From positions 5,024,001 through 5,088,000 of the forward strand of contig OZ242195.1 in assembly GCA_965205975.1 (NCBI GenBank): DNA of 64,000 nt, in the 5' to 3' direction. The translations under genes and the position numbers were made by a program. Shown here piece after piece: positions 1 to 64,000 of this stretch. The notes under the pieces were generated by a model that was not told the origin of the DNA, made no database searches, and was given only the letters and a program-made list of their open reading frames with translations. The stretch is from Candidatus Latescibacterota bacterium (GTDB lineage: Bacteria; Latescibacterota; UBA2968). The stretch's first letter is position 1. Every line of letters starts with the position of its first letter.

Positions 1-1
1 T

Positions 2-1123
2 TCCGAACTTCGTACCGCGCTGGTTGAACAGGGCATGATGGATGAGCGCGAAGTGACCCGCAAACTGAACCTCAAAGACCCGTTCAAGCAGACCGATTTC
101 TACAAATATGGTGTGGTCTGGCTCAATGACCGTCTTCCTAAAAATTATCAGAGGGTACAATCTTTTGAAGATTTAGGCGTGACGATGCAAAACTACGTTC
201 ATACCATCGCCGCAGGTCACGGCGGCACACAAACAGTTTTGGCAAGCGAACATCAGGGCGCAATTGTAAAAGACGAAAACCGTCGGGATATGAAGGTTAA
301 AGACATCGGGCGGAACATTGTTCAATCTGCTATTGCACGCAATCCGTTCTTTACATTCGCGTCCCTCAGACGCTATTTCCCCAATATAGCATCTATCCGA
401 GAATTCATTAGTTCTGAAAATTATCTTGGGGGCTTGGAGATCACCTTTGAAGGCCAGGTGTCTGCGCTGCAAGACAACCGTGCTGAACAACGCGAAGCAG
501 TGTGTGGTCTGTTGCACCAAATTGAATCCGAAATACGCCAACAAATTACCGAATACGAAGGCTCGCGAGATTTCAGGCGCGATAGGGTGCATAAAATCTT
601 CAAGGATAAAGTGTTAAAATTTGATGTTCAAAATCCGCAGGCTGAAGAGGACGCGCAATTCGCGCATTTCGTATCTTCCAAAGAGTGGTTTGCGTTCAAT
701 ACGGTTTACGGCACAAGCGAAGAAAAGGCATTTGTGCGAATGCTCGACCGCCAGATGGTCACGCTAACAGAAGATTACGACGAGATATATCTGTTGCGAA
801 ACGAGAGGCATTTCAAAATTTACAATTTTGACGATGGACAGGCATTTGAGCCAGATTTTGTTCTGTTCCTGCGCGAACAAGATGGAAACATGCTTACCTA
901 TCAGATGTTTATTGAATCCAAAGGGAAGCATCTGAAAGAGAGTGACCGTTGGAAGGAAATCTTCTTACAGGAGATCACTTCTGAGTTTGACTGCCAAACC
1001 TTGACGTTTGAGGACGAGAAATACCGTTTGATAGGCGTGCCGTTTTACAACAACGAAGATGAAAATAAGTTTAAGGACAGCCTGTATCAGGCATTAAAAA
1101 TAAATGACCACGAGCCAATATAG
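2..1123 (+). CDS. Type III restriction enzyme Res subunit, C-terminal part (5'-truncated by window edge)
   Basis: Frame is open from position 2 (SELRTALVEQGMM...). C-terminal PD-(D/E)xK nuclease pattern FEPDFVLFL...YQMFIESKGKHL..DRWKE and FAFNTVYGTSEEKAF, typical of type III Res endonuclease domains. Confidence 0.8.
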   Translation, partial: SELRTALVEQGMMDEREVTRKLNLKDPFKQTDFYKYGVVWLNDRLPKNYQRVQSFEDLGVTMQNYVHTIAAGHGGTQTVLASEHQGAIVKDENRRDMKVKDIGRNIVQSAIARNPFFTFASLRRYFPNIASIREFISSENYLGGLEITFEGQVSALQDNRAEQREAVCGLLHQIESEIRQQITEYEGSRDFRRDRVHKIFKDKVLKFDVQNPQAEEDAQFAHFVSSKEWFAFNTVYGTSEEKAFVRMLDRQMVTLTEDYDEIYLLRNERHFKIYNFDDGQAFEPDFVLFLREQDGNMLTYQMFIESKGKHLKESDRWKEIFLQEITSEFDCQTLTFEDEKYRLIGVPFYNNEDENKFKDSLYQALKINDHEPI

Positions 1124-1140
1124 GAACGATGGTATAGAAT

Positions 1141-2709
1141 TTACTTCAGCGCGTTCATGTTATTCTCGGGCCTGGTATAGTCGATAAACTCGGTCGGATT
1201 TGTTCCATTGAGGTATTCCTCAATGTTGGTGTATCCGTCGTTGTCCTTGTCCTTTGAGGTGTTGGCAGCGTCATGCGGATCAAACCCATATCTCTTTTCC
1301 CATTCGTCTGGCATACCGTCCGCATCACTGTCAAGCGGGGCAGGCAGACTTTTGAGTTCGGGCCACCCACCAACATCTGTCTGTGAATCAATAATACCGC
1401 ATTTTTTTGATTCATCAGGCACGCGGTTATTCTTCTCGTATGTTCCGCCTTCATAAGTGGCATAGCCATTACGGGTTTCGTCAATAATGCGTGTATCCAC
1501 TGCATCGCGTTTGGGCAGTGAGGCACCTGCATTCTCAAGAACAGCGTGATAGGCATCTTCAGCCGTTTGCTGGTTGATAGGTATAGCGTCAAAAGGTTGG
1601 TCGAGTTTTAATTTTGGAATATGTGAACTACCGCCATGAGGCTGCACACCACCGTCCCAGTTATTGGCTGTAACTGCTGTGTTTCCATAAACAACGTTAT
1701 CGGCAACATACCATTTGCCGAAATCATTAGCTGAATTACGTGAATACGGATTGACAATTCGGTGTGTCACCTCACCCGAACGGGTTGCAGGTCCCGGCTT
1801 GTAGTAATTGGCTACCATGTTGACTACGGTAAAGTTAAACTTCTCATTGCCTGTCTGTTGTTTTTCACCACCATAGGCACTGTTATAACCCCAGTTGTAC
1901 ACCACGTTGTTTCTGAAATCGTTATATCCGCAACCAGAAGCAAAACGCGGATTCCGGCTGGTGTGGTGCGCCAGCAGGTTGTGATGATACGTGCTGCGGT
2001 TTGATCCCCATATTCCTCCGAACCCATGGGTGCCTTTAACATGGCCAGCATCGTACAAACTTTCGGATATCAGACACCATTGAATGGTTACATTTTCGCA
2101 ATGGTAAATAGACACCGTTTCATCAATACTCCAACTCGCCGACACATGATCAAGGATAATGTTCTTGTGATACCTGCCGGATATGGCATCTGAATCATCG
2201 CCGGTTTCATCTCCCAATCTTACCCTTATATACCTGATAATAACTTCGCTGGTATTAATTGAGAGCGGATATCTCCTGATGCAAATCCCATCACCTGGGG
2301 CGGTTTGTCCGGCGATGGTGATGTACGGGTTGGAGATGGTCAAACGCTTTTCAAGAGTAATCGTTCCAGAGACCTCGAACACAACGATGCGTGGTCCTTC
2401 AGTTTCGCAGGCATGGCGCAAGCTGCCTGGTCCGGAGTCGTTCAGGTTCGTTACAATGATGACTTTTCCACCCCTACCGCCGCGCGTCATTGCGCCATAA
2501 CCTTCGGCACCCGGAAATGCTGGAATAGATGGAATATCTTCTGCATATACATTCGGAATCAGTGCGAGAATACCAATACACATAAAAAGCAAATAGATGT
2601 GCAGAAGTATCGGCTGGCAAACATAGATTCGGTGATTGGTGTCAACAGGGATGTGAAATGTATCTAACGTGAGTTCCGTAGTTGAGGGATTACGTTCTAT
2701 GACAGACAT
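1141..2709 (-). CDS. Secreted pectate lyase (PL1-like beta-helix) with C-terminal Ca-binding DxDxDG repeats
   Basis: PAFPGAEGYG..TRGGRGGKV, GPGSLR, IAGQTAPGDG, IILDHVSASWSIDET, RNPRF; tail DSDADGMPDEWE...DKDNDGYTNIEEYLNG; hydrophobic signal ending NVYA; SD AAGGAG before ATG. Confidence 0.85.
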   Translation of the reverse strand: MSVIERNPSTTELTLDTFHIPVDTNHRIYVCQPILLHIYLLFMCIGILALIPNVYAEDIPSIPAFPGAEGYGAMTRGGRGGKVIIVTNLNDSGPGSLRHACETEGPRIVVFEVSGTITLEKRLTISNPYITIAGQTAPGDGICIRRYPLSINTSEVIIRYIRVRLGDETGDDSDAISGRYHKNIILDHVSASWSIDETVSIYHCENVTIQWCLISESLYDAGHVKGTHGFGGIWGSNRSTYHHNLLAHHTSRNPRFASGCGYNDFRNNVVYNWGYNSAYGGEKQQTGNEKFNFTVVNMVANYYKPGPATRSGEVTHRIVNPYSRNSANDFGKWYVADNVVYGNTAVTANNWDGGVQPHGGSSHIPKLKLDQPFDAIPINQQTAEDAYHAVLENAGASLPKRDAVDTRIIDETRNGYATYEGGTYEKNNRVPDESKKCGIIDSQTDVGGWPELKSLPAPLDSDADGMPDEWEKRYGFDPHDAANTSKDKDNDGYTNIEEYLNGTNPTEFIDYTRPENNMNALK

Positions 2710-2781
2710 GATGCTCCTTTATGATTTTGTTTGTTGGTACAAATCCGGATTTTTATACCTTTTTACGAAGTATGATAACTC

Positions 2782-4140
2782 TTAACCGCGCAACCAGGCT
2801 CCTTCTGTGAATCTCTCGCCTAACCGACGGCTAAGTTTTGTTGCGATATCCGGATTTTCACGGGCGATATTGTTCAGTTCATTTGGATCGTTTTCCAGGT
2901 CATAAAGCTCATTGATATCGTTTTGGTTTTCGACCAGTTTGTGTGTTTTGGTGCGGATCAATCTGAAACGACCAATTTGGCTGACCGATTCTGTGCGGTG
3001 ATCATTCGTCTCGCCTCTCAAGACGGGTCCCAGTGACTTTGCGTCGATATTTTCCTGTGGTGGCAACCCGGCCCATTCGCAGATTGTCGCGTTGGTGTCG
3101 ATTAGTTCTACGGGTTCTGCCGATACCCTGCCCCCTTCAATACCAGGTCCAGCCACAATAAGCGGCACGCGCAACGAAGCCTCATAGGGTACGCTCTTGC
3201 CGTAAAGCCCGTGGTCGCCGAGCATTTCACCGTGGTCGCTGGCAAAGATAATGTAAGTGTTGTCCATCATGCCCCGCTTTTCAACCGCGTCTAATATTTC
3301 GCCAATCTGAGCGTCAATCAGTTCGATATACGCACAATATTGCCGTCGCGTCTCCAGGATCTCAGCCCCGGTCAGACCTTTTCTGCTATTTTCAACATTT
3401 CTGGGTTTACCTTTACTTGTTGCGGGAATCGGAACTGGCATTTCAGCATTGCGATATCGATCTGCATATTCGGTCGGGGGATCAAATGGGCTGTGTGGTC
3501 CCACAAAACTCACGAATAAATGCCAGGGGAAATCGTCTGGTATATCTTTGATCCACTGTACAGATCGCTGTCCGATGTACGTATCTGCAAATGCTTCGGT
3601 CGGCAGTACCGAATCGTGACATGAGGCGGGACCACTGCGCGCTGAATAATCATCGACAAATGCATTGAGTAGTCCTTTTTCTTTTAAAAAATGATTGTAG
3701 GGTCCCTGGGGAATTCTGCCCCTGCCCGCGTGGCTTTTGCCTTCAACTTCAACGGGATGCGTAAACCCCCACATATACGTAGCTGGTCTGTTGCCATCGC
3801 GTCCATTGTACCCATCGGGTTTTGCCAGATCCAGTTTGCCCACGCAGCCTACGTAGTAATTGTGATCGCGTAGCCGTTGGTAATACGTTGTGGCTGTGCG
3901 TGGCAGAAAATTGTTGTTGCCAAGTGCCCCCAGACGAACGGGTTGTAGGCCGGATGCGACCGCAATGCGAGATGGCGCGCAAACCGGGCAATTTGTCGTG
4001 CATTGTGTAAATTGAATGCCGCGCTCTGCCAGCCGGTCCAGATTGGGTGTTTTGACAAAATCAGCACCCATTGATCCCAGATAGTCCCATCGGTGTTGGT
4101 CGTCCATGATGTAAAGAATATTTGGTCGATTCTGAGACAT
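2782..4140 (-). CDS. Formylglycine-dependent sulfatase (Cys-type)
   Basis: RPNILYIMDDQHR, CAPSR (CxPxR), SDHGEMLGDHG, ELYDLENDPNELNN. Start moved to ATG 4140, which has an AGGAGA SD. Confidence 0.9.
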   Translation of the reverse strand: MSQNRPNILYIMDDQHRWDYLGSMGADFVKTPNLDRLAERGIQFTQCTTNCPVCAPSRIAVASGLQPVRLGALGNNNFLPRTATTYYQRLRDHNYYVGCVGKLDLAKPDGYNGRDGNRPATYMWGFTHPVEVEGKSHAGRGRIPQGPYNHFLKEKGLLNAFVDDYSARSGPASCHDSVLPTEAFADTYIGQRSVQWIKDIPDDFPWHLFVSFVGPHSPFDPPTEYADRYRNAEMPVPIPATSKGKPRNVENSRKGLTGAEILETRRQYCAYIELIDAQIGEILDAVEKRGMMDNTYIIFASDHGEMLGDHGLYGKSVPYEASLRVPLIVAGPGIEGGRVSAEPVELIDTNATICEWAGLPPQENIDAKSLGPVLRGETNDHRTESVSQIGRFRLIRTKTHKLVENQNDINELYDLENDPNELNNIARENPDIATKLSRRLGERFTEGAWLRG

Positions 4141-4269
4141 AGGTTCTCCTTTGGTATTGAGAGATTGACTTAATGATTTGATTTTTAGATTGTTTTCAGA
4201 TACTATGTCCATTGGCTTTGTTATGATACAAAAATTTTATGTTTGCGTAAACAGCGTATCAACTCTTAT

Positions 4270-4947
4270 ATGACATCCCTAATCGTTTTTGTCAAAAATC
4301 CAATTCCCGGTGCGGTTAAGACCCGCTTGCAGACGCGCTATGCTCCCGATCAGATTGCAGCCCTGTACACTGCGTTTGTGCGCGATGTGCTGGCGCGGGT
4401 CGAAAGTATTGATGTTGATCGACGGGTGATCGCTTTTGATCCGCCCGATGCAGAGTCCGAGGTCCGCGCACTTTTTGGTGGTGGGAAGGCTCAATGGCAG
4501 TTCGTTCCCCAGATGCAGGATGATCTCGGTGTTCGCATGTGCGAAGCTCTTGTTCAAGAACTCGACGCTGGTGCATCAGCAGCCGTTCTTATTGGTACGG
4601 ATATCCCCTCTCTTCCAGCCCACCATATTACACAGGCATTCGATTTGCTGCGTGCCAAGGATGTTGTTTTAGGTCCGAGTACAGATGGCGGATACTATCT
4701 CGTTGGCGTTTCAAAATACACACCGGAAATTTTTGAGAATGTGGAATGGAGTACGCCCAGTGTTTTGTCGCAGACTATTGACCGCGTTCAGCGCGCGGGG
4801 AATACGCTCGGTCTCGTTCCGCCCTGGTTTGACGTGGATACGCCCGAGGAGCTCGATCTTCTTCTCGCCCATGCGCGTGCGACAAAACTCGCTACGGGCA
4901 TAGATCCCCTACCGTACACGCATGCCTGCTTGTCGAACTTGACTTGA
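4270..4947 (+). CDS. DUF2064 / TIGR04282-type glycosyltransferase (CofC-like nucleotidyltransferase fold)
   Basis: LIVFVKNPIPGAVKTRL, Q..DLG.RM, LIGTDIP, VVLGPSTDGGYYLVG, WFDVDTPEEL. Confidence 0.85.
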   Translation: MTSLIVFVKNPIPGAVKTRLQTRYAPDQIAALYTAFVRDVLARVESIDVDRRVIAFDPPDAESEVRALFGGGKAQWQFVPQMQDDLGVRMCEALVQELDAGASAAVLIGTDIPSLPAHHITQAFDLLRAKDVVLGPSTDGGYYLVGVSKYTPEIFENVEWSTPSVLSQTIDRVQRAGNTLGLVPPWFDVDTPEELDLLLAHARATKLATGIDPLPYTHACLSNLT

Positions 4948-4999
4948 TCTTTTTGGGCGCGTATCTTGCGAAGTCATCATTTCGAGATAGGAGTTCTCA

Positions 5000-5968
5000 A
5001 TGGTTATTCGCTATATTCTCGCGCTTTTCTTTGCTTTTTCTTGTCTGCACCCCGCAATTGCTCAGGAGCGCTACAAATTTGCTTTTGTCACGCATGGTGG
5101 GCCGGGAAATCCTTTCTGGAATGTGGTGATTAAGGGTATGGAAGATGCGGCCAAGCGTTATGATGTCGATGTGCAATGGTTGAGTAATCCCACATTTTCA
5201 ATCGCGGATATGCCCAATTTTCTCGATGACGCTATTGCAAACAAGGTCAATGGCATTGGTATTACGTGCCCGGATCCCGAAGCCATTCGAGAGAGCGTTG
5301 AGCGCGCACACGCGGCGGGTATTCCCATTATTGTGCTCAATACGGCGGATCCCAACGCGGGGGGAGATCATGCACTGCCCACGCAATTTTACGTGGGTGC
5401 CAGCGAGTATCTCGGCGGTCAATCCAATGCAAGAGCTATTCTCGCCGAGGCGGAAAAGCGCGGTGTCTCGATTCAACGCGCGATATGTCCTATACAGGAA
5501 CTCGGGCACAGTGGTCTCGAAGCGCGATTTGCCGGATTTTCGAGTATTTTTGAGGAGAGAGGCATTGTGGTTGATGGCTTGACCATATCTAATGATGTCG
5601 AGCAGTCTGCGGGCTTGTTGCGCGACTATTTTCTCGGGCATCCCGAAACCAATGCCATCGCTACCCTGGGACCCCTGCCAGCGGATGCTTTTTATCTTTT
5701 TGTTGAGGAAGAGGGGAAAGAGGCCAGCGAAATTTTGCATGTTACCCACGATACGAGTACGTCTATATTTGATCATATTCGGAGGGGATATACGGTTCAG
5801 GCTGTCGATCAACAGCCCTATTTGCAGGGTTATCTGACAGTTTCTTTTCTTTATTTGAATAATGCTTACGGTCTCACTCTCGCACAGGATGTGCTTACAG
5901 GTCCGTTCGCCATCAATGCAACAAATGTTGATCGCATTGCCAGATTAGTGGCCGCAGGTTATAGATAG
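5000..5968 (+). CDS. Sugar ABC transporter substrate-binding protein (periplasmic binding protein type I)
   Basis: Signal peptide ending AIA-Q; FVTHGGPGNPFWNVV, VDQQPYLQGY; adjacent to permease and ATPase. Confidence 0.9.
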   Translation: MVIRYILALFFAFSCLHPAIAQERYKFAFVTHGGPGNPFWNVVIKGMEDAAKRYDVDVQWLSNPTFSIADMPNFLDDAIANKVNGIGITCPDPEAIRESVERAHAAGIPIIVLNTADPNAGGDHALPTQFYVGASEYLGGQSNARAILAEAEKRGVSIQRAICPIQELGHSGLEARFAGFSSIFEERGIVVDGLTISNDVEQSAGLLRDYFLGHPETNAIATLGPLPADAFYLFVEEEGKEASEILHVTHDTSTSIFDHIRRGYTVQAVDQQPYLQGYLTVSFLYLNNAYGLTLAQDVLTGPFAINATNVDRIARLVAAGYR

Positions 5969-5976
5969 GATTTCTG

Positions 5977-7155
5977 TTGAAGCCTTATGACGCCATTCGC
6001 ACCCGCCTTGCGCGCTCTCCAGAAGCTGGCGCTGCAGCGGGTTTCTCTGTTATATTTTTGGTTTTTGCACTCGCCACGCCAGATACATTTCTCTCCCATA
6101 GCGCGATTTCATCCATTCTCAATAGTCAGGCCGTTCCAGGCATCCTCGCTATTGGTATTACGCTTTTGATGATTTCTGGAGAGTTTGACCTTTCAGTTGG
6201 TTCTATTCTGGGGGTGTCTTCTCTCGCGTTTCTCTATGCAACCGTAAATGGTGTACCTGTTTTGCTCGCGACAGCTATTGGATTAATCATCGGTTGCCTG
6301 CTCGGTCTGATCAATGGCTTGCTTCTCGTATCGACGGGTATTCCTTCCTTTATTATTACGTTGGGAACGATGCTCGCGTATCGCGCCATTCCTCTTACGG
6401 CTATTTCCGGTGGGCGCATTATTCGATATGCGGACTATTCGCGCGAGTCTCCGGTTCTCGAAGTGCCCGGCCTTGTGGTTTTTATTTTGACGCTTGCACT
6501 TTTTTTTCTTGTTCTGTGGATAGCGCGGGATATCTGGCGGGCGAGAAATCAATCCATAAAGTCCAAAGTCCTGGTTGCTGTTGCGCTTCTTTTATTTGCT
6601 TATTTCGTCTTCGAGGCACTTGTATCCCATCCTTTGATACCGGTTAAAATTGATTTTTTTTATGTACTCAACGGGCGCATTGGGACGGGTAATTATCGCA
6701 CCAGCATTCTGTGGTGGATAGGGCTTACTTCAGTTTTTGCAATCATGTTGAGTCAAACGCGTTTTGGGAACGCTGTTTTTGCCACCGGAGGCAATGCCCA
6801 GGCGGCGCGTTTGCAGGGTATTCGTATTGATCGCGTGCGCGTGACCAATTTTGTCATTTCGGGATTTCTCGCCGCGCTTGCAGGTATTATTCAGGTCGCA
6901 CGTCTTAAGAGCGTTGATCCATTGCGCGGTACGGGGTTGGAGCTTGAGGTTATCGCCGCGGTTGTTATTGGCGGGACGCTACTTACAGGGGGTTATGGCA
7001 GTCTGATTGGTTCGGCTATTGGCACTGCGCTGACGGGCATGTTGCGTACGGGGCTTGTTCTCATGCAAGTTCCCTCCAATGCTTTTAGGGGGGCTATTGG
7101 CGCTATTATGATCGCGGCTGTTGTGATTAATAATTTTGTGCGGAAAGAACGCTGA
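5977..7155 (+). CDS. Sugar ABC transporter permease (RbsC/BPD_transp_2 family)
   Basis: ISGEFDLSVGS, GIPSFIITLG, TRFGNAVFATGGN..AARLQGI, GLELEVIAAVVIGGT.L.GG.GS. Confidence 0.92.
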   Translation: MKPYDAIRTRLARSPEAGAAAGFSVIFLVFALATPDTFLSHSAISSILNSQAVPGILAIGITLLMISGEFDLSVGSILGVSSLAFLYATVNGVPVLLATAIGLIIGCLLGLINGLLLVSTGIPSFIITLGTMLAYRAIPLTAISGGRIIRYADYSRESPVLEVPGLVVFILTLALFFLVLWIARDIWRARNQSIKSKVLVAVALLLFAYFVFEALVSHPLIPVKIDFFYVLNGRIGTGNYRTSILWWIGLTSVFAIMLSQTRFGNAVFATGGNAQAARLQGIRIDRVRVTNFVISGFLAALAGIIQVARLKSVDPLRGTGLELEVIAAVVIGGTLLTGGYGSLIGSAIGTALTGMLRTGLVLMQVPSNAFRGAIGAIMIAAVVINNFVRKER

Positions 7156-7163
7156 GGCTATGT

Positions 7164-7913
7164 TTGGTTTTACTTGAGCTAAAAAATATCGGTCGCCGCT
7201 TTGGGCATATTGTCGCGCTGAAAGGCATTGATTTCACGCTTGAGGATGGTGAAGTTCTCGCGCTTTTAGGCGATAATGGGGCGGGCAAATCTACGCTGAT
7301 TAAGGTGATTACGGGTGTTTATCCGCCCAGTGAAGGCGATATGTATTTTGAGGACGAGGTCATTCGATTTAACTCGCCACAGGATGCCCGCGATCTGGGG
7401 ATTGAAACCGTTTATCAGGATCTCGCGCTCGTGTCGAGCATGAGTATTGCGCGCAATTTTTATCTGGGGAGAGAACTCGTCAAGCAGGTCGGTCCGTTCA
7501 CGCTTTGCGACCAGGTAGCGATGGATACAGGTGCGGCTTCGGCACTGGGTGAGATAGGTATTCACATCCGCAATGCCGGTGAATCCGTTGCCCGTTTGTC
7601 CGGTGGCGAGCGACAATCGATTGCCATAGCCCGCGCCCTTCACTTTGGGTCTCGCGTGCTTATTCTCGATGAACCGACTTCTGCTCTTTCCGTTGGCGAA
7701 ACGCGCAAGGTGCTCGGCTATGTTACGGCTGCTAAAGAAAAAGGTTTAGGTGTTATTTTTATTACCCATAATATTTCCCATGTGTTTGAAGTTGCCGATC
7801 GGACAACTATTCTCAGTCACGGCGAAAAGGTCGGCGATTTCCCGATCTGTGATGTCACACAGGACGATGTCGCAGCTATGGTGATGGGACAGGGTATTCC
7901 CGAACATCTTTAG
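7164..7913 (+). CDS. Sugar ABC transporter ATP-binding protein (single domain)
   Basis: Walker A GDNGAGKS, signature LSGGERQ, Walker B LILDEPT, H-loop ITHN. Confidence 0.95.
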   Translation: MVLLELKNIGRRFGHIVALKGIDFTLEDGEVLALLGDNGAGKSTLIKVITGVYPPSEGDMYFEDEVIRFNSPQDARDLGIETVYQDLALVSSMSIARNFYLGRELVKQVGPFTLCDQVAMDTGAASALGEIGIHIRNAGESVARLSGGERQSIAIARALHFGSRVLILDEPTSALSVGETRKVLGYVTAAKEKGLGVIFITHNISHVFEVADRTTILSHGEKVGDFPICDVTQDDVAAMVMGQGIPEHL

Positions 7914-7985
7914 ACGAATAGACGACTCCCCCTAACCCCCAGCCTTCAACCCCTTTTTTATGACTGCTTTTAATTTTTAATTCCC

Positions 7986-9368
7986 ATGTCCAAACCACTC
8001 GAAACGACAATAGAATCCACCGGGCGCAAAGTCGATTTTTCGCTTACCCGCAAAATTCTCTGGATGACCATTCCGGTCGCTCTGGGAGGCCAGATCGAGA
8101 GCGTTGTACTGATGGTTCAACTCATTTTTATCGGGATGCTCGGTCCGGCCGCCCTTTCTGCGGTAGGTATTGCCCAGGTGTTTACGCGCGTGCTCTTTAC
8201 CGCGATGATGTCTATTTCGAGGGGCGCGCTGACGATGGTCGCACAGGCGATTGGCGCAGACTCTATGCGCGAAGCCAGTGCAGCGGCGAAGCAGGCGTTT
8301 TCTCTGCTTTTTTTATTTAGTATTGCTTTTGGCCTGGGCAGTTTGGCTCTTTCGCCTTTTTTGATTCCGATGATGACCTCTGATCCGAAGGTAGCAGCTA
8401 TGGGAACGCCATATTTGCAGGTCTTTTTTATCGGTGTTCCTTTTATGACGCTGAATCGCGCTATTGCGAGTTGCTTTCAGGGTGCTGGGGATACGCGCAC
8501 GCCTTTTTATCTGAGTTTTATCAGTAGTAGCATTCAAATTGTAATGTGTTATCTTCTCATCTTTGGTTACTGGGGATTGCCGGCATTGGGCGTTGTAGGG
8601 GCTGCTGTTGCCGGTCTTTTGGGGCGCAGTACGGCAACCTTGATAGGACTTGGGTGTCTTTATAGCGGGCGTTTTGCGCTCACGCTTTTGCCCGATACGT
8701 CCTACCGGTTTGATTGGGGAGTTGCGCGTCGCATTCTCAAAATTGGCGTGCCTTCCGGGCTTCAGGGGATTTTGCGCAATGGCTCAGGTGTGGTTTATCT
8801 CAAATTTATTGCAATGTCCTCATTATCTACAACTGCTGTTGCGGCGTATGCGATTGGGAATCAGTTGGAACACATTTTGCGGCGAACCGGGCTGTCTTTT
8901 GGTACGGTTGCAACGGCTATGGTGGGGCAGCATTTGGGGGCGAAAGAGCCCGAAGGTGCAGAGCGCCACGGTTGGACTATTCTCTTTATTTCTGTTGTGA
9001 CCAATATCGCCTTGTCGCTGCCTGCCGTGCTTTTTGCGGAGTTTTTTATGTCGATATTTACCGATGCACAAGAGGTGATTGGCACGGGTATCATTTATCT
9101 TTACGCGATGGTTATTGCCGAACCATTTTTGTGTGCTGCCAATACGAGTAGCGGTAGTCTCAGAGGTGCTGGCGATACGATGCCTCCGATGTATTATACT
9201 CTGATTGCACAGTGGCTGGTTCGCCTACCAGTCGCTTATGTTCTGGGGTTTACTCTTGGATTTGATATTTACGGGATCTGGGCCGCGCTTATTGTTTATA
9301 GTATTGTACAGGGCGCGCTTACCGTTCGCAAATTCGCTCAGGGCCATTGGAAAAAGTACCAGATTTAA
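7986..9368 (+). CDS. MATE family efflux transporter
   Basis: About 12 TM helices; two repeats with QGAGDTRTP / RGAGDTMPP; GLPALGVVGAA; ILKIGVP. Confidence 0.9.
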   Translation: MSKPLETTIESTGRKVDFSLTRKILWMTIPVALGGQIESVVLMVQLIFIGMLGPAALSAVGIAQVFTRVLFTAMMSISRGALTMVAQAIGADSMREASAAAKQAFSLLFLFSIAFGLGSLALSPFLIPMMTSDPKVAAMGTPYLQVFFIGVPFMTLNRAIASCFQGAGDTRTPFYLSFISSSIQIVMCYLLIFGYWGLPALGVVGAAVAGLLGRSTATLIGLGCLYSGRFALTLLPDTSYRFDWGVARRILKIGVPSGLQGILRNGSGVVYLKFIAMSSLSTTAVAAYAIGNQLEHILRRTGLSFGTVATAMVGQHLGAKEPEGAERHGWTILFISVVTNIALSLPAVLFAEFFMSIFTDAQEVIGTGIIYLYAMVIAEPFLCAANTSSGSLRGAGDTMPPMYYTLIAQWLVRLPVAYVLGFTLGFDIYGIWAALIVYSIVQGALTVRKFAQGHWKKYQI

Positions 9369-9375
9369 TCGTTTA

Positions 9376-9404
9376 TAGACAATTGGTTGGTTTGGTGATA
9401 TAAT
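9376..9404 (+). promoter_or_regulatory. Sigma70-type promoter of czcCBA
   Basis: TAGACA (9376-81), 17 bp spacer, TATAAT (9399-404) with extended -10 TGn; SD AGGAGG ahead of the czcC start. Confidence 0.7.
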
Positions 9405-9446
9405 TAATTTTCCGGATTACTTTTGATTGTCACCACAGGAGGATGA

Positions 9447-10703
9447 TTGATGCTCAAACTATGTTATCGACACGCCTTCGTATTGTGTGGCCTGATATTG
9501 GTGTCCTGGACGACATTGGTCGCTGAGACAACGGTGCTGGGAGATGCCCGGGCCAGTGTCGCGTTAACGCGTTTTGTGCAAGCTGTTGTCGATTCCAATC
9601 CCCGTGTGCAGGCAGCACGCGCGGGTTTAGAAGCGAGCAGTGCGCTTAGAGATGCCGCGTCGCGTCCCCTCTACAATCCCGAATTGTCGCTGGATGCTGA
9701 GAATGCACAAGCCAGGATACGTACACTATCGTTTAGTCAAACGCTGGATTGGGGTGGCAAACGCAAGGCGCGTACCGCAGTGGCAGAATTAGACCGTCTC
9801 GTTGCCGAGGCGGAGTACTTGGATGCCCGATGGACGGTTGCGGTAGATTTGTTCAATGGTCTCGCGCTATATCAAACAGGCGTTGAACGCAGTCGTCTGG
9901 CCCAAACGCGGCAGCAGTTGATGGAGGAGTATGCGGCGTTGGCGAAGCGCCGGTTTGAGATCGGCGAGTTAGACCAGATGGAACTCGATCAGGCACTCCT
10001 TTCGTTGACAGAGGCGCGTATTCAAAAAGCAATGGCGGCCGCCGATTTGTCCGAGGTGCGGCAAGCGGTGTACAACCTTGTTTCGCGAACACCCGAGGCG
10101 CAGTGGCCTTCTCTTCCCGCAAAACTACCAGAGTTACCTGGGCAAAATGCTGATCCAAAGGTGCTGGTGCAGGCATTACCCGAGGTTGTAGCTGCACAGC
10201 ACCGGGTCAATATGGCTGATGCTGTGGTTGCACTGAGGCGACGCGAACGTCGTCCAGATCCAACCCTGAGCCTCACTGGAGGGTACGAAGATGGCGAAAG
10301 GCTAATCGGTTTGGGTCTGTCCATTCCGCTTCCGATCCGGAACCGCTTTGCACATGAGGTTACCGCGGCTATGGCGGAGCGTGATCAGGCCCAGAAACTT
10401 GCAGATGATACGGTACAAATGGCGCAGGCCTTTCTGGTTGGTGCGGCAGAGCGCTACGAGTTATCGCGCAGTGCCTGGGGCGAGTGGGAGCAGTTGGGGC
10501 GGAAAAGTCTGGACCGACAAAGCGAGGAACTGCGCCGACTCTGGCAGGCTGGGGATCTCAGTACAGCCGACTATTTGGCACAATTGGAGCAAACGATACA
10601 TGTGCGAGAAAGTGCCCTTGATCTGCACAGTCAGGTATGGCGTGCCTGGTTCGAATGGCTTCTCGCAGCGGGACAGGTAGATGCCTGGCTCGGTCTTAGA
10701 TGA
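9447..10703 (+). CDS. czcC: TolC-family outer membrane factor, CzcC-like
   Basis: Signal peptide; NPEL, SQTLDWGGKRKAR, PDPTLSL, GLSIPLP; first gene of an OMF-MFP-HME-RND triad. Confidence 0.8.
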   Translation: MMLKLCYRHAFVLCGLILVSWTTLVAETTVLGDARASVALTRFVQAVVDSNPRVQAARAGLEASSALRDAASRPLYNPELSLDAENAQARIRTLSFSQTLDWGGKRKARTAVAELDRLVAEAEYLDARWTVAVDLFNGLALYQTGVERSRLAQTRQQLMEEYAALAKRRFEIGELDQMELDQALLSLTEARIQKAMAAADLSEVRQAVYNLVSRTPEAQWPSLPAKLPELPGQNADPKVLVQALPEVVAAQHRVNMADAVVALRRRERRPDPTLSLTGGYEDGERLIGLGLSIPLPIRNRFAHEVTAAMAERDQAQKLADDTVQMAQAFLVGAAERYELSRSAWGEWEQLGRKSLDRQSEELRRLWQAGDLSTADYLAQLEQTIHVRESALDLHSQVWRAWFEWLLAAGQVDAWLGLR

Positions 10704-11839
10704 ATTACAACACACAAAAAACCGCATTGGAGGCCCTGATGACGATGCTGAAATTTTGGGCGATGTGTCTGTGTTTGATACTGATCCAGCCGATGTATGC
10801 CGAGGAAGCTGATCATGATGCGGCAATTGAACTGAGCGCAGAAGAACAACGCGCGGCGGGTATTGTTATCGGCATGGTTGAACCTCGCGCGCTCAATGAA
10901 ACCCTGCGGATTCCGGGCGAGGTCGTGATCAACGCGTACCGATCTGTGCTCGTTACGCCGCGCATTACAGCACAGGTTGTGGCGCGTCATGCGAAACTCG
11001 GCGATGAAGTCGAAGTCGGTCACCCTCTGGTGGCGCTCTCGAGTGTTGAGATGGCCGAGGCGCAAGGAGCATTGATTGTCGCGAATCGAGAATGGCAACG
11101 CGTCAAGACCCTTGGTCGGCAGGCCGTATCGGAACAACGCTATACCGAAGCACATGTTGCACAACAACAGGCTCTCGCCAAAGTGCTCGCTTATGGCATG
11201 ACCATGGTTCAGGCAGAGGCACTTATGCAGTCGGGAGATGCCAGCAAAGCGACCGGTACCTTCGACTTGCTCGCTCCACAAGCGGGCACGGTGCTACAGG
11301 ACGATTTTATTGTCGGTGAATTGATTGAACCTGGCCGGATACTCATGAGTATCAGCGACGAATCAGTGATGTGGGTGAAAGCACATATGGTGTTGACCGC
11401 GTCATCCAAAATCGGTATTGGTGCCAATGTGCGGGTTATCCCCGATGGTATCAACTGGTTTCCGGGCAAGGTCATTCAACTTCATCACCACCTCGACGAA
11501 AAGGTCCGAACTCAAGGCTTGCGCATTGAGGTGCCCAACACGGCTCATAGCTTGCATTCGGGTCAGTTTGTCGAAGTAGAGGTTGTCACCGGAACGCGCG
11601 CACCAGTACTCGCTGTGCCGAGTGCGGCATTGATAATGGTCAAAGGCTCACCGAGTGTATTCAAGATCGAGGACGGACACGAGTTCCATGCCGAGGCTAT
11701 TGAGTTCGGTTCCACGGTGGGCGAGTGGACGGTCGTTCGCAGCGGGCTTATTGCAGGTGATGAGATTGCCATAAGCGGCGTTTTTCACCTCAAATCATTG
11801 ATGCTCAAGTCTTCGCTTGGCGCAGGTCATGTACATTAG
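10700..11839 (+). CDS. czcB: RND periplasmic adaptor subunit, CzcB-like
   Basis: MFP lipoyl/hairpin patterns (VTPRITAQV...LGDEVEVG.PL; LLAPQAGTV); C-terminal GHVH; overlaps the czcC stop. Confidence 0.82.
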   Translation: MNYNTQKTALEALMTMLKFWAMCLCLILIQPMYAEEADHDAAIELSAEEQRAAGIVIGMVEPRALNETLRIPGEVVINAYRSVLVTPRITAQVVARHAKLGDEVEVGHPLVALSSVEMAEAQGALIVANREWQRVKTLGRQAVSEQRYTEAHVAQQQALAKVLAYGMTMVQAEALMQSGDASKATGTFDLLAPQAGTVLQDDFIVGELIEPGRILMSISDESVMWVKAHMVLTASSKIGIGANVRVIPDGINWFPGKVIQLHHHLDEKVRTQGLRIEVPNTAHSLHSGQFVEVEVVTGTRAPVLAVPSAALIMVKGSPSVFKIEDGHEFHAEAIEFGSTVGEWTVVRSGLIAGDEIAISGVFHLKSLMLKSSLGAGHVH

Positions 11840-11848
11840 GAGAATTGC

Positions 11849-14800
11849 ATGTTGGAAGCACTGGTAAATACTTCTCTGCGCTATAAATTCCTGGTGTTGA
11901 TCGCCTTTGGAATCGTAGCTTTTTTGGGTTGGCGCGCGGTTGTAACCGTGCCGATCGATGCGTTTCCAGATGTGACGCCTGCCCAGGTCAATATCTATAC
12001 CGAGTCGCCCGGGCTTGCTGCTGAGGATGTGGAGCAACTCCTAACTTTTCCCATTGAGTCCGGTATGGCCGGGTTGCCGAAGGTGAAGGAGATCCGCTCC
12101 GTGAGTCTCTTCGGTTTGTCCTATGTCGCGGTCTATTTTGAAGACGATATGGATATCTACTTCGCGCGCCGTCTCGTGATGGAGAGGTTGCAGGAGGTAG
12201 GGGAGCGCATCCCAGAAGGTTATGGTACGCCAGAGATGGGTCCCAACTCGTCCGGACTCGGCCAGGTTTTCTGGTACACATTGGAACGGGCTGATGAAAA
12301 GCTCAACGCGGCGATTACCGACATGGACTTGCGGACGCTGCACGACTGGAACGTACGTTTGATCTTGCGAACTGCCCCTGGCGTTGATGATGTCATTTCA
12401 TGGGGGGGCCAGGAGCGACAATTTCAGGTTGTAATGGATCCCCTGAACCTCATCAAATACGACCTGACCTTCACCGATGTCATGGAAGTGATCGAGGCCA
12501 ATAACCGCCAGGTTGGCGGTCAATATATTAATCTCGGCTCAGAGCAGTACCTCGTGCGCGGTCTGGGTCTGGTCAGAGACGAGCGCGATATCGGCGATAT
12601 GGTCGTCAAGGTTGAAGGCGGCGCGCCGGTATATTTGCGCGATATTGCTGAAATCCGTCAGGGGGGGGCACTTCGTTTTGGCGCTGTGACACGCGATGGC
12701 AAGGAGGTTGTCCTTGGGATGGTGCTCTCGCGCATCGGTGAGAATGCCGCCAGGGTGGTTGAGGCGACGAAGGAAAAGGTCGCCATTATTGACCAGTCGC
12801 TACCAGATGGTGTCGTCCTGCGACCCGTTTATGAACGCACCGACCTCGTTGAAAAAGCAGTGGGTACGGCTACGAATGCACTGTTTCAAGGCGCGATTCT
12901 GGTGGGTGTTATTCTGTTTTTGTTTCTCGGCGAATGGCGACCAGCAGTGGTTGTGATTGTCTCTATTCCGCTCACGATGCTCATTGCATTTGTGTTCATG
13001 GATGAAGTGGGTCTCTCAGCCAATCTCATGTCACTTGCCGGCCTCGCCATTGGTATTGGCATGATTGTCGATGGTGCAGTGGTCGTCGTGGAGAATTCAT
13101 TTCGCGTCATGGCAGAACGCAGTGCAGAGACAGAGAAGGTCGATCGCACTGCTGCGGTATTGGCTGCTGCCCGCGAAGTCGTGAATCCGATGACCTTTGC
13201 TATCTTGATTATTGTGGTGGTATTTCTGCCTTTGTTTGCGCTCGAGGGACTGGAGGGCAAGCTGTTCAAGCCGATGGCGTTTAATATCACGTTTGCCATG
13301 GGTGGGAGTTTATTGCTCGCGTTGACATTGATTCCCGTGCTCGCGGCTTTGTTATTAAAACCGCAAAGAGAACGCGAAACATGGCTCATACGTGTCATTA
13401 AACCGCGCTATCTATCCTTGCTTTCCTGGTCATTGGAGAATCGAAAAGTGGTGGTTGGCTGTGCCGTGGGTTTGCTCGTTGTGAGCATGGCACTGTTCCC
13501 TTTTCTGGGAAAAGAGTTCATGCCGCAATTGCAGGAAGGGTCAATCATGTGGCGCGTAACTTCGATACCTTCGGCTTCGCTTCAGCATTCAATCGAGATT
13601 TCCAAGGATATCGAGAACGCGTTGTCGAAATTCCCGGAGGTCGAAACTACGGTGGCAATGATTGGTCGGGCAGAGAAAGGCGAGACCGCCGACGCCAATT
13701 ACATGGAGATTTATACTGCACTCAAGCCCGAGAGCGAATGGCCCGGAGACCGCGATATAAAAGAGCTTGCCGAGGCTATGCGCGAGGAGTTGGAAGTGGT
13801 GGTGCCGTCGGCTGTTATCGCTTTTACTCAGCCAATTCAGATGCGCGTAGAGGAACTGATCTCTGGGGTTCGCGCCACGCTTGCCGCCAAGATCTACGGT
13901 GAAGATTTGGCAGTGCTCGATCAGTTGAGCGAGGCGGTCAAAGATGTCATTGCCGAAGTTGAGGGTGTGGCGGATCTTTCGGTTGAGGCCAATGTCGGCA
14001 AGCCGCAGATCCGCATTCAGGTCAAGCGCGAGCAACTCGCGCGTTTTGGGTTGAATGCGGACGATGTGTTGTCCGTTGTGCGCACGGGTATCGGCAATGA
14101 GCCGGTTACGACCATGATTGACGGCGTGCGCCGCTTCGATATTACGGCGCGATTCGATGACCGATCAAAAGCATCGGTGAAGTCGATTGAGCGCATTCCA
14201 CTGAAAACAAGCGATGGCGCAATCGTTCCTCTCGCGACTGTTGCAGATGTCAGCGTTGCGGAAGGTTACTCTTTTGTGCGCCGCGAGCAATTGCAGCGTT
14301 ACGCAGTGATCCAGATGGATGTGCGAGGGCGCGATGTCGATGGCTTTGTGCGCGATGCCAATGCGGCTATCGATGCACAGATTGACTTGCCTCCGGGCTA
14401 TTGGATTGAGTGGGGTGGTGCGTTCGAGAATCAACAGCGGGCGTTGGCGCGTTTGTCGGTGATCGTGCCGTTGACGATTTTTTTTATTTTTGTGTTGCTC
14501 TATACGGCATTTAATTCGGTTAAGTACGCCGCGCTGATTATAGCCAATGTGCCGTTTGCGACAATTGGAGGGATGGTGGTCCTTTTCTTTAGTGGACAAT
14601 ACGTGTCGGTGCCTTCGGCGATTGGATTTATCGCGGTGTTTGGCGTGGCGATGTTGAACGGCATTGTGTTGGTGAGTTTTATCAATGAGTTGCGCGAAAA
14701 AGGACTCGGTGTTGCAGAGGCTGTGCGACGGGGGGCGGAGTTGCGTTTGCGTCCAGTTTTGATGACCGCGAGTACGTCCATTCTCGGATTGGTGCCCTTG

Positions 14801-14938
14801 TTATTGGCGACGGGTGTTGGTGCCGAAACACAGCGTCCACTCGCTTCGGTGGTGGTCGGCGGTTTGATCACTTCGACGTTGTTGACACTCGTGTTGCTGC
14901 CGGTGATCTACGAGTGGATTGAGACGCGACGGCAGTAA
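11849..14938 (+). CDS. czcA: Heavy-metal efflux RND permease, CzcA/CusA family
   Basis: PIDAFPDVT..QV, IRSVSLFGLSYV, SANLMSLAGLAIGIGMIVDGAVVVVEN, EGKLFKPMA, GVAMLNGIVLV, RLRPVLMTA; 1029 aa. Confidence 0.93.
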   Translation: MLEALVNTSLRYKFLVLIAFGIVAFLGWRAVVTVPIDAFPDVTPAQVNIYTESPGLAAEDVEQLLTFPIESGMAGLPKVKEIRSVSLFGLSYVAVYFEDDMDIYFARRLVMERLQEVGERIPEGYGTPEMGPNSSGLGQVFWYTLERADEKLNAAITDMDLRTLHDWNVRLILRTAPGVDDVISWGGQERQFQVVMDPLNLIKYDLTFTDVMEVIEANNRQVGGQYINLGSEQYLVRGLGLVRDERDIGDMVVKVEGGAPVYLRDIAEIRQGGALRFGAVTRDGKEVVLGMVLSRIGENAARVVEATKEKVAIIDQSLPDGVVLRPVYERTDLVEKAVGTATNALFQGAILVGVILFLFLGEWRPAVVVIVSIPLTMLIAFVFMDEVGLSANLMSLAGLAIGIGMIVDGAVVVVENSFRVMAERSAETEKVDRTAAVLAAAREVVNPMTFAILIIVVVFLPLFALEGLEGKLFKPMAFNITFAMGGSLLLALTLIPVLAALLLKPQRERETWLIRVIKPRYLSLLSWSLENRKVVVGCAVGLLVVSMALFPFLGKEFMPQLQEGSIMWRVTSIPSASLQHSIEISKDIENALSKFPEVETTVAMIGRAEKGETADANYMEIYTALKPESEWPGDRDIKELAEAMREELEVVVPSAVIAFTQPIQMRVEELISGVRATLAAKIYGEDLAVLDQLSEAVKDVIAEVEGVADLSVEANVGKPQIRIQVKREQLARFGLNADDVLSVVRTGIGNEPVTTMIDGVRRFDITARFDDRSKASVKSIERIPLKTSDGAIVPLATVADVSVAEGYSFVRREQLQRYAVIQMDVRGRDVDGFVRDANAAIDAQIDLPPGYWIEWGGAFENQQRALARLSVIVPLTIFFIFVLLYTAFNSVKYAALIIANVPFATIGGMVVLFFSGQYVSVPSAIGFIAVFGVAMLNGIVLVSFINELREKGLGVAEAVRRGAELRLRPVLMTASTSILGLVPLLLATGVGAETQRPLASVVVGGLITSTLLTLVLLPVIYEWIETRRQ

Positions 14939-14957
14939 ACGTCCGCATTTTTATTTC

Positions 14958-15014
14958 TTGCGGTGGGGAAGGTATTACCTTATTATCCGAATAATTCGAA
15001 TAATCCGAATTATT
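14958..15014 (+). promoter_or_regulatory. Promoter plus palindromic operator of the permease-SPFH operon
   Basis: TTGCGG (14958-63), 17 bp, TATTAT (14981-86); immediately downstream a perfect 9-7-9 inverted repeat AATAATTCG-aataatc-CGAATTATT (14990-15014). Confidence 0.65.
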
Positions 15015-15021
15015 ATTATAT

Positions 15022-17400
15022 GTGGTCAAAAAACTATGCTTCCCATCAGAGGGGGTGAGGGCTATTGATGCTCCAATTAATACAAGTATTGGCTTAATAC
15101 AAGCAGTGACCAGTTTCTTTGATTTTCTTGTGATGTCGTTCCTGTTGTTAGCGCCTATGCTAATGCTGGGGCTATTTCTTTCTGGTCTGATTCACGTATT
15201 TATCTCGCGTGAGGCCATTTTGCGGTGGTTGCGCGAAGATAGCTTGAAATCCGTGAGTACGAGTGCAGCCGTTGGCGTGCCCGTGCCGCTTTGCAGTTGC
15301 TCGGTTGTGCCAGTAGTTGCCGAGATGCGCAATAAGGGCGCGTCCCGTTCGTCCTGTATGTCTTTCTTGATTACGGCACCGGAGACAGGTGCGGACTCGA
15401 TTCTGGTCACGAATGCGTTCTTTGGATTCATCGCTGCTATTGTCAGGCCCTTCATCAGCTTTATTACCGCGGTCGTTGCCGGTATTTTTTGTATCGGTCT
15501 CATACGAGATGATAGCGACGAGGCCAGGGCGAGAGAGCACGACCATGATCACGACCATGACCACGATCATGACCATGACCACGATCATGATCACGACCAT
15601 GACCACGATCATGACCATGACCACGATCATGATCATGGGCACGAGCCTCTGGTGCCTGGAAGCGACGATTGCTACGTCAGTCCTTCACAGTTGAAGGCGT
15701 TGTTTTATTCCTGGTTGAAGGGACTAACTGAGGCGGTTAGCCAGCACAAATTCGGATCATGGGTGAAACCGGACTTTTATCGCGACATGCTTCCGGCTGA
15801 AGACAAACAAACTTCTGAGGATGATCCGTCCAAATACAAACACGATCTGGATTTTAAGGAGATCGTCAGGCATATTTTCCGCTATGGCTTTGTCGAGATA
15901 GCGGACGATATTCTGTTTGCGCTGCTCGTGGGCGTCGCACTGGGAGGCGTGCTCTATCTGGCGATTCCGAGCGACCTGATGTCCAATGAGTATGCGCGCT
16001 GGTTGTCCTACCCCGTTATGGTGCTGGTTGGTGTTCCTCTTTATATCTGCGCGTCCGCGAGTACCCCGATAGCTGCCGCGCTGGTCGCCAAAGGATTTAG
16101 TCCTGGTGCGGCACTGATTTTTCTCATGACCGGACCGGCGACCAATACGGGTACTATTGCGATTATCGTCAGTCAATTCGGGGCGCGCTTTGCGACTATC
16201 TATGTGTCAGCGGTGATCGCAGTGACCGTTGCTCTGGGCATTGTGATTGATATTGTGCTTCTCGCCATCGGCGTGACGGTTCCCCTGTATCTCGGTCCTT
16301 CGGAGTCAACGACTATTCAGCTCATACAATGGGGCAGTGCTTTTGCCCTGATTGCTCTGATCATCTGGCGGTTCCGCGCAGGTGCTTTTAAGAGCGGCTA
16401 TGAAGATTTGTTGCTCAATATCCGCCCTGTGGCCGAACCCTGTAAAGAGTTCTGGGGGCGCGTGACGCGCAACCGGTCTTTTGTGGGCATTATCACTCCT
16501 TCCACGCCGTTGGGAAAGACGTTTTACGGTCTGCTGATCGCCCTGTTTCTCGGTAGCGGTTTTACTGTGATTCCTCCCGGGCATGTGGGCTACGGTCGTC
16601 TGTTTGGCGCGGTTTACTGGCGAGACCTGCAGCCGGGGTTGCACTATCTCGCGCCCCGTCCCTTTGTGCGGGTGGATAAATGGCCGGTAAAAGAAGTGAA
16701 GTACATTACAAATGCGAATGCGTACGAATTGATTTCGGGCGATTTGAATATCCTCTCTCTTACCATCAATGCGCAGTACCGCGTAAAGGATGCCTATACG
16801 TATCATTACCAGATCCAGAACCCGAAAGAGATCATTAAAGATGCCATTAAGGATCATCTGCGCGAGTTTGTATCTGCCCGCAATCTGGATCATCTGCTCA
16901 GTGTTCACCGCGCAAAGCTGGAGCAGCATATCAGAGAATTGTTTGCGGGCGCTGTCGAGGCGTCGCGCCCGGTGTTCGAGAGCGTTGAACTAATTGATAT
17001 AAATCTGGTGAGTGTTAACCCGGCGGCAGAAACAATGAGTGCTTTTCGGGAAATCTCGAGTTCTCAGGAGGATCGAGAGCGGATCATCATCAATGCCCAG
17101 CGTTTCCTGACGTCGTTAGTTCCCCGTGCACATGGAAATGCGATTTACGAAGTGGAGCAGGCAAACGGCGAAGCGTTCAGAAAAGTGACCACTTCTGCCG
17201 CTGAAGCAGATGCGATAAAAGTCGTGGCTGCGGCAGTGAATCGCGCGCCCAATGTTCTCCAGACCATGCTGTGGCGGGAGAAGCTGGAAACCGCGCTTTC
17301 TGGCAATGCCAAGATTATCGTTCCCAACAAGCGGAGCCTCGAAAAGGTCGCGCTGTGGAAGAGTAAGCCAGCGAAGACAAACGCGAACGCCCAGCACTGA
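15022..17400 (+). CDS. DUF318/ArsP_1 (SO_0444-type Cu/Zn) permease with (HD)n loop, fused to C-terminal HflK-like SPFH domain
   Basis: GVPVPLCSCSVVP, FLITAPETGADS, GVPLYICASASTPIAAAL..KG.SPGAALIFLMTGPATN; H(DH)16GH; then TM + GFTVIPPGHVG..RLFG..LQPGLHY.AP.P, ISGDLNIL, AFREISSSQEDRERII..A...VPRAHGNA (HflK pattern). One uninterrupted 792-aa ORF; exact start uncertain. Confidence 0.88.
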   Translation: MVKKLCFPSEGVRAIDAPINTSIGLIQAVTSFFDFLVMSFLLLAPMLMLGLFLSGLIHVFISREAILRWLREDSLKSVSTSAAVGVPVPLCSCSVVPVVAEMRNKGASRSSCMSFLITAPETGADSILVTNAFFGFIAAIVRPFISFITAVVAGIFCIGLIRDDSDEARAREHDHDHDHDHDHDHDHDHDHDHDHDHDHDHDHDHGHEPLVPGSDDCYVSPSQLKALFYSWLKGLTEAVSQHKFGSWVKPDFYRDMLPAEDKQTSEDDPSKYKHDLDFKEIVRHIFRYGFVEIADDILFALLVGVALGGVLYLAIPSDLMSNEYARWLSYPVMVLVGVPLYICASASTPIAAALVAKGFSPGAALIFLMTGPATNTGTIAIIVSQFGARFATIYVSAVIAVTVALGIVIDIVLLAIGVTVPLYLGPSESTTIQLIQWGSAFALIALIIWRFRAGAFKSGYEDLLLNIRPVAEPCKEFWGRVTRNRSFVGIITPSTPLGKTFYGLLIALFLGSGFTVIPPGHVGYGRLFGAVYWRDLQPGLHYLAPRPFVRVDKWPVKEVKYITNANAYELISGDLNILSLTINAQYRVKDAYTYHYQIQNPKEIIKDAIKDHLREFVSARNLDHLLSVHRAKLEQHIRELFAGAVEASRPVFESVELIDINLVSVNPAAETMSAFREISSSQEDRERIIINAQRFLTSLVPRAHGNAIYEVEQANGEAFRKVTTSAAEADAIKVVAAAVNRAPNVLQTMLWREKLETALSGNAKIIVPNKRSLEKVALWKSKPAKTNANAQH
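15538..15636 (+). repeat. His-Asp codon tandem repeat with exact 42-bp higher-order duplication
   Basis: Encodes H(DH)16; 15544-15585 is identical to 15586-15627. Confidence 0.95.
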
Positions 17401-17415
17401 TAGGGAGAAAAGATT

Positions 17416-18303
17416 ATGACTTTCAAAAGAATTGTCACAGCCATTGTCGTAGTTTTTGTTGGTGTAATTGCGTATAGCTGTTTTTACACCATACATGAGA
17501 CCCAACAAGGCGTGTTGACCAACTTTGGCAAAATCTCGCCGCCCATCAAGGGACCCGGGCTGCATGTCAAATGGCCGTGGCCAATAACGAAGGTGTACAA
17601 GGTTGATCGGCGCATTCAGACCCTCAATGGCCTTACCCATGAGTTGATTACGGAAGACCAGAAGAATGTCCTGGTTGACGGTTATACGATGTGGCGTATC
17701 GATGATCCCATCAAGTATGTCGAAGCCATTCGAACCGATGTAAATGCCGTTGAGCGTTTGCAGGAACTCTATTTTGCGAGTAGCGGTATTGTCATCAGCA
17801 ATAGGGCACGCGATGCGTTTATCAGTCTGGGGCTGGAACACGAAGATCTGCATGAGGCGTGCCGCGAGATGCACAACAGGATCGCGCCAATCGCCAAAGC
17901 CAACTATGGGATTGAGGTGATACGGGTCGGTATTGTCGAATACACCTTGCCGGTGGAGAACCGCCCAAGCGTGATCCAGCGAATGATTTCCGAGCGTGCG
18001 CGCATTGCCACCCGCTATCGCAGCGAGGGTGAGGAGAAGGCGATAACCATCGAGGCTCTTGCCATCAACGAGCACGAAAAAATTATGGCCGACGCCCATG
18101 CAGAAGCAACGACGATTCTCGGCAATGCCGAGGCCCAGGCAATGGCAGTGCTGGGCAAAGCCTATCGGGAAGATCCGGAGTTCTACAAGTTCATCCGCGC
18201 ACTCGACAGCTACGATCTGATTATTGACAAAAACACGACGCTCATGCTGCCCGCAGATAGTGAATTATTCAAATATCTGGACAGCAAATCTATACCCAGG
18301 TAA
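17416..18303 (+). CDS. hflC: HflC-like SPFH/Band 7 protein
   Basis: N-terminal TM; PGLHVKWPWP, VDRRIQ, ITEDQKNVLVD..WRIDDP, RMISERARIA..YRSEGEEKA, AYREDPEFYKFIRALDSY, DSELFKYL. Confidence 0.85.
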   Translation: MTFKRIVTAIVVVFVGVIAYSCFYTIHETQQGVLTNFGKISPPIKGPGLHVKWPWPITKVYKVDRRIQTLNGLTHELITEDQKNVLVDGYTMWRIDDPIKYVEAIRTDVNAVERLQELYFASSGIVISNRARDAFISLGLEHEDLHEACREMHNRIAPIAKANYGIEVIRVGIVEYTLPVENRPSVIQRMISERARIATRYRSEGEEKAITIEALAINEHEKIMADAHAEATTILGNAEAQAMAVLGKAYREDPEFYKFIRALDSYDLIIDKNTTLMLPADSELFKYLDSKSIPR

Positions 18304-18312
18304 GATGGGGCT

Positions 18313-19635
18313 ATGACGATGAACGAACAACAACCATTACCGCGCAGTACGCGCATGATCTACGCCGCGTTTGATTTCGTTGGGCAGTATCCCAAAAGGC
18401 GAATTCTCACAGTGCTCGCCGCGATTGTCGTCGCTGTGGTGTTGGGCAGCGGGTTTTATATTGTAGAGAAAGAGGAAGAGGCTGTGGTTCTGCGTTTCGG
18501 GAAGGTAGTGGTGACGGATATCGGTCCCGGGATACGCTACTGCATCCCCATTATCGATGAAGTTCAGATTCGCAAGGTCAAACGGATCGTCCAGCATCAG
18601 ATAGCCAGTAAGAGCGGCGGCACAGCCAATTTTACAATATTGTCTGGGGACACGAACCTGTTTGAGGTGGATATCGCCCTTCAATACCGGATAGATAATT
18701 TGCGGAATTTTCTATACGCATCTACCGACCCTCTTCAGGTGGTCTCCATGCTCTTGCGGGAAGAGTTGATCAATATCATGGGACAAAATTTTATTGATCT
18801 AATCCTGACTTCCAACCGCAATATTATTCAACACCACCTGTTGCACGAGATTGCCGACCTTCTCGAAGAATATGACGTTGGCATAGAGGTCGTTTCTCTC
18901 AACATCGTTGATATAAGCCCGATTGCAGAAACGATTGCTGCATTCCGGGATGTCAACGATGCGATTGCCGAGCGTGCGCAAGCAGAGAGCAATGCCAACC
19001 GCACGCGGGAGAAGATGATCGCGCACAGCAGGGGACAGGCGGAGGCCGTGGTGATGGACGCCCACGCCAGGGCACGGGAACGCATTGTGCAGGCTCAAAG
19101 CAGTGCCGACGCATTCCGCGCTCTGCTCGTCGAGTACAAAAGTCAACGAACGCAAGTGGCTATCACGCGGTATTGGCAGCGCATGCGCACGATTTTCTCG
19201 GAAGCGAGTCTGTCGGCGGTCAATCCCCGCAATGAGGCGACAATCGATATCAATATGATAGAAGGTCTCGCGGCGCACACACCCGTGGACATGTTGCTGG
19301 ACGCGCCTTCCGGTGATGCTGTCGAGAGGCCCTCTTTTTCAACGGCGCGACAGAGGGATACACATAATTTTGAAAATGTCGAAGAGGACAAACACTTGCT
19401 GGACGGGCAATTCCACAAAAGGCGCGTGGAACGCCATCACCAGAGAGTCGCCAATATGAGATCGCTGATATTCGACATGCCCAGTGTATTTTCTCATGAG
19501 CACACGTCAACCCATCCCCTGACCACCGTGCGACAGGCAGACCAGCAGGCGGTGATTGAGACGAAAGCTGCAGAAAGCGTGCAGGATAGCAGCAAAACCG
19601 TGGATAAGGAGAAAAAAAGTGAGTCTGCTCAATAA
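18313..19635 (+). CDS. hflK: HflK-like SPFH protein with His-containing C-terminal extension
   Basis: TM + SGFYIV..EEAVVLRFGK, GPGI, LSGDTNL..V...QYRI, AAFRDVNDA..ER, A.G.AE; about 120-aa tail containing 9 His. Confidence 0.8.
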   Translation: MTMNEQQPLPRSTRMIYAAFDFVGQYPKRRILTVLAAIVVAVVLGSGFYIVEKEEEAVVLRFGKVVVTDIGPGIRYCIPIIDEVQIRKVKRIVQHQIASKSGGTANFTILSGDTNLFEVDIALQYRIDNLRNFLYASTDPLQVVSMLLREELINIMGQNFIDLILTSNRNIIQHHLLHEIADLLEEYDVGIEVVSLNIVDISPIAETIAAFRDVNDAIAERAQAESNANRTREKMIAHSRGQAEAVVMDAHARARERIVQAQSSADAFRALLVEYKSQRTQVAITRYWQRMRTIFSEASLSAVNPRNEATIDINMIEGLAAHTPVDMLLDAPSGDAVERPSFSTARQRDTHNFENVEEDKHLLDGQFHKRRVERHHQRVANMRSLIFDMPSVFSHEHTSTHPLTTVRQADQQAVIETKAAESVQDSSKTVDKEKKSESAQ

Positions 19636-20860
19636 GCCCATATCGACGGGCATAGCTTCCTGTCTCATCCTGCTGGTGCTCACCCTGCCCTCTGCGGCGG
19701 CTCCGGGAATTACTGATAGTACGATCGTGTTCGGGCAAACCGCCTGTTTCTCGGGACCGAACAAAAATTTGGGTTTGTGGTATCGAGCCGGCATTTTGAC
19801 CGCTTTTCAGGAACAGAACGATCGAGGCGGGGTGTATGGCAGGTTGTTGAGGCTCATTTCTGTAGATGACGCGTACGAGCCTGATCTGGCAGCCGCGAAT
19901 GCAGAGATGTTCGCTTCCCAAAACAATGTGTTCGCCGTCATCGGCGGCGTGGGAACGCCGACTGCCAAGCGCATTGTACCCGTGCTGCGAACGGCTCAGA
20001 TTCCCTTTGTGGGACCGTTTACAGGAGCCGATTTTCTGCGCGATGCTAAAAAGTATCCAAATATCATCAATCTGAGGGCTGGCTACTTTGACGAGATCTA
20101 TGAACTGGTCCATCACATGATTGACGATCTCGGCAAAAGTCGTTTTGGCATTATATATCAGGATGATGCGTTTGGGCGTTCCGTCTTGAGAAACTACAAG
20201 GCGATTCTCGATAGTCGCGAACTTCCCTTACTGGCGAAGACCTCCTACTCGCGGAACACACATGCCGTCCATGCGAGCCTGTTCGCATTGGATAAAGCCG
20301 ATCTGGACGCTATCCTGATAGTGGGAGCCTATGCCGCCAATTCGGAAATTATCAATCTGGCCAATTCTCTGGGACATAAATACATAATAGCCAATCTGTC
20401 CTTTGTTTTATCTCGCGAACTGAAGAAGAGGATCAATACGCTGAGTGATAAAATTCTGGTGACCGAGGTGATGCCCGACGCGCAAGACCTGAGTAGTCAT
20501 GTCGTGCGACAGTTTCAACAAGCTATAAAATCTTTACCGGAAGACCACGCGCACGAATTCAATGAAGTATGTCTGGAGGGGTATATATTGGGTCGATATC
20601 TCATCGCTGTGTTGGAGCGTATGGGCGGTGAGTTGACGGGCGTGCTGCCAACGTCATTGCCACAGGAATACAAAACAGAAGTGTTGGAGCGTATGGGCAA
20701 TGAGTTGACGCGAGATCGGTTCTTAAAAGATGGCATGTCGCCAGCTAAGCCTGTCGTGATTGGCGATTGGGTCATTCATTTCAAATCCGGTGAGAACAGG
20801 GGTTCGAGCTACATCAGGTTGACCCATCTGGGTGGCGGTCATTCTGCAAAGGGAGAATAA
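19619..20860 (+). CDS. Periplasmic binding protein, branched-chain amino acid type (PBP family 6), no cognate ABC genes adjacent
   Basis: Signal peptide; GITDSTIVFGQTACFSGP, NDRGGVYGR...DDAYEPD, VGTPT, IIYQDDAFG. GTG start at 19619 with AAGGAGA SD, overlapping the hflK end. Confidence 0.82.
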   Translation: MSLLNKPISTGIASCLILLVLTLPSAAAPGITDSTIVFGQTACFSGPNKNLGLWYRAGILTAFQEQNDRGGVYGRLLRLISVDDAYEPDLAAANAEMFASQNNVFAVIGGVGTPTAKRIVPVLRTAQIPFVGPFTGADFLRDAKKYPNIINLRAGYFDEIYELVHHMIDDLGKSRFGIIYQDDAFGRSVLRNYKAILDSRELPLLAKTSYSRNTHAVHASLFALDKADLDAILIVGAYAANSEIINLANSLGHKYIIANLSFVLSRELKKRINTLSDKILVTEVMPDAQDLSSHVVRQFQQAIKSLPEDHAHEFNEVCLEGYILGRYLIAVLERMGGELTGVLPTSLPQEYKTEVLERMGNELTRDRFLKDGMSPAKPVVIGDWVIHFKSGENRGSSYIRLTHLGGGHSAKGE

Positions 20861-20863
20861 TCC

Positions 20864-21355
20864 TTGAAGAATATAGACGAATTTTCTGTCGAAGAGATCG
20901 GCGAAGAGTGGTTGCGCGAGCTTTATAAGGTTGTTGCTCTGCGGCGCGGTACCATGTTCAGAATGATTACCGAGACAGCGCGCCTGTTGTTATTTGGCAA
21001 TGCGGGCGGTGCCGCGTTGATTATCGGTTTTATGAGTGCATCCACAGGTAGTGGTGAAGATCCCGCTTATCACTGGGCTTCCTTGCTGACACTGCTCATG
21101 TTTGCGGTGGGAACGCTTGGATCAGCTATGGCAATGATCATGGTCGCCGTGGTCTCGGTAAAAGAAGCTCACGGTGCGGAGAATGCATTGAAACGGTTTG
21201 TCGATGGCGAGATCGACCGAACACAGGTGATGTTTACGGTCGAAGAACAGACTTTTCGCCTGGCCAATTACGCCACGGCGTCCGGTGTGGTCAGTTCTGT
21301 GGGATTTCTACTTGGTGGATTGAGCAGTATTATTCTGTTGGTCCTGTTCTTCTAA
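20864..21355 (+). CDS. Hypothetical 3-TM membrane protein
   Basis: SD AGGGAG; 3 nt after the upstream stop; three hydrophobic segments (LLFGNAGGAALIIGFM; LLTLLMFAVG..; GFLLGGLSSIILLVLFF). Confidence 0.7.
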   Translation: MKNIDEFSVEEIGEEWLRELYKVVALRRGTMFRMITETARLLLFGNAGGAALIIGFMSASTGSGEDPAYHWASLLTLLMFAVGTLGSAMAMIMVAVVSVKEAHGAENALKRFVDGEIDRTQVMFTVEEQTFRLANYATASGVVSSVGFLLGGLSSIILLVLFF

Positions 21356-21480
21356 TAATAGTCTCGATGGTAGGCGTACTGAAAGTGCCTGTATCTGTTT
21401 CTTTTTTCCATCCATTCCAATTCTTCACACCCATCCTAACCCAGATTACCATTATGAGCCAGGTTCCGATTTAAACCACT

Positions 21481-22356
21481 ATGGATTTAAATTTTTTGCT
21501 CCTTTTGTTGGGATACTCCCTCGCTATCCTTGCCGCGTCTTTGTTCGGTGGATATCTGCCGACAATCGTTACGATGACGCATACGCGCATCCAGATGGTG
21601 ATGAGTTTTGTCGCGGGTTTCATACTTGGCGTCGCGCTGTATCATCTCCTGCCGCACGGTCTGGTATTGATTCCCGGGCCGGATGCTGTCGAAAAGGCTG
21701 TGGGATTGATGATGTTTGGCATCATTCTGATGGTATTGTTGTTGCGTATCTTCCATTTTCATCAACACGAATTTGGCGACGAAGCAGGTGATTTTCACCA
21801 CGATCATGACCACGATCATGTCCACGAGCATGAGCATGCCAGTCCCGAGAGCAGGTTGATCGGTGTTTGTCTGGGGTTGGGGTTGCATACGATGACCGAG
21901 GGTATTGCTCTGGGTACCAGCATCCGGGTTGGTGAAATACATGGGGGCGAAGCCGGTTTAGCGGGTCTCGGGGTGTTTCTTGCGATTCTTTTGCATAAGC
22001 CACTCGACGCGTTTTCCATTATCGGTTTGTTGCAGGCCGCTGGTCATAGTCTCCGCACTCGTATAGCAGTCAATATCGGATTCGCCATGCTCTGTCCGGT
22101 AGTGGCTTTGTTGACTTTTTGGGGGATTGGGTTTTTGGGACACTGGGAGGAAGAGGTGGTCGGTTATGTGCTGGTTCTGGCAGCCGGCGCGTTTCTGTGT
22201 ATTTCGCTGAGCGATCTGTTGCCGGAAATCCATTTCCACAGTCACGATCGCGTCAAGCTCACTGTGTGCTTCCTCATGGGGATTGCGCTTGCGTATGGGC
22301 TGTATTTTATTGAGTCCGGAGCGGTGCACGGGTTAGAGATGCACGAAATGCATTGA
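21481..22356 (+). CDS. ZIP family divalent metal transporter
   Basis: SFVAGFILGVALYHLLPH, His-rich loop HFHQHE...HHDHDHDHVHEHEH, TM4 LHTMTEG, TM5 LHKPLD, AGAFLCISLSDLLPE. Confidence 0.92.
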   Translation: MDLNFLLLLLGYSLAILAASLFGGYLPTIVTMTHTRIQMVMSFVAGFILGVALYHLLPHGLVLIPGPDAVEKAVGLMMFGIILMVLLLRIFHFHQHEFGDEAGDFHHDHDHDHVHEHEHASPESRLIGVCLGLGLHTMTEGIALGTSIRVGEIHGGEAGLAGLGVFLAILLHKPLDAFSIIGLLQAAGHSLRTRIAVNIGFAMLCPVVALLTFWGIGFLGHWEEEVVGYVLVLAAGAFLCISLSDLLPEIHFHSHDRVKLTVCFLMGIALAYGLYFIESGAVHGLEMHEMH

Positions 22357-22385
22357 TGCAATAAATTAAGAGACGTTTGTATAAG

Positions 22386-22420
22386 AAAAGGCGGTCTATC
22401 AGGCGATGGATCGCCTTTTT
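22386..22420 (+). terminator. Intrinsic terminator closing the metal island
   Basis: AAAAGGCGGTCTATC-aggc-GATGGATCGCCTTTTT hairpin (with G-U pairs) followed by a T run. Confidence 0.7.
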
Positions 22421-22442
22421 GCCAATCCATAAAGGAGACGTT

Positions 22443-23450
22443 ATGGGATCGATAAAGGCAGCAGTAGTGGGGCTTGGGTTGGGCCAGCATTTTGTTCGTG
22501 GGCTGGCTGGGCATCCGGATGTGGATAGGATTGTCCTGGTAGATCTGGACGCCGATCGAGCCGAAATGGTTCAAAGGGAGCACGACAAGGTGGATGCCGT
22601 CTATGAGATGATTGAGGTTATGCTCGAAAAGGAGCGTCCCGACGCGGTGTGTGTCGTGACCCCCGATCATCTCCATCGGCCACATTCAACGGTTTGCTTC
22701 GAGGCTGGCGCCCATGTGTTGCAGACAAAACCGCTTGCGACGAATCTCGAGGATGCGCGTGCAATTTTGGCGGCGGCGAAGGCGGCGGGAAAGAAAGTGA
22801 TGGTAGCGCACGAGCGCAGGTTCCGGCCACGCGTCAAGCGAATCAAAGCGATTCTCGATGCTGGCGAGGTGGGCGATCTGATCCACCTCCGTATCGATGC
22901 GATCCAGGACAAACGCGGGCAGTTTGCACGTTCGCCGTGGTATGCGTCGGTAGAGGCGGGTCGGAGTGCTTTGAACGGTTCGGGCATTCACGAAGTGGAT
23001 CTTGCGCGACATTACGCAGGCCTACCTGTCGAGTCTGTGTGTGCGTTCGCCAATCGGCTCGGCAATCTGGCGTTCCCGAGAGATAAGACAACCTCCGCCC
23101 TGTTCCAGTTTGCAGGTGGCGTCGTGGGTCAGGTCACGGTGACCTACGAGGCGCGCTGGCCGCGTTCGAATTCTCTCGATGATACGTTCCGAGTGGTTGC
23201 TTCTGAAGGCATGATTGTAGGACCACATGTCTATCGCGAAGGGGCAGAGGACTGGGAAGATCTAAGCGGTTTGGACAACAGTACAGCGTCGGGGATCACG
23301 GGGGCCGTTCATGCGTTTGTCGATTCGGTCGTGAACGATGTACCGATCGCGGTGACCGGTGAAGATGCCTTCGACTCGCTCGCGGCGGCATGCGCGGCCG
23401 ATACATCGGCCGAACGGGGCGAGATGGTGCGCCCAGAAACGCTGGGTTGA
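22443..23450 (+). CDS. Gfo/Idh/MocA family oxidoreductase
   Basis: AVVGLGLG Rossmann motif, DAVCVVTPDHLH, HVLQTKPLA, ERRFRP, GIHEVDL; ATG 22443 with AAGGAG SD. Confidence 0.9.
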   Translation: MGSIKAAVVGLGLGQHFVRGLAGHPDVDRIVLVDLDADRAEMVQREHDKVDAVYEMIEVMLEKERPDAVCVVTPDHLHRPHSTVCFEAGAHVLQTKPLATNLEDARAILAAAKAAGKKVMVAHERRFRPRVKRIKAILDAGEVGDLIHLRIDAIQDKRGQFARSPWYASVEAGRSALNGSGIHEVDLARHYAGLPVESVCAFANRLGNLAFPRDKTTSALFQFAGGVVGQVTVTYEARWPRSNSLDDTFRVVASEGMIVGPHVYREGAEDWEDLSGLDNSTASGITGAVHAFVDSVVNDVPIAVTGEDAFDSLAAACAADTSAERGEMVRPETLG

Positions 23451-23457
23451 CGTTTAC

Positions 23458-23560
23458 TTATGCCCGCCACAATCTGCCTTTATCTGCCTTTATCTGCCTT
23501 TATCTGCCTTTATCTGCGTCCATCTGCGGATAATGTTCTTTTTATGCCCGCCACAATCTG
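23458..23560. repeat. 10-bp tandem array flanked by 19-bp direct repeat
   Basis: TTATGCCCGCCACAATCTG at 23458-76 and 23542-60; ATCTGCCTTT x4 (23472-23511) plus two degenerate units ATCTGCGTCC and ATCTGCGGAT. Confidence 0.92.
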
Positions 23561-24795
23561 GGTACTCTGACGGGTGTTTCAGTTACCGGCCAGTATTCGG
23601 GGGGTGCATCTTCCCAATGGGGTACGGTGCGTGCATCTCGATCAAAGATGATTTGTCCATTGCGAATTGTGAGCCGACAGATCAGGCGTTGATCTGTATC
23701 TATCCGCGTATAGCCGCAGTCTTGAAATGAGAAGTTTCCCTTTTCGAGGGCGAGGACTGCAATATCCGCTTCTGCTCCTACCGATAGTGTGCCCAATTCT
23801 GGGCGTCCGATTGCACGCGCTGGCGTCGCGGTTGATCTGTAAATGACGTCTTCGAGGGTCATGCCCATTGCCAGACATTTTGACATGGTGTCTTGCATGC
23901 TGAATACGGTACCGGCAATATTACCCATGTGCAGGTCTGTGCTGATGGAGTCGGGAGCAAATCCATTGGCAATGGCTCGCGCGCCGTTTCGATACCAGAA
24001 ACTCGCGGCGCCGTGTCCCAGGTCAAACCAGATTCCGCGTTGTCTGGCTTCAAACATATACGGCTGGACGTTTCCGTTGTCATCTACTACGGGGAATTGC
24101 CTCGCATAGACATGGGTGTGAATATCACCTGGACGGAGTTTTTCGAGGATTAATGCGGGGTAGGATCGTTCGGGCGGACGCGGCCAAAAATCAACCATGA
24201 CGGGCATGCCACATCCATCGCCCGCTTCTACTGCTTTTTCCACCGATTCCCAGGGGGGGTGCATGTCGTCAAATGGCGCACTTGTCCAGTAATGTGCTGT
24301 TTTGATGCCGACGACTACTTCGCTGTGTTCGCGGGCGGCTTTTGCCGCGCCATCTACGTCAAAGGTCCGGATATCCTGCTCGGGCGCGCCCATACCGGGT
24401 GCAGAAATATTTACATAAGCCAGTACTCGCGTTTTTGCCTGTTCCATGACGGTGCGGCGAAAATGCGCGATTTCCTCGCATCCCGCGGTGCCCGTATCCA
24501 CGCATGTCGTTACGCCAGAATGTGGAAAATGTGCGTCTGGATTCAGGCTTGCACTGAAGAGGCCCTCTCCTAATGCTCGGGTGAAGTAGGCGTGGATGTG
24601 AATATCGATCAGTCCGGGCGTTACTATCAGATCTGACACATCTACCACATGGTCTGCTTCTTCTGCGGCAATATCCGATTCTATCTTTGCAATTTTTCCA
24701 TTTGCAATTCCCACATCGCATAATCTATTTACCTTATTGGCAGGATCAAGCACTCGCCCGCCTTTCAACAGCAGGTCGAATTTACCATCGGCCAT
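23542..24795 (-). CDS. Amidohydrolase/deacetylase family metallohydrolase (dihydroorotase-like)
   Basis: DLLLKGGRVLDP, PGLIDIHIH, GVTTCVDTG, GDIHTH, FDLGHG, SISTDLH, LGTLSVGAEADI. Confidence 0.88.
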   Translation of the reverse strand: MADGKFDLLLKGGRVLDPANKVNRLCDVGIANGKIAKIESDIAAEEADHVVDVSDLIVTPGLIDIHIHAYFTRALGEGLFSASLNPDAHFPHSGVTTCVDTGTAGCEEIAHFRRTVMEQAKTRVLAYVNISAPGMGAPEQDIRTFDVDGAAKAAREHSEVVVGIKTAHYWTSAPFDDMHPPWESVEKAVEAGDGCGMPVMVDFWPRPPERSYPALILEKLRPGDIHTHVYARQFPVVDDNGNVQPYMFEARQRGIWFDLGHGAASFWYRNGARAIANGFAPDSISTDLHMGNIAGTVFSMQDTMSKCLAMGMTLEDVIYRSTATPARAIGRPELGTLSVGAEADIAVLALEKGNFSFQDCGYTRIDTDQRLICRLTIRNGQIIFDRDARTVPHWEDAPPEYWPVTETPVRVPRLWRA

Positions 24796-24916
24796 GACTT
24801 ACCTCCAATCGCGTTTTTTGGAAATTCATCCTCTTGAGTATTATGTATCATAATCGTATATTTAACAAGAGTCGTGTCAACTGACCAATATATGAAAATT
24901 TCTGGGAATTACGCCA

Positions 24917-25738
24917 TTGCTTGCCTATGCCAAAAGATGTGCATGCGTTTTTTCGATTTTTTTGTGCATTTTCTTTTTTGCGACGTGCAACCAGACGTCG
25001 CCTCTTCCGGGTGAGGATTCACCCGCTTCTGAATCCGCGCTTCCGTCCATCTATACCTATACTGTTGTCAATACCTATTTACACGATCCCAATGCGTTTA
25101 CGCAGGGGTTGGTTTTTGAAGATGGTTTTTTTTATGAGGGTACCGGACAATACGGTGCTTCAACGATTCGCAAGATTATGCCTGCTACAGGCGCGATTTT
25201 GACGCAGAAAAGCATTGCATCCAATTTTTTTGGCGAGGGTGTCGCGATTTTTGGCGACCGCCTGTATCAACTTACGTGGAAATCGGGTATATGTTTTGTG
25301 TACGATAAGAATACGTTTGAGTTACGGGTCCAATTTACCTATCCCACGGAGGGTTGGGGGCTTACTCACGATGGCGAAAAGCTGATTATGAGCGATGGTA
25401 CGAATATTATTTATTTTCGGGATCCCAATACATTTAGGGAAATTGGGCGTATCGAAGTGACCGATAGCACGGGTCCCGTTCATTCTCTCAATGAGCTTGA
25501 ATATATTGAGGGACAAATTTTTGCCAATGTATGGCAAACCGATCGCATTGCCCGCATCGATCCCAATAGCGGTAAGATTACGGGCTGGGTCAATCTCGCG
25601 GGTATTCTCTCTCAAACCGATCGCTTGAATCACCGCGTTGGCGTGCTAAATGGCATTGCTTATGATGCTGCGGCTGATCGCATTTTTGTCACGGGTAAGT
25701 GGTGGCCCAAGTTGTTTGAAATTAAACTCGTGCAGTAA
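24917..25738 (+). CDS. Glutaminyl-peptide cyclotransferase (type I, beta-propeller), probable lipoprotein
   Basis: HDPNAFTQGL, EGTGQYG, FFGEG, YQLTWK, EGWGLT, SDGT, LNELEY, VLNGIAYD, TGKWWP; lipobox-like FATC. Confidence 0.92.
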   Translation: MLAYAKRCACVFSIFLCIFFFATCNQTSPLPGEDSPASESALPSIYTYTVVNTYLHDPNAFTQGLVFEDGFFYEGTGQYGASTIRKIMPATGAILTQKSIASNFFGEGVAIFGDRLYQLTWKSGICFVYDKNTFELRVQFTYPTEGWGLTHDGEKLIMSDGTNIIYFRDPNTFREIGRIEVTDSTGPVHSLNELEYIEGQIFANVWQTDRIARIDPNSGKITGWVNLAGILSQTDRLNHRVGVLNGIAYDAAADRIFVTGKWWPKLFEIKLVQ

Positions 25739-25837
25739 TAGTAAAAGAAAGGGAGAAGGGATGATGTAATCCGTTTGAAGTGTGTGATTGGGATATAGTT
25801 TAAAATAATTCTAAAATCCAATGAGAGGAAAAAACTA

Positions 25838-27820
25838 ATGCGGAAACGGCGATTCTACACCTGTGTAGCACAGGCTTTGATCTTTGCAAGCCTATCCATT
25901 GTTCTTTTGATTCAACCCCTTCAGAGCGCGTTACAATCAGGCTTCAATCCGGATTTTGATGGAAGCGGTGTTGTCGATTTTCCCGACTTTTTGCAATTTG
26001 CAGATAAGTTCGGGTTCAGTCGTGGCGATTCGGGGTACGAATCCAGGTACGATCTGAATGGCGATGGCGAGATTGCTTTTGACGATTTTTTGTTATTTGT
26101 CGGGGCATTTGGTAAAACAGTGTCTATGGAAAGTGAAGATGTTTTGCGTCCAACAGGGGAATTAAAACCCTGGCCTCTTTCATCCATTGTTTCGACTGGC
26201 GAGGTTCGTAATATGCCCATCGGTACGCCTGTATTTATGCGGACCGAATTTGCCAATGGACAGCTTGCAGATCTCGAAATGACGTTCATTCAGGTGGTTG
26301 ACGATTTTTTGCCGCCAATGCCCGTTTATATGGTTGAAGCTTCCGATCCCGTTTTGATACAGCTCGGGGGAATCGCTAAGGGTATGAGTGGTTCTCCCAT
26401 TTTCAATGAGCAAGGCACCTGGGGTGCTATTGCTTATGGTTTTAATTCACAGGATAGCCCGCCGTATTATTTTTTTGCGACACCGATAGAATGGGTGATT
26501 GGCGATAAGGGCGCGATTCCATTGACTAAGCGCACAGCTACCTGGCGAGGTAGTGGTATCTCTCCCCTGGTTATCCCCTTGCTGGGCACGGGACTTAATC
26601 GCATGCCCCAGCCAGATGATTCTTCCCGCCTGAGTGAGGTGATGTCAACTGGAAAAACACAGCAACATCAGATCAGTTTTGAGGCGGGTAGGCCACTGAC
26701 AGTTGGTTTGATGCTGGGCGAGGTTACGGCCGCTGGGCTGGGAACCATATCTTATGTCGATGGCAATCGAATATATGGTTTTGGGCATCCGATGTTCGGT
26801 GTGGGTGCGGTAGAACTGCCTATCATAGAAGCCGTGGTGCTCGGTCCAATATCCAATCTCTCTGCACCGTTTAAGTTTGCAACGCTGAATCCAACTGTGC
26901 GGGGGACGCTGACTGAGGACCGTTTGCCCGCGGTTCGCGGTGTGCTTGGCGAGGAGCCAGAATTGATACCTATCAAGAGTATATATACGTTTTCTTCAGG
27001 GCATGTGCTTGAGCTTACGCACAGGGTGGCGGTTGGTCTTGAACCCTTCGAGACCGCCGATCTCGTTGCGCAGGCTTTGTTCTCGCCTTTGGTTAATCGG
27101 GTTGAAGACGAGCCGAATCACAGTGTGCGTGTCAGGACGGATATTTCTTTTGTGGAGACAGATTCAATACTGGTTCGCTCTCGGCTCTATGTAGAGCCAG
27201 AAGGACGGCTTTGGTATTTGGCTGACAATGCCTCTGCTGACCTGAGAAGGATACTCTCGCAACTCATGACAAGGAATGATTACGCCGTGCAGATGCGCGA
27301 AGCAGAGATTCATGTTGATATATTCCCCGAATCTCGTTTTGCAAAGATAGTAGGCGTTGCTGCGGATACGGTTGCCAGTGCCGGGAGTACGTTGTCTGTT
27401 GCGACTTCGCTGCGCGTGGGACGTCGTGAGGACCGGAATATCGAGATGGCATTTAGCCTGCCCGATACGCTTCCCGCGGGTGTTTATGAACTCGAAGTGG
27501 GTTCTGTAGCGACATTAGGGCCAGATGCCGCTGGAGAAGGTGGCGGTCCTTTTGGGTTTTTTGATCCTTTTGGGCGTGATGAAACGCTTGAAGATTTTTT
27601 TGTTCGCGTGAATGGAATAGATGAAAATGTTATTTTAAAGGCGCGTTTGACATTTGTTATGCCATTTGAGGAAAGTGCATCGCCTGACAGTTTGCCAGAC
27701 CCCCCGCCGCGTGGTCCTCGTGGTATTGAGAACACGACTGCACCTGTTTCTATGGAGAAAGGTGTCGATTTATTTTTAGAAGGTTTTGAAACGCTTCAGA
27801 TACACGTGATGGGGAATTAA
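25838..27820 (+). CDS. Secreted SpoIVB-like peptidase S55 with N-terminal dockerin/EF-hand module
   Basis: Signal peptide; DFDGSGVVDFPDFLQF...YDLNGDGEIAFDDFLLF; GGIAKGMSGSP; GTISYVDG..IYGFGHP. Confidence 0.75.
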   Translation: MRKRRFYTCVAQALIFASLSIVLLIQPLQSALQSGFNPDFDGSGVVDFPDFLQFADKFGFSRGDSGYESRYDLNGDGEIAFDDFLLFVGAFGKTVSMESEDVLRPTGELKPWPLSSIVSTGEVRNMPIGTPVFMRTEFANGQLADLEMTFIQVVDDFLPPMPVYMVEASDPVLIQLGGIAKGMSGSPIFNEQGTWGAIAYGFNSQDSPPYYFFATPIEWVIGDKGAIPLTKRTATWRGSGISPLVIPLLGTGLNRMPQPDDSSRLSEVMSTGKTQQHQISFEAGRPLTVGLMLGEVTAAGLGTISYVDGNRIYGFGHPMFGVGAVELPIIEAVVLGPISNLSAPFKFATLNPTVRGTLTEDRLPAVRGVLGEEPELIPIKSIYTFSSGHVLELTHRVAVGLEPFETADLVAQALFSPLVNRVEDEPNHSVRVRTDISFVETDSILVRSRLYVEPEGRLWYLADNASADLRRILSQLMTRNDYAVQMREAEIHVDIFPESRFAKIVGVAADTVASAGSTLSVATSLRVGRREDRNIEMAFSLPDTLPAGVYELEVGSVATLGPDAAGEGGGPFGFFDPFGRDETLEDFFVRVNGIDENVILKARLTFVMPFEESASPDSLPDPPPRGPRGIENTTAPVSMEKGVDLFLEGFETLQIHVMGN

Positions 27821-27839
27821 TAATACTCGGGAGTTACTC

Positions 27840-28589
27840 ATGAAATGGACAGACGAACAACTCGCACAATACGATGAACAGGGTTATCTCTTTATGCCCG
27901 GTTTGCTCTCACCCGATGAGGTTGACTCACTCAATGGCGATGTCCCGCTTTTGCTCAGTGGGGAGGAGAACGACGGATTGCATCGGGAACGCGAACGCGG
28001 CGGTGCTGTGCGTCAGGTTTATCTCGCCCATCGGAGTATTGACGCTTTTCAAGAGCTTATCAGTCATCCGAAAATCCTGCATCCCGTTCGGCAGGTTCTC
28101 AAAGACGATGTGTATGTCTGGCACTCGAAACTCAATGTCAAGGATGCGTTTGAAGGCACGGTCTGGCTGTGGCATCAGGACTATGGGTACTGGATGTGGG
28201 ATGGGGTTGGTCCGCGTCTGGTATCCGCTATGGTTTTTCTGGATCGAGCCACGCTCAACAACGGTTGTTTGATGGTGGTGTCGGGGTCTCATAAATGGGG
28301 GCGGCAGGAGCACTATGCGGACACGACTACGACGAGCTATAAGCAGTGGTGTATTGATACAGATACTCTGAAAGAAAAAATCTGCGAAGAAGATATTGAG
28401 CATATTACGGGAAAGCCGGGCGATGTGCTGTTTTTTGATTGCAATATCGTGCATGGCTCTGGTCACAATATGTCGCCATTGCCACGCAAGACATTTATCA
28501 TCGCTTACAATGCCATATCCAACAAGCCCCGTGCGGTAGAAAATCCCAGGCCCGACTGGGTGGTGGCCCGCACGTTTGATATTGTTTGA
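27840..28589 (+). CDS. Fe(II)/2-oxoglutarate dioxygenase, PhyH family (ectoine/proline hydroxylase-like)
   Basis: SKLNVK, WLWHQDYGYW (HxD), NGCLMVVSGSH, GDVLFFDCNIVHGSGHN...R. Confidence 0.88.
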   Translation: MKWTDEQLAQYDEQGYLFMPGLLSPDEVDSLNGDVPLLLSGEENDGLHRERERGGAVRQVYLAHRSIDAFQELISHPKILHPVRQVLKDDVYVWHSKLNVKDAFEGTVWLWHQDYGYWMWDGVGPRLVSAMVFLDRATLNNGCLMVVSGSHKWGRQEHYADTTTTSYKQWCIDTDTLKEKICEEDIEHITGKPGDVLFFDCNIVHGSGHNMSPLPRKTFIIAYNAISNKPRAVENPRPDWVVARTFDIV

Positions 28590-28590
28590 C

Positions 28591-28619
28591 TTGACATTCA
28601 AAAGGAAGTAATCTATTCT
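28591..28619 (+). promoter_or_regulatory. Sigma70-type promoter of amidohydrolase-Rieske operon
   Basis: TTGACA (28591-96), 17 bp, TATTCT (28614-19); SD AGGAGG follows. Confidence 0.65.
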
Positions 28620-28644
28620 CCTGACTATCACATAGGAGGCTGCG

Positions 28645-29757
28645 ATGTCTGCTACAGAAACTGTCCCGCGTACAAATGGCAGAGCTAATGCTCTTACAAA
28701 ATTCAAAATTGTAGATTGCGATGTACATCATTCTCCGGGCAAAGGCGATGCGCTATATCCCTATATGCCGCGCCATTTTGTCGAGTATATCAAAGATTTT
28801 GGTACGATGATGCCGAGACTCGGATATACAAATATGCCGGGAGGCGGTGCGCGAAAAGATCTGTGGGAAGATCCAAAGCAAAATCCCTCCCATCAGCCGC
28901 AAGTTTGTATTGAGAAACATCTCAATGTGTATGATATAGATTACGCGGTTCTCACGGGAGGACCTTATGCAGCAGCCGTTCACAACAATCCGGATTACGC
29001 ATCGGCTTATTGCAGTGCGTTTAACGATTGGACAAAAGACCACTGGATCAGTGCCGATCCGCGGTTTCGGGCTTCAATCCATATTTGTCCTGTAGATCCG
29101 CAACTCGCGGTCAAGGAAATTGATCGCCTGGGGCCCGATCCGGATTTTGTGCAGGTTATGATGCCTGCGGGCGCCCGTATGCCTTTTGGCAACCGCCACT
29201 ACCATCCTATTTACGAAGCCTGTGAAAGACACGGATTGCCCGTTTCAGTTCACTTCGGGGGTGAAGGCGCTGGTCTTGCTGCACCGCCCACTGCTGCGGG
29301 ATATCCCACCTATTATCTCGAGATGCGGATGGCGCGGCCCCAAATTGCACAGGCTCATGTCACCAGTCTCGTTGTAGAGGGCGTGTTTGAGAAATTCCAG
29401 AATTTCCACTTTATATTTGTCGAGATGGATACTTTCTGGTTGCCGGGTCTTATGTGGCATCTCGATCTCGATTGGCGTGCGCTGCGCGACTACACGCCGT
29501 GGGTTAAACGCCTGCCCAGCGAGTATATCCGCGAGCATATCCGCCTGGGTACACAACCCATGCCCGATATACCCGGTGGGAAAGAAGATTTGGAGACGTA
29601 TTTGCGCTGGATGCACGCCGAAGATACCCTCGTTTTTGCCAGTGATTATCCACATTGGGACTGGGATGAACCCGGTCACGTCCTTCGCAATATTGATCGC
29701 GATCTAAAAAAGCGCATTATGGGCGAGAATGCCGGCGAAATATTTGGGCTTTTCTGA
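28645..29757 (+). CDS. Amidohydrolase_2 fold protein, candidate dinuclear oxygenase
   Basis: IVDCDVH, AFNDW...W...DPRF, YHPIYEAC...LPVSVH, SLVVEGVFEKF, FASDYPHWD; stop overlaps the Rieske start (TGATG). Confidence 0.82.
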   Translation: MSATETVPRTNGRANALTKFKIVDCDVHHSPGKGDALYPYMPRHFVEYIKDFGTMMPRLGYTNMPGGGARKDLWEDPKQNPSHQPQVCIEKHLNVYDIDYAVLTGGPYAAAVHNNPDYASAYCSAFNDWTKDHWISADPRFRASIHICPVDPQLAVKEIDRLGPDPDFVQVMMPAGARMPFGNRHYHPIYEACERHGLPVSVHFGGEGAGLAAPPTAAGYPTYYLEMRMARPQIAQAHVTSLVVEGVFEKFQNFHFIFVEMDTFWLPGLMWHLDLDWRALRDYTPWVKRLPSEYIREHIRLGTQPMPDIPGGKEDLETYLRWMHAEDTLVFASDYPHWDWDEPGHVLRNIDRDLKKRIMGENAGEIFGLF

Positions 29758-30131
29758 TGTCGAAACACAGGGTAGCGAAAATAGCGGATCTGCCTCCCGG
29801 CGCGCGCAAAATTGTGACGGTTAATAACCGGGAGATCGGTATTCTCAATGTGGATGGTAACCTCTATGCCCTGCGCAATGTCTGTCCCCACCGCCTGGGT
29901 CCGCTCTGCAAAGGCCGCGTGCGTCCACTCGTTGTGTGGGAAGGTGGAGAGGTGGGCGGTGGACGCTTTACCGATATCGGGCATGAACGCGAAAACGAAA
30001 TTATCAAGTGCCCCTGGCACAACTGGGAGTTTGAGTTGAAGACCGGTAAGTCCATTACGGATGATGATTTGCGCGTGCGTACCTATCGCGTGGAAGCAGA
30101 AGGAGATGATGTTGTGCTTTATCTGAGGTGA
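29757..30131 (+). CDS. Rieske (2Fe-2S) ferredoxin
   Basis: CPH (RNVCPHR) and CPWH motifs; 124 aa. Confidence 0.92.
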   Translation: MSKHRVAKIADLPPGARKIVTVNNREIGILNVDGNLYALRNVCPHRLGPLCKGRVRPLVVWEGGEVGGGRFTDIGHERENEIIKCPWHNWEFELKTGKSITDDDLRVRTYRVEAEGDDVVLYLR

Positions 30132-30135
30132 GTGG

Positions 30136-30159
30136 ACTGACTACTGGCTACTGACAACT
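30136..30159 (+). repeat. Degenerate ACTGACT heptamer run
   Basis: actgact-actggct-actgaca-act; same unit as 35921-35944. Confidence 0.6.
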
Positions 30160-30176
30160 TTTTCAAGAGATACTTT

Positions 30177-30947
30177 ATGCAACTTACTTTTAGCACGACT
30201 GTTTGTCCCGATTTACTTTTGCCCGATGCGCTGAACGTTGCTACAGAAGCGGGCTTTAATCGCATTGAACTTTTTCGCACGTTTACCGAGAGTTCGCCGG
30301 TTCACGCGGATACGTCGGTGCGTATGGTGCGCGAGCGTCTGGACAATGCGGGCGTTACGCTCACGGGCCTCAATATTCGCAATATCACGGGACGCAATTC
30401 CAGCACGGACGAACGCGATCTGAGATACAATATGCGCCAGGTCGAATGGGATATCCATCTTTCTCGCGCTCTGCGGCTGCAGTGTGCCAATCTCAAAGGC
30501 GGTGATCGCACAGACGAAGCGCGGGAGGATTTTATTACGGGTATTAATCATGTGCTCGATCGCATCTCCGATTTTACTCTCAATATAGGCAATCACAAGG
30601 GGAATTTGTTCGAGAATATCGAAGATTATCAGGGCATTTTGCCCGAGTTGCCCGATCGCGCCAGGGTGCTGATGGATACGGGTCATCTCCTTTCAGCAGG
30701 CGTTGAAGTAAGGGCTTTTGCAGAAGCTTTTGCTGACCGCATTGGCCTTGTTCACCTGAGAGATCAGAAGGGTGAAACACCCGTGCCTTTTGGCGAGGGC
30801 GATTTGCCTTTTGTAGATGTTATCGGTATTCTCAAAGGCGCGGGTTATGATGGCGAACTCGTCATTGAACTGGAAAAAGTCACCTGGGGTGAACCGGTCC
30901 AGGCCTGCGCTGCTGCGCGTGAATATGTCGAAAAAATTCTTTCCTGA
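30177..30947 (+). CDS. Sugar phosphate isomerase/epimerase family TIM barrel
   Basis: EAGFNRIEL, LMDTGHL, LVHLRD, PFGEGDLPF, GYDGELVIELE. Confidence 0.85.
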   Translation: MQLTFSTTVCPDLLLPDALNVATEAGFNRIELFRTFTESSPVHADTSVRMVRERLDNAGVTLTGLNIRNITGRNSSTDERDLRYNMRQVEWDIHLSRALRLQCANLKGGDRTDEAREDFITGINHVLDRISDFTLNIGNHKGNLFENIEDYQGILPELPDRARVLMDTGHLLSAGVEVRAFAEAFADRIGLVHLRDQKGETPVPFGEGDLPFVDVIGILKGAGYDGELVIELEKVTWGEPVQACAAAREYVEKILS

Positions 30948-30955
30948 ATGAGCCT

Positions 30956-31357
30956 ATGTCCCATGCACTGAGCAAACATCTGCTCGTTGATCTGTACGGT
31001 TGCCCCGCCGATCTGCTCAATGATGTCACTGCGCTTGAAACGGTTATGATCAAAGCTGCCCAACGCGCAGGTGCCACGGTTATCAATAGCATGTTTCATC
31101 ACTTTTCGCCTTTTGGTGTATCGGGTGTTGTGGTCATTCAGGAGAGCCACCTGACTATTCACACCTGGCCAGAGCAAGGTTTTGCAGCGGTTGACCTTTT
31201 TACCTGTGGCACGCAGACCAAACCGCGGCGCGCTTTGATCCACTTAAAACGCGCACTTCAATCTACACGGGTCGAAGTGAGACAATTCAGGCGTGGGCAA
31301 GGTGATTCATTGGCTGCAAAGACCGACCGCAACTTTGGGGAAGATAGTGACCCGTAA
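30956..31357 (+). CDS. speD: Pyruvoyl-dependent S-adenosylmethionine decarboxylase proenzyme (class 1b) homolog
   Basis: HLLVDLYGC, HHFSPFGVSGVVVIQESHLTIHTWPE (ES cleavage site), AAVDLFTCG. Confidence 0.88.
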   Translation: MSHALSKHLLVDLYGCPADLLNDVTALETVMIKAAQRAGATVINSMFHHFSPFGVSGVVVIQESHLTIHTWPEQGFAAVDLFTCGTQTKPRRALIHLKRALQSTRVEVRQFRRGQGDSLAAKTDRNFGEDSDP

Positions 31358-31375
31358 CTTTGTGAGATAAAAAGT

Positions 31376-31435
31376 AAACGCCCGTCATTTGGTGTACAAC
31401 TGTGGTAGCAGTTGATCCCCCGACGGGCGTTTTTG
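31376..31435 (+). terminator. Extended nested hairpin after speD, probable terminator
   Basis: AAACGCCCGTC (31376-86) pairs with GACGGGCGTTT (31422-32); inner stem CAACTG/CAGTTG; T run follows. Confidence 0.55.
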
Positions 31436-31487
31436 CATAATTTGACACTTCTATTTTAAGTTCTACTTTATTTTTTTGGAGGCCCTC

Positions 31488-31739
31488 ATGACAGTAAGCC
31501 AGGCCACTGAAATTCGATCCACGCTCATCGAGATGTTTGAGGCTATTGATAAAAAAGAAAATATCGCCGAGCATTTGCTCAAACTCGACGATATTCAGCG
31601 CAGCCTCGATCGGGATACGCCAGCACAACTCAGACATTTTCTCGAGCGCCGTAGTTATACCAAAGCGCTTGAGTATCTCGATACGGGCACGTTTATTGAC
31701 GATCCCAACCGCCCCGACTGCGAGGACCATCCCCATTAA
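31488..31739 (+). CDS. Small hypothetical helical protein
   Basis: SD GGAGG, upstream TTGACA promoter; PAQLRHFLERRSYTKALEYL motif. Confidence 0.7.
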   Translation: MTVSQATEIRSTLIEMFEAIDKKENIAEHLLKLDDIQRSLDRDTPAQLRHFLERRSYTKALEYLDTGTFIDDPNRPDCEDHPH

Positions 31740-31756
31740 TTTTCAGGAGTTCAGCT

Positions 31757-32062
31757 ATGTCTGTCGAAACCCGTACCGATATCAAGGGCATTTCTCGTTT
31801 TATTTTTACCGAAGGTACCGATGCTGACCGTCTGCACTTGCATGTTTCAGAAGTTGGTCCAGGTCAACGCGCCCACCCGCCACACCGACACGATGGGTGG
31901 GAGATTTTCTACGTTATCAAAGGCAATGGCGAAGTTCTTTACGGAGATCAAGCACATCCGGTCAATACGGGTGAAGCCATGCACCTGGAATGCAGTATTT
32001 TGCACGGGATAAAAAATATCGGCGATGGCCCGCTTCAATACGCCGTGATTATTAGAAAATGA
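31757..32062 (+). CDS. Cupin domain protein
   Basis: PGQRAHPPHRHDGWEIFYVIKG and HGIKNIG cupin motifs. Confidence 0.88.
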   Translation: MSVETRTDIKGISRFIFTEGTDADRLHLHVSEVGPGQRAHPPHRHDGWEIFYVIKGNGEVLYGDQAHPVNTGEAMHLECSILHGIKNIGDGPLQYAVIIRK

Positions 32063-32069
32063 GTGGACA

Positions 32070-33209
32070 TCAGTAGCCTTTTCGCAACACATCCATAATG
32101 TGCGCAGAGAGCGATTGCACGGTTTCGTCAAAATTTACATTCTCAACAGTTATGATGCGATGTGCTTCGCCCACTTTGAGGATATGTTTTTGAATCTCCA
32201 AAATGGCATCGAGGTTTTCTACATAGTGGTGCGACGTTCTTTGCGTTGCTTCTTCATTGCGAAATTCAAAACGCTCGGCATATTGCTTTTTGTCATCTAA
32301 GTACAGGGTCATCCAGATAAATGTTGCCTGATTTTTATAGGTGCTCAAATCGATCAAATCGGGCAGGAGATGTACCCCGTCAATTATCAGGTTGACATGC
32401 TCTTCAATGGCGCGCTCAATCATTGCTCGCACGCCAACGCCAACGCGAACAGCCTGTTCGCGAAATGCCTGTACTACTGGTGGATGCTCACCGGCCAACT
32501 CTGCACCTGTGTGTTGCCAGGCAGAAAAGGAAGAGGCGTGCAACGCGGGCATTAGTTCGGGTGCGATCATCAACCGCATAATCTGTCGAATGGCATCGGT
32601 GGAGGCGACGCGCGAAATTTTTAGCTGGTTGGCCAATGCCACTCCCACGGATGTTTTGCCTACCCCAGTTGCGCCGCTGATGAGAATAATGAGTGGCTTG
32701 TGTTGTCGATCCTTGCGAAATTGATACCAGGCCTCATAGCGCTCGGCATACTGAGATCCATAGCCGTCTTTTAAGCTTTTCAGTGTGATTTTAAAAATCT
32801 GTGATCGCTTAATTACCGTGCCTTGTGACCTCGAAAGTTGTTGCTCAACCTCTGAGGCAATCTGGTGTGTGAGGTCGTGATCCAGCCCAATGGCTTCGAG
32901 CGAGTCGGCAAGCCGCTCCAGAGAAAATAGTGTTCTATCTTCACCTTCTTCGATAAAAATTTGCCGCGATGTGGGTTCCCAAAAGATGGCATCGCCAATT
33001 ATCCGATCACCAAATTCGCGTTGCACCTGTTTCCGCACCAGGTCGGCCATATCTTCGGCGTTGATGTCTTTCGCTTTTTGAAGTGACCGACGGATGCCAT
33101 CTGCGAATTTGTATGCTTCTTGGAATGCGAATCCATGCTCAATTAAATAATGCGCCAGCATGCCCCGCAAAAATGGAATCCTTTTTTTGCCATCAACAAT
33201 TGTCGCCAT
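32070..33209 (-). CDS. 2-phosphoglycerate kinase-like P-loop kinase with two N-terminal ATP-cone-like domains
   Basis: PFLRGMLA..L and FSLERLADSL ATP-cone starts; PLIILISGATGVGKTS, STDAIRQIMR, LHASSF, IERAIEE..NLIIDGVHLLP; SD GGAG before ATG 33209. Confidence 0.8.
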   Translation of the reverse strand: MATIVDGKKRIPFLRGMLAHYLIEHGFAFQEAYKFADGIRRSLQKAKDINAEDMADLVRKQVQREFGDRIIGDAIFWEPTSRQIFIEEGEDRTLFSLERLADSLEAIGLDHDLTHQIASEVEQQLSRSQGTVIKRSQIFKITLKSLKDGYGSQYAERYEAWYQFRKDRQHKPLIILISGATGVGKTSVGVALANQLKISRVASTDAIRQIMRLMIAPELMPALHASSFSAWQHTGAELAGEHPPVVQAFREQAVRVGVGVRAMIERAIEEHVNLIIDGVHLLPDLIDLSTYKNQATFIWMTLYLDDKKQYAERFEFRNEEATQRTSHHYVENLDAILEIQKHILKVGEAHRIITVENVNFDETVQSLSAHIMDVLRKGY

Positions 33210-33343
33210 GGCAATCTCCACTAAATACAGCTTTTTTTAAAAACCTATATCCGAACTTAGTGAACCTTTTGCACGGTGTCAAGTCTCTGTATTAAGGCTC
33301 GTCAAAGAGGCTGACAACGATCAACCGAAATGCGAGGATTTTT

Positions 33344-34819
33344 ATGTCTGTACAGCCGAACGTCTTGTTAATTTCGACAGATCACTGGCCTGCCCACCTT
33401 TTGGGATGTGATGGTCATCCTGTTATTCAGACGCCAACGCTGGATGAATTGGCGCGAAGTGGGGTGCGTTTTTCCAATTGTTATGCCGAATGCCCGGTGT
33501 GTATTCCGGCGCGGCGTACGTTGATGACGGGTACCACGCCGCGAACGCACGGGGATCGCGTGTTTAAAGAGACACTCGAAATGCCCGATATGCCAACTCT
33601 GGCGCAGACCTTTCGCAATGCGGGTTATCAAGCGTATGCCGTGGGTAAGTTGCATGTGTTTCCGCAGCGGGATCGCATTGGGTTTGACGATGTGATTTTA
33701 GACGAGGAGGGACGCACGCAGTATGGGGTTCTCGACGATTACGAACTTTTTTTGGGCGATCAGGGCTATGCGGGCGAGCATTTCAATCACGGTATGAGCA
33801 ATAACGAGTATGGCGCGATGCCCTGGCATTTGTCCGATGAAACCCATGCGACGAATTGGGCGACTCAGAATCTGGTGCGTTTTATCAAACGACGAGATCC
33901 CGTGCGCCCATCTTTCTGGTTTATTTCCTATCGGCATCCCCATCCGCCGATTGTGCCGCTGCAAAAGTACCTGGATTTTTATCGGGATATGGAGATGGAT
34001 ACGCCGTTTACAGGTGATTGGGTTCGGTCGGGAAATCTTCCCTATAGTCTTCAATCGATGACTGCGCGGGGAGACAAGCACAGTGCGGTTCAAATCGAGA
34101 TGGCGCGGCGTGCCTTTTATGCCCTGTGTACTCATATTGACCATAGTCTGCGCGTGTTGATTGGGACGCTTAGGGAGGAGGGTTTGCTCGATAATACGAT
34201 TATTTGTTTTACGTCGGATCACGGCGATATGTTGGGCAATCACAATATGTTGGCGAAGCGTCTTTTTTACGAGGGGTCGGCCAATATTCCGATGATTTTG
34301 CTGGGTACGGCTGGCGATGAGCGGGTCGGGTTCAATCGCGTGGATGATCGCCTGGTGGGGTGGCAAGATGTGATGCCCACGTTGTTGGATCTGGCGGGGA
34401 TAGATATTCCCGATACTGTGGAGGGAATGTCGATGGTTGGCGAGCAAGAGCGGGATTGGTTTTACGGCGAGGTCGGCGAAGATGCCCACGCGACGCGGAT
34501 GATTTGCGATGGACGCTACAAGTTGATTTACTATTCTGTGGGAAATTGCCGACAGCTTTTTGATCTGAAAGCTGATCCCCAGGAACTCGTGGATTTGTCG
34601 TCCGATCCGCAATACGCTGAGACCTTGTCGCGGTTGACCGCGCTCTTGATTGGCGAACTTTACGGCGAGGATGAAAAATGGGTCGAGAATGGACAATTGG
34701 TGGGCCTGCCAGACCAGCCATATCATCCCGGTCCCAACCGGGGGCTGACCAGCCAGCGCGGGCAACACTGGCCTCCACCTCCAAAATCCGATATGCCCCA
34801 GATTCAATGGCATGCGTGA
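33344..34819 (+). CDS. Sulfatase (Cys-type, choline-sulfatase-like)
   Basis: PNVLLISTDHW, CIPAR, GKLH, HPHPP, SDHGDMLGNH, QLFDLKADPQE. Confidence 0.9.
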   Translation: MSVQPNVLLISTDHWPAHLLGCDGHPVIQTPTLDELARSGVRFSNCYAECPVCIPARRTLMTGTTPRTHGDRVFKETLEMPDMPTLAQTFRNAGYQAYAVGKLHVFPQRDRIGFDDVILDEEGRTQYGVLDDYELFLGDQGYAGEHFNHGMSNNEYGAMPWHLSDETHATNWATQNLVRFIKRRDPVRPSFWFISYRHPHPPIVPLQKYLDFYRDMEMDTPFTGDWVRSGNLPYSLQSMTARGDKHSAVQIEMARRAFYALCTHIDHSLRVLIGTLREEGLLDNTIICFTSDHGDMLGNHNMLAKRLFYEGSANIPMILLGTAGDERVGFNRVDDRLVGWQDVMPTLLDLAGIDIPDTVEGMSMVGEQERDWFYGEVGEDAHATRMICDGRYKLIYYSVGNCRQLFDLKADPQELVDLSSDPQYAETLSRLTALLIGELYGEDEKWVENGQLVGLPDQPYHPGPNRGLTSQRGQHWPPPPKSDMPQIQWHA

Positions 34820-34831
34820 GAAGGAGGATTT

Positions 34832-35842
34832 ATGCCATCGCGATTGTTCAATTCACATCCAGATCACGGGATTCGCGTGCCATGCGAGGTGGTGGAAGCT
34901 TATGTGTGTGAGCTTTTTCTCGCTGTGGGTACGTCTGAAGAACACGCGCAGCATATGGCGGTTACGTTGACGGCAAATGATTTGCGCTGTGTGTTTAGCC
35001 ACGGTACGCGGCAGGTGCGCGACTATATATCGCAAATGAAGAATGGGCATACCAATCCGCGGCCCAATGTGACGGTGGTGTCCGAGTCAGAGGCGACGGC
35101 TATACTGGATGGGGATGGTGGGTTGGGGTATTTCCCATCGCATCGGGGAACGGAGATGGCAATTGAAAAGGCGTTAAAGGTGGGGGTGGGTACGGTGACG
35201 ACGCGCAATCACTTCCACTTTGGCGCAGCGGGCAATTATTCCCGTATGGCGCTTGCCAGCGATTGTATCGGGATGGCGCTGTCTTCTCATCGCTATCGCC
35301 CGCGTCCAGATGCGACGGTTATGAGTGCGTCGGGTGGGTCGCCGATTAGTATTGCCGTGCCCACTGGGGAACAACCCCCTCTAATTATGGATATGGCGGC
35401 GCACTTTATCCCTTATAGTGAAGAATCATTTGAGAAGTTTCCCGCGGCAGTTTTCAAGGGTTTGGGGCTGGCGGCTGTGCTTCAGGCGATGGGGGGAATT
35501 TTGGCCGGTATCTGGAATGAGGGGTATGAGTTTACAGGTGAAGGCGAGGGGGCGGCACCACATCAAGGTGCGTTTATTGCGGTGTTTGATGTGAAGCGGT
35601 TTGCCGATGTGGAAGTGTTTAAGCGAGAGATGGATCGCTATGTCGGCGAGGCGCGTGCCACAAAACCGCTGCCGGGGCACGATCGCGCCGAGTTGGCCGG
35701 CGGCATGGAATGGCAATGGGAAAGAGAGCACCGCGAGATCGGTATTCCCATGACCGATGATCACCGCGATTTGCTGGAGAAAGTGGGCAATGATGTCGGG
35801 GTTTCGTCGCCGTTTGGGGAATTTGAGGGATCCCGGTTTTAG
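34832..35842 (+). CDS. Ldh_2 family (malate/L-lactate/sulfolactate/ureidoglycolate) oxidoreductase
   Basis: NDLRCVFSHG, LDGDGGLG, AIEKA..GVG.V..RNHFHFGAAG.Y, PISIAVP, MDMA, KGLGLA. Confidence 0.87.
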   Translation: MPSRLFNSHPDHGIRVPCEVVEAYVCELFLAVGTSEEHAQHMAVTLTANDLRCVFSHGTRQVRDYISQMKNGHTNPRPNVTVVSESEATAILDGDGGLGYFPSHRGTEMAIEKALKVGVGTVTTRNHFHFGAAGNYSRMALASDCIGMALSSHRYRPRPDATVMSASGGSPISIAVPTGEQPPLIMDMAAHFIPYSEESFEKFPAAVFKGLGLAAVLQAMGGILAGIWNEGYEFTGEGEGAAPHQGAFIAVFDVKRFADVEVFKREMDRYVGEARATKPLPGHDRAELAGGMEWQWEREHREIGIPMTDDHRDLLEKVGNDVGVSSPFGEFEGSRF

Positions 35843-35877
35843 AATTACAAACTGATGTTAGGCATGTCTGGGATTTC

Positions 35878-35944
35878 TGTCATGCTGAGCGGAGTGGAAC
35901 GGAGCCGAAGCATCTGTTCCACTGACTACTGACTACTGACTACT
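35878..35944 (+). repeat. REP-like extragenic element plus ACTGACT x3 run
   Basis: TGTCATGCTGAGCGGAG...GAAGCATCT (35878-915) resembles extragenic palindromes I recall from FCB-group genomes; GTGGAAC/GTTCCAC inverted pair; (ACTGACT)3 at 35921-41. Confidence 0.55.
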
Positions 35945-35961
35945 AACAGAAGGAGCAATAT

Positions 35962-37254
35962 ATGAGCCATAGACCGAATATTCTTTTTCTTTTTGCCGAT
36001 CAGATGCACGCTTTTGCGATGGGGTGTATGGGTACGGAGGATATTCATACGCCAAATCTGGATAAGCTGGCGCGAGAAGGGGTTTTGTTTCGCAATTGTT
36101 ATTCCAATGCACCGGTTTGTACGCCGTTTCGCGCGACGCTGATTTCGGGGCAATACGGGTCGCAGACAGATACGTTGCGCAATGGGCGGTATATTCCCGA
36201 GGGGACGCGCACACTGGCAGGCGCGCTGAATGACGCGGGATATCGAACCGGTTGGGTGGGCAAGTGGCATTTGGGCGCAACAGGTAATTTGTGGATCCCA
36301 CCCGAGTTGCGGGCGGATTTTACGGAGTTTATCGGGTATCAGTGTTATAACGATTTTTTGCACAGTGTGAAATTTTACGATGAAGTGGGTGATGAGCATT
36401 GGTATGATGATCACAGAACGGATGTGACGAGTGATATTGCGATTGAGCGCATGGAGAAGATGGTGGGAGACGCACCTTTCGCGCTGTTTGTGTCCTATCA
36501 GAATCCGCATTATCCCGAGCAACCGGGATATGAATACGACGAGATGTATCGGGGTGTGACCATTGCGCGACGTCCAAATTGCGAGGAGGTTGATCCCTAT
36601 ACGAGAACGCATAGTCCGCCGAGTCCCAAACCGCAGGAGAACGATCCGATTTATCAGCGCTATGGCAATGATCTCGATGAGTATCTGCGCGCGTATTACG
36701 CGATGGTGACGCAGTTGGATGCAAATGTGGGGCGGATGATGGATGCGCTGGATCGCATGGGGTTGCGGGATAATACGGTGGTGATGTTCACGTCCGATCA
36801 CGGGGATTTGCAGGGTAGTCACGGAGAGACGAATAAGGGCAAGGCCTGGGAGGAGTCGAGTCGGATTCCCCTGATTGTTCGCGCACCGGGGGGCGCGGCT
36901 GGCGCGGTGGTGGATGATCTGGTGTCTGGTGTGGATTTTTTTGCGACGTGTGTAGATTACGCGGGGCAGCCTCCCGTTCCTTCGGTTGAGGGCGATAGTT
37001 TCGCGTCTGTGGTGAGCGATCCTTCTCAGACCTTAGACCGACCAGTGTTTTCAGAGATGCAGCCCTGGTGTATGGTGCGCGAAGGCGCGTTTAAGCTGGT
37101 GGTGGAGAAAGAGGGTTTTGTGGCAACACATTTGTTCGATTTGGAAAATGATCCCTACGAGATGAATAATCTGCTGAACGATCCCGCAAATGCCGAGAAA
37201 CAGGCGCATTTATACGATGTGTTGCAAAACTGGTACAGGCGCGTGAAGAGGTGA
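35962..37254 (+). CDS. Sulfatase (Cys-type)
   Basis: RPNILFLFADQ, CTPFR, GKWHLG, NPHYP, SDHGDLQGSHG, LFDLENDPYEMNNL. Confidence 0.9.
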   Translation: MSHRPNILFLFADQMHAFAMGCMGTEDIHTPNLDKLAREGVLFRNCYSNAPVCTPFRATLISGQYGSQTDTLRNGRYIPEGTRTLAGALNDAGYRTGWVGKWHLGATGNLWIPPELRADFTEFIGYQCYNDFLHSVKFYDEVGDEHWYDDHRTDVTSDIAIERMEKMVGDAPFALFVSYQNPHYPEQPGYEYDEMYRGVTIARRPNCEEVDPYTRTHSPPSPKPQENDPIYQRYGNDLDEYLRAYYAMVTQLDANVGRMMDALDRMGLRDNTVVMFTSDHGDLQGSHGETNKGKAWEESSRIPLIVRAPGGAAGAVVDDLVSGVDFFATCVDYAGQPPVPSVEGDSFASVVSDPSQTLDRPVFSEMQPWCMVREGAFKLVVEKEGFVATHLFDLENDPYEMNNLLNDPANAEKQAHLYDVLQNWYRRVKR

Positions 37255-37284
37255 TTGTGGATGGTGCTGGAAGGGAAGGAGCAA

Positions 37285-37998
37285 ATGGAGGACAGCGTGG
37301 AGAGATCAAAGAGTAAAGAGCCAGGTTGGAAATTCTGGTATCGCTTTTCGAGCTACAAATACACTATTCTCGCCCTTTCTGTGGTTTTTCTTTTTTTTAC
37401 AATGCCGTTGTTAGAGCGCGAGGGAGAGTATTTTTTACCGTTTCTTTTTTTACCGATTATGGCCGCGGTGCTCTGGACGTTGAGCCTTCATAGAGGGCTA
37501 TTGGCGTTGTGTTTGGCACTCGGGTTTCTGGGATTTGGTTTTCATTTAATTGTCGAGGCTATTGATCTGCCTGAGGAAATATCCAGAGTGTTTGAGATGG
37601 CAGAGACGAGTTTTTATAAACTGTTTTACGGGATATGCCTTCTGGTCTTTTTGCACCGGATTTTTTCTGAGACGACGGTCACAGCAGATACCATTCAGGG
37701 GGGGATAGCCGTTTATTTTTTGAGCGGCTTGTTATGGGCATTTTTTTATGAAACTCTGTTATTATTTAATCCAGATGCGATTTTGTTTTCGGATCAGGTT
37801 CAGGGTGAGTTTTCAGATCTCATTTATTTTTCGTTTGTAACAATGACCACCCTGGGCTATGGAGATATAACGCCTGTGAGCCGGATGGCGAAAAATCTGG
37901 CTCTTTTGGAAGCTGTTTGGGGACAAACCTATCTGGCGGTGCTGGTTGCTCGCCTGGTGGGATTGCATTTAAGTGGCAGCGGTAAATTTGATAGATGA
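37285..37998 (+). CDS. Potassium channel family protein (Ion_trans_2)
   Basis: Selectivity filter YFSFVTMTTLGYGDITP, LEAVWGQTYLAVLVARLVG; ATG 37285 with AAGGAG SD. Confidence 0.88.
   Translation: MEDSVERSKSKEPGWKFWYRFSSYKYTILALSVVFLFFTMPLLEREGEYFLPFLFLPIMAAVLWTLSLHRGLLALCLALGFLGFGFHLIVEAIDLPEEISRVFEMAETSFYKLFYGICLLVFLHRIFSETTVTADTIQGGIAVYFLSGLLWAFFYETLLLFNPDAILFSDQVQGEFSDLIYFSFVTMTTLGYGDITPVSRMAKNLALLEAVWGQTYLAVLVARLVGLHLSGSGKFDR
37916..37983 (+). repeat. Left copy of direct repeat flanking the RND cassette
   Basis: TTTGGGGACAAACCTATCTGGCGGTGCTG (37916-44) is identical to 44725-53; ATTTAAGTGGCAGCGGT (37967-83) matches 44755-71 at 16/17. Confidence 0.92.
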
Positions 37999-38015
37999 AT
38001 AGACGCACGGATACA

Positions 38016-38070
38016 GGTGCAGCCTACAACGCAGCGGTAGGTGTGCAACTGGCCGCCAGGCCAGTTCACC
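38016..38070. repeat. GTAG-type REP-like palindrome
   Basis: GTAG (38037) followed by AACTGGCC-gcca-GGCCAGTT hairpin closed by GGTG/CACC; oppositely oriented ...CCTAC half at 38016-27. Confidence 0.5.
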
Positions 38071-38099
38071 GAGTAATAGATGATATTAAGGGAAAGGTT

Positions 38100-40475
38100 A
38101 TGAATGACATAAGGTGGTGTTTCGCATTTGGCGTTTTCTTGTTTTTCTTATTAGCAGTGCCCGAAATTTGTGCTCAAAATCAAAAAGAGCGCGTCGCGAT
38201 CGGCGTACTTGTAGATGATAAGCAACAGCGAGCAGATATCGGGATTGATCAATTAAAACGCGAATTGGACGCGCTTTTGGGGGCAAAATATCATATCCAG
38301 ATTTTAGAAGATAATATTCTGAGCGCAGATTGGTCTGCCAATGTTGCTGCCAAAAACTATGATCATCTGATGGAAGACGGGGATATAGACATTATCATTG
38401 GCTTTGGCGTCTTGACCAGTTCAGTAATCGCACAAAGGGGCACCTATCAAAAACCCGTTATTGCACTGGGCATTTTTGATCCCAAATTGCAGGGTTTGCC
38501 CGCAGTTGAAAAAAACAGGTCGGGCGTTCACAATCTCACTTATATCCTCTGGTCTGATCGATTTTTGGAAAGAGAACTGGATGTTTTTTACGACATTTTT
38601 CCATATCAAAAAGTGGGCGTTGTCTTCTACGGTGAAGTGTTGAATTTGCTCGCCAGTGATATGGCTTTTGTAGAAGATATGATGCAAAAAAATCGAACTT
38701 CATTTGTATTGCTTCCATTCACTAACGAGACTGAAACCCTGTCTATGGCAATTCGCCAGGGTATTGATGCTTTCTATATCGGGTATTTGGGGCCACATGA
38801 AGGCGCAGAGAAACGCGCATTTATCGACGCCGTGAATAACAGGGGAGTGCCCTCTTTTGGTTCTTCTACGGCCGATGTTCAGCAGGGCGTTTTGGCGGCT
38901 ATCACGCCAGAAGAAAATTTCTCCAGAATTATTCGTCGCATTTCCCTGCATGTCGAAGCCATTCTCAATGGCGAAGATGCAGCGCATTTGCCCGTTTACG
39001 TGAGCTTTGAAGAAAATTTGACGCTCAATATGCAAACCGCCAACAAGATCGGGTTTTCTCCCAAATTTACCGTGCTTGCAAAGGCCGAATTGGTCAATGA
39101 ATTTGCCTCGGAAGGCGCCCGTGTCGTGAATTTGCACCAGGTGATGCGGGAAGCGATGAACACCAACCTCGATCTGAAAATCGAAGCAGGTGCTGTCGAT
39201 GCCGCGCAACAAGAGGTGTTTCTATCTCGCACCCGCTTTTTTCCTTCTTTGAGCGTTGGCGCAACAGGTGTGCAGATTGATAAAAACCGCGCCGAGAGCT
39301 CTTTTGGGCAGCAGCCAGAGCGAGTCGTCACTGGAACAGCAGGGATTAAGCAATTGATTTTCTCTGAACAGGCGATGGGCAATGTGTCTATTCAAAAATA
39401 TCTGTTACATGCGTCGGAATACGGCTACGAAAAATTAAAGCTCGACGTTATCTTAAATGCATCAGGAGCTTATTTTAACGTCTTGAGAGCTAAAATCAGG
39501 CGCAAAATTCAGCAAGACAATGTGGCCCTCATCAGGAGAAATCTCGAAATTGCCAGACAACGGGAAGCCGTCGGCTATTCCGGGCGCTCGGATGTCTATC
39601 GTTGGGAGAGCCGGTTGGCAACGGCCAATACGGATTTGTTGGCCGCCAAAAACAATGTGGCATTGGCGAAGATCCAACTGAACCAATTGCTCAATCGCCC
39701 CATTGATGATGCGTTTATCGCGCAGGAGACCACGTTGTCCGACAGTCTGTACTTTGGCTATCTGGGCAGTGTGAGAGAATATATTGATACGCCCAAATCT
39801 TTGAGTATTTATACTGATTTTCTCATACGAGAAGCCATTCACAATGCGCCGGAAATTAAGCGAGTTGCGGCAAATATCAACGCCCTGCAAAGATCGCTTC
39901 GATCATTTGAGCTGGTGCGCTTTGTTCCAACCATTGGCCTGGGCGCAGAATGGCAGCGCGTCTTGTCCCGAAGTGGTACCGGTTCGGATGTTGTCGGTGT
40001 GAATCCAGTAGATAATTCCTGGAATGTGAGCCTCAGTGCTTCGCTGCCCCTTTTTCAAGGTGGCACGACCCGCATTAATATTCAGCAGGCCCATATCGAA
40101 ATTAATAAACTCGAAGATCAACGCACGCGATTGATGCGGGTTCTGGAGTCGAATGTGCGGGCTACAATGCTGGACGTAATCGTCAAAGCGGTTAATCTCG
40201 AATCATCCCAAAAATCGGCTGAATTGGCCGATAAAAGTCTGGCACTGGTGCAAGATGGATACGCGCAAGGACGCGTCTCTATCGTCAATCTGGTAGATGC
40301 ACAAAATGCAGCGTTGGCCGCCAGGTTGAGCGCATTGGGTTCGGAGTATGAGTTTTTGATCAGCGTGTTAAAAACCGAGCGCGCTGTGGGGAAGTTCAGC
40401 ATGTTGAGCACATCTGAAGAGCAGCAAAATTTTCTCAATCGCTTTGAGGCTTATTTTAACGAGCGTGCCCGTTAA
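38100..40475 (+). CDS. TolC-family outer membrane protein with N-terminal substrate-binding-protein-like domain
   Basis: Signal peptide ending ICA-Q; N-terminal ~330 aa with IDIIIGFG, V.QGVLA, ILNGEDAAHLPV, LTLNMQTANKIG (ABC_sub_bind-like); C-terminal OEP repeats (FFPSLS, FVPTIG, SLPLFQGG, Y.QGRVSIVNLVDAQ). Confidence 0.82.
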   Translation: MNDIRWCFAFGVFLFFLLAVPEICAQNQKERVAIGVLVDDKQQRADIGIDQLKRELDALLGAKYHIQILEDNILSADWSANVAAKNYDHLMEDGDIDIIIGFGVLTSSVIAQRGTYQKPVIALGIFDPKLQGLPAVEKNRSGVHNLTYILWSDRFLERELDVFYDIFPYQKVGVVFYGEVLNLLASDMAFVEDMMQKNRTSFVLLPFTNETETLSMAIRQGIDAFYIGYLGPHEGAEKRAFIDAVNNRGVPSFGSSTADVQQGVLAAITPEENFSRIIRRISLHVEAILNGEDAAHLPVYVSFEENLTLNMQTANKIGFSPKFTVLAKAELVNEFASEGARVVNLHQVMREAMNTNLDLKIEAGAVDAAQQEVFLSRTRFFPSLSVGATGVQIDKNRAESSFGQQPERVVTGTAGIKQLIFSEQAMGNVSIQKYLLHASEYGYEKLKLDVILNASGAYFNVLRAKIRRKIQQDNVALIRRNLEIARQREAVGYSGRSDVYRWESRLATANTDLLAAKNNVALAKIQLNQLLNRPIDDAFIAQETTLSDSLYFGYLGSVREYIDTPKSLSIYTDFLIREAIHNAPEIKRVAANINALQRSLRSFELVRFVPTIGLGAEWQRVLSRSGTGSDVVGVNPVDNSWNVSLSASLPLFQGGTTRINIQQAHIEINKLEDQRTRLMRVLESNVRATMLDVIVKAVNLESSQKSAELADKSLALVQDGYAQGRVSIVNLVDAQNAALAARLSALGSEYEFLISVLKTERAVGKFSMLSTSEEQQNFLNRFEAYFNERAR

Positions 40476-40507
40476 GCAGTCCTCTATCAAATAGGGAGAG
40501 AAGTCCT

Positions 40508-41593
40508 ATGAAGCCTAAACATATATTGGTCGTTTTTTGCACAGTTTTGCTTTTTTGTTGCGGTGGCGAGAAAGAAAAAAACGAAATCATAAGGCCAGTT
40601 CGATACCAACAAGTCTTTCTCGCTGGCGACGAACAAAGCAGAATTTTGTCTGGCGTGTCAAAAGCCGGTACCGAATCAAAGTTGAGCTTTCGCGTTGGGG
40701 GCATTGTTGAAGCCGTGGATGTCAAAATTGGCGAGAAGGTCAACAAAGGCATGAAGATCGCTTCCGTTGACAATTCAGATGCCCAACTCAACTATGAAAA
40801 AGCAATTGAGACGTTGAGAAAAGTGGAGATCCAGAAAGATAATGCCCGGTCAAATTTAGACAGAGTAAAGGAATTATACGAGAACAACAATGTGTCTTTA
40901 AGCGAGTACGAGGTCGCTAAAGATAAATACGCTTCGGCAAATTCCGCTCATAACACCGAAAAAAGAAATGCAGATCTGAGGAAACGGGAACTCGATTATT
41001 ACGCGCTCTACGCGCCGATGGATGGCATTATCTCGAAGGTCGCTATTGAAAAAAATGAACAGGTCAGCCCCGGTCAGGCCGTTATTACCATCACATCCGA
41101 AGATGATATTGAAGTGAGCGTCGGTATGCCAGAAGTATTCATTTCTCGGGTCAAGACCGGCGAAAAAGTCTCCGTGAAATTTTCATCTGTTCCGGACAAA
41201 GTTTTTGATGGGACGATCTCAGAAGTGTCTTTTGCCGCGGGAACCCAATCGCCTGTCTATCCGGTTATCGTAACGGTAGAACATCCAACCAGCGACATCA
41301 GGCCGGGCATGACGGCGGATGTTACCTTTCATTTTTCTCCGCGCGATCCCGCATCTGCGGAAAGGCTGATTGTTCCGATCAGTGCCGTAGGAGAAGACGC
41401 TCAGGGCAATTTCGTGTTCACGCTCACAAAAAGTGAAAACGGTCTCGCCATAACGCATAAAAAGAAAGTAATAGTCGGAAAATTGTTCCACGATGGATTT
41501 GAAATCATTGAGGGATTGCAAAATGGTGCGCTCGTCGTCACCGCGGGCGTGGCAAGTCTCACAGAGGGCATGACGGTCAAGTTGTTGCAGTAA
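40508..41593 (+). CDS. RND periplasmic adaptor subunit (lipoprotein)
   Basis: Lipobox LFCC; IRPVR, LSFRVGG.V..V.VKIGEKV, LYAPMDGII, IRPGMTA. Confidence 0.9.
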   Translation: MKPKHILVVFCTVLLFCCGGEKEKNEIIRPVRYQQVFLAGDEQSRILSGVSKAGTESKLSFRVGGIVEAVDVKIGEKVNKGMKIASVDNSDAQLNYEKAIETLRKVEIQKDNARSNLDRVKELYENNNVSLSEYEVAKDKYASANSAHNTEKRNADLRKRELDYYALYAPMDGIISKVAIEKNEQVSPGQAVITITSEDDIEVSVGMPEVFISRVKTGEKVSVKFSSVPDKVFDGTISEVSFAAGTQSPVYPVIVTVEHPTSDIRPGMTADVTFHFSPRDPASAERLIVPISAVGEDAQGNFVFTLTKSENGLAITHKKKVIVGKLFHDGFEIIEGLQNGALVVTAGVASLTEGMTVKLLQ

Positions 41594-41606
41594 GAGGAGA
41601 TAACAT

Positions 41607-44600
41607 ATGAACATCACGGAATTTGCAATTAAAAACAATGTCGTCACATTGTCCCTGTTGGTCGTCATAATTATCACCGGGATCTCCGCTTTTCAAAATA
41701 TGTCCCGCGATGATATGCCGCCGTTTCTCGTGCGCGTTGCCAATGTCGTAACGACCTTTCCAGGGGCCAGTCCGCAACGGATGGAACTGCTCATTTCCGA
41801 TAAAATTGAAGAAGTGTGCCAGGAAGTGCCAGAGGTGGATTATATCCAGAGTGAAAATCGCACCGGTGTATCAGTTGTCTCGATATTTATCAAAGATAGC
41901 GAGAATGATCTCCAGCCGATTTTTGATAAACTGCGCCGAAAAGTAGATGCTGTGCGCAACCAACTGCCTGCCGGTGTCGCGAGCGTGAATTTCATCGACG
42001 AGGGAGCAGATGTTTATGGTATCATCCTGGGTCTAACAGCAGACGGATTTACTTATGCAGAATTAAAAGAAGCTGCAGATGCCATCCGAGATGATTTAAT
42101 TAAACTGCCAAATGCTGCAAAAATAAAGATCGTGGGTGCTCGCGAAGAGCGCGTCTATCTCGATTACGACAATGCGCGTCTGGCGGAATTGGGACTTACG
42201 CAGCAAAAACTCAAAAATGTTATTTCCAGTACTAATATCGTTTTTTCCGGCGGCGACGTCGAAGTCGGCAATGAGCGGATTATCCTGGAGCCTACGGGAA
42301 ATTTTGAACTGATAGAAGACATCAAAAAAATCATTGTTTCTTCCGAAAAAGGCGAACTGGTATTTTTGGGGGATATTGTCAATATTTATCGCGGCTATGT
42401 CGAACCTCAAAAATCGAGTGTACGCATTGATGGAAAACCGGGATTGGCCATTGGTGTCAATCTCAAAAAAGGCGGCAATATTATTGAATTGGGAAGAGAA
42501 ATTGATGCGCGTCTCGAATATTACCAGACTGTTTTGCCCTGGGGATTCAAAATCGTTAGAGCAGCTTCTCAGGATGAAGTCGTAGATGACTCCGTAAAGA
42601 ACTTCCTCGGAAATCTATACCAGGCAGTGGGCGTGGTACTACTCGTCATGCTGCTTTTTCTCGGCTTGCGTACGGGCCTTATCGTGGCTTCTCTGATTCC
42701 GATGGCGATCGTGACTACGATATTATTGATGTCGCAATTTGGCCTGGGACTGAACCAGGTTTCACTGGCCTCCCTGATTATCGCGCTCGGTATGCTGGTC
42801 GATAATGCCATTGTCGTTTCCGAATCCATTATGGTCAAAATGGATAAGGGCGAAAAAGCCATTGACGCGGCTATCGCGTCTGCCAGAGAGTTATTTATGC
42901 CACTGCTCATATCCTCATTGACGACATCCGCCGCATTCTTCGCTTTCTATATGGCAGAATCGGTCATGGGCGAAATCATGGGCGAATTATTCGTGGTGGT
43001 GAGCTTAGCACTCCTTTCCTCCTGGCTTCTTTCCATGACATTGATACCGCTTTTGTGTATTTATTTTTTAAAAGTCCGCCCCAAGGTGGAACGCGTAAAG
43101 CCGAATAGATTTCAGGCATTTTACGAGAAGATTCTGGTAGGCAATCTACAGCGTCCTTTCCTGTTTTTGAGCGGTGTGGTTGTTGTCTTTGCCATCGCCC
43201 TGTGGTGTTTTCGCTTTCTCCCCTTCATTTTTTTTCCAGATAGCGAACGCGCCCTGGTCACTGTTAATGTAGATCTGCCTTTGGGCAGTACCATCGACAA
43301 AACAGAAGCGGTGGTCAAAGCCATCGAAAACTACGTCATAGAGGAGCTCCTGGCTGGAGAAGACCGCGCGGAAGGCGTGGTTTCGTTTTCGTCGTACACT
43401 GGTGAGGGTGCGCCCCAATACGACCTGGGTTATACGGCACCAGAAGCCCTGCCCAGTTCTGCCCATATTTTGCTGAACACCAGTTCCTCAGTTGCCAATC
43501 AGCGAGTGATAGATGCGGTTGACAATTTCATTTTTCAAAATCTACCGGAGGCGAAGGGTAAGGTGAAGCGATTATCCGGCGGTGGAGACAATGCTATTGA
43601 AATTCGCATTTTTGGAGATGACCCAGAGGTGCTCTATCGACTGATGGCGGAAACCAAGGCCAAATTGCGCAGCATTGAGGGTAGCAAAAATGTTCGCGAC
43701 AGTTGGGGACCGCGCACAAAAAAATTCATCGTTGATATCGATCAACGTCGTGCGAGGCTCGCAGGTGTGACCAGTCAGGACATTGCCGTGTCTTTGCAAA
43801 CCGCGCTGAATGGCTTGGAAACCGGGCAATTTCGGGAGGGCGATAAAATTATTCCAATTGTGATGCGAAACAATCAGATGGAAGACCGCCGCATTCAGGA
43901 CCTGGAAAGCATGCATGTTTACGCGCAGCAAAGTGGTAAAAACGTACCTCTCAAGCAAGTTGCGGATATGAACATTGAGTGGCAGGCTGCGAAAATTTTG
44001 CGGCGAGACCTGATCAGAACAATTTCGGTTATGAGTGGATTGGAATCTGGATATACTGCTGCAGAGATTATGGATCACATAACGCCGTGGTTAGAACAAC
44101 AACAGAGAACGTGGCCTTCTGGATATGTGTATAAATTAGGGGGAGAAGCAGAAACGAGTGCAAATAATATCGGGGCAATTATGAACTATCTACCCCTGTC
44201 GTTTTTTATTATTGTCCTCTTGCTCATCGGTCAATTCAATTCCCTTCGCAAACCATTGATTATTTTGCTGACGATTCCGTTGGGCATAATCGGTGTGATT
44301 TTTGGGTTGTTGTTCACCGGTTCCTATTTTGGCTTCATGCCATTTTTGGGGATCATTTCCCTATCTGGCATTGTGATCAACAATGCAATTGTCTTGATTG
44401 ATCGCATTCAAATTGAAATGGATGAGTTTAAGCGCACACAACAAGATGCGATTGTAGCTGCTGCTCAACAGCGGTTCCGTCCCATTATGCTTACAACAGC
44501 AACGACGACTTTGGGTTTGATTCCGCTATGGATCGGTGGTGGCGTCATCTGGGAACCCATGGCGATCACAATTATCTTTGGATTGCTCTTTGCCACGATT

Positions 44601-44660
44601 TTAACACTGTTGGTCGTACCGGTGATGTACAAGCTCTTTTTTAAGGCGCCTGCCCCTTAA
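41607..44660 (+). CDS. RND efflux permease (AcrB/AcrD/AcrF superfamily)
   Basis: FPGASP..ME, LNQVSLASLIIALGMLVDNAIVVSE, GIVINNAIVLID, RFRPIMLT; 1017 aa. Confidence 0.93.
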   Translation: MNITEFAIKNNVVTLSLLVVIIITGISAFQNMSRDDMPPFLVRVANVVTTFPGASPQRMELLISDKIEEVCQEVPEVDYIQSENRTGVSVVSIFIKDSENDLQPIFDKLRRKVDAVRNQLPAGVASVNFIDEGADVYGIILGLTADGFTYAELKEAADAIRDDLIKLPNAAKIKIVGAREERVYLDYDNARLAELGLTQQKLKNVISSTNIVFSGGDVEVGNERIILEPTGNFELIEDIKKIIVSSEKGELVFLGDIVNIYRGYVEPQKSSVRIDGKPGLAIGVNLKKGGNIIELGREIDARLEYYQTVLPWGFKIVRAASQDEVVDDSVKNFLGNLYQAVGVVLLVMLLFLGLRTGLIVASLIPMAIVTTILLMSQFGLGLNQVSLASLIIALGMLVDNAIVVSESIMVKMDKGEKAIDAAIASARELFMPLLISSLTTSAAFFAFYMAESVMGEIMGELFVVVSLALLSSWLLSMTLIPLLCIYFLKVRPKVERVKPNRFQAFYEKILVGNLQRPFLFLSGVVVVFAIALWCFRFLPFIFFPDSERALVTVNVDLPLGSTIDKTEAVVKAIENYVIEELLAGEDRAEGVVSFSSYTGEGAPQYDLGYTAPEALPSSAHILLNTSSSVANQRVIDAVDNFIFQNLPEAKGKVKRLSGGGDNAIEIRIFGDDPEVLYRLMAETKAKLRSIEGSKNVRDSWGPRTKKFIVDIDQRRARLAGVTSQDIAVSLQTALNGLETGQFREGDKIIPIVMRNNQMEDRRIQDLESMHVYAQQSGKNVPLKQVADMNIEWQAAKILRRDLIRTISVMSGLESGYTAAEIMDHITPWLEQQQRTWPSGYVYKLGGEAETSANNIGAIMNYLPLSFFIIVLLLIGQFNSLRKPLIILLTIPLGIIGVIFGLLFTGSYFGFMPFLGIISLSGIVINNAIVLIDRIQIEMDEFKRTQQDAIVAAAQQRFRPIMLTTATTTLGLIPLWIGGGVIWEPMAITIIFGLLFATILTLLVVPVMYKLFFKAPAP

Positions 44661-44685
44661 TCACATGTCAAAAAATACGAACAAA

Positions 44686-44718
44686 AAAACGCCCAGTCCC
44701 GACAAGACTGGGCGTTTT
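44686..44718. terminator. Bidirectional intrinsic terminator between RND permease and ppk1
   Basis: AAAACGCCCAGTC-ccgacaa-GACTGGGCGTTTT. Confidence 0.8.
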
Positions 44719-44724
44719 GTGGGT

Positions 44725-44771
44725 TTTGGGGACAAACCTATCTGGCGGTGCTGTATTTAAGTAGCAGCGGT
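44725..44771 (+). repeat. Right copy of direct repeat (K+ channel 3' remnant overlapping ppk1 stop)
   Basis: 29-bp exact match to 37916-44, then a net 21-nt gap, then a 16/17 match to 37967-83. Confidence 0.92.
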
Positions 44772-46877
44772 CGATTCGATTGAGGGTGGTGTTTGGGCAA
44801 AGAAGTCGGGGATATCGACGGGTTCGCCCAGAGACAGATTCATGAGCATGTCGTGCATACAGAATGCGGGTTCGTTTTGGGCGGGTTCAATGTGACGGTC
44901 CGTGCCATCGGGCAGGAGTTCACGCGATTTGACATTGTCGGCAAAGCATGTGCTGAGGAGTTCTGATTTTATTCGTGCAATTAAGTCCGGGTCTTCGATG
45001 GGGCAAAGCGTTTCGACGCGGCGGCGCAAATTTCGAGGCATCCAATCCGCGCTGCCGATATACACATCGGGGTTCCCGTCATTTTCAAAGTAATAGACGC
45101 GGCTGTGTTCCAGGAATCGTCCGATGATGCTGCGCACTCTGATGTTGTCGCTTATACCGGGGACACCCGCACGCAGACAGCATATACCGCGCACGATCAG
45201 GTCAATTTGCACGCCGTTTTGCGATGCGCGATACAGCGCGCGGATCACTTTGGGGTCTTGAAGTGAATTCATTTTCGCGACAATACGGGCTGTGCGTCCT
45301 TTGCGGGCATGATGGATTTCGCGGTCGATTTTTTGAAGGATAGAGTCGAGCATGGTAGAGGGTGCAATGAGAAATTTGCTGACCTGGGGATGTGCAGATT
45401 GCGTGGTGAGCAGGTTAAAAATTTCGGCCACATCACTTGTGATGTCTTCGCGTGCTGTGAATAATCCCAGGTCCGTATAAAGTCGGGCTGTTGAGGGATT
45501 GTAATTGCCCGTGCCGATGTGGGCATAGCGGCGTAGCCCGTTATTGGCTTCGCGCCTGACCAGCAGCGAGAGTTTGCAATGCGTTTTAAGGCCCACGACG
45601 CCATATACGACGCATACACCCGCATCCTGAAGGCGGCGCGCCCATCGAATATTGGATGCCTCGTCAAATCGCGCTTTGAGTTCGACAACCACTGTGACTT
45701 CTTTGCCCGCCTCTGCTGCGCGAATCAGTGCATCGATAACGGGCGAATCTTCGCTGGTGCGATAGAGCGTTTGTTTGATGGCGAGCACATCGGGGTCGGT
45801 TGCCGCTGAATTGACGAATTGAACAACGGGTGTAAAGGCATCGTAGGGATGGTGGAGCAGTATATCTTTTTGTCTGATCTGATCAAAGAGGGTATCGATT
45901 TCTTCATAAGTCTGGTCGGGCGGGTGATAGGGTGAATATTTCAAATCGGATCTGGGGGTCGCGCTATAAAGTCCCATTAAACGGTTGAGATTTACCGGTC
46001 CGTTGACCTGATACACCTGATTGTTTTTTAGACTGTATGTCGATTGTAAGCGCTTGACAAGTGCCTTGCTCGCATCGGCTTCGATTTCGAGACGGACCGT
46101 GTCGCCTTTGCGCCGATTTTGTAATTCGTCTTCAATGGCGAGCAATAAGTCATCGGTTTCTTCTTCGTCCAGGTAAAGGTCGCTGTTTCGGGTGATGCGA
46201 AAAGCGGCTGTGTCGAGAATTTGATATCCCCGGAAAAGTTCGGGAATATGTGCCTGAACAATATCGGCGAGGAAGACAAAGTCGATGCGCTGGCTGTCTT
46301 CTTCTCGGGGCAAGCGAATCAGACGCGGCAATAGACGAGGAACCTGCACGACGCCGAGCAGTGTTTCACCTTCGCGGTTTTTGAGCAAAAGGGCGATGCA
46401 AAGGGCTTTGTTGATCAGGCGTGGTAATGGGTGTGCAGGACTGATGGTGAGCGGGGTTAAAACCGGGTAGAGTTCTGCGTGGCAGTAGTCGTCGAGGAAG
46501 GATTTTTCGCGTTTGGAAAGCGTGCTGATGGTGCGTATGTGAACATCTGCGTCGCGCAATGCGGGAAGGAGTTCATCGTTCCAGCAGGCGTATTGCTCAT
46601 CGACCATGCGATGGGCTTCTTTTGCAATGGCCGAAAATTGTTCTTCGGGCAAGAGGCCATCGGGTCCGTAATCGGAAATGCCCGCTTCTACTTGCTGGAG
46701 CAGGCCCGCTACGCGCACTTCAAAAAATTCGTCGAGGTTGTTGGCCACGATGCCCAGGAATTTGACCCGTTCCAGCAGGGGATTTTCAGGGGTGCGGGCT
46801 TCTTGTAATACGCGCTGATTAAAACGCAGCCATGAAAGTTCTCTATTAAGATAGAGACTGGTATCGCCGAGGTCCAT
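44757..46877 (-). CDS. ppk1: Polyphosphate kinase 1
   Basis: YLNRELSWL.FN.RVL, NNLDEFFEVRVAGL, DILLHHPY, IKQTLYRTS, ELKARFDE, LKTHCK, GTGNYN, GRFLEHSR, SADWMPRNL.RRVE. Confidence 0.97.
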   Translation of the reverse strand: MDLGDTSLYLNRELSWLRFNQRVLQEARTPENPLLERVKFLGIVANNLDEFFEVRVAGLLQQVEAGISDYGPDGLLPEEQFSAIAKEAHRMVDEQYACWNDELLPALRDADVHIRTISTLSKREKSFLDDYCHAELYPVLTPLTISPAHPLPRLINKALCIALLLKNREGETLLGVVQVPRLLPRLIRLPREEDSQRIDFVFLADIVQAHIPELFRGYQILDTAAFRITRNSDLYLDEEETDDLLLAIEDELQNRRKGDTVRLEIEADASKALVKRLQSTYSLKNNQVYQVNGPVNLNRLMGLYSATPRSDLKYSPYHPPDQTYEEIDTLFDQIRQKDILLHHPYDAFTPVVQFVNSAATDPDVLAIKQTLYRTSEDSPVIDALIRAAEAGKEVTVVVELKARFDEASNIRWARRLQDAGVCVVYGVVGLKTHCKLSLLVRREANNGLRRYAHIGTGNYNPSTARLYTDLGLFTAREDITSDVAEIFNLLTTQSAHPQVSKFLIAPSTMLDSILQKIDREIHHARKGRTARIVAKMNSLQDPKVIRALYRASQNGVQIDLIVRGICCLRAGVPGISDNIRVRSIIGRFLEHSRVYYFENDGNPDVYIGSADWMPRNLRRRVETLCPIEDPDLIARIKSELLSTCFADNVKSRELLPDGTDRHIEPAQNEPAFCMHDMLMNLSLGEPVDIPDFFAQTPPSIESTAAT

Positions 46878-46923
46878 AACACACTCCGGGGAAGAGGCGA
46901 CGGAATTGCGTTAAATGTCAGGT

Positions 46924-46953
46924 ATTATAATGCGGTATTGAGCAGTTTGTCAA
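46924..46953 (-). promoter_or_regulatory. Consensus sigma70 promoter of ppk1
   Basis: Minus strand TTGACA (46953-48), 18 bp, TATAAT (46929-24). Confidence 0.7.
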
Positions 46954-46971
46954 ATAAAAACGGCGATCTTG

Positions 46972-47013
46972 AAGAAAAGGTCGGATGGGCAAAAATCCAT
47001 CCGACCTTTTCTT
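46972..47013. terminator. Perfect 17-bp inverted repeat, terminator-like, in the divergent ppk1/porin region
   Basis: AAGAAAAGGTCGGATGG-gcaaaaat-CCATCCGACCTTTTCTT. Confidence 0.6.
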
Positions 47014-47067
47014 TTGAGAAGAGAGTTAGCGGGAAGAATCCCCGAAGAAAGGATGAAATGGCGTATT

Positions 47068-47133
47068 TGTAACAAAAATGTCACGATTTTGTGACCAAAG
47101 CGTAACCGTTTTGGAGGCGATTTGTAACATTAT
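47068..47133 (+). promoter_or_regulatory. Pho-box array (11-bp phased direct repeats)
   Basis: TGTAACA 47068, TGTCACG 47079, TGTGACC 47090, CGTAACC 47101, (gap unit), TGTAACA 47123; exact 11-bp spacing upstream of the phosphate uptake cluster. Confidence 0.8.
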
Positions 47134-47188
47134 AGCGATATCTTATTGCGGAGAACGCCGTTTATTCACCAATTCGGAGGGAGAGCAC

Positions 47189-48142
47189 ATGCGTATTTGT
47201 AAAGCAATTTGGGGAATACTGTTGTGTTTGGGTTTTGTTTTGGCGGGACGGGGTGAAGCTGTAGATACCAAGCTTCAGGGTGTTATGTTTGCCGATTATT
47301 ATATCGTTAGGGGAAATGGAGAAGAAGAGAATGGCTTTCGGTTTCGACGCATTTATCTCACCCATGACCTGAAGTGGAGTGATACCTTTTCTGGACGGGT
47401 TCGGCTGGAAGCCAAGGATGCGGGCTTTAATAGTGAAGAGAAAATAGAACCTTTTGTAAAGCACGCGTATTTGCGCTATCGCAAAAATGGCCATGCGATC
47501 TATATGGGGCTGTCTGGTACGCCAACATGGAACGTATCGGAGTCTGTTTGGGGTTATCGCTCGGTCGAGAAGACCCTCATGGATCGAAAAAAAATTGCCT
47601 CTTCTGCTGATTTAGGTATTGCATATCGCACGCGATTGGATGAAGCTGGAAAGTTAAATGCCCAGATTATGCTGGCCAATGGCAGCGGGCAGCATTCCGA
47701 GACAGATCACTACAAGAAAATTTACGGTCTGTTGCATTTTAATCCCGGTACCCTGAATGTGACGACTTATGTAGATTGGGAAAAACGTCCAGGCAATCTA
47801 GATCGCACGACTTTTGCTACGTTTATCGGGTTGAAAAAGAAAAATTTCCACGGTGGATTGGAAGGCTTTGTGCAATGGCGCAACCATACCGCACAGGTGC
47901 GGGGGCTTTCACTATTCGGCACAGGGCAGTTTAGCAAAAAGATAAAGGTGTTTGCTCGTAGCGATTTCTTTGATCCAGACGATAAGTCTGACGACGATGG
48001 GGAATATTGCTTTCTCGGAGGGCTTGACATTGAGCCGGTAAAGGATATTCACATTATGCCCAATGTGATGGCCACAAATTTTCAGGCTCCAGATGTGGAT
48101 ATTGAGATGGTTCCCCGGCTAACGCTATATGTCAGGTTTTGA
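47189..48142 (+). CDS. Outer membrane porin, probably phosphate-selective (OprO/OprP-like)
   Basis: Signal peptide; NGFRFRRIYL, PFVKHAYL, SSADLG, FARSDFFDP; C-terminal Phe (LYVRF); heads the pst cluster; ATG 47189 with GGAGGG SD. Confidence 0.75.
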   Translation: MRICKAIWGILLCLGFVLAGRGEAVDTKLQGVMFADYYIVRGNGEEENGFRFRRIYLTHDLKWSDTFSGRVRLEAKDAGFNSEEKIEPFVKHAYLRYRKNGHAIYMGLSGTPTWNVSESVWGYRSVEKTLMDRKKIASSADLGIAYRTRLDEAGKLNAQIMLANGSGQHSETDHYKKIYGLLHFNPGTLNVTTYVDWEKRPGNLDRTTFATFIGLKKKNFHGGLEGFVQWRNHTAQVRGLSLFGTGQFSKKIKVFARSDFFDPDDKSDDDGEYCFLGGLDIEPVKDIHIMPNVMATNFQAPDVDIEMVPRLTLYVRF

Positions 48143-48225
48143 TTATCACATAAATGTCGTGTTTTCGTCATCTCGCGATACAGGTTTATTTTTTTATTCT
48201 GTAACACTACGCTAGGAGAGATTGA

Positions 48226-49203
48226 ATGACCAGATTTATTTGTATGATCGCATGTGTGGCTGTTTTGACACAGGCTGCGGCTCAGGCGCAGGAAGATTCG
48301 CCTGTTCCTGCGTATCAAAAAGTGAGTGGGATTTCCGGAAGTGCCAACAGCATTGGGTCAGATACGATGAATAATTTGATGACGCTCTGGTTGGAAGGCT
48401 TTCGCAAGTACTATCCCAGTGTAACTATTCAGGTTGAGGGCAAGGGATCGAGCACTGCGCCTCCCGCACTGATCGAAGGCACCGCGCAATTTGGCCCCAT
48501 GTCGCGCCCGATGAAGGCTTCGGAGATAGACAAGTTTGAAAAGCATTTTGGATATCCCCCCACAGTGTTGCGAGCCTCGCTGGATGCATTGGCTATTTTT
48601 GTCAATAAAGATAACCCAATTAATGGGTTGACTTTGCAGCAGGTAGATGCGATTTTTTCTAAGACGCGACGCGGTGAGTATAAGGAAGATATTACGAGAT
48701 GGGGGCAGTTGGGTCTGGGAGACGATTGGAAAAATGCCGCATTCAGCCTTTATGGTCGCAATTCCGCGTCGGGTACTTATGGGTTCTTCAAAGATCACGC
48801 GCTGTTTAAGGGCGATTTCAAAGACGAAGTAAAAGAGCAACCGGGGTCTGCTTCGGTTGTGCAGGGCGTGGCCGAAGACAGGTATAGTATTGGTTATAGT
48901 GGCATAGGTTACAAGACATCTGGCGTGCGCGTCGTACCTCTGGCGTTGGAAACTGGCGAACCCTTTAGAGAGGGTACGATAGAAAATGTGATCGATGGAT
49001 CTTATCCTCTGGGGCGTTTTTTGTATTTGTACATCAACAAGGTGCCCAATAAACCTCTCGATCCGCTGGTGAGAGAATTTTGTAAATTTATTTTTTCCAA
49101 AGAAGGGCAAGAGATTGTCGTTAAAGATGGCTATATGCCCGTGCCCTATCAGGTGGTTAAAGAGGAAATCGAGAAGTTACAGTTACCCATCCAAACACCC
49201 TAA
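48226..49203 (+). CDS. pstS: Phosphate ABC transporter substrate-binding protein
   Basis: SIGSDTM, EGKGSST.PPAL, MSR, YGRNSASGTYGFF, IGYSGIGY, YPLGRFLYLY. Confidence 0.95.
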   Translation: MTRFICMIACVAVLTQAAAQAQEDSPVPAYQKVSGISGSANSIGSDTMNNLMTLWLEGFRKYYPSVTIQVEGKGSSTAPPALIEGTAQFGPMSRPMKASEIDKFEKHFGYPPTVLRASLDALAIFVNKDNPINGLTLQQVDAIFSKTRRGEYKEDITRWGQLGLGDDWKNAAFSLYGRNSASGTYGFFKDHALFKGDFKDEVKEQPGSASVVQGVAEDRYSIGYSGIGYKTSGVRVVPLALETGEPFREGTIENVIDGSYPLGRFLYLYINKVPNKPLDPLVREFCKFIFSKEGQEIVVKDGYMPVPYQVVKEEIEKLQLPIQTP

Positions 49204-49309
49204 TTGCCAGCGGTGAGACGTTAGAGGGCCAGCCAACTTCCATCCCAGAGGCGAGAGAAAGCCCCCAGCCCCTGTTTCTCATTCCACCTTTCCCGTCTCA
49301 CTCTTTATT

Positions 49310-51550
49310 ATGGCACTTCCATTGAAACCATTATCAAAGCGACAATTGCCCGGCATCACGCCAAAGGCACGTCTGATGGACCGCACTGGGCAGTGGATAA
49401 TCACTGCTGGCGGCATCGGTGTGATTCTGTCGGTGCTGGGCATTTTTCTTTTTGTGTTGATGGAGTCCTATCCCCTGTTTTTGAAGCCGAGCGCGTCCAG
49501 GACACATACCTTTGATTTTTCGCACCGTCAGCCGGTTCTGTGTACGGGGGTTGATCCCTATCAGGCAGTGATGTTTATCGTGCATGAAGCGGGGATTGAT
49601 TTTGTGGATATGACTACAAAGTCGGTGACAAAGTCTGTATCTATTCCCGAACTACAGGGACGGCGCATTCGGGCAGCTTATCGCGCTCTGGATAATACGC
49701 ATGTTGGCCTGGGTCTGGACGACGGTACAATGCTGGACTGTCGCGTGAATTTTGCCGTGGATTACGATGCGGAGGGAAAACAGATTGTGACGCCGTCTTT
49801 TGATGTTGAGTCGGCGATGGATCTAACCGATAAGGCTCTTGTGCATCTCGTATTTCGACACGATGGAAAGTCCCGCGGCACAGTACTTGGCATTGCGGAT
49901 TCCGGGCAACTCGTTTTGGGAATTTCCGAAACACAGCGCGGTCTTTTGGGCGGTGGCAAAACGACCATTCGCAGATATGATTTGACCGATGAGATCAAAG
50001 GGCGAGCCAGGGTGGGTGCCGTGGCAAAATCGGGACGCTATGTTCTGGTGGGCACAGACCGCGGTGAAGTATTTCGATGGGAAATTGGACGGGGAGGGGC
50101 CAATCCCAGGCTATTGGATTATTTTCGAGTTTCCGATCAGGAGGTGTCTGCGCTGGATTTTGTGCTGGGCGATGTGTCGCTCGTCGTGGGCGATGTGGGT
50201 GGTCGTGTGTCTGCCTGGATGCCCGTCAGAACGAGCGAGGGCGATAATAAAAGGGTGTTCAAAAGGGTCCACACTTTGCAGTCTCATCCGATGGCGGTGA
50301 ATGCACTGGCATCGTCTGCTCGCGACAAACAATTTTTATCGGGCGATGTATCGGGGATGGTTGCGTTGCATCACATGACATCGGAACAAACGTTTTTCCA
50401 ATTGCCCGGTGATAGACCTATTCAATCCCTGTCTTTTGCGCCAAAAGCAAATGGCTTTTTGACTGTGAGTAAGTCGGGACAGGTGACGGATTTTGATCTC
50501 CAAAATCCACATCCCGAAGTGACGCTACAAACACTTTTTGGCAAAGTGTGGTACGAGGGATATACGGAGCCTCAATACGTGTGGCAATCCACGGGCGGGT
50601 CGGATGATTTTGAACCCAAGTTGAGTATTGTGCCTTTGATATTTGGTACCTTTAAGGGCACGCTTTACGCGATGTTATTCGCGTTGCCTCTGGCTGTTTT
50701 GGCAGCGATTTACACATCGGAATTTGCCTCTCCCAACGTGCGTAGTCTGGTCAAACCCGTGGTGGAGTTGATGGCTTCGCTTCCCAGTGTGATTCTGGGA
50801 TTTTTGGCTGGTTTGTGGTTGGCACCGCTGCTGGAGACGAGGATCGTCGGTGCGCTGCTGTTGTTGCCCTGTGTGCCTATTGTCGTGGTGATATGTGCGT
50901 GGGCGTGGGGACAGGTGTCCGAAGATTTTGCACGCAGAGTACCGGATCACTGGATTCTAACTTTGCTGGCTGGCATCGCGTTGTTTTCGCTCTATCTGTC
51001 GTTCGCACTCGGTCCTTTGGCTGAATCGCTTTTGTTTGGCGGCAATTTTCAAAGCTGGCTGCTCGGCACAACGGGTACGCGCTACGATCAGCGCAATTGT
51101 CTGGTGGTGGGCTTTGCGATGGGGTTTGCCGTGGTACCCATTATTTACACGATCTGCGAAGATGCTCTGTCGAGTGTGCCGCAGCATCTACGCGCTGGAT
51201 CACTCGCGCTGGGCGCAACGCCATGGCAAACGGCTATCCGCGTGGTGTTGCCCACGGCGAGCCCGGGTATTTTTTCCGCGACTATGATTGGATTTGGCCG
51301 CGCTGTGGGCGAAACGATGATTGTGTTGATGGCTACGGGCAATACGCCGATTTTGGATTGGACCATTTTTAATGGCATGCGCACGATGTCGGCCAATATC
51401 GCCGTGGAGATTCCCGAAGCACCCCATGAAGGTACGCTTTATCGCGTGTTGTTTTTGACAGGGGTTTTGCTGGCGGCGATTACTTTTTTGGTGAATACAC
51501 TGGCAGAAGTGGTGCGGCAGCGTTTGCGCGAGAAGTATAGCAGGATTTAA
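49310..51550 (+). CDS. pstC: Phosphate ABC transporter permease with large WD40-like periplasmic domain
   Basis: WYEGY..P.YVWQS, PLIFGTFKG, VELMASLPSVILG, ALGATPWQT, GRAVGETMIVLMATGN, RTMSANIAVE.PE. Confidence 0.92.
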   Translation: MALPLKPLSKRQLPGITPKARLMDRTGQWIITAGGIGVILSVLGIFLFVLMESYPLFLKPSASRTHTFDFSHRQPVLCTGVDPYQAVMFIVHEAGIDFVDMTTKSVTKSVSIPELQGRRIRAAYRALDNTHVGLGLDDGTMLDCRVNFAVDYDAEGKQIVTPSFDVESAMDLTDKALVHLVFRHDGKSRGTVLGIADSGQLVLGISETQRGLLGGGKTTIRRYDLTDEIKGRARVGAVAKSGRYVLVGTDRGEVFRWEIGRGGANPRLLDYFRVSDQEVSALDFVLGDVSLVVGDVGGRVSAWMPVRTSEGDNKRVFKRVHTLQSHPMAVNALASSARDKQFLSGDVSGMVALHHMTSEQTFFQLPGDRPIQSLSFAPKANGFLTVSKSGQVTDFDLQNPHPEVTLQTLFGKVWYEGYTEPQYVWQSTGGSDDFEPKLSIVPLIFGTFKGTLYAMLFALPLAVLAAIYTSEFASPNVRSLVKPVVELMASLPSVILGFLAGLWLAPLLETRIVGALLLLPCVPIVVVICAWAWGQVSEDFARRVPDHWILTLLAGIALFSLYLSFALGPLAESLLFGGNFQSWLLGTTGTRYDQRNCLVVGFAMGFAVVPIIYTICEDALSSVPQHLRAGSLALGATPWQTAIRVVLPTASPGIFSATMIGFGRAVGETMIVLMATGNTPILDWTIFNGMRTMSANIAVEIPEAPHEGTLYRVLFLTGVLLAAITFLVNTLAEVVRQRLREKYSRI

Positions 51551-51560
51551 TGTTCTGGAG

Positions 51561-53195
51561 ATGGATGTGAAGAATTTACTGAATAGAAGCACTTCAGCAC
51601 ATGTTTGGAAAACAGGTATGCCATTTATCTGGTTGACCGGCAGCGCGCTGGCGCTTTGTTTGCTCATGATTACAGGGCTGGTCGCGCTGGTTATGTACAA
51701 TGGCACTGGATTTTTTTGGCCCTCGGATATCGAAGCTGTAATACTCAAAGATGGTCGGAAAGCAATGGGGCAGCGGTGGGATAAGCAGGAGATTCCGGCG
51801 TCGAATCGGACGGGATCCGGACAATTTCGCATTCAGCTCAAAGTGGGCAATCGCGATGTGTATGGCAGCGATTTTCAATGGATAGATGAATCGGATATTC
51901 AATCGAGGGATTATCTCAAAGAGGCGGTGGTTTTTGAGCGGCGCGAGTGGGGCAATTTTTACGGGTTTATCGAAGCTCTGTACGAAGGTGAAACCCAGGT
52001 GTCGAATACATGGGATGTGCTGCAAGCACAATTGGATAATACCCGGGAGCGACACGAACAGATTCGGCAAATTGAAGAAGATGCGATTGGCGACTTAAAT
52101 CGGCAAATTGAAAGCCTGCGACTAAAAAAACGCGAGATAGAATTGGGTGATGGAGATACCGATGAGATTGACGCGATTGATCGAGAAAGCAGATCCTATT
52201 GGGAAGCTTATGAACGATTGGCCGACCAGTTGGCGCAGTTGCGAGCAGCCAACGAGGTTTACCGCATAGATGTGCGGTTAATTGGCGGTGAGGTGCGGCA
52301 GATTGCCACGGCCGATGTCGTGCGTGCCTATCGTCCCAACCGACTGGGGATTTTGGGAAAAACGAGCGTTTATTTTTCGCGCGTAGGGGAATTTTTATTT
52401 CATGAACCCCGTGAGTCCAATACAGAAGGCGGGGTATTTCCCGCGATCTTTGGCACTGTTATGATGGTTTTTTTAATGAGTTTGGCGGCTGTGCCATTTG
52501 GCATATTAGCTGCGCTCTATTTGCGCGAATACGCCAGTCAAGGTATTTTAGTTAGAGTGATTCGCATTGCGGTTAATAATCTGGCGGGTGTACCTTCTAT
52601 TGTTTTTGGGATGTTTGGCCTGGGATTTTTTGTTTATGGTATTGGCGGAAGTATCGATCAGTTCTTTTTTCCCGAGGCGTTGCCCACGCCCACATTTGGT
52701 ACTGGCGGCATTTTGTGGGCTTCGTTGACCCTGGCATTGCTAACGGTGCCAGTGATGATTGTTTCAGCCGAAGAGGCGCTTTCTGCCGTGCCGAGCGATG
52801 TGCGTGCCGGGTCGCTGGCACTCGGGGCGACCAAATTGCAGACCATTTTGCGCGTGGTTTTGCCCGGCGCGTTGCCGGGTATTCTCACGGGTATTATTCT
52901 CGTGATTGCCCGCGGTGCTGGCGAAGTGGCTCCGCTGATGATTACTGGCGTTGTGAAATTGGCTCCTGCATTGCCCGTGGATGGTATCTGGCCCTTTTTT
53001 CATCTGGAACGCAAGTTTATGCATCTGGGATTTCACATTTACGATGTGGGTTTCCAGTCGCCCAATGTCGAGGCAGCTCGCCCCATGGTATATACGACGA
53101 CTTTATTGCTGATGGGGATTGTACTGGCTCTGAATCTGGTGGCGATTCTGGTTCGCAATCGGCTTCGCAAGCGCGTTGGTGGTGCGACGTTTTAA
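51561..53195 (+). CDS. pstA: Phosphate ABC transporter permease with extended N-terminal coiled-coil domain
   Basis: PRESNTEGGVFPAIFGT, NNLAGVPSIVFG, ALGATK.QT, ARGAGEVAPL, FMHLGFHIYD. Confidence 0.93.
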   Translation: MDVKNLLNRSTSAHVWKTGMPFIWLTGSALALCLLMITGLVALVMYNGTGFFWPSDIEAVILKDGRKAMGQRWDKQEIPASNRTGSGQFRIQLKVGNRDVYGSDFQWIDESDIQSRDYLKEAVVFERREWGNFYGFIEALYEGETQVSNTWDVLQAQLDNTRERHEQIRQIEEDAIGDLNRQIESLRLKKREIELGDGDTDEIDAIDRESRSYWEAYERLADQLAQLRAANEVYRIDVRLIGGEVRQIATADVVRAYRPNRLGILGKTSVYFSRVGEFLFHEPRESNTEGGVFPAIFGTVMMVFLMSLAAVPFGILAALYLREYASQGILVRVIRIAVNNLAGVPSIVFGMFGLGFFVYGIGGSIDQFFFPEALPTPTFGTGGILWASLTLALLTVPVMIVSAEEALSAVPSDVRAGSLALGATKLQTILRVVLPGALPGILTGIILVIARGAGEVAPLMITGVVKLAPALPVDGIWPFFHLERKFMHLGFHIYDVGFQSPNVEAARPMVYTTTLLLMGIVLALNLVAILVRNRLRKRVGGATF

Positions 53196-53218
53196 ATAGG
53201 TGAGAGAAAGGAATCACG

Positions 53219-54031
53219 ATGGCTGAAGCAGAACTTGTAAATACAGGGTCCGACGAAGCAATTGTTCCAGATATTCAGAATCCCATTGTCACCATATCGA
53301 ATCTGAGTCTGTATTACGGCGAGACGCAGGCCCTTTTTGACATTGACATGCAGATTCCCGAGTATCGGGTAACGGCTTTGATCGGTCCTTCGGGATGCGG
53401 GAAGTCAACGCTGTTGCGGTGCCTGAATAGGCTGAACGATTTGATCGATTCGGTGCATATCGAGGGTGTGGTTGAAATTGATAATGACGACATTTACGGT
53501 CCCGGGTACGATGTGATTTCGTTGCGCCGCCAGGTCGGTATGGTGTTTCAAAAGTCCAATCCCTTTCCCAAGTCGATTTATGAGAATCTCGTTTACGGTT
53601 TGAGAATTGCAGGTGAAAATCGGCGGACGGTACTCGATGAGGTGGTGGAACGCAGTTTGCAGGCTGCCGCGCTTTGGGATGAAGTAAAAGACCGGCTCGA
53701 TGACAGTGCTCTGGGTCTTTCAGGAGGCCAGCAGCAGAGGTTGTGCATTGCGCGTGCAATTGCTGTTGAGCCTGCGGTAATCTTGATGGATGAACCCTGT
53801 TCGGCACTGGATCCAATTGCGACAGGGCGTATTGAAGAGACAATAGAAGGCCTCAAAAAGCAATATACGATTGTGATTGTAACACACAATATGCAGCAGG
53901 CGTCGCGCATTTCGGATTATACGGCGTTTTTCTATTTGGGGCGTTTGATTGAGATGGCCGAAACGAGTGAGATGTTTACCAATCCGCAGCTCAAACAAAC
54001 CGAAGATTATGTGACGGGGCGGTTTGGCTAA
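53219..54031 (+). CDS. pstB: Phosphate ABC transporter ATP-binding protein
   Basis: [60 protein letters not shown]. Confidence 0.97.
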
Positions 54032-54042
54032 GCAGAGGAGTA

Positions 54043-54729
54043 ATGATTATGGAGCGTACTCTCGATCAGCATCTCGACCACCTCAAAGGTGAGTTATTGA
54101 AGATGGGCAGTGCGGTGGAAGAGTCGATTGAACAGGCAGTACAGTCACTTGTAGAACGCGACAATCACCTCGCCGATGTGGTTGAAGAAGGTGGGCATGA
54201 CATTGACGATTGGGAAGTGGCGATAGAAGAAGAGTGTTTGAAGTTGCTGGCTGTGCAGCAACCCGTGGCTGGCGATTTGCGCCTGGTGGCGGGGATTATG
54301 AAGATCAATTACGATCTCGAGCGCATCAATGATCAGGCGGTGAATATCGCGCAGCGCGCTCGTTTGCTCAATCAGATGCCGCAATTGAAACCGCTGATCG
54401 ATATTCCGCGAATGGCCGTGTTAGCACGGGGTATGGTCAGAGATGCACTGGATGCTTTTGTCAATCGCGACGTGGAATTGGCCAATAAGGTGCGTAAAAT
54501 TGACGATACAATGGATGCGTTGCGCGATCAAATTTTCCGCGAGTTGTTGACGTACTTAAACACAGGTATGTCCTCGACTGTAGATCAGGCAATTTTGCTC
54601 ATTCTCGTGTCCCGGCATTTGGAGCGCATTGGCGATCATTCATCCAATATTGCCGAAAATGTCGTCTATCTCGTTCAGGGGCGCATTGTGAGACATCAAC
54701 AGGAAGAATTGCGCGCGGGAGAAGAGTAA
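54043..54729 (+). CDS. phoU: Phosphate signalling protein PhoU
   Basis: QQPVAGDLR, DLERIND.A.NIA, LERIGDHSSNIAE.VVYLV.G. Confidence 0.95.
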   Translation: MIMERTLDQHLDHLKGELLKMGSAVEESIEQAVQSLVERDNHLADVVEEGGHDIDDWEVAIEEECLKLLAVQQPVAGDLRLVAGIMKINYDLERINDQAVNIAQRARLLNQMPQLKPLIDIPRMAVLARGMVRDALDAFVNRDVELANKVRKIDDTMDALRDQIFRELLTYLNTGMSSTVDQAILLILVSRHLERIGDHSSNIAENVVYLVQGRIVRHQQEELRAGEE

Positions 54730-54744
54730 TTCCCAACGTATCTT

Positions 54745-54813
54745 TATCGCGAACAATTAACGGCTTTGTCGCATAAACGACACGCGATTGTAACACGGCA
54801 ATGATATTATACT
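54745..54813 (+). promoter_or_regulatory. Pho-box-like array and -10 element downstream of phoU
   Basis: 11-bp phased TATCGCG 54745, ATTAACG 54756, TGTCGCA 54767, CGACACG 54778, TGTAACA 54789; TATACT at 54808-13. Confidence 0.55.
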
Positions 54814-54818
54814 CCAAG

Positions 54819-54873
54819 CACGACGTATTCTCCCTCTTGGGAACCGGCCCGCGACCCGGTTCCCATTTTTTTT
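54819..54873 (+). ncRNA. Candidate ~55-nt small RNA with CU-rich seed and intrinsic terminator
   Basis: Lies between a putative Pho promoter and the hairpin TGGGAACCGG/CCGGTTCCCA + T8; single-stranded TATTCTCCCTCT; no ORF. Confidence 0.4.
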
Positions 54874-54900
54874 GCCCCGAATTTGAGTTCGGGGCTTTTT
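54838..54900 (+). terminator. Two tandem intrinsic terminators
   Basis: TGGGAACCGG-cccgcgac-CCGGTTCCCA-T8, then GCCCCGAA-tttgag-TTCGGGGC-T5. Confidence 0.8.
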
Positions 54901-54902
54901 CG

Positions 54903-54957
54903 TTGACCCAAAACACATCCCTATGTATTTTACTCTTTAGATATATTATTATCTAAA
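54903..54957 (+). promoter_or_regulatory. Promoter and palindromic operator of the Nudix-coxDE-xdhC operon
   Basis: TTGACC (54903-08), 17 bp, TATTTT (54926-31); TTTAGATA-tattat-TATCTAAA (54936-57). Confidence 0.6.
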
Positions 54958-54979
54958 TATTAATAAAAAATTAAGGTGG

Positions 54980-55528
54980 TTGATCTCCTTGCCCAATTGC
55001 ATAAAATCCGAAGCCCGGTTTTGCGAGCGCTGTGGGACTTTGCTGGTTGTAAAAGCAGTTGAAGATCGGGAGAGGCCTTGTTGTCCGGCGTGTGGATTTG
55101 TGGTTTATCTCGACCCCAAGGTCGCGGCCGGAGTTATTGTCACTCTCGATGGTGGCGTTGTCTTGCTCAAGCGCAATATTGAACCCGGGTTTGGCAAGTG
55201 GGTGTTCCCTGGCGGATATGTGGATGCGGGCGAGCCAACCGATGTCGCGGCGGTACGCGAGACCCGCGAGGAAGTGGGGTTAGAGGTTGAGATCGGCGAG
55301 TTGCTCGGCGTGTTGTCTTATGAAGGGGAACGGGTGGTGCTGATTGTTTATACTGGACGGGTTGTGGGCGGAAAGTTGGAAGGCAATTTTGAATCGCAGG
55401 CTGTAGCTACATTTGCTCCTCGGGATATTCCCTGGAATGATCTGGCTTTTGATACGACCAGAGAGGCATTGCAAATTTGGGTGGCACAGTATGGCGAAAT
55501 GTACGCAAAAGAAAGGTTATTATGCTGA
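54980..55528 (+). CDS. Nudix hydrolase with N-terminal zinc ribbon
   Basis: FCERCG...CPACG; Nudix box PGGYVDAGE...AAVRETREEVGL; IPWNDLAF. Confidence 0.9.
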   Translation: MISLPNCIKSEARFCERCGTLLVVKAVEDRERPCCPACGFVVYLDPKVAAGVIVTLDGGVVLLKRNIEPGFGKWVFPGGYVDAGEPTDVAAVRETREEVGLEVEIGELLGVLSYEGERVVLIVYTGRVVGGKLEGNFESQAVATFAPRDIPWNDLAFDTTREALQIWVAQYGEMYAKERLLC

Positions 55529-56433
55529 ATTCTATTGAAGATGTTGAAGAGCGGTTTGCCGAGCAGGGGTATATCACGGACCGCACATTGGCAACGACGA
55601 TTTTTTTGGCGCAGTCGCTTGGCAAACCGATTTTTCTGGAAGGGGAACCAGGCGTTGGAAAGACAGAAGTGGCCAAAGTTATGGCCAGTATTTTTAATAC
55701 CGAGTTGATTCGATTGCAGTGCTATGAAGGCATTGATGCCAATACGGCATTGTACGAGTGGAACTATCCGCGCCAGATGCTGGAGCTAAGGCTCGAAGAG
55801 GCGCGAGGCATCGACAAGGCCGAAATTGGTCAAAATATTTTCCGCGAAGATTTTTTGCTCAAGCGTCCCCTTTTGTCGGCTCTTGAGGGCAGCGTAGAAA
55901 AGCAACAGGTGTTGTTGATCGATGAGGTGGATCGGTCGGATGAAGAGTTTGAAGCGTTTTTGCTGGAGGTGTTGTCCGATTTCCAGATTACGATTCCCGA
56001 GATTGGTGCGATAAAAGCGATGCAAGTGCCGTTTGTCGTACTTACGTCCAACCGAACGCGCGAGTTGCACGATGCACTGAAGCGTCGGTGTTTGTATTTG
56101 TGGATTGACTATCCCACGTTTACCAAAGAAATGGATATTGTGCGGTCGCGTGTGTCGGGTGTGCAGGGCGAATTGGCACAACAGGTTTGCGGGTTTATGC
56201 AACTGTTGCGCAATCGCGATTTTTACAAAAAGCCCGGCGTTGCCGAAACGATTGATTGGGCACTGGCTTTGATGGCTATGCAAGTTGAAGAACTGGATCC
56301 TCAGATAGTTGATGCGACGTTGGGATGTGTTTTGAAGTATAAAGAAGATATTGAAAAAATTCAGGAAGACGGCCTGCCACAACTGATTGAGAAGGCTCGA
56401 TTGTTAAAAGAACGCGCGCAAGTTGCTGTTTAG
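55522..56433 (+). CDS. coxD: MoxR family AAA+ ATPase (CoxD-like)
   Basis: LEGEPGVGKTE, RLQCYEG.D...ALYEWNY.RQ, LLIDEVDRSDEEFEA, TSNRTRELHDALKRRC, KKPGVAETIDW. Confidence 0.88.
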   Translation: MLNSIEDVEERFAEQGYITDRTLATTIFLAQSLGKPIFLEGEPGVGKTEVAKVMASIFNTELIRLQCYEGIDANTALYEWNYPRQMLELRLEEARGIDKAEIGQNIFREDFLLKRPLLSALEGSVEKQQVLLIDEVDRSDEEFEAFLLEVLSDFQITIPEIGAIKAMQVPFVVLTSNRTRELHDALKRRCLYLWIDYPTFTKEMDIVRSRVSGVQGELAQQVCGFMQLLRNRDFYKKPGVAETIDWALALMAMQVEELDPQIVDATLGCVLKYKEDIEKIQEDGLPQLIEKARLLKERAQVAV

Positions 56434-56441
56434 GAGATCAC

Positions 56442-57578
56442 ATGCCAAGAACCATGTTGGGACGAGTTGTCGGTTTTTCGAGGGCTTTGCACAGTGCAGG
56501 CGTTGAAGTCAATGCGGGCAATCTCATCGATTTGTGCGATAGTTTTCAATATATCAGTCTGCACAATCGAAGCGATTTTTATGCTGCTGCGCGGGCAACA
56601 CTGGTGTCGCGCTATGACGATCTGGAGACTTTTGACGAGGTTTTCAGGGCTTTCTGGGCGCGGCCGATTTTGCCCGACGATATGACGCTGACCGATACTG
56701 ATGCCGGCGGAGATCCGGATCTCGATGTTCAGGCAGATGTCAATGAGGTAGTGGATACCGCAGATTTGCAGGAAGAGGCCGAAGGGGAGGGCGAGTCCGA
56801 GGAGGTTGGGTATAGTCCCGATGAGGCGTTGATGGGAAAAGATCTGGCGGCAATGTCCGATCGCGAGATTGAGCAGGCTCGAAAGGTGATCCACGAAATT
56901 GTGAATATCATTGCCAATCGCCGCAGTCGCAGGCGCGTGCCGGAGAATCGGGGGGCTGAACTGGATTTCAGGCGTACATGGCGGCGCAATGCGCTGTATG
57001 GTTCTGATGGTGTGGAATTGATGATGAAGCGGCGGCGCATCAAAAAGACCAAGCTGATGTTGTTGTGTGATGTGAGCGGATCTATGGATTGTTATAGCCG
57101 CTTTCTAATCCGCTTTATCTACGCGCTCAAGCGCGAAATCCGAGATGTGGAGGTCGGGGTGTTTTCCACGCGGATGACCGCAATTTCGCGACTGCTCAAA
57201 ACAAAAGGCATTGAAGAATCACTTGTAGAAGTGGCTGATACAGTACACGACTGGGCGGGTGGAACAGATATTGGCGGGTGTTTGCGCGAGTTTAACGACC
57301 AGTTTGCGCGCGATATGCTGCACTCGCGCACTGTGATGATTATTGTGAGCGATGGCTGGGATCGGGGCGATCCCGATTTGATGCGACAAGAGATGGCGCG
57401 TTTGCGAAAGCGCGTGCATAAATTGATGTGGCTCAATCCGCTTTTGGGCACGCCGGGATATCAGCCCCTGTGTTTGGGGATGAAGACAGCACTTCCCTAT
57501 TTGGATTATTTTTTACCCGCACACAATCTGGAGAGTTTGATTCAATTGGCCCGAACACTGCGGTCCGTTTGGAAGTAG
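56442..57578 (+). CDS. coxE: VWA domain protein (CoxE-like)
   Basis: LDFRRT.RR, MIDAS motif LCDVSGSM, WAGGTDIG, SDGWDRG, WLNPL, ALPYLD.FLPAHNL.SL. Confidence 0.88.
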   Translation: MPRTMLGRVVGFSRALHSAGVEVNAGNLIDLCDSFQYISLHNRSDFYAAARATLVSRYDDLETFDEVFRAFWARPILPDDMTLTDTDAGGDPDLDVQADVNEVVDTADLQEEAEGEGESEEVGYSPDEALMGKDLAAMSDREIEQARKVIHEIVNIIANRRSRRRVPENRGAELDFRRTWRRNALYGSDGVELMMKRRRIKKTKLMLLCDVSGSMDCYSRFLIRFIYALKREIRDVEVGVFSTRMTAISRLLKTKGIEESLVEVADTVHDWAGGTDIGGCLREFNDQFARDMLHSRTVMIIVSDGWDRGDPDLMRQEMARLRKRVHKLMWLNPLLGTPGYQPLCLGMKTALPYLDYFLPAHNLESLIQLARTLRSVWK

Positions 57579-57587
57579 GGGGATGTT

Positions 57588-58679
57588 ATGGCTGGTCAAG
57601 ATGTTTTTCAAGAGGCGTTGGCTCTGGTTTTACAGGGCGAAAAAGCCGCCTTATCGACAATTGTGTCGAGCAAGGGGTCTTTGCCGATGAGTAAAAAGGC
57701 CAAGATGCTCGTGCGTCCCGATGGCAAAATTATAGGTACGGTGGGCGGCGGATGTTTGGAAGCCGATGTGTGGGCCGAAGCCCGTCATGTGATGGAAACC
57801 GAAGCACCGACTTTGCAGAAGTTTATTTTGACGGAGAAACACGCGGGCGAAAATGGCCTCAATTGCGGCGGCAATGTCGAGATTTTTACCGAGCCTCTGT
57901 TGCCCGGTCGCGCAGATGATATGCTCGGCGATATTGCTCGGGTTCGCAAAGTGCGCGGTTCGGCCGTGTTGGCAACGCTGGTTTCGGGCGGCGATCAGGT
58001 GGGCGCGAAGTTATTGGTACATCCCGATGGCAGGACGGTGGGGAGCCTGGGCCATGACCTTGCCGAAGCATGTGTGAGGGAAGAGGTGGTGGCTTTTAAG
58101 GCGATTCCAGAGAGTTTGCTCAAAGTTATAAAGATCGGCTCGGAACCCGTTGTGGTCTTTTTGGAATCTATTTGTCCCGAGCCCACGCTGTTTTTGTTTG
58201 GTGGGGGGCATGTGTCCTTTGCCATCGCGCAGATCGCGCATTCGGTTGGGTTTCGGATTGTGGTTATTGACGACCGGCCTATGTTTGCCAACAAAGAGCG
58301 GTTTCCCATGGCGAGTGAAACGCTGACGCTGGAGATGGAGACGGCTTTTGATCATATAGTTATTGATGATTTGTCTTATGTGGTGGCTGTGACGCGCGGG
58401 CATCAGCACGACAAACCGATCATTGAGCAGGCGATTAATACCCAGGCGGCGTATGTCGGTATGATTGGCAGCCGTCGCAAGATCGCGCTGATGTGGAAAG
58501 AGTTTGAAGCCAAAGGTATTCTGAGAGAAAAATTGGATGCGGTTCACGCGCCGATTGGATTGGATATCGGTGCAGATACACCCGAAGAAATTGCCGTGAG
58601 TATTGTGTCAGAACTTATTCAGGTGCGCCGATCACAGGGAAAGCCCATTCATCAGGGTATGTCGCTGTCATCGGTGTGA
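57588..58679 (+). CDS. xdhC: XdhC/CoxI family molybdenum cofactor insertion chaperone
   Basis: GTVGGGCLEA, GLNCGG, FGGGHV, VIDDR, TRGH.HD, YVGMIGSRRK, HAPIGLDIGADTPEEIAVSI. Confidence 0.9.
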   Translation: MAGQDVFQEALALVLQGEKAALSTIVSSKGSLPMSKKAKMLVRPDGKIIGTVGGGCLEADVWAEARHVMETEAPTLQKFILTEKHAGENGLNCGGNVEIFTEPLLPGRADDMLGDIARVRKVRGSAVLATLVSGGDQVGAKLLVHPDGRTVGSLGHDLAEACVREEVVAFKAIPESLLKVIKIGSEPVVVFLESICPEPTLFLFGGGHVSFAIAQIAHSVGFRIVVIDDRPMFANKERFPMASETLTLEMETAFDHIVIDDLSYVVAVTRGHQHDKPIIEQAINTQAAYVGMIGSRRKIALMWKEFEAKGILREKLDAVHAPIGLDIGADTPEEIAVSIVSELIQVRRSQGKPIHQGMSLSSV

Positions 58680-58732
58680 GGTAAATGACTTATTGTCGGG
58701 GGAGAACAAGGAGGTGACGCAAGCGACATAGT

Positions 58733-58747
58733 TGTAAACGATTTACG
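58733..58747. promoter_or_regulatory. LacI/GalR-type operator upstream of TonB-dependent receptor
   Basis: TGTAAACGATTTACG: GTAAA/TTTAC arms around a central CG, like LacI-family sites. Confidence 0.5.
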
Positions 58748-58818
58748 TGAGGAAGGATGAATGAGAGGCGCGTGTCTTTAAGTCTGGTTTTCGAAATTAT
58801 TTCTGAAGGGAGTTAACC

Positions 58819-61707
58819 ATGACAAGATGGATAATCGCACTTGTTGCGATGTCGTTTTTATCCGCATCGGCGATGGCCGGGGTGACGGGTAAAATTGCGG
58901 GTCAGATTGTTGACAAAGATGACGGTGGCGGATTGCCCGGTGCCAATGTGGTGGTTCTAGGGCTGCACAGTGTCTTTGGTGCGACATCAGATCCCGAAGG
59001 CAATTTTGTGATTTTGAATGTGCCGGCAGGCACTTATGACGTAAAATGCAGCTTTATCGGATATCGTGACGTGGTGCTTAAGGGCATCAAGGTGTTGCCC
59101 GATTTGACCACCGAAGTAGATTTTGTACTTACAGAACAAGTTCTGGAAGCCGAAGCTATCGAAGTGGTGGCGGAGCGCCCGCTGGTACAGAAAGACAAGA
59201 CCAGTTCAATGCGCCTCGTAACCAGCGAAGAACTCGAATATATGCCGGTTCGCGGGTATGCAGCGGCTACATCCTTGCAGGCGGGTGTGACGAGTCGGAA
59301 CGGCACACTTTATATACGCGGTGGGCGGTTTTCAGAAGTCGATTACATTGTTGATGGCGTGTCGCAGAAGGATTTGCAATTTGGCTCATCAACCACGACG
59401 CTGAGCAATGGTGCTATAGATCAGGTATCTGTGATTGTGGGTGGGTTTGAAGCGGAGTACGGGCGCGTGATGTCGGGCGTTGTCAAGGTGGTGACGCGCG
59501 AAGGCGGGCAGAACTATTCGGGGTCTGTGGAACATATCACCGATGAAATGAATGACCGCAGTTGGGCTGGTGCGCCCTCTTATGGGTATAACACTACCGA
59601 TGCGACATTTGGTGGTCCACTCATTCCCGGGACGAACGGGCCTTCGTTTTTTGTTTCTGGGGAACGCATTGATCGCCTTGACCGCAGCCCGCGCTGGGGG
59701 GTGGAAGTCCACGAGTGGGAAAAAGACCTGTTGTCACAGGAAGATTACGATTTGCTCAGCGAGGGCATCTTGCCGCATTATACGCTCGAGAGATGGGGCT
59801 GGCAGGGCAAGCTGTCGTATCGGTTGTCCGACGAAATCGGTTTGAAAGCCGGAATTGTAGGCTCAAAAACGGATCGTTTGAGCTATAGTCACACCTATCG
59901 CTATAATTTGCGACATGCGCCGCGTGTAAAAAGAGATAACTATTCGGCATTTGCCCGCGTGACCTATACGCTCGGTGCAAAGACCTTCTTCACCTTGCAA
60001 ACAAGCATGTTCGACCAGAATTTCAAGGGGGGTGATGGGGTTCATTTCGACAATTTGCACGACTATGCCCGTCCCCAGGGCAATCCGCGTTATGATGCGG
60101 AAAGTTTGTTTGCACGCGGCGATGTGGATTCCACCGAGATTATGCGGACAACGGAAACCATCAATGATCTCTCTATAACGTATTTTGAAGGCGATGAGGG
60201 GCGCATATATAATAGCTTTGAGCAAAGTAGTTCATTTTATCTTACGCCTATCGACTTTGATTTGACCAGCCAGATTAGCCGCAATCACCAGTTTAAGCTC
60301 GGTTTTGACGTGCAGATGCATCGGTTGCGTTATTATCGTCATCTGGTCCCCAGTTTGATCTTTCGCGGTCCATTTGTCAGCCCAGACGACAGGGGTGGCT
60401 TTCAGGATGTGAATCGCTATGGGTATGATTACGATTGGAATAAGCAGGTAATTGTGCCTCTGGACACGGCCCGCGACGCGCTAAAAGAGCCTATTTTGGC
60501 CTCTTTTTACGTGCAAGACAAGATGGAATACGACGGATTGATTATCAATGCGGGCATTCGGTACGATTATTTGAATGCGAGTACCGATGTGCTGGCCAAT
60601 GAAGCCGTGCCACTGGGTGGCGATTCCACGCTGGATCCGTCGGATCTGGCGGGCAACAGCGTGTATCACAAAATTAGCCCGCGCCTGGGGGTTGGGTTTC
60701 CCGTTACAGACAAGACCGTATTTCACATGAACTACGGTATTTTTTACCAGCAACCCAAGCTGGAAGACCTGTATGTTGGTCTGGATTATCTGGAATACAA
60801 AGCGCCTTTGGGGGGTTATTATTTCGCCTTTGGCAATCCGAATCTCAAACCGGAAAAAACCACGGCTTATGAAGTGGGTGTGGTACAGCAGGTGGGCGGT
60901 CATGCCAGCGTCGATGTCACTGCTTATTACAAAGCTGTGGAAAACCTCGTCCAGGTGACGACAATTCCGTCTGATCCCGCAGCCTTTGCCTCGTTCCGCA
61001 ACACCGACTACGGAACCATCAAGGGGCTGGACTTTGGTTTGTTGATGCGTCGTATAGGGCGCACGACAGCACGTCTGTCTTATTCTCTATCTTATGCGAC
61101 GGGCACGGGATCATCGCCACAAACCCAGCGGCGGATCGCCTGGACATTCCAACCCGGCGTGACCGAGCCGCCCAAAACGACTTCACCGCTCGACTTTGAT
61201 CAACGCCACAAAATTTCGGCATCTATCGACTATCGCTTTGTAGATAAAGATGGCCCGAGGTTCCTGGGTGGTCAGCCGCTGTCTAATGCTGGGATCAATG
61301 TGTTGTTCACTGCCGGGAGTGGGTTCCCCTATACCCCCACGTTTACGTATAATGAAGTGACTACAGGGGCTTCTTCGTCGCGTCCTTCGGGACCGGTGAA
61401 TTCCAGCTATGGTCCCTGGACGTTCAGGACCGATTTAAAGGCGAATAAGCGTTTCAAAATTGTAGGACTTCAGGGCGACATATACGTCTGGGTGCTCAAT
61501 TTGTTCAACCGCGCCAATGCAACCAGTCCCGTGTATTCGAGCACGGGCAGCCCAATGACTTCGGGCTGGTTGAATACAGGCGAAGGCCGCAAATTTGTGG
61601 AGCGCTTTGGTCAACTGGGTGAAGACAAATACAAGCTCAAAGAGAACAGCCCATTCAACTTTGGCACGCCGCGGCAGGTTCGCTTCGGACTCGCGCTCAG
61701 CTTCTAA
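58819..61707 (+). CDS. TonB-dependent receptor with N-terminal carboxypeptidase-regulatory-like domain
   Basis: Signal peptide; TGKIAG.IVD...LPGANV, IRGGR..EV.YIVDG, GGFEAEYG..MSGVV, ISPRLG, GNPNLKPEKT.AYE, PRQVRFGLALSF (C-terminal Phe). Confidence 0.93.
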   Translation: MTRWIIALVAMSFLSASAMAGVTGKIAGQIVDKDDGGGLPGANVVVLGLHSVFGATSDPEGNFVILNVPAGTYDVKCSFIGYRDVVLKGIKVLPDLTTEVDFVLTEQVLEAEAIEVVAERPLVQKDKTSSMRLVTSEELEYMPVRGYAAATSLQAGVTSRNGTLYIRGGRFSEVDYIVDGVSQKDLQFGSSTTTLSNGAIDQVSVIVGGFEAEYGRVMSGVVKVVTREGGQNYSGSVEHITDEMNDRSWAGAPSYGYNTTDATFGGPLIPGTNGPSFFVSGERIDRLDRSPRWGVEVHEWEKDLLSQEDYDLLSEGILPHYTLERWGWQGKLSYRLSDEIGLKAGIVGSKTDRLSYSHTYRYNLRHAPRVKRDNYSAFARVTYTLGAKTFFTLQTSMFDQNFKGGDGVHFDNLHDYARPQGNPRYDAESLFARGDVDSTEIMRTTETINDLSITYFEGDEGRIYNSFEQSSSFYLTPIDFDLTSQISRNHQFKLGFDVQMHRLRYYRHLVPSLIFRGPFVSPDDRGGFQDVNRYGYDYDWNKQVIVPLDTARDALKEPILASFYVQDKMEYDGLIINAGIRYDYLNASTDVLANEAVPLGGDSTLDPSDLAGNSVYHKISPRLGVGFPVTDKTVFHMNYGIFYQQPKLEDLYVGLDYLEYKAPLGGYYFAFGNPNLKPEKTTAYEVGVVQQVGGHASVDVTAYYKAVENLVQVTTIPSDPAAFASFRNTDYGTIKGLDFGLLMRRIGRTTARLSYSLSYATGTGSSPQTQRRIAWTFQPGVTEPPKTTSPLDFDQRHKISASIDYRFVDKDGPRFLGGQPLSNAGINVLFTAGSGFPYTPTFTYNEVTTGASSSRPSGPVNSSYGPWTFRTDLKANKRFKIVGLQGDIYVWVLNLFNRANATSPVYSSTGSPMTSGWLNTGEGRKFVERFGQLGEDKYKLKENSPFNFGTPRQVRFGLALSF

Positions 61708-61722
61708 ATGGGAGATCAGGAC

Positions 61723-64000
61723 ATGAAAAGCTTTTTGAATATTTTGACACTAACTTTGATGAGCGTGAGCATGGCTGGCATTGCGCTGGCTGTATCGCCC
61801 TCGCAAAAGCCGCGATTGGGTAAAATTAGTACTGATCAATTCTTCGATGTGAACAATATCTCAATGAGAGTGACAAACCAGGGATCATTTGCCTTTGATC
61901 CCGCGACCGGGGGGCCGGGCCTTGAATTTCCCAAGGGTACGGGTAAAACCGCGGTCTATGCCGCCGGTCCGTGGATTGCGGGCAAGGTCAATGGCGAAAT
62001 CCGCGTGGCGATTGCCGAGTATTCATTTGAGTATGCGCCTGGGCCGATTTTGCCCGACGGCACACCTGCCGATCCGGAACCTGACCGCTATCGCGTGTAT
62101 AAGATCAACAGAGGCGATGGCTCGGAAAACCCGGATTACGCGCAGTGGCCGGTTGAAGACGGCGCGCCGGTCAATCCCGACGGCACGCCGATGGTCCTGG
62201 GCGATCAGACCTTATGGGCGGTGTATAACGATGCCGATCCCGGCGTTCACGCCAATATGCAGACCGCGCCTTTGGGTCTTGAAATACAGCAGACGACATT
62301 TGGGTTCGACCGCACAGGTCCGCTGGGCAATGTGGTGTTCGTCAAATTTTTGATTATCAACAAAGGTGGCAATACCATCGATAGCACTTATGTGTCGATT
62401 TGGTCTGATCCCGATCTGGGGCAGTTCGATAACGATCTGGTGGGCTGTGATGTGGAGACCAGCTTTGGGTTTTGCTATAACGGATCAAACGTAGATGCGC
62501 AGTATGGTTCTTCGCCTCCGGCCGTAGGATATGACTTTTTCAAGGGTCCGATTGGCGATGACGGTGTGGAATTGCCCATGACGTCGTTTAATAAATATAT
62601 CAATGGCACGGATCCTCGTACTGCATTAGAGACCTATAATTATATGAAAGGCCTTGACCCGGACGGTGGCGTGGCCGATCACACCGATCCAATTACGGGT
62701 CAGGTGAAGGCATTTATGGTCGATGGAGATCCGGTTACAGGTACGGGCTGGCTTGACGAAAACCCGGCTGACCGCCGCTTGATGCTCACGGCAGGGCCGT
62801 TTACCTTTGCGCCCGGCGATACGCAGGAAGTGGTGGGTGCCATTATTATAGGACAAGGTCAGGATCGTCTCACGTCGATTACGGCTGCACGTTTTAACGA
62901 TACATTTGCACAATCGGCTTTTGATGCCAATTTTGAATTGCCATCGCCCCCGCCCGCACCCAAAGTATCCGTGGGGGTAACGGGCGATCACCGGGGCAAT
63001 GGCAGAATTCAGTTGACCTGGGGTAATGACTCAGAAGTCGCTTCGGGCGATTATGCATTTGAAGGTTATAATGTGTACCAGGGCGAGTCGGTCGCTGGTC
63101 CCTGGCGGCGTCTTTTGACTTATGACGTGGTCAATGGTTCGGCCATTATTTTTGATAATGAGTTTGATGAAAGTGCCGGTGTGGTGGTCAACTCGCCCGT
63201 GCAATTTGGCGGCGACTCGGGTATTCGGCGCTTTATCGAACTTACCGAGGATAAAATTTCGGGCGGTAGGCTGGTGACGGGGAAAACCTATTATTTTGCA
63301 GTGACGGCCTATTCGTTGAATGAGAACAGGTCGCCCAGAACGCTCGAGACATCCATCACACCTCTGGCCGATGGACGCATGACGTTTAAGCCTCTTTCGG
63401 ATGAGATGATTCCGGCCAATGGCATTGTGCCGCGCGGCCCCACTGCGGGTACGCGATTCAATACCGTGGAGGTGGATAGTGTCGTAGAGCATACATCGGG
63501 TGTAAGCGATGGTATTGTGGCTGTGGAGGTGGTTGACGATACACGGGTTACGGGCGCGTCTTACGAAGTGCGCTTCCGCGATACCGAGGCCGGAACAGTG
63601 TGGGATCTGGTCAATCTATCGAGTGGTCAGGCCGTGCTTTCAGATATGGAGCAGCACGCAAATATAGATGATGCGATTACCAATCCGATTGTCGAGGGTT
63701 TGCTCGTGCGCGTCACCGGTCCTCCTCTCGGCATGAAAGATTGGGATATTCCATCGGGCGAGCGGTGGATAACCCCGGCGAATACCAGACCCGATTTGGC
63801 TGGTTTTTCTACTGAAGGCTTCGGAGGTGGGATAACGGGCGATGTTGCCCATAGTTGGTTTGGTCCCACGAGCGTGTCGCCTTCGCAGTTGGTCAATGTG
63901 GAATTGCGATTTACGAATGTGATTGAAGATGATGGCGAAGATCAGTACAAACCCCTTGATCTGACAAATTCCAATGTGTCGTGGGGATATCGGTATTTGC
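61723..64000 (+). CDS. Large secreted hypothetical protein, TonB-receptor partner type (3'-truncated; absent from ORF track)
   Basis: ATG 61723 with GGAG/AGGA SD; MKSFLNILTLTLMSVSMAGIALA signal, then DVNNISMRVTNQG..GLEFPKGTGKTAVYAAG.W, GDQTLW.VYND, PLGLEIQQT, WSDPDLG..NDLVGCD, DRRLML.AGPFT.APGDTQE, PSPPPAP, FEGYNVYQ, YYFAVTAY (Fn3-like); frame stays open to the window end. Confidence 0.85.
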   Translation, partial: MKSFLNILTLTLMSVSMAGIALAVSPSQKPRLGKISTDQFFDVNNISMRVTNQGSFAFDPATGGPGLEFPKGTGKTAVYAAGPWIAGKVNGEIRVAIAEYSFEYAPGPILPDGTPADPEPDRYRVYKINRGDGSENPDYAQWPVEDGAPVNPDGTPMVLGDQTLWAVYNDADPGVHANMQTAPLGLEIQQTTFGFDRTGPLGNVVFVKFLIINKGGNTIDSTYVSIWSDPDLGQFDNDLVGCDVETSFGFCYNGSNVDAQYGSSPPAVGYDFFKGPIGDDGVELPMTSFNKYINGTDPRTALETYNYMKGLDPDGGVADHTDPITGQVKAFMVDGDPVTGTGWLDENPADRRLMLTAGPFTFAPGDTQEVVGAIIIGQGQDRLTSITAARFNDTFAQSAFDANFELPSPPPAPKVSVGVTGDHRGNGRIQLTWGNDSEVASGDYAFEGYNVYQGESVAGPWRRLLTYDVVNGSAIIFDNEFDESAGVVVNSPVQFGGDSGIRRFIELTEDKISGGRLVTGKTYYFAVTAYSLNENRSPRTLETSITPLADGRMTFKPLSDEMIPANGIVPRGPTAGTRFNTVEVDSVVEHTSGVSDGIVAVEVVDDTRVTGASYEVRFRDTEAGTVWDLVNLSSGQAVLSDMEQHANIDDAITNPIVEGLLVRVTGPPLGMKDWDIPSGERWITPANTRPDLAGFSTEGFGGGITGDVAHSWFGPTSVSPSQLVNVELRFTNVIEDDGEDQYKPLDLTNSNVSWGYRYL

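Follow-up and report, generated by a model that had tools for sequence, protein, structure and literature searches.

The role of bacterial SPFH cages beyond holding FtsH is an open question. The E. coli cage consists of HflK- and HflC-type subunits, each with an SPFH domain, a coiled coil and one anchoring helix (PMC12048511, PMC13220708), and FtsH contacts the cage via HflK only (PMC13220708). An SPFH assembly is likewise associated with transport proteins in the case of stomatin around AQP1 and UT-B, although stomatin is eukaryotic, has one subunit type and holds its clients non-covalently (PMC12407830). In Pseudomonas aeruginosa, three SPFH paralogs and a metal transporter, the P-type ATPase HmtA, share the operon PA2434-PA2439, which is induced by zinc depletion. 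We take this to be, probably, the PaFlo5-7 operon of PMC13086221. Expression of PA2437-39, beside the importer HmtA, is 9- to 14-fold up in a znuA mutant (PMC4542158 Table 2), and the proteins rise under Zn depletion (PMC11761036). That recent survey reports only slight phenotypes for the extra SPFH genes of P. aeruginosa, including deletion of a three-SPFH operon in PA14, and lists no metal assay among its section headings (PMC13086221). On the transporter side, the SO_0444 family (NF033936; PF03773), in which CSC is the most conserved motif (10.1101/2022.07.06.499078), has a sole characterised member, SO_0444, which is required under Zn/Cu excess and annotated as efflux (PMC3219624); the Cu/Zn efflux label of the family goes back to the mutant fitness of SO_0444. 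A full-text literature search, including PMC2636767 and with subscription papers and supplements outside it, returned no description of a transporter-SPFH fusion.

We analysed a 64,000-nucleotide stretch of a Candidatus Latescibacterota genome (the window), in which a metal permease and an HflK-type domain share one gene. The features of the locus are as follows.

9447..14938, forward strand: czcCBA-like heavy-metal RND genes, an optional neighbour outside the core.
15022..17400, forward strand: fusion gene (K1), with SO_0444/ArsP_1 permease, linker, HflK-type TM helix, SPFH domain and coiled coil.
15109..16422, forward strand: permease domain of K1, two repeats with a helical hairpin in each; predicted elevator-type fold.
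15292..15300, forward strand: CSC motif of hairpin 1 (C62, C64; numbering from 15109), invariant in 150/150 rows.
15538..15642, forward strand: H(DH)16GH loop separating the two repeats, variable in length and predicted cytoplasmic.
16048..16050, forward strand: Cys of YICAS in hairpin 2 (C314), invariant in 150/150 rows.
16567..17400, forward strand: HflK-type SPFH and coiled coil of K1, from profile matches, topology and tree; predicted periplasmic.
17416..18303, forward strand: dedicated HflC paralog (TIGR01932) with lineage-specific His142, His220 and His228.
18313..19635, forward strand: unfused second HflK (K2) with a long C-terminal tail, from profile match and tree.
19363..19503, forward strand: His/Asp/Glu segment of the K2 tail (H351, H368, E373, D388, H395), from alignment.
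19556..20860, forward strand: class I (LivJ-like) periplasmic binding protein (Peripla_BP_6), likely start about 19619.
20864..21355, forward strand: 3TM protein, 163 aa with three hydrophobic segments, co-inherited with the fusion.
21481..22356, forward strand: ZIP-family transporter (Pfam), a frequent neighbour, retained on loss of the cage module.

As far as sequence goes, this is apparently a natural and undescribed case of an HflK-type cage subunit tied to a transporter instead of a protease. We favour, at a probability of about 0.55, a putative dedicated accessory SPFH cage that would bear its own metal transporter and serve zinc homeostasis, leaning to uptake.

K1 is a single open frame of 792 aa counted from the first GTG (15022), its start codon being uncertain between 15022 and about 15106. 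The first-pass annotation had read one ORF joining a permease to an HflK-like domain, with CSC, YICAS and H(DH)16GH motifs and with an hflC-like and then a second hflK-like gene behind it. The motifs can be read directly off the sequence, the two genes lie where it put them, and the joined ORF is borne out by Pfam domains (ArsP_1/PF03773 at residues 31-410, Band_7 at residues 516-693) and by scores above the cut-offs of both NF033936 (324.9 bits; cut-off 300) and PF03773 (151.8; cut-off 32.3). HflC also exceeds the cut-off of its equivalog model TIGR01932 (179.8; cut-off 134.4), in common with E. coli HflC, whereas both cassette Ks fall below that of the HflK model TIGR01933 (159.4), K1 at 128 bits and K2 at 149. 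An AlphaFold2 model of whole K1, from a shallow alignment of 32 rows, had a pLDDT of 46.7. A contig from another public run covers 14861-22600 (61 letters differ, 18 gap letters), and 15627-20330 lies within a further contig, about 93% alike. In 120/120 near homologues among the matches listed, the two halves of the permease share one chain with the SPFH part (PF03773 and PF01145); of the best 150 distant cluster representatives, 116 have the fusion as well. These contigs and the recurrence rule out an assembly artefact or read-through, and the fusion is no one-off.

The gene order is equally regular. Fusion, hflC, hflK2, binding protein and 3TM gene are complete in 67/71 fused GTDB loci, the other four being cut by contig ends. 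Among nine distant fusion loci, fusion-C-K is complete in five and cut inside the last gene in two; at another (L093), hflC is absent from the 2 kb behind the fusion. We found no full-length SO_0444 fusion on plasmids. The cage module has been lost repeatedly as one block, leaving scars, with permease and ZIP retained: 36 genomes have a stand-alone or truncated permease, having lost the binding protein and 3TM protein along with the cage, and unfused forms branch from within the fused ones, with 7 changes, of which at least 4 are forced.

We asked how the cassette relates to ordinary HflKC and FtsH. The genome has a separate housekeeping hflK-hflC pair (C1:3718038-3719808), 28-32% identical to the cassette paralogs, so that the cassette genes are not its only hflKC; an adjacent housekeeping K-C pair was not seen in 3/5 other hosts checked. 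In an unrooted HflK tree of 79 rows, the 14 housekeeping HflKs included form one side of a branch (support 100/97) with no transporter-linked K inside, and K1 and K2 both fall outside it. Thus, of the three-paralog cage around the permease that the first-pass annotation proposed, what stands is a dedicated SPFH set with a fused permease, distinct from housekeeping hflKC; its assembly as a cage stays with the model below. The cassette subunits, like those of E. coli, are predicted to face the periplasm. They differ from E. coli HflK/C in comprising three subunit types, one K bearing a transporter, and in the added His on HflC and the His/acidic K2 tail (PMC12048511, PMC13220708).

The window holds neither ftsH nor hflX, as first noted; ftsH lies at C1:5482828 and hflX-type genes at C1:2956816 and C1:4894411. 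If the cage nevertheless recruited FtsH, the tether might deliver or shield the permease (or ZIP), so that its level tracks metal supply. HflK being the only FtsH contact of the cage (PMC13220708), we compared contact residues. Window K1 carries Lys where E. coli has R141 and R185, so it could still bind FtsH, and the genome has just one FtsH above the family cut-off; together with the hosts showing no adjacent housekeeping pair, these points favour FtsH-linked turnover. On the other hand, window K2 has neither Lys, basic residues at 141 or 185 occur in 0/6 near-clade K2s and at 185 in 1/6 near-clade K1s, the tree keeps transporter-linked Ks out of the housekeeping branch, and the listed clusters of recurrent neighbours showed no ftsH (25/84 listed representatives Pfam-scanned). 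These columns are poorly kept even in housekeeping controls (basic 141 in 8/14, Glu 142 in 1/14, basic 185 in 10/14). 'Arg191' of PMC12048511 reads as Ala in the E. coli sequence, and was therefore left out of the comparison. On balance, we regard FtsH-linked turnover as unlikely.

The permease itself matches elevator-type transporters by its predicted structure, and three invariant Cys lie on its two hairpin segments. Its AlphaFold2 model (pLDDT 84.4, pTM 0.81) was compared with known structures (VIA), and the 13 best matches were all ArsB/DASS/AbgT/TRAP-M/CNT-type transporters (Z 8.1-12.2, where 8-12 is a middling value for a helical model such as this; rmsd 4.3-6.3 over 228-275 aligned; next-best Z 4.9), while Foldseek returned nothing at E ≤ 0.001. 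A literature search gave no assignment of SO_0444/ArsP permeases as elevator transporters. The window permease shares with SO_0444 (PMC3219624) and SaoE a score above the NF033936 cut-off, the invariant CSC and the second-hairpin Cys, and differs from them in its C-terminal SPFH fusion, longer His loop and frequent zinc-uptake context.

Matches to TRAP M subunits (IseQM, Z 10.3; SiaQM, 9.4-9.5) raise the idea of a TRAP-like importer housed in the cage, in which permease (M), 3TM protein (Q) and orphan binding protein (P) would import a metal-ligand complex. Binding protein and 3TM protein do stand behind every intact near-clade cassette, and within the phylum the 3TM is found in 25/25 genomes with a full fusion and the fusion in 25/26 with a full 3TM. 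In this lineage the two genes are part of the cage module, which the first-pass annotation overlooked. However, the binding protein is of class I (Peripla_BP_6; PDB matches mostly LivJ/AmiC-type proteins), neither DctP-type (class II) nor ZnuA, and has no ABC partner genes beside it; its two paralogs in the genome lie ahead of a TorS-type kinase and a Cache-domain protein, suggesting a sensing role. The 3TM protein has no Pfam/NCBIfam family, matches no PDB sequence at E ≤ 10, gives only unnamed Atlas clusters and a weak PycTM lead (0.80), and shows no likeness to one DctQ sequence of the same genome (probability 0.1). Moreover, both are missing from distant cassettes and both go when the cage goes and the permease stays. 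We consider a TRAP-like importer very improbable.

In the metal island first described around the cassette, ZIP and czcCBA are present, but both are optional, with ZIP near 51/81 loci and a czcC-like gene near 27/81, its side and strand varying. Other neighbours are znuA (18), znuB (17) and a TonB receptor (13); at many loci without CzcCBA there is znuABC or a TonB receptor, and znuA and znuB lie immediately downstream of two distant fusions. No heavy-metal P-type ATPase was found among the scanned ORFs at 9447-23450. Upstream of the fusion, a Zur-like palindrome occurred at 7/80 loci, compared to 0-3 in 30 local shuffles; 6/7 of these matches share one alphaproteobacterial subclade and are thus not independent, and the window has no such site. 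We rejected a 23-bp palindrome at about 14982-15013, ahead of the fusion, as a regulator site, since it resembles a local duplication and close relatives are without it. The promoter and terminator scan overall gave no excess over chance (15 vs 12.3), with a sigma70-like site (11/12) at 9376-9404, ahead of czcCBA. Contigs from RNA runs cover the cassette in relatives and give no indication of transcription, strand or level.

These data bear on the hand-off between ZIP, permease and CzcCBA first proposed, in which the permease would export Zn/Cu into the caged periplasm, dome His would buffer it and CzcCBA would remove it. Consistent with export, SO_0444 mutants are Zn/Cu-sensitive (PMC3219624), czcCBA stands ahead of the cassette behind its sigma70-like site, CDF fusions (below) likewise belong to an exporter family, and the His of HflC and the K2 tail are conserved and predicted periplasmic. 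In the K2 tail, all five listed residues are kept in 25/25 near-clade rows, but the segment is absent from distant and housekeeping HflK, and distant cassettes lack the dome His altogether. CzcCBA is also no fixed partner, as its erratic occurrence shows, and ZIP is optional and outlasts the cage genes; the common neighbours, znuABC and TonB receptors, likewise argue against export. Finally, the positive-inside rule places the His loop (0-39 His across 72 fusions, median 13) on the cytoplasmic side, so it could neither line a periplasmic cage nor buffer metal within it, and the first proposal is not supported in this respect. We judge export by hand-off quite unlikely.

For the dedicated cage that we prefer, HflC would alternate with K1, carrying the transporter on its N-terminus, and with K2, which carries none. 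The three would co-assemble as E. coli HflK/C do, with the dome in the periplasm, and K2 would occupy K positions since not all could hold a bulky transporter. An elevator stroke of the permease would carry a soft metal (Zn or perhaps Cu), the His loop would take up or sense metal on the cytoplasmic side, and the cage would hold, stabilise or tune the transporter while being dispensable for basic transport. Two further features would be confined to this lineage: conserved His of HflC and of the K2 tail could be metal ligands at the dome, and binding protein and 3TM protein may be an added regulatory pair. The recurrent zinc-gene neighbours and the response of PA2437-39 to zinc depletion speak for the model. 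A role of the cage under zinc scarcity seems somewhat likelier to us than one under excess. Counting against the uptake lean, it is Zn/Cu excess under which SO_0444 is required, and the window cassette stands behind czcCBA. The slight phenotypes of the three-SPFH deletion in PA14 also weigh against the model.

The layout is not confined to SO_0444-type permeases; judged from sequence comparison, it recurs with CDF transporters and also next to P-type ATPases, which the first-pass annotation overlooked. CDF-HflK cassettes (Aquibium oceanicum plasmid NZ_CP018172.1) likewise carry a metal transporter on K1, with hflC and then another hflK behind it, and have PF01545 and PF01145 in one chain in 120/120 homologues among the matches listed; our literature search found no characterisation of them. 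They differ in having an unrelated transporter fold (Cation_efflux) and a K1 branch of their own (100/100), and the K2 of the Aquibium cassette groups with distant SO_0444-type K2 (99/91). Three SPFH genes also adjoin a P-type ATPase on two more plasmids. At the plasmid loci of HmtA-like layout the first K has a multi-TM N-terminal domain, and loci L172 and L173 share with the window cassette the order K (N-terminal membrane domain)-C-K, although their K domains form long, separate branches in the tree. In the PA2434-PA2439 type, the P-type ATPase is separate and Pfam recognises nothing in the N-terminal domain of K1, whereas here a whole secondary transporter is fused.

It is tempting to see a class of SPFH cages for metal transport, not proteolysis, in which a K1-C-K2 dome tethered to interchangeable transporters (SO_0444, CDF or a partner P-type ATPase) would form an enclosed periplasmic antechamber, with conserved dome His in this lineage capturing zinc and feeding it to the caged transporter, and with binding protein and 3TM protein opening, closing or gating it on a small-molecule signal; we hold this full version to be doubtful. 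That two unrelated transporter folds come with a like layout, which is also found next to P-type ATPases, nevertheless suggests, at the level of genes, a general principle of metal homeostasis. The permease model would place SO_0444/ArsP permeases among elevator transporters, and the cassette offers a testable role for the zinc-induced PA2437-39 genes. Since the fusion both identifies the client and pins it to the cage, the effect of an SPFH cage on a transporter can be asked directly.

The cassette in the window opens with a single ORF that joins an SO_0444/ArsP_1 permease to an HflK-type SPFH and coiled-coil domain (the fusion, or K1), followed on the same strand by five further genes:

9447-14938, + strand: czcC-, czcB- and czcA-like genes
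15022-17400, + strand: permease-HflK fusion ORF, 792 aa
17416-18303, + strand: hflC
18313-19635, + strand: second, unfused hflK (K2)
19556-20860, + strand: periplasmic binding protein
20864-21355, + strand: 163-aa three-TM protein (3TM)
21481-22356, + strand: ZIP transporter

The fusion contains ArsP_1 (residues 31-410) and Band_7 (516-693) domains; it exceeds the SO_0444 family cut-off, and its match to the HflK model is below that model's cut-off. The motifs cited in the first-pass annotation (CSC, YICAS and H(DH)16GH) were found again on re-reading, and the window does lack ftsH and hflX, as stated there, both being located elsewhere in the genome. The junction, which might have been an assembly artefact, is not one, since it is covered by contigs of two further public runs.

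We also noted that the genome has two hflX-type genes above the family cut-off (at 2956816 and 4894411 of the genome's contig C1), and that near-perfect 23-bp palindromes at 14982-15013 apparently stem from a local duplication that close relatives lack. The CzcA-like protein (11849-14938) reads IGIGMIVDGAVVVVEN in TM4, without the Asp that comes first in the classic CzcA motif, and may act on a substrate other than Zn/Co/Cd. Elsewhere in the window, an 826-aa ORF upstream of RND genes (37995-40475) combines an ABC-type substrate-binding domain with outer-membrane efflux (OEP) domains, and a 660-aa protein (25838-27820) weakly matches SpoIVB peptidase S55 and has relatives in the cassette's vicinity at 10 of 81 loci.

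The permease-HflK architecture is real, old and widespread. A homologue search yielded 593 proteins, with both permease halves and SPFH in one chain in 120 of the 120 matches listed, and single-chain fusions made up 116 of the best 150 matches when 50%-identity representatives were searched with a profile. The closest named relatives are Latescibacterota records (91-95% identity), which makes this the probable phylum of the window. The 80 best GTDB loci (59-95% identity), all titled MAGs, span Latescibacterota, Gemmatimonadota, Acidobacteriota, Opitutales, Alpha- and Gammaproteobacteria, Spirochaetia, Dadabacteria and Nitrospinota. The near clade is patchily distributed: the full fusion is present in 25 of the 168 genomes from the window's phylum (24 tabulated genomes and G073, where the intact ORF is locus L012) and in 3 of 201 sampled Terriglobia-class genomes. 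Because identity across phyla is high and presence is patchy, the sequences point to horizontal spread of the near clade. We found no published description of the architecture in searches of openly accessible literature, full text included, or in a term search of one paper.

Gene order is conserved: the fusion is intact in 71 of the 80 GTDB loci, and the order fusion-hflC-hflK2-binding protein-3TM holds in 67 of these 71, a contig edge cutting the remaining four. Among nine distant fusion loci from metagenomes, fusion-C-K is complete in five, the last gene is cut in two and the fusion in one; in L093, no hflC was found within 2 kb behind the fusion. None of the nine had a match to the binding protein or 3TM. 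Since the distant loci show fusion-C-K with no such match, their gene content indicates that K1-C-K2 is the old core and that the binding protein and 3TM are additions of the window's lineage. Within the phylum, 3TM is present in 25 of 25 full-fusion genomes and the fusion in 25 of 26 full-3TM genomes (the exception is a 430-contig assembly), an association that is co-inheritance rather than a statistical test, because kin are not independent. In one distant subfamily (seen for instance at L094:2449-4630 and L160:670-2725), the gene directly upstream of the fusion is of the acetamidase/formamidase family (L093, L094, L119, L160), and an additional hflC-like gene is placed one gene farther from the fusion (L094, L095, L152, L160).

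A related design recurs in other loci. The Aquibium oceanicum plasmid NZ_CP018172.1 (L171:4367-8012) encodes a CDF-HflK fusion, then hflC, hflK, a PPIase and a heavy-metal P-type ATPase; the organism is cultured, and its fusion gene is annotated simply as 'HflK'. Homologues of this fusion form at least 120 clusters, and both Pfam domains are present in 120 of the 120 listed. On two other plasmids the order is K-C-K-P-type ATPase, and the first K has 5-6 TM segments at its N-terminus. The nearest known arrangement to the window cassette is the uncharacterised HmtA operon of P. aeruginosa, in which PA2437-39, annotated HflC/HflC/HflK, lie beside the importer HmtA and rise 9-14-fold upon zinc depletion (PMC4542158, Table 2). 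Their proteins also rise under zinc depletion in PMC11761036, with only some changes significant. Deletion of a three-SPFH operon in strain PA14 had slight effects, and the section headings of that paper name no metal assay (PMC13086221).

The window paralogs are distinct from a separate hflK-hflC pair in the same genome (C1:3718038-3719808; 28-32% identical). In a 79-row IQ-TREE of K domains, which is unrooted with long deep branches and supports separation but not the order of events, 14 housekeeping HflKs from several phyla fell on one side of a branch (100/97), and K1 and K2 of the window fell outside it, bearing out the distinction that phylogeny had been proposed to examine. Near-clade K1 (100/99), near-clade K2 (100/100) and CDF-fused K1 (100/100) formed separate branches, and distant K2 grouped with K2 of a CDF cassette (99/91). 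Residues shown to be important for FtsH binding in E. coli HflK (R141, E142 and R185; PMC13220708) vary too much among the control HflKs to serve as a guide to FtsH binding by K1 or K2. By two of the tests run, the window set falls outside the housekeeping FtsH-modulator family.

AlphaFold2 modelled the permease with confidence (150-row alignment; pLDDT 84.4, pTM 0.81), as a pair of repeats that each run from a TM helix through a helical hairpin and a broken helix to another TM helix. Foldseek alone gave no match to this model; a wide structural search gave 13 chains at Z 8.1-12.2 (next, Z 4.9), comprising Pho90, ArsB, INDY, TRAP M subunits, YdaH, CNT and kin, which are elevator-type transporters. 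In the alignment, C62, C64 and C314 are the same in every row, and E92 in nearly every one; the position of these residues on the model's hairpin and broken-helix segments would suit a candidate soft-metal site. Loop Lys/Arg were counted over 32 rows, with helices from the model: one side has 1.1-9.0 per loop, adding up to 23.2, and the opposite side 0-1.3, adding up to 4.5. The basic side, predicted to be cytoplasmic, takes in the His loop as well as the linker that precedes the last TM, and SPFH would lie on the opposite, periplasmic side. Thus, the idea that the H(DH)16 loop lines a periplasmic cage (the HflK/HflC-type SPFH ring) was not borne out, since a loop on the cytoplasmic side cannot do so. 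Candidate periplasmic metal residues are HflC H142, H220 and H228 (present in all 24 near rows and in none of the 13 distant or housekeeping ones) and, in the K2 tail, H351, H368, E373, D388 and H395 (25 of 25 near rows). In E. coli HflC the counterparts of H220 and H228 are positions 257 and 265, next to the 'hat' positions 233 and 264 named in PMC13220708.

We considered whether the cassette acts in export, as suggested by the need for SO_0444 under Zn/Cu stress (PMC3219624) and by czcCBA upstream of the window cassette, although czcC-like genes occur in only 27 of 81 loci and at varying positions. Neighbors of the 81 loci (ZIP in 51, znuA in 18, znuB in 17, TonB receptors in 13), as well as znuA and znuB placed immediately after two distant cassettes, argue for uptake. 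A Zur-like 17-bp palindrome pattern also favors uptake: 7 of the 80 loci have it ahead of the fusion, versus 0-3 in shuffles, and it recurs near znuA in L079, L083 and L084. However, six of these seven loci come from a single alphaproteobacterial subclade, and the window itself lacks such a site; PMC4542158 confirms the Zur site only as to its 17-bp palindromic form. On balance, we lean, at roughly 60:40, toward a role under zinc scarcity rather than excess.

With 4kv7 as its closest PDB match, the binding protein is LivJ-like rather than ZnuA- or DctP-like. Since its two paralogs in the same genome sit before a kinase of TorS type and before a Cache-domain protein, sensing seems likelier than substrate delivery. 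Neither paralog has ABC partners; the kinase locus (L192:2389-8094) includes STAS, SpoIIE and anti-sigma genes, and the other is L193:3032-5109. In the window, the binding-protein gene carries an in-frame insertion of 72 bp (24 aa), bounded on both sides by an 18-bp direct repeat (20608-20699), which a related contig lacks. Pfam and further sequence searches found no family for 3TM.

The permease lacks the SPFH part in 36 phylum genomes, and deletion scars are visible: a chimeric ORF fuses the beginning of SPFH with a portion of the binding protein (L186 and L187), 3TM remnants persist (G107 and G008), and SPFH is truncated (L020 and L037). A 288-aa ORF in L061 resembles both K1 and HflC and is probably a chimera of the two. 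On a permease FastTree with fused outgroups, 16 unfused rows are nested among 72 fused rows, with seven changes between states, at least four of them forced by well-supported branches. ZIP lies directly behind the permease in eight GTDB loci. Two unfused permease copies lie ~6 kb apart on opposite strands in genome G134 (L191:3721-10765), and the same arrangement is found in G128, G133, G135, G136 and G140 of the same genus.

From the SPFH-less permeases, the deletion scars and the nested unfused rows, we infer that the permease probably works without the cage, and that the cage module is probably accessory. By analogy with stomatin, which encloses AQP1 and UT-B (PMC12407830), the fusion set would act as an HflK/C-type cage holding a tethered client.
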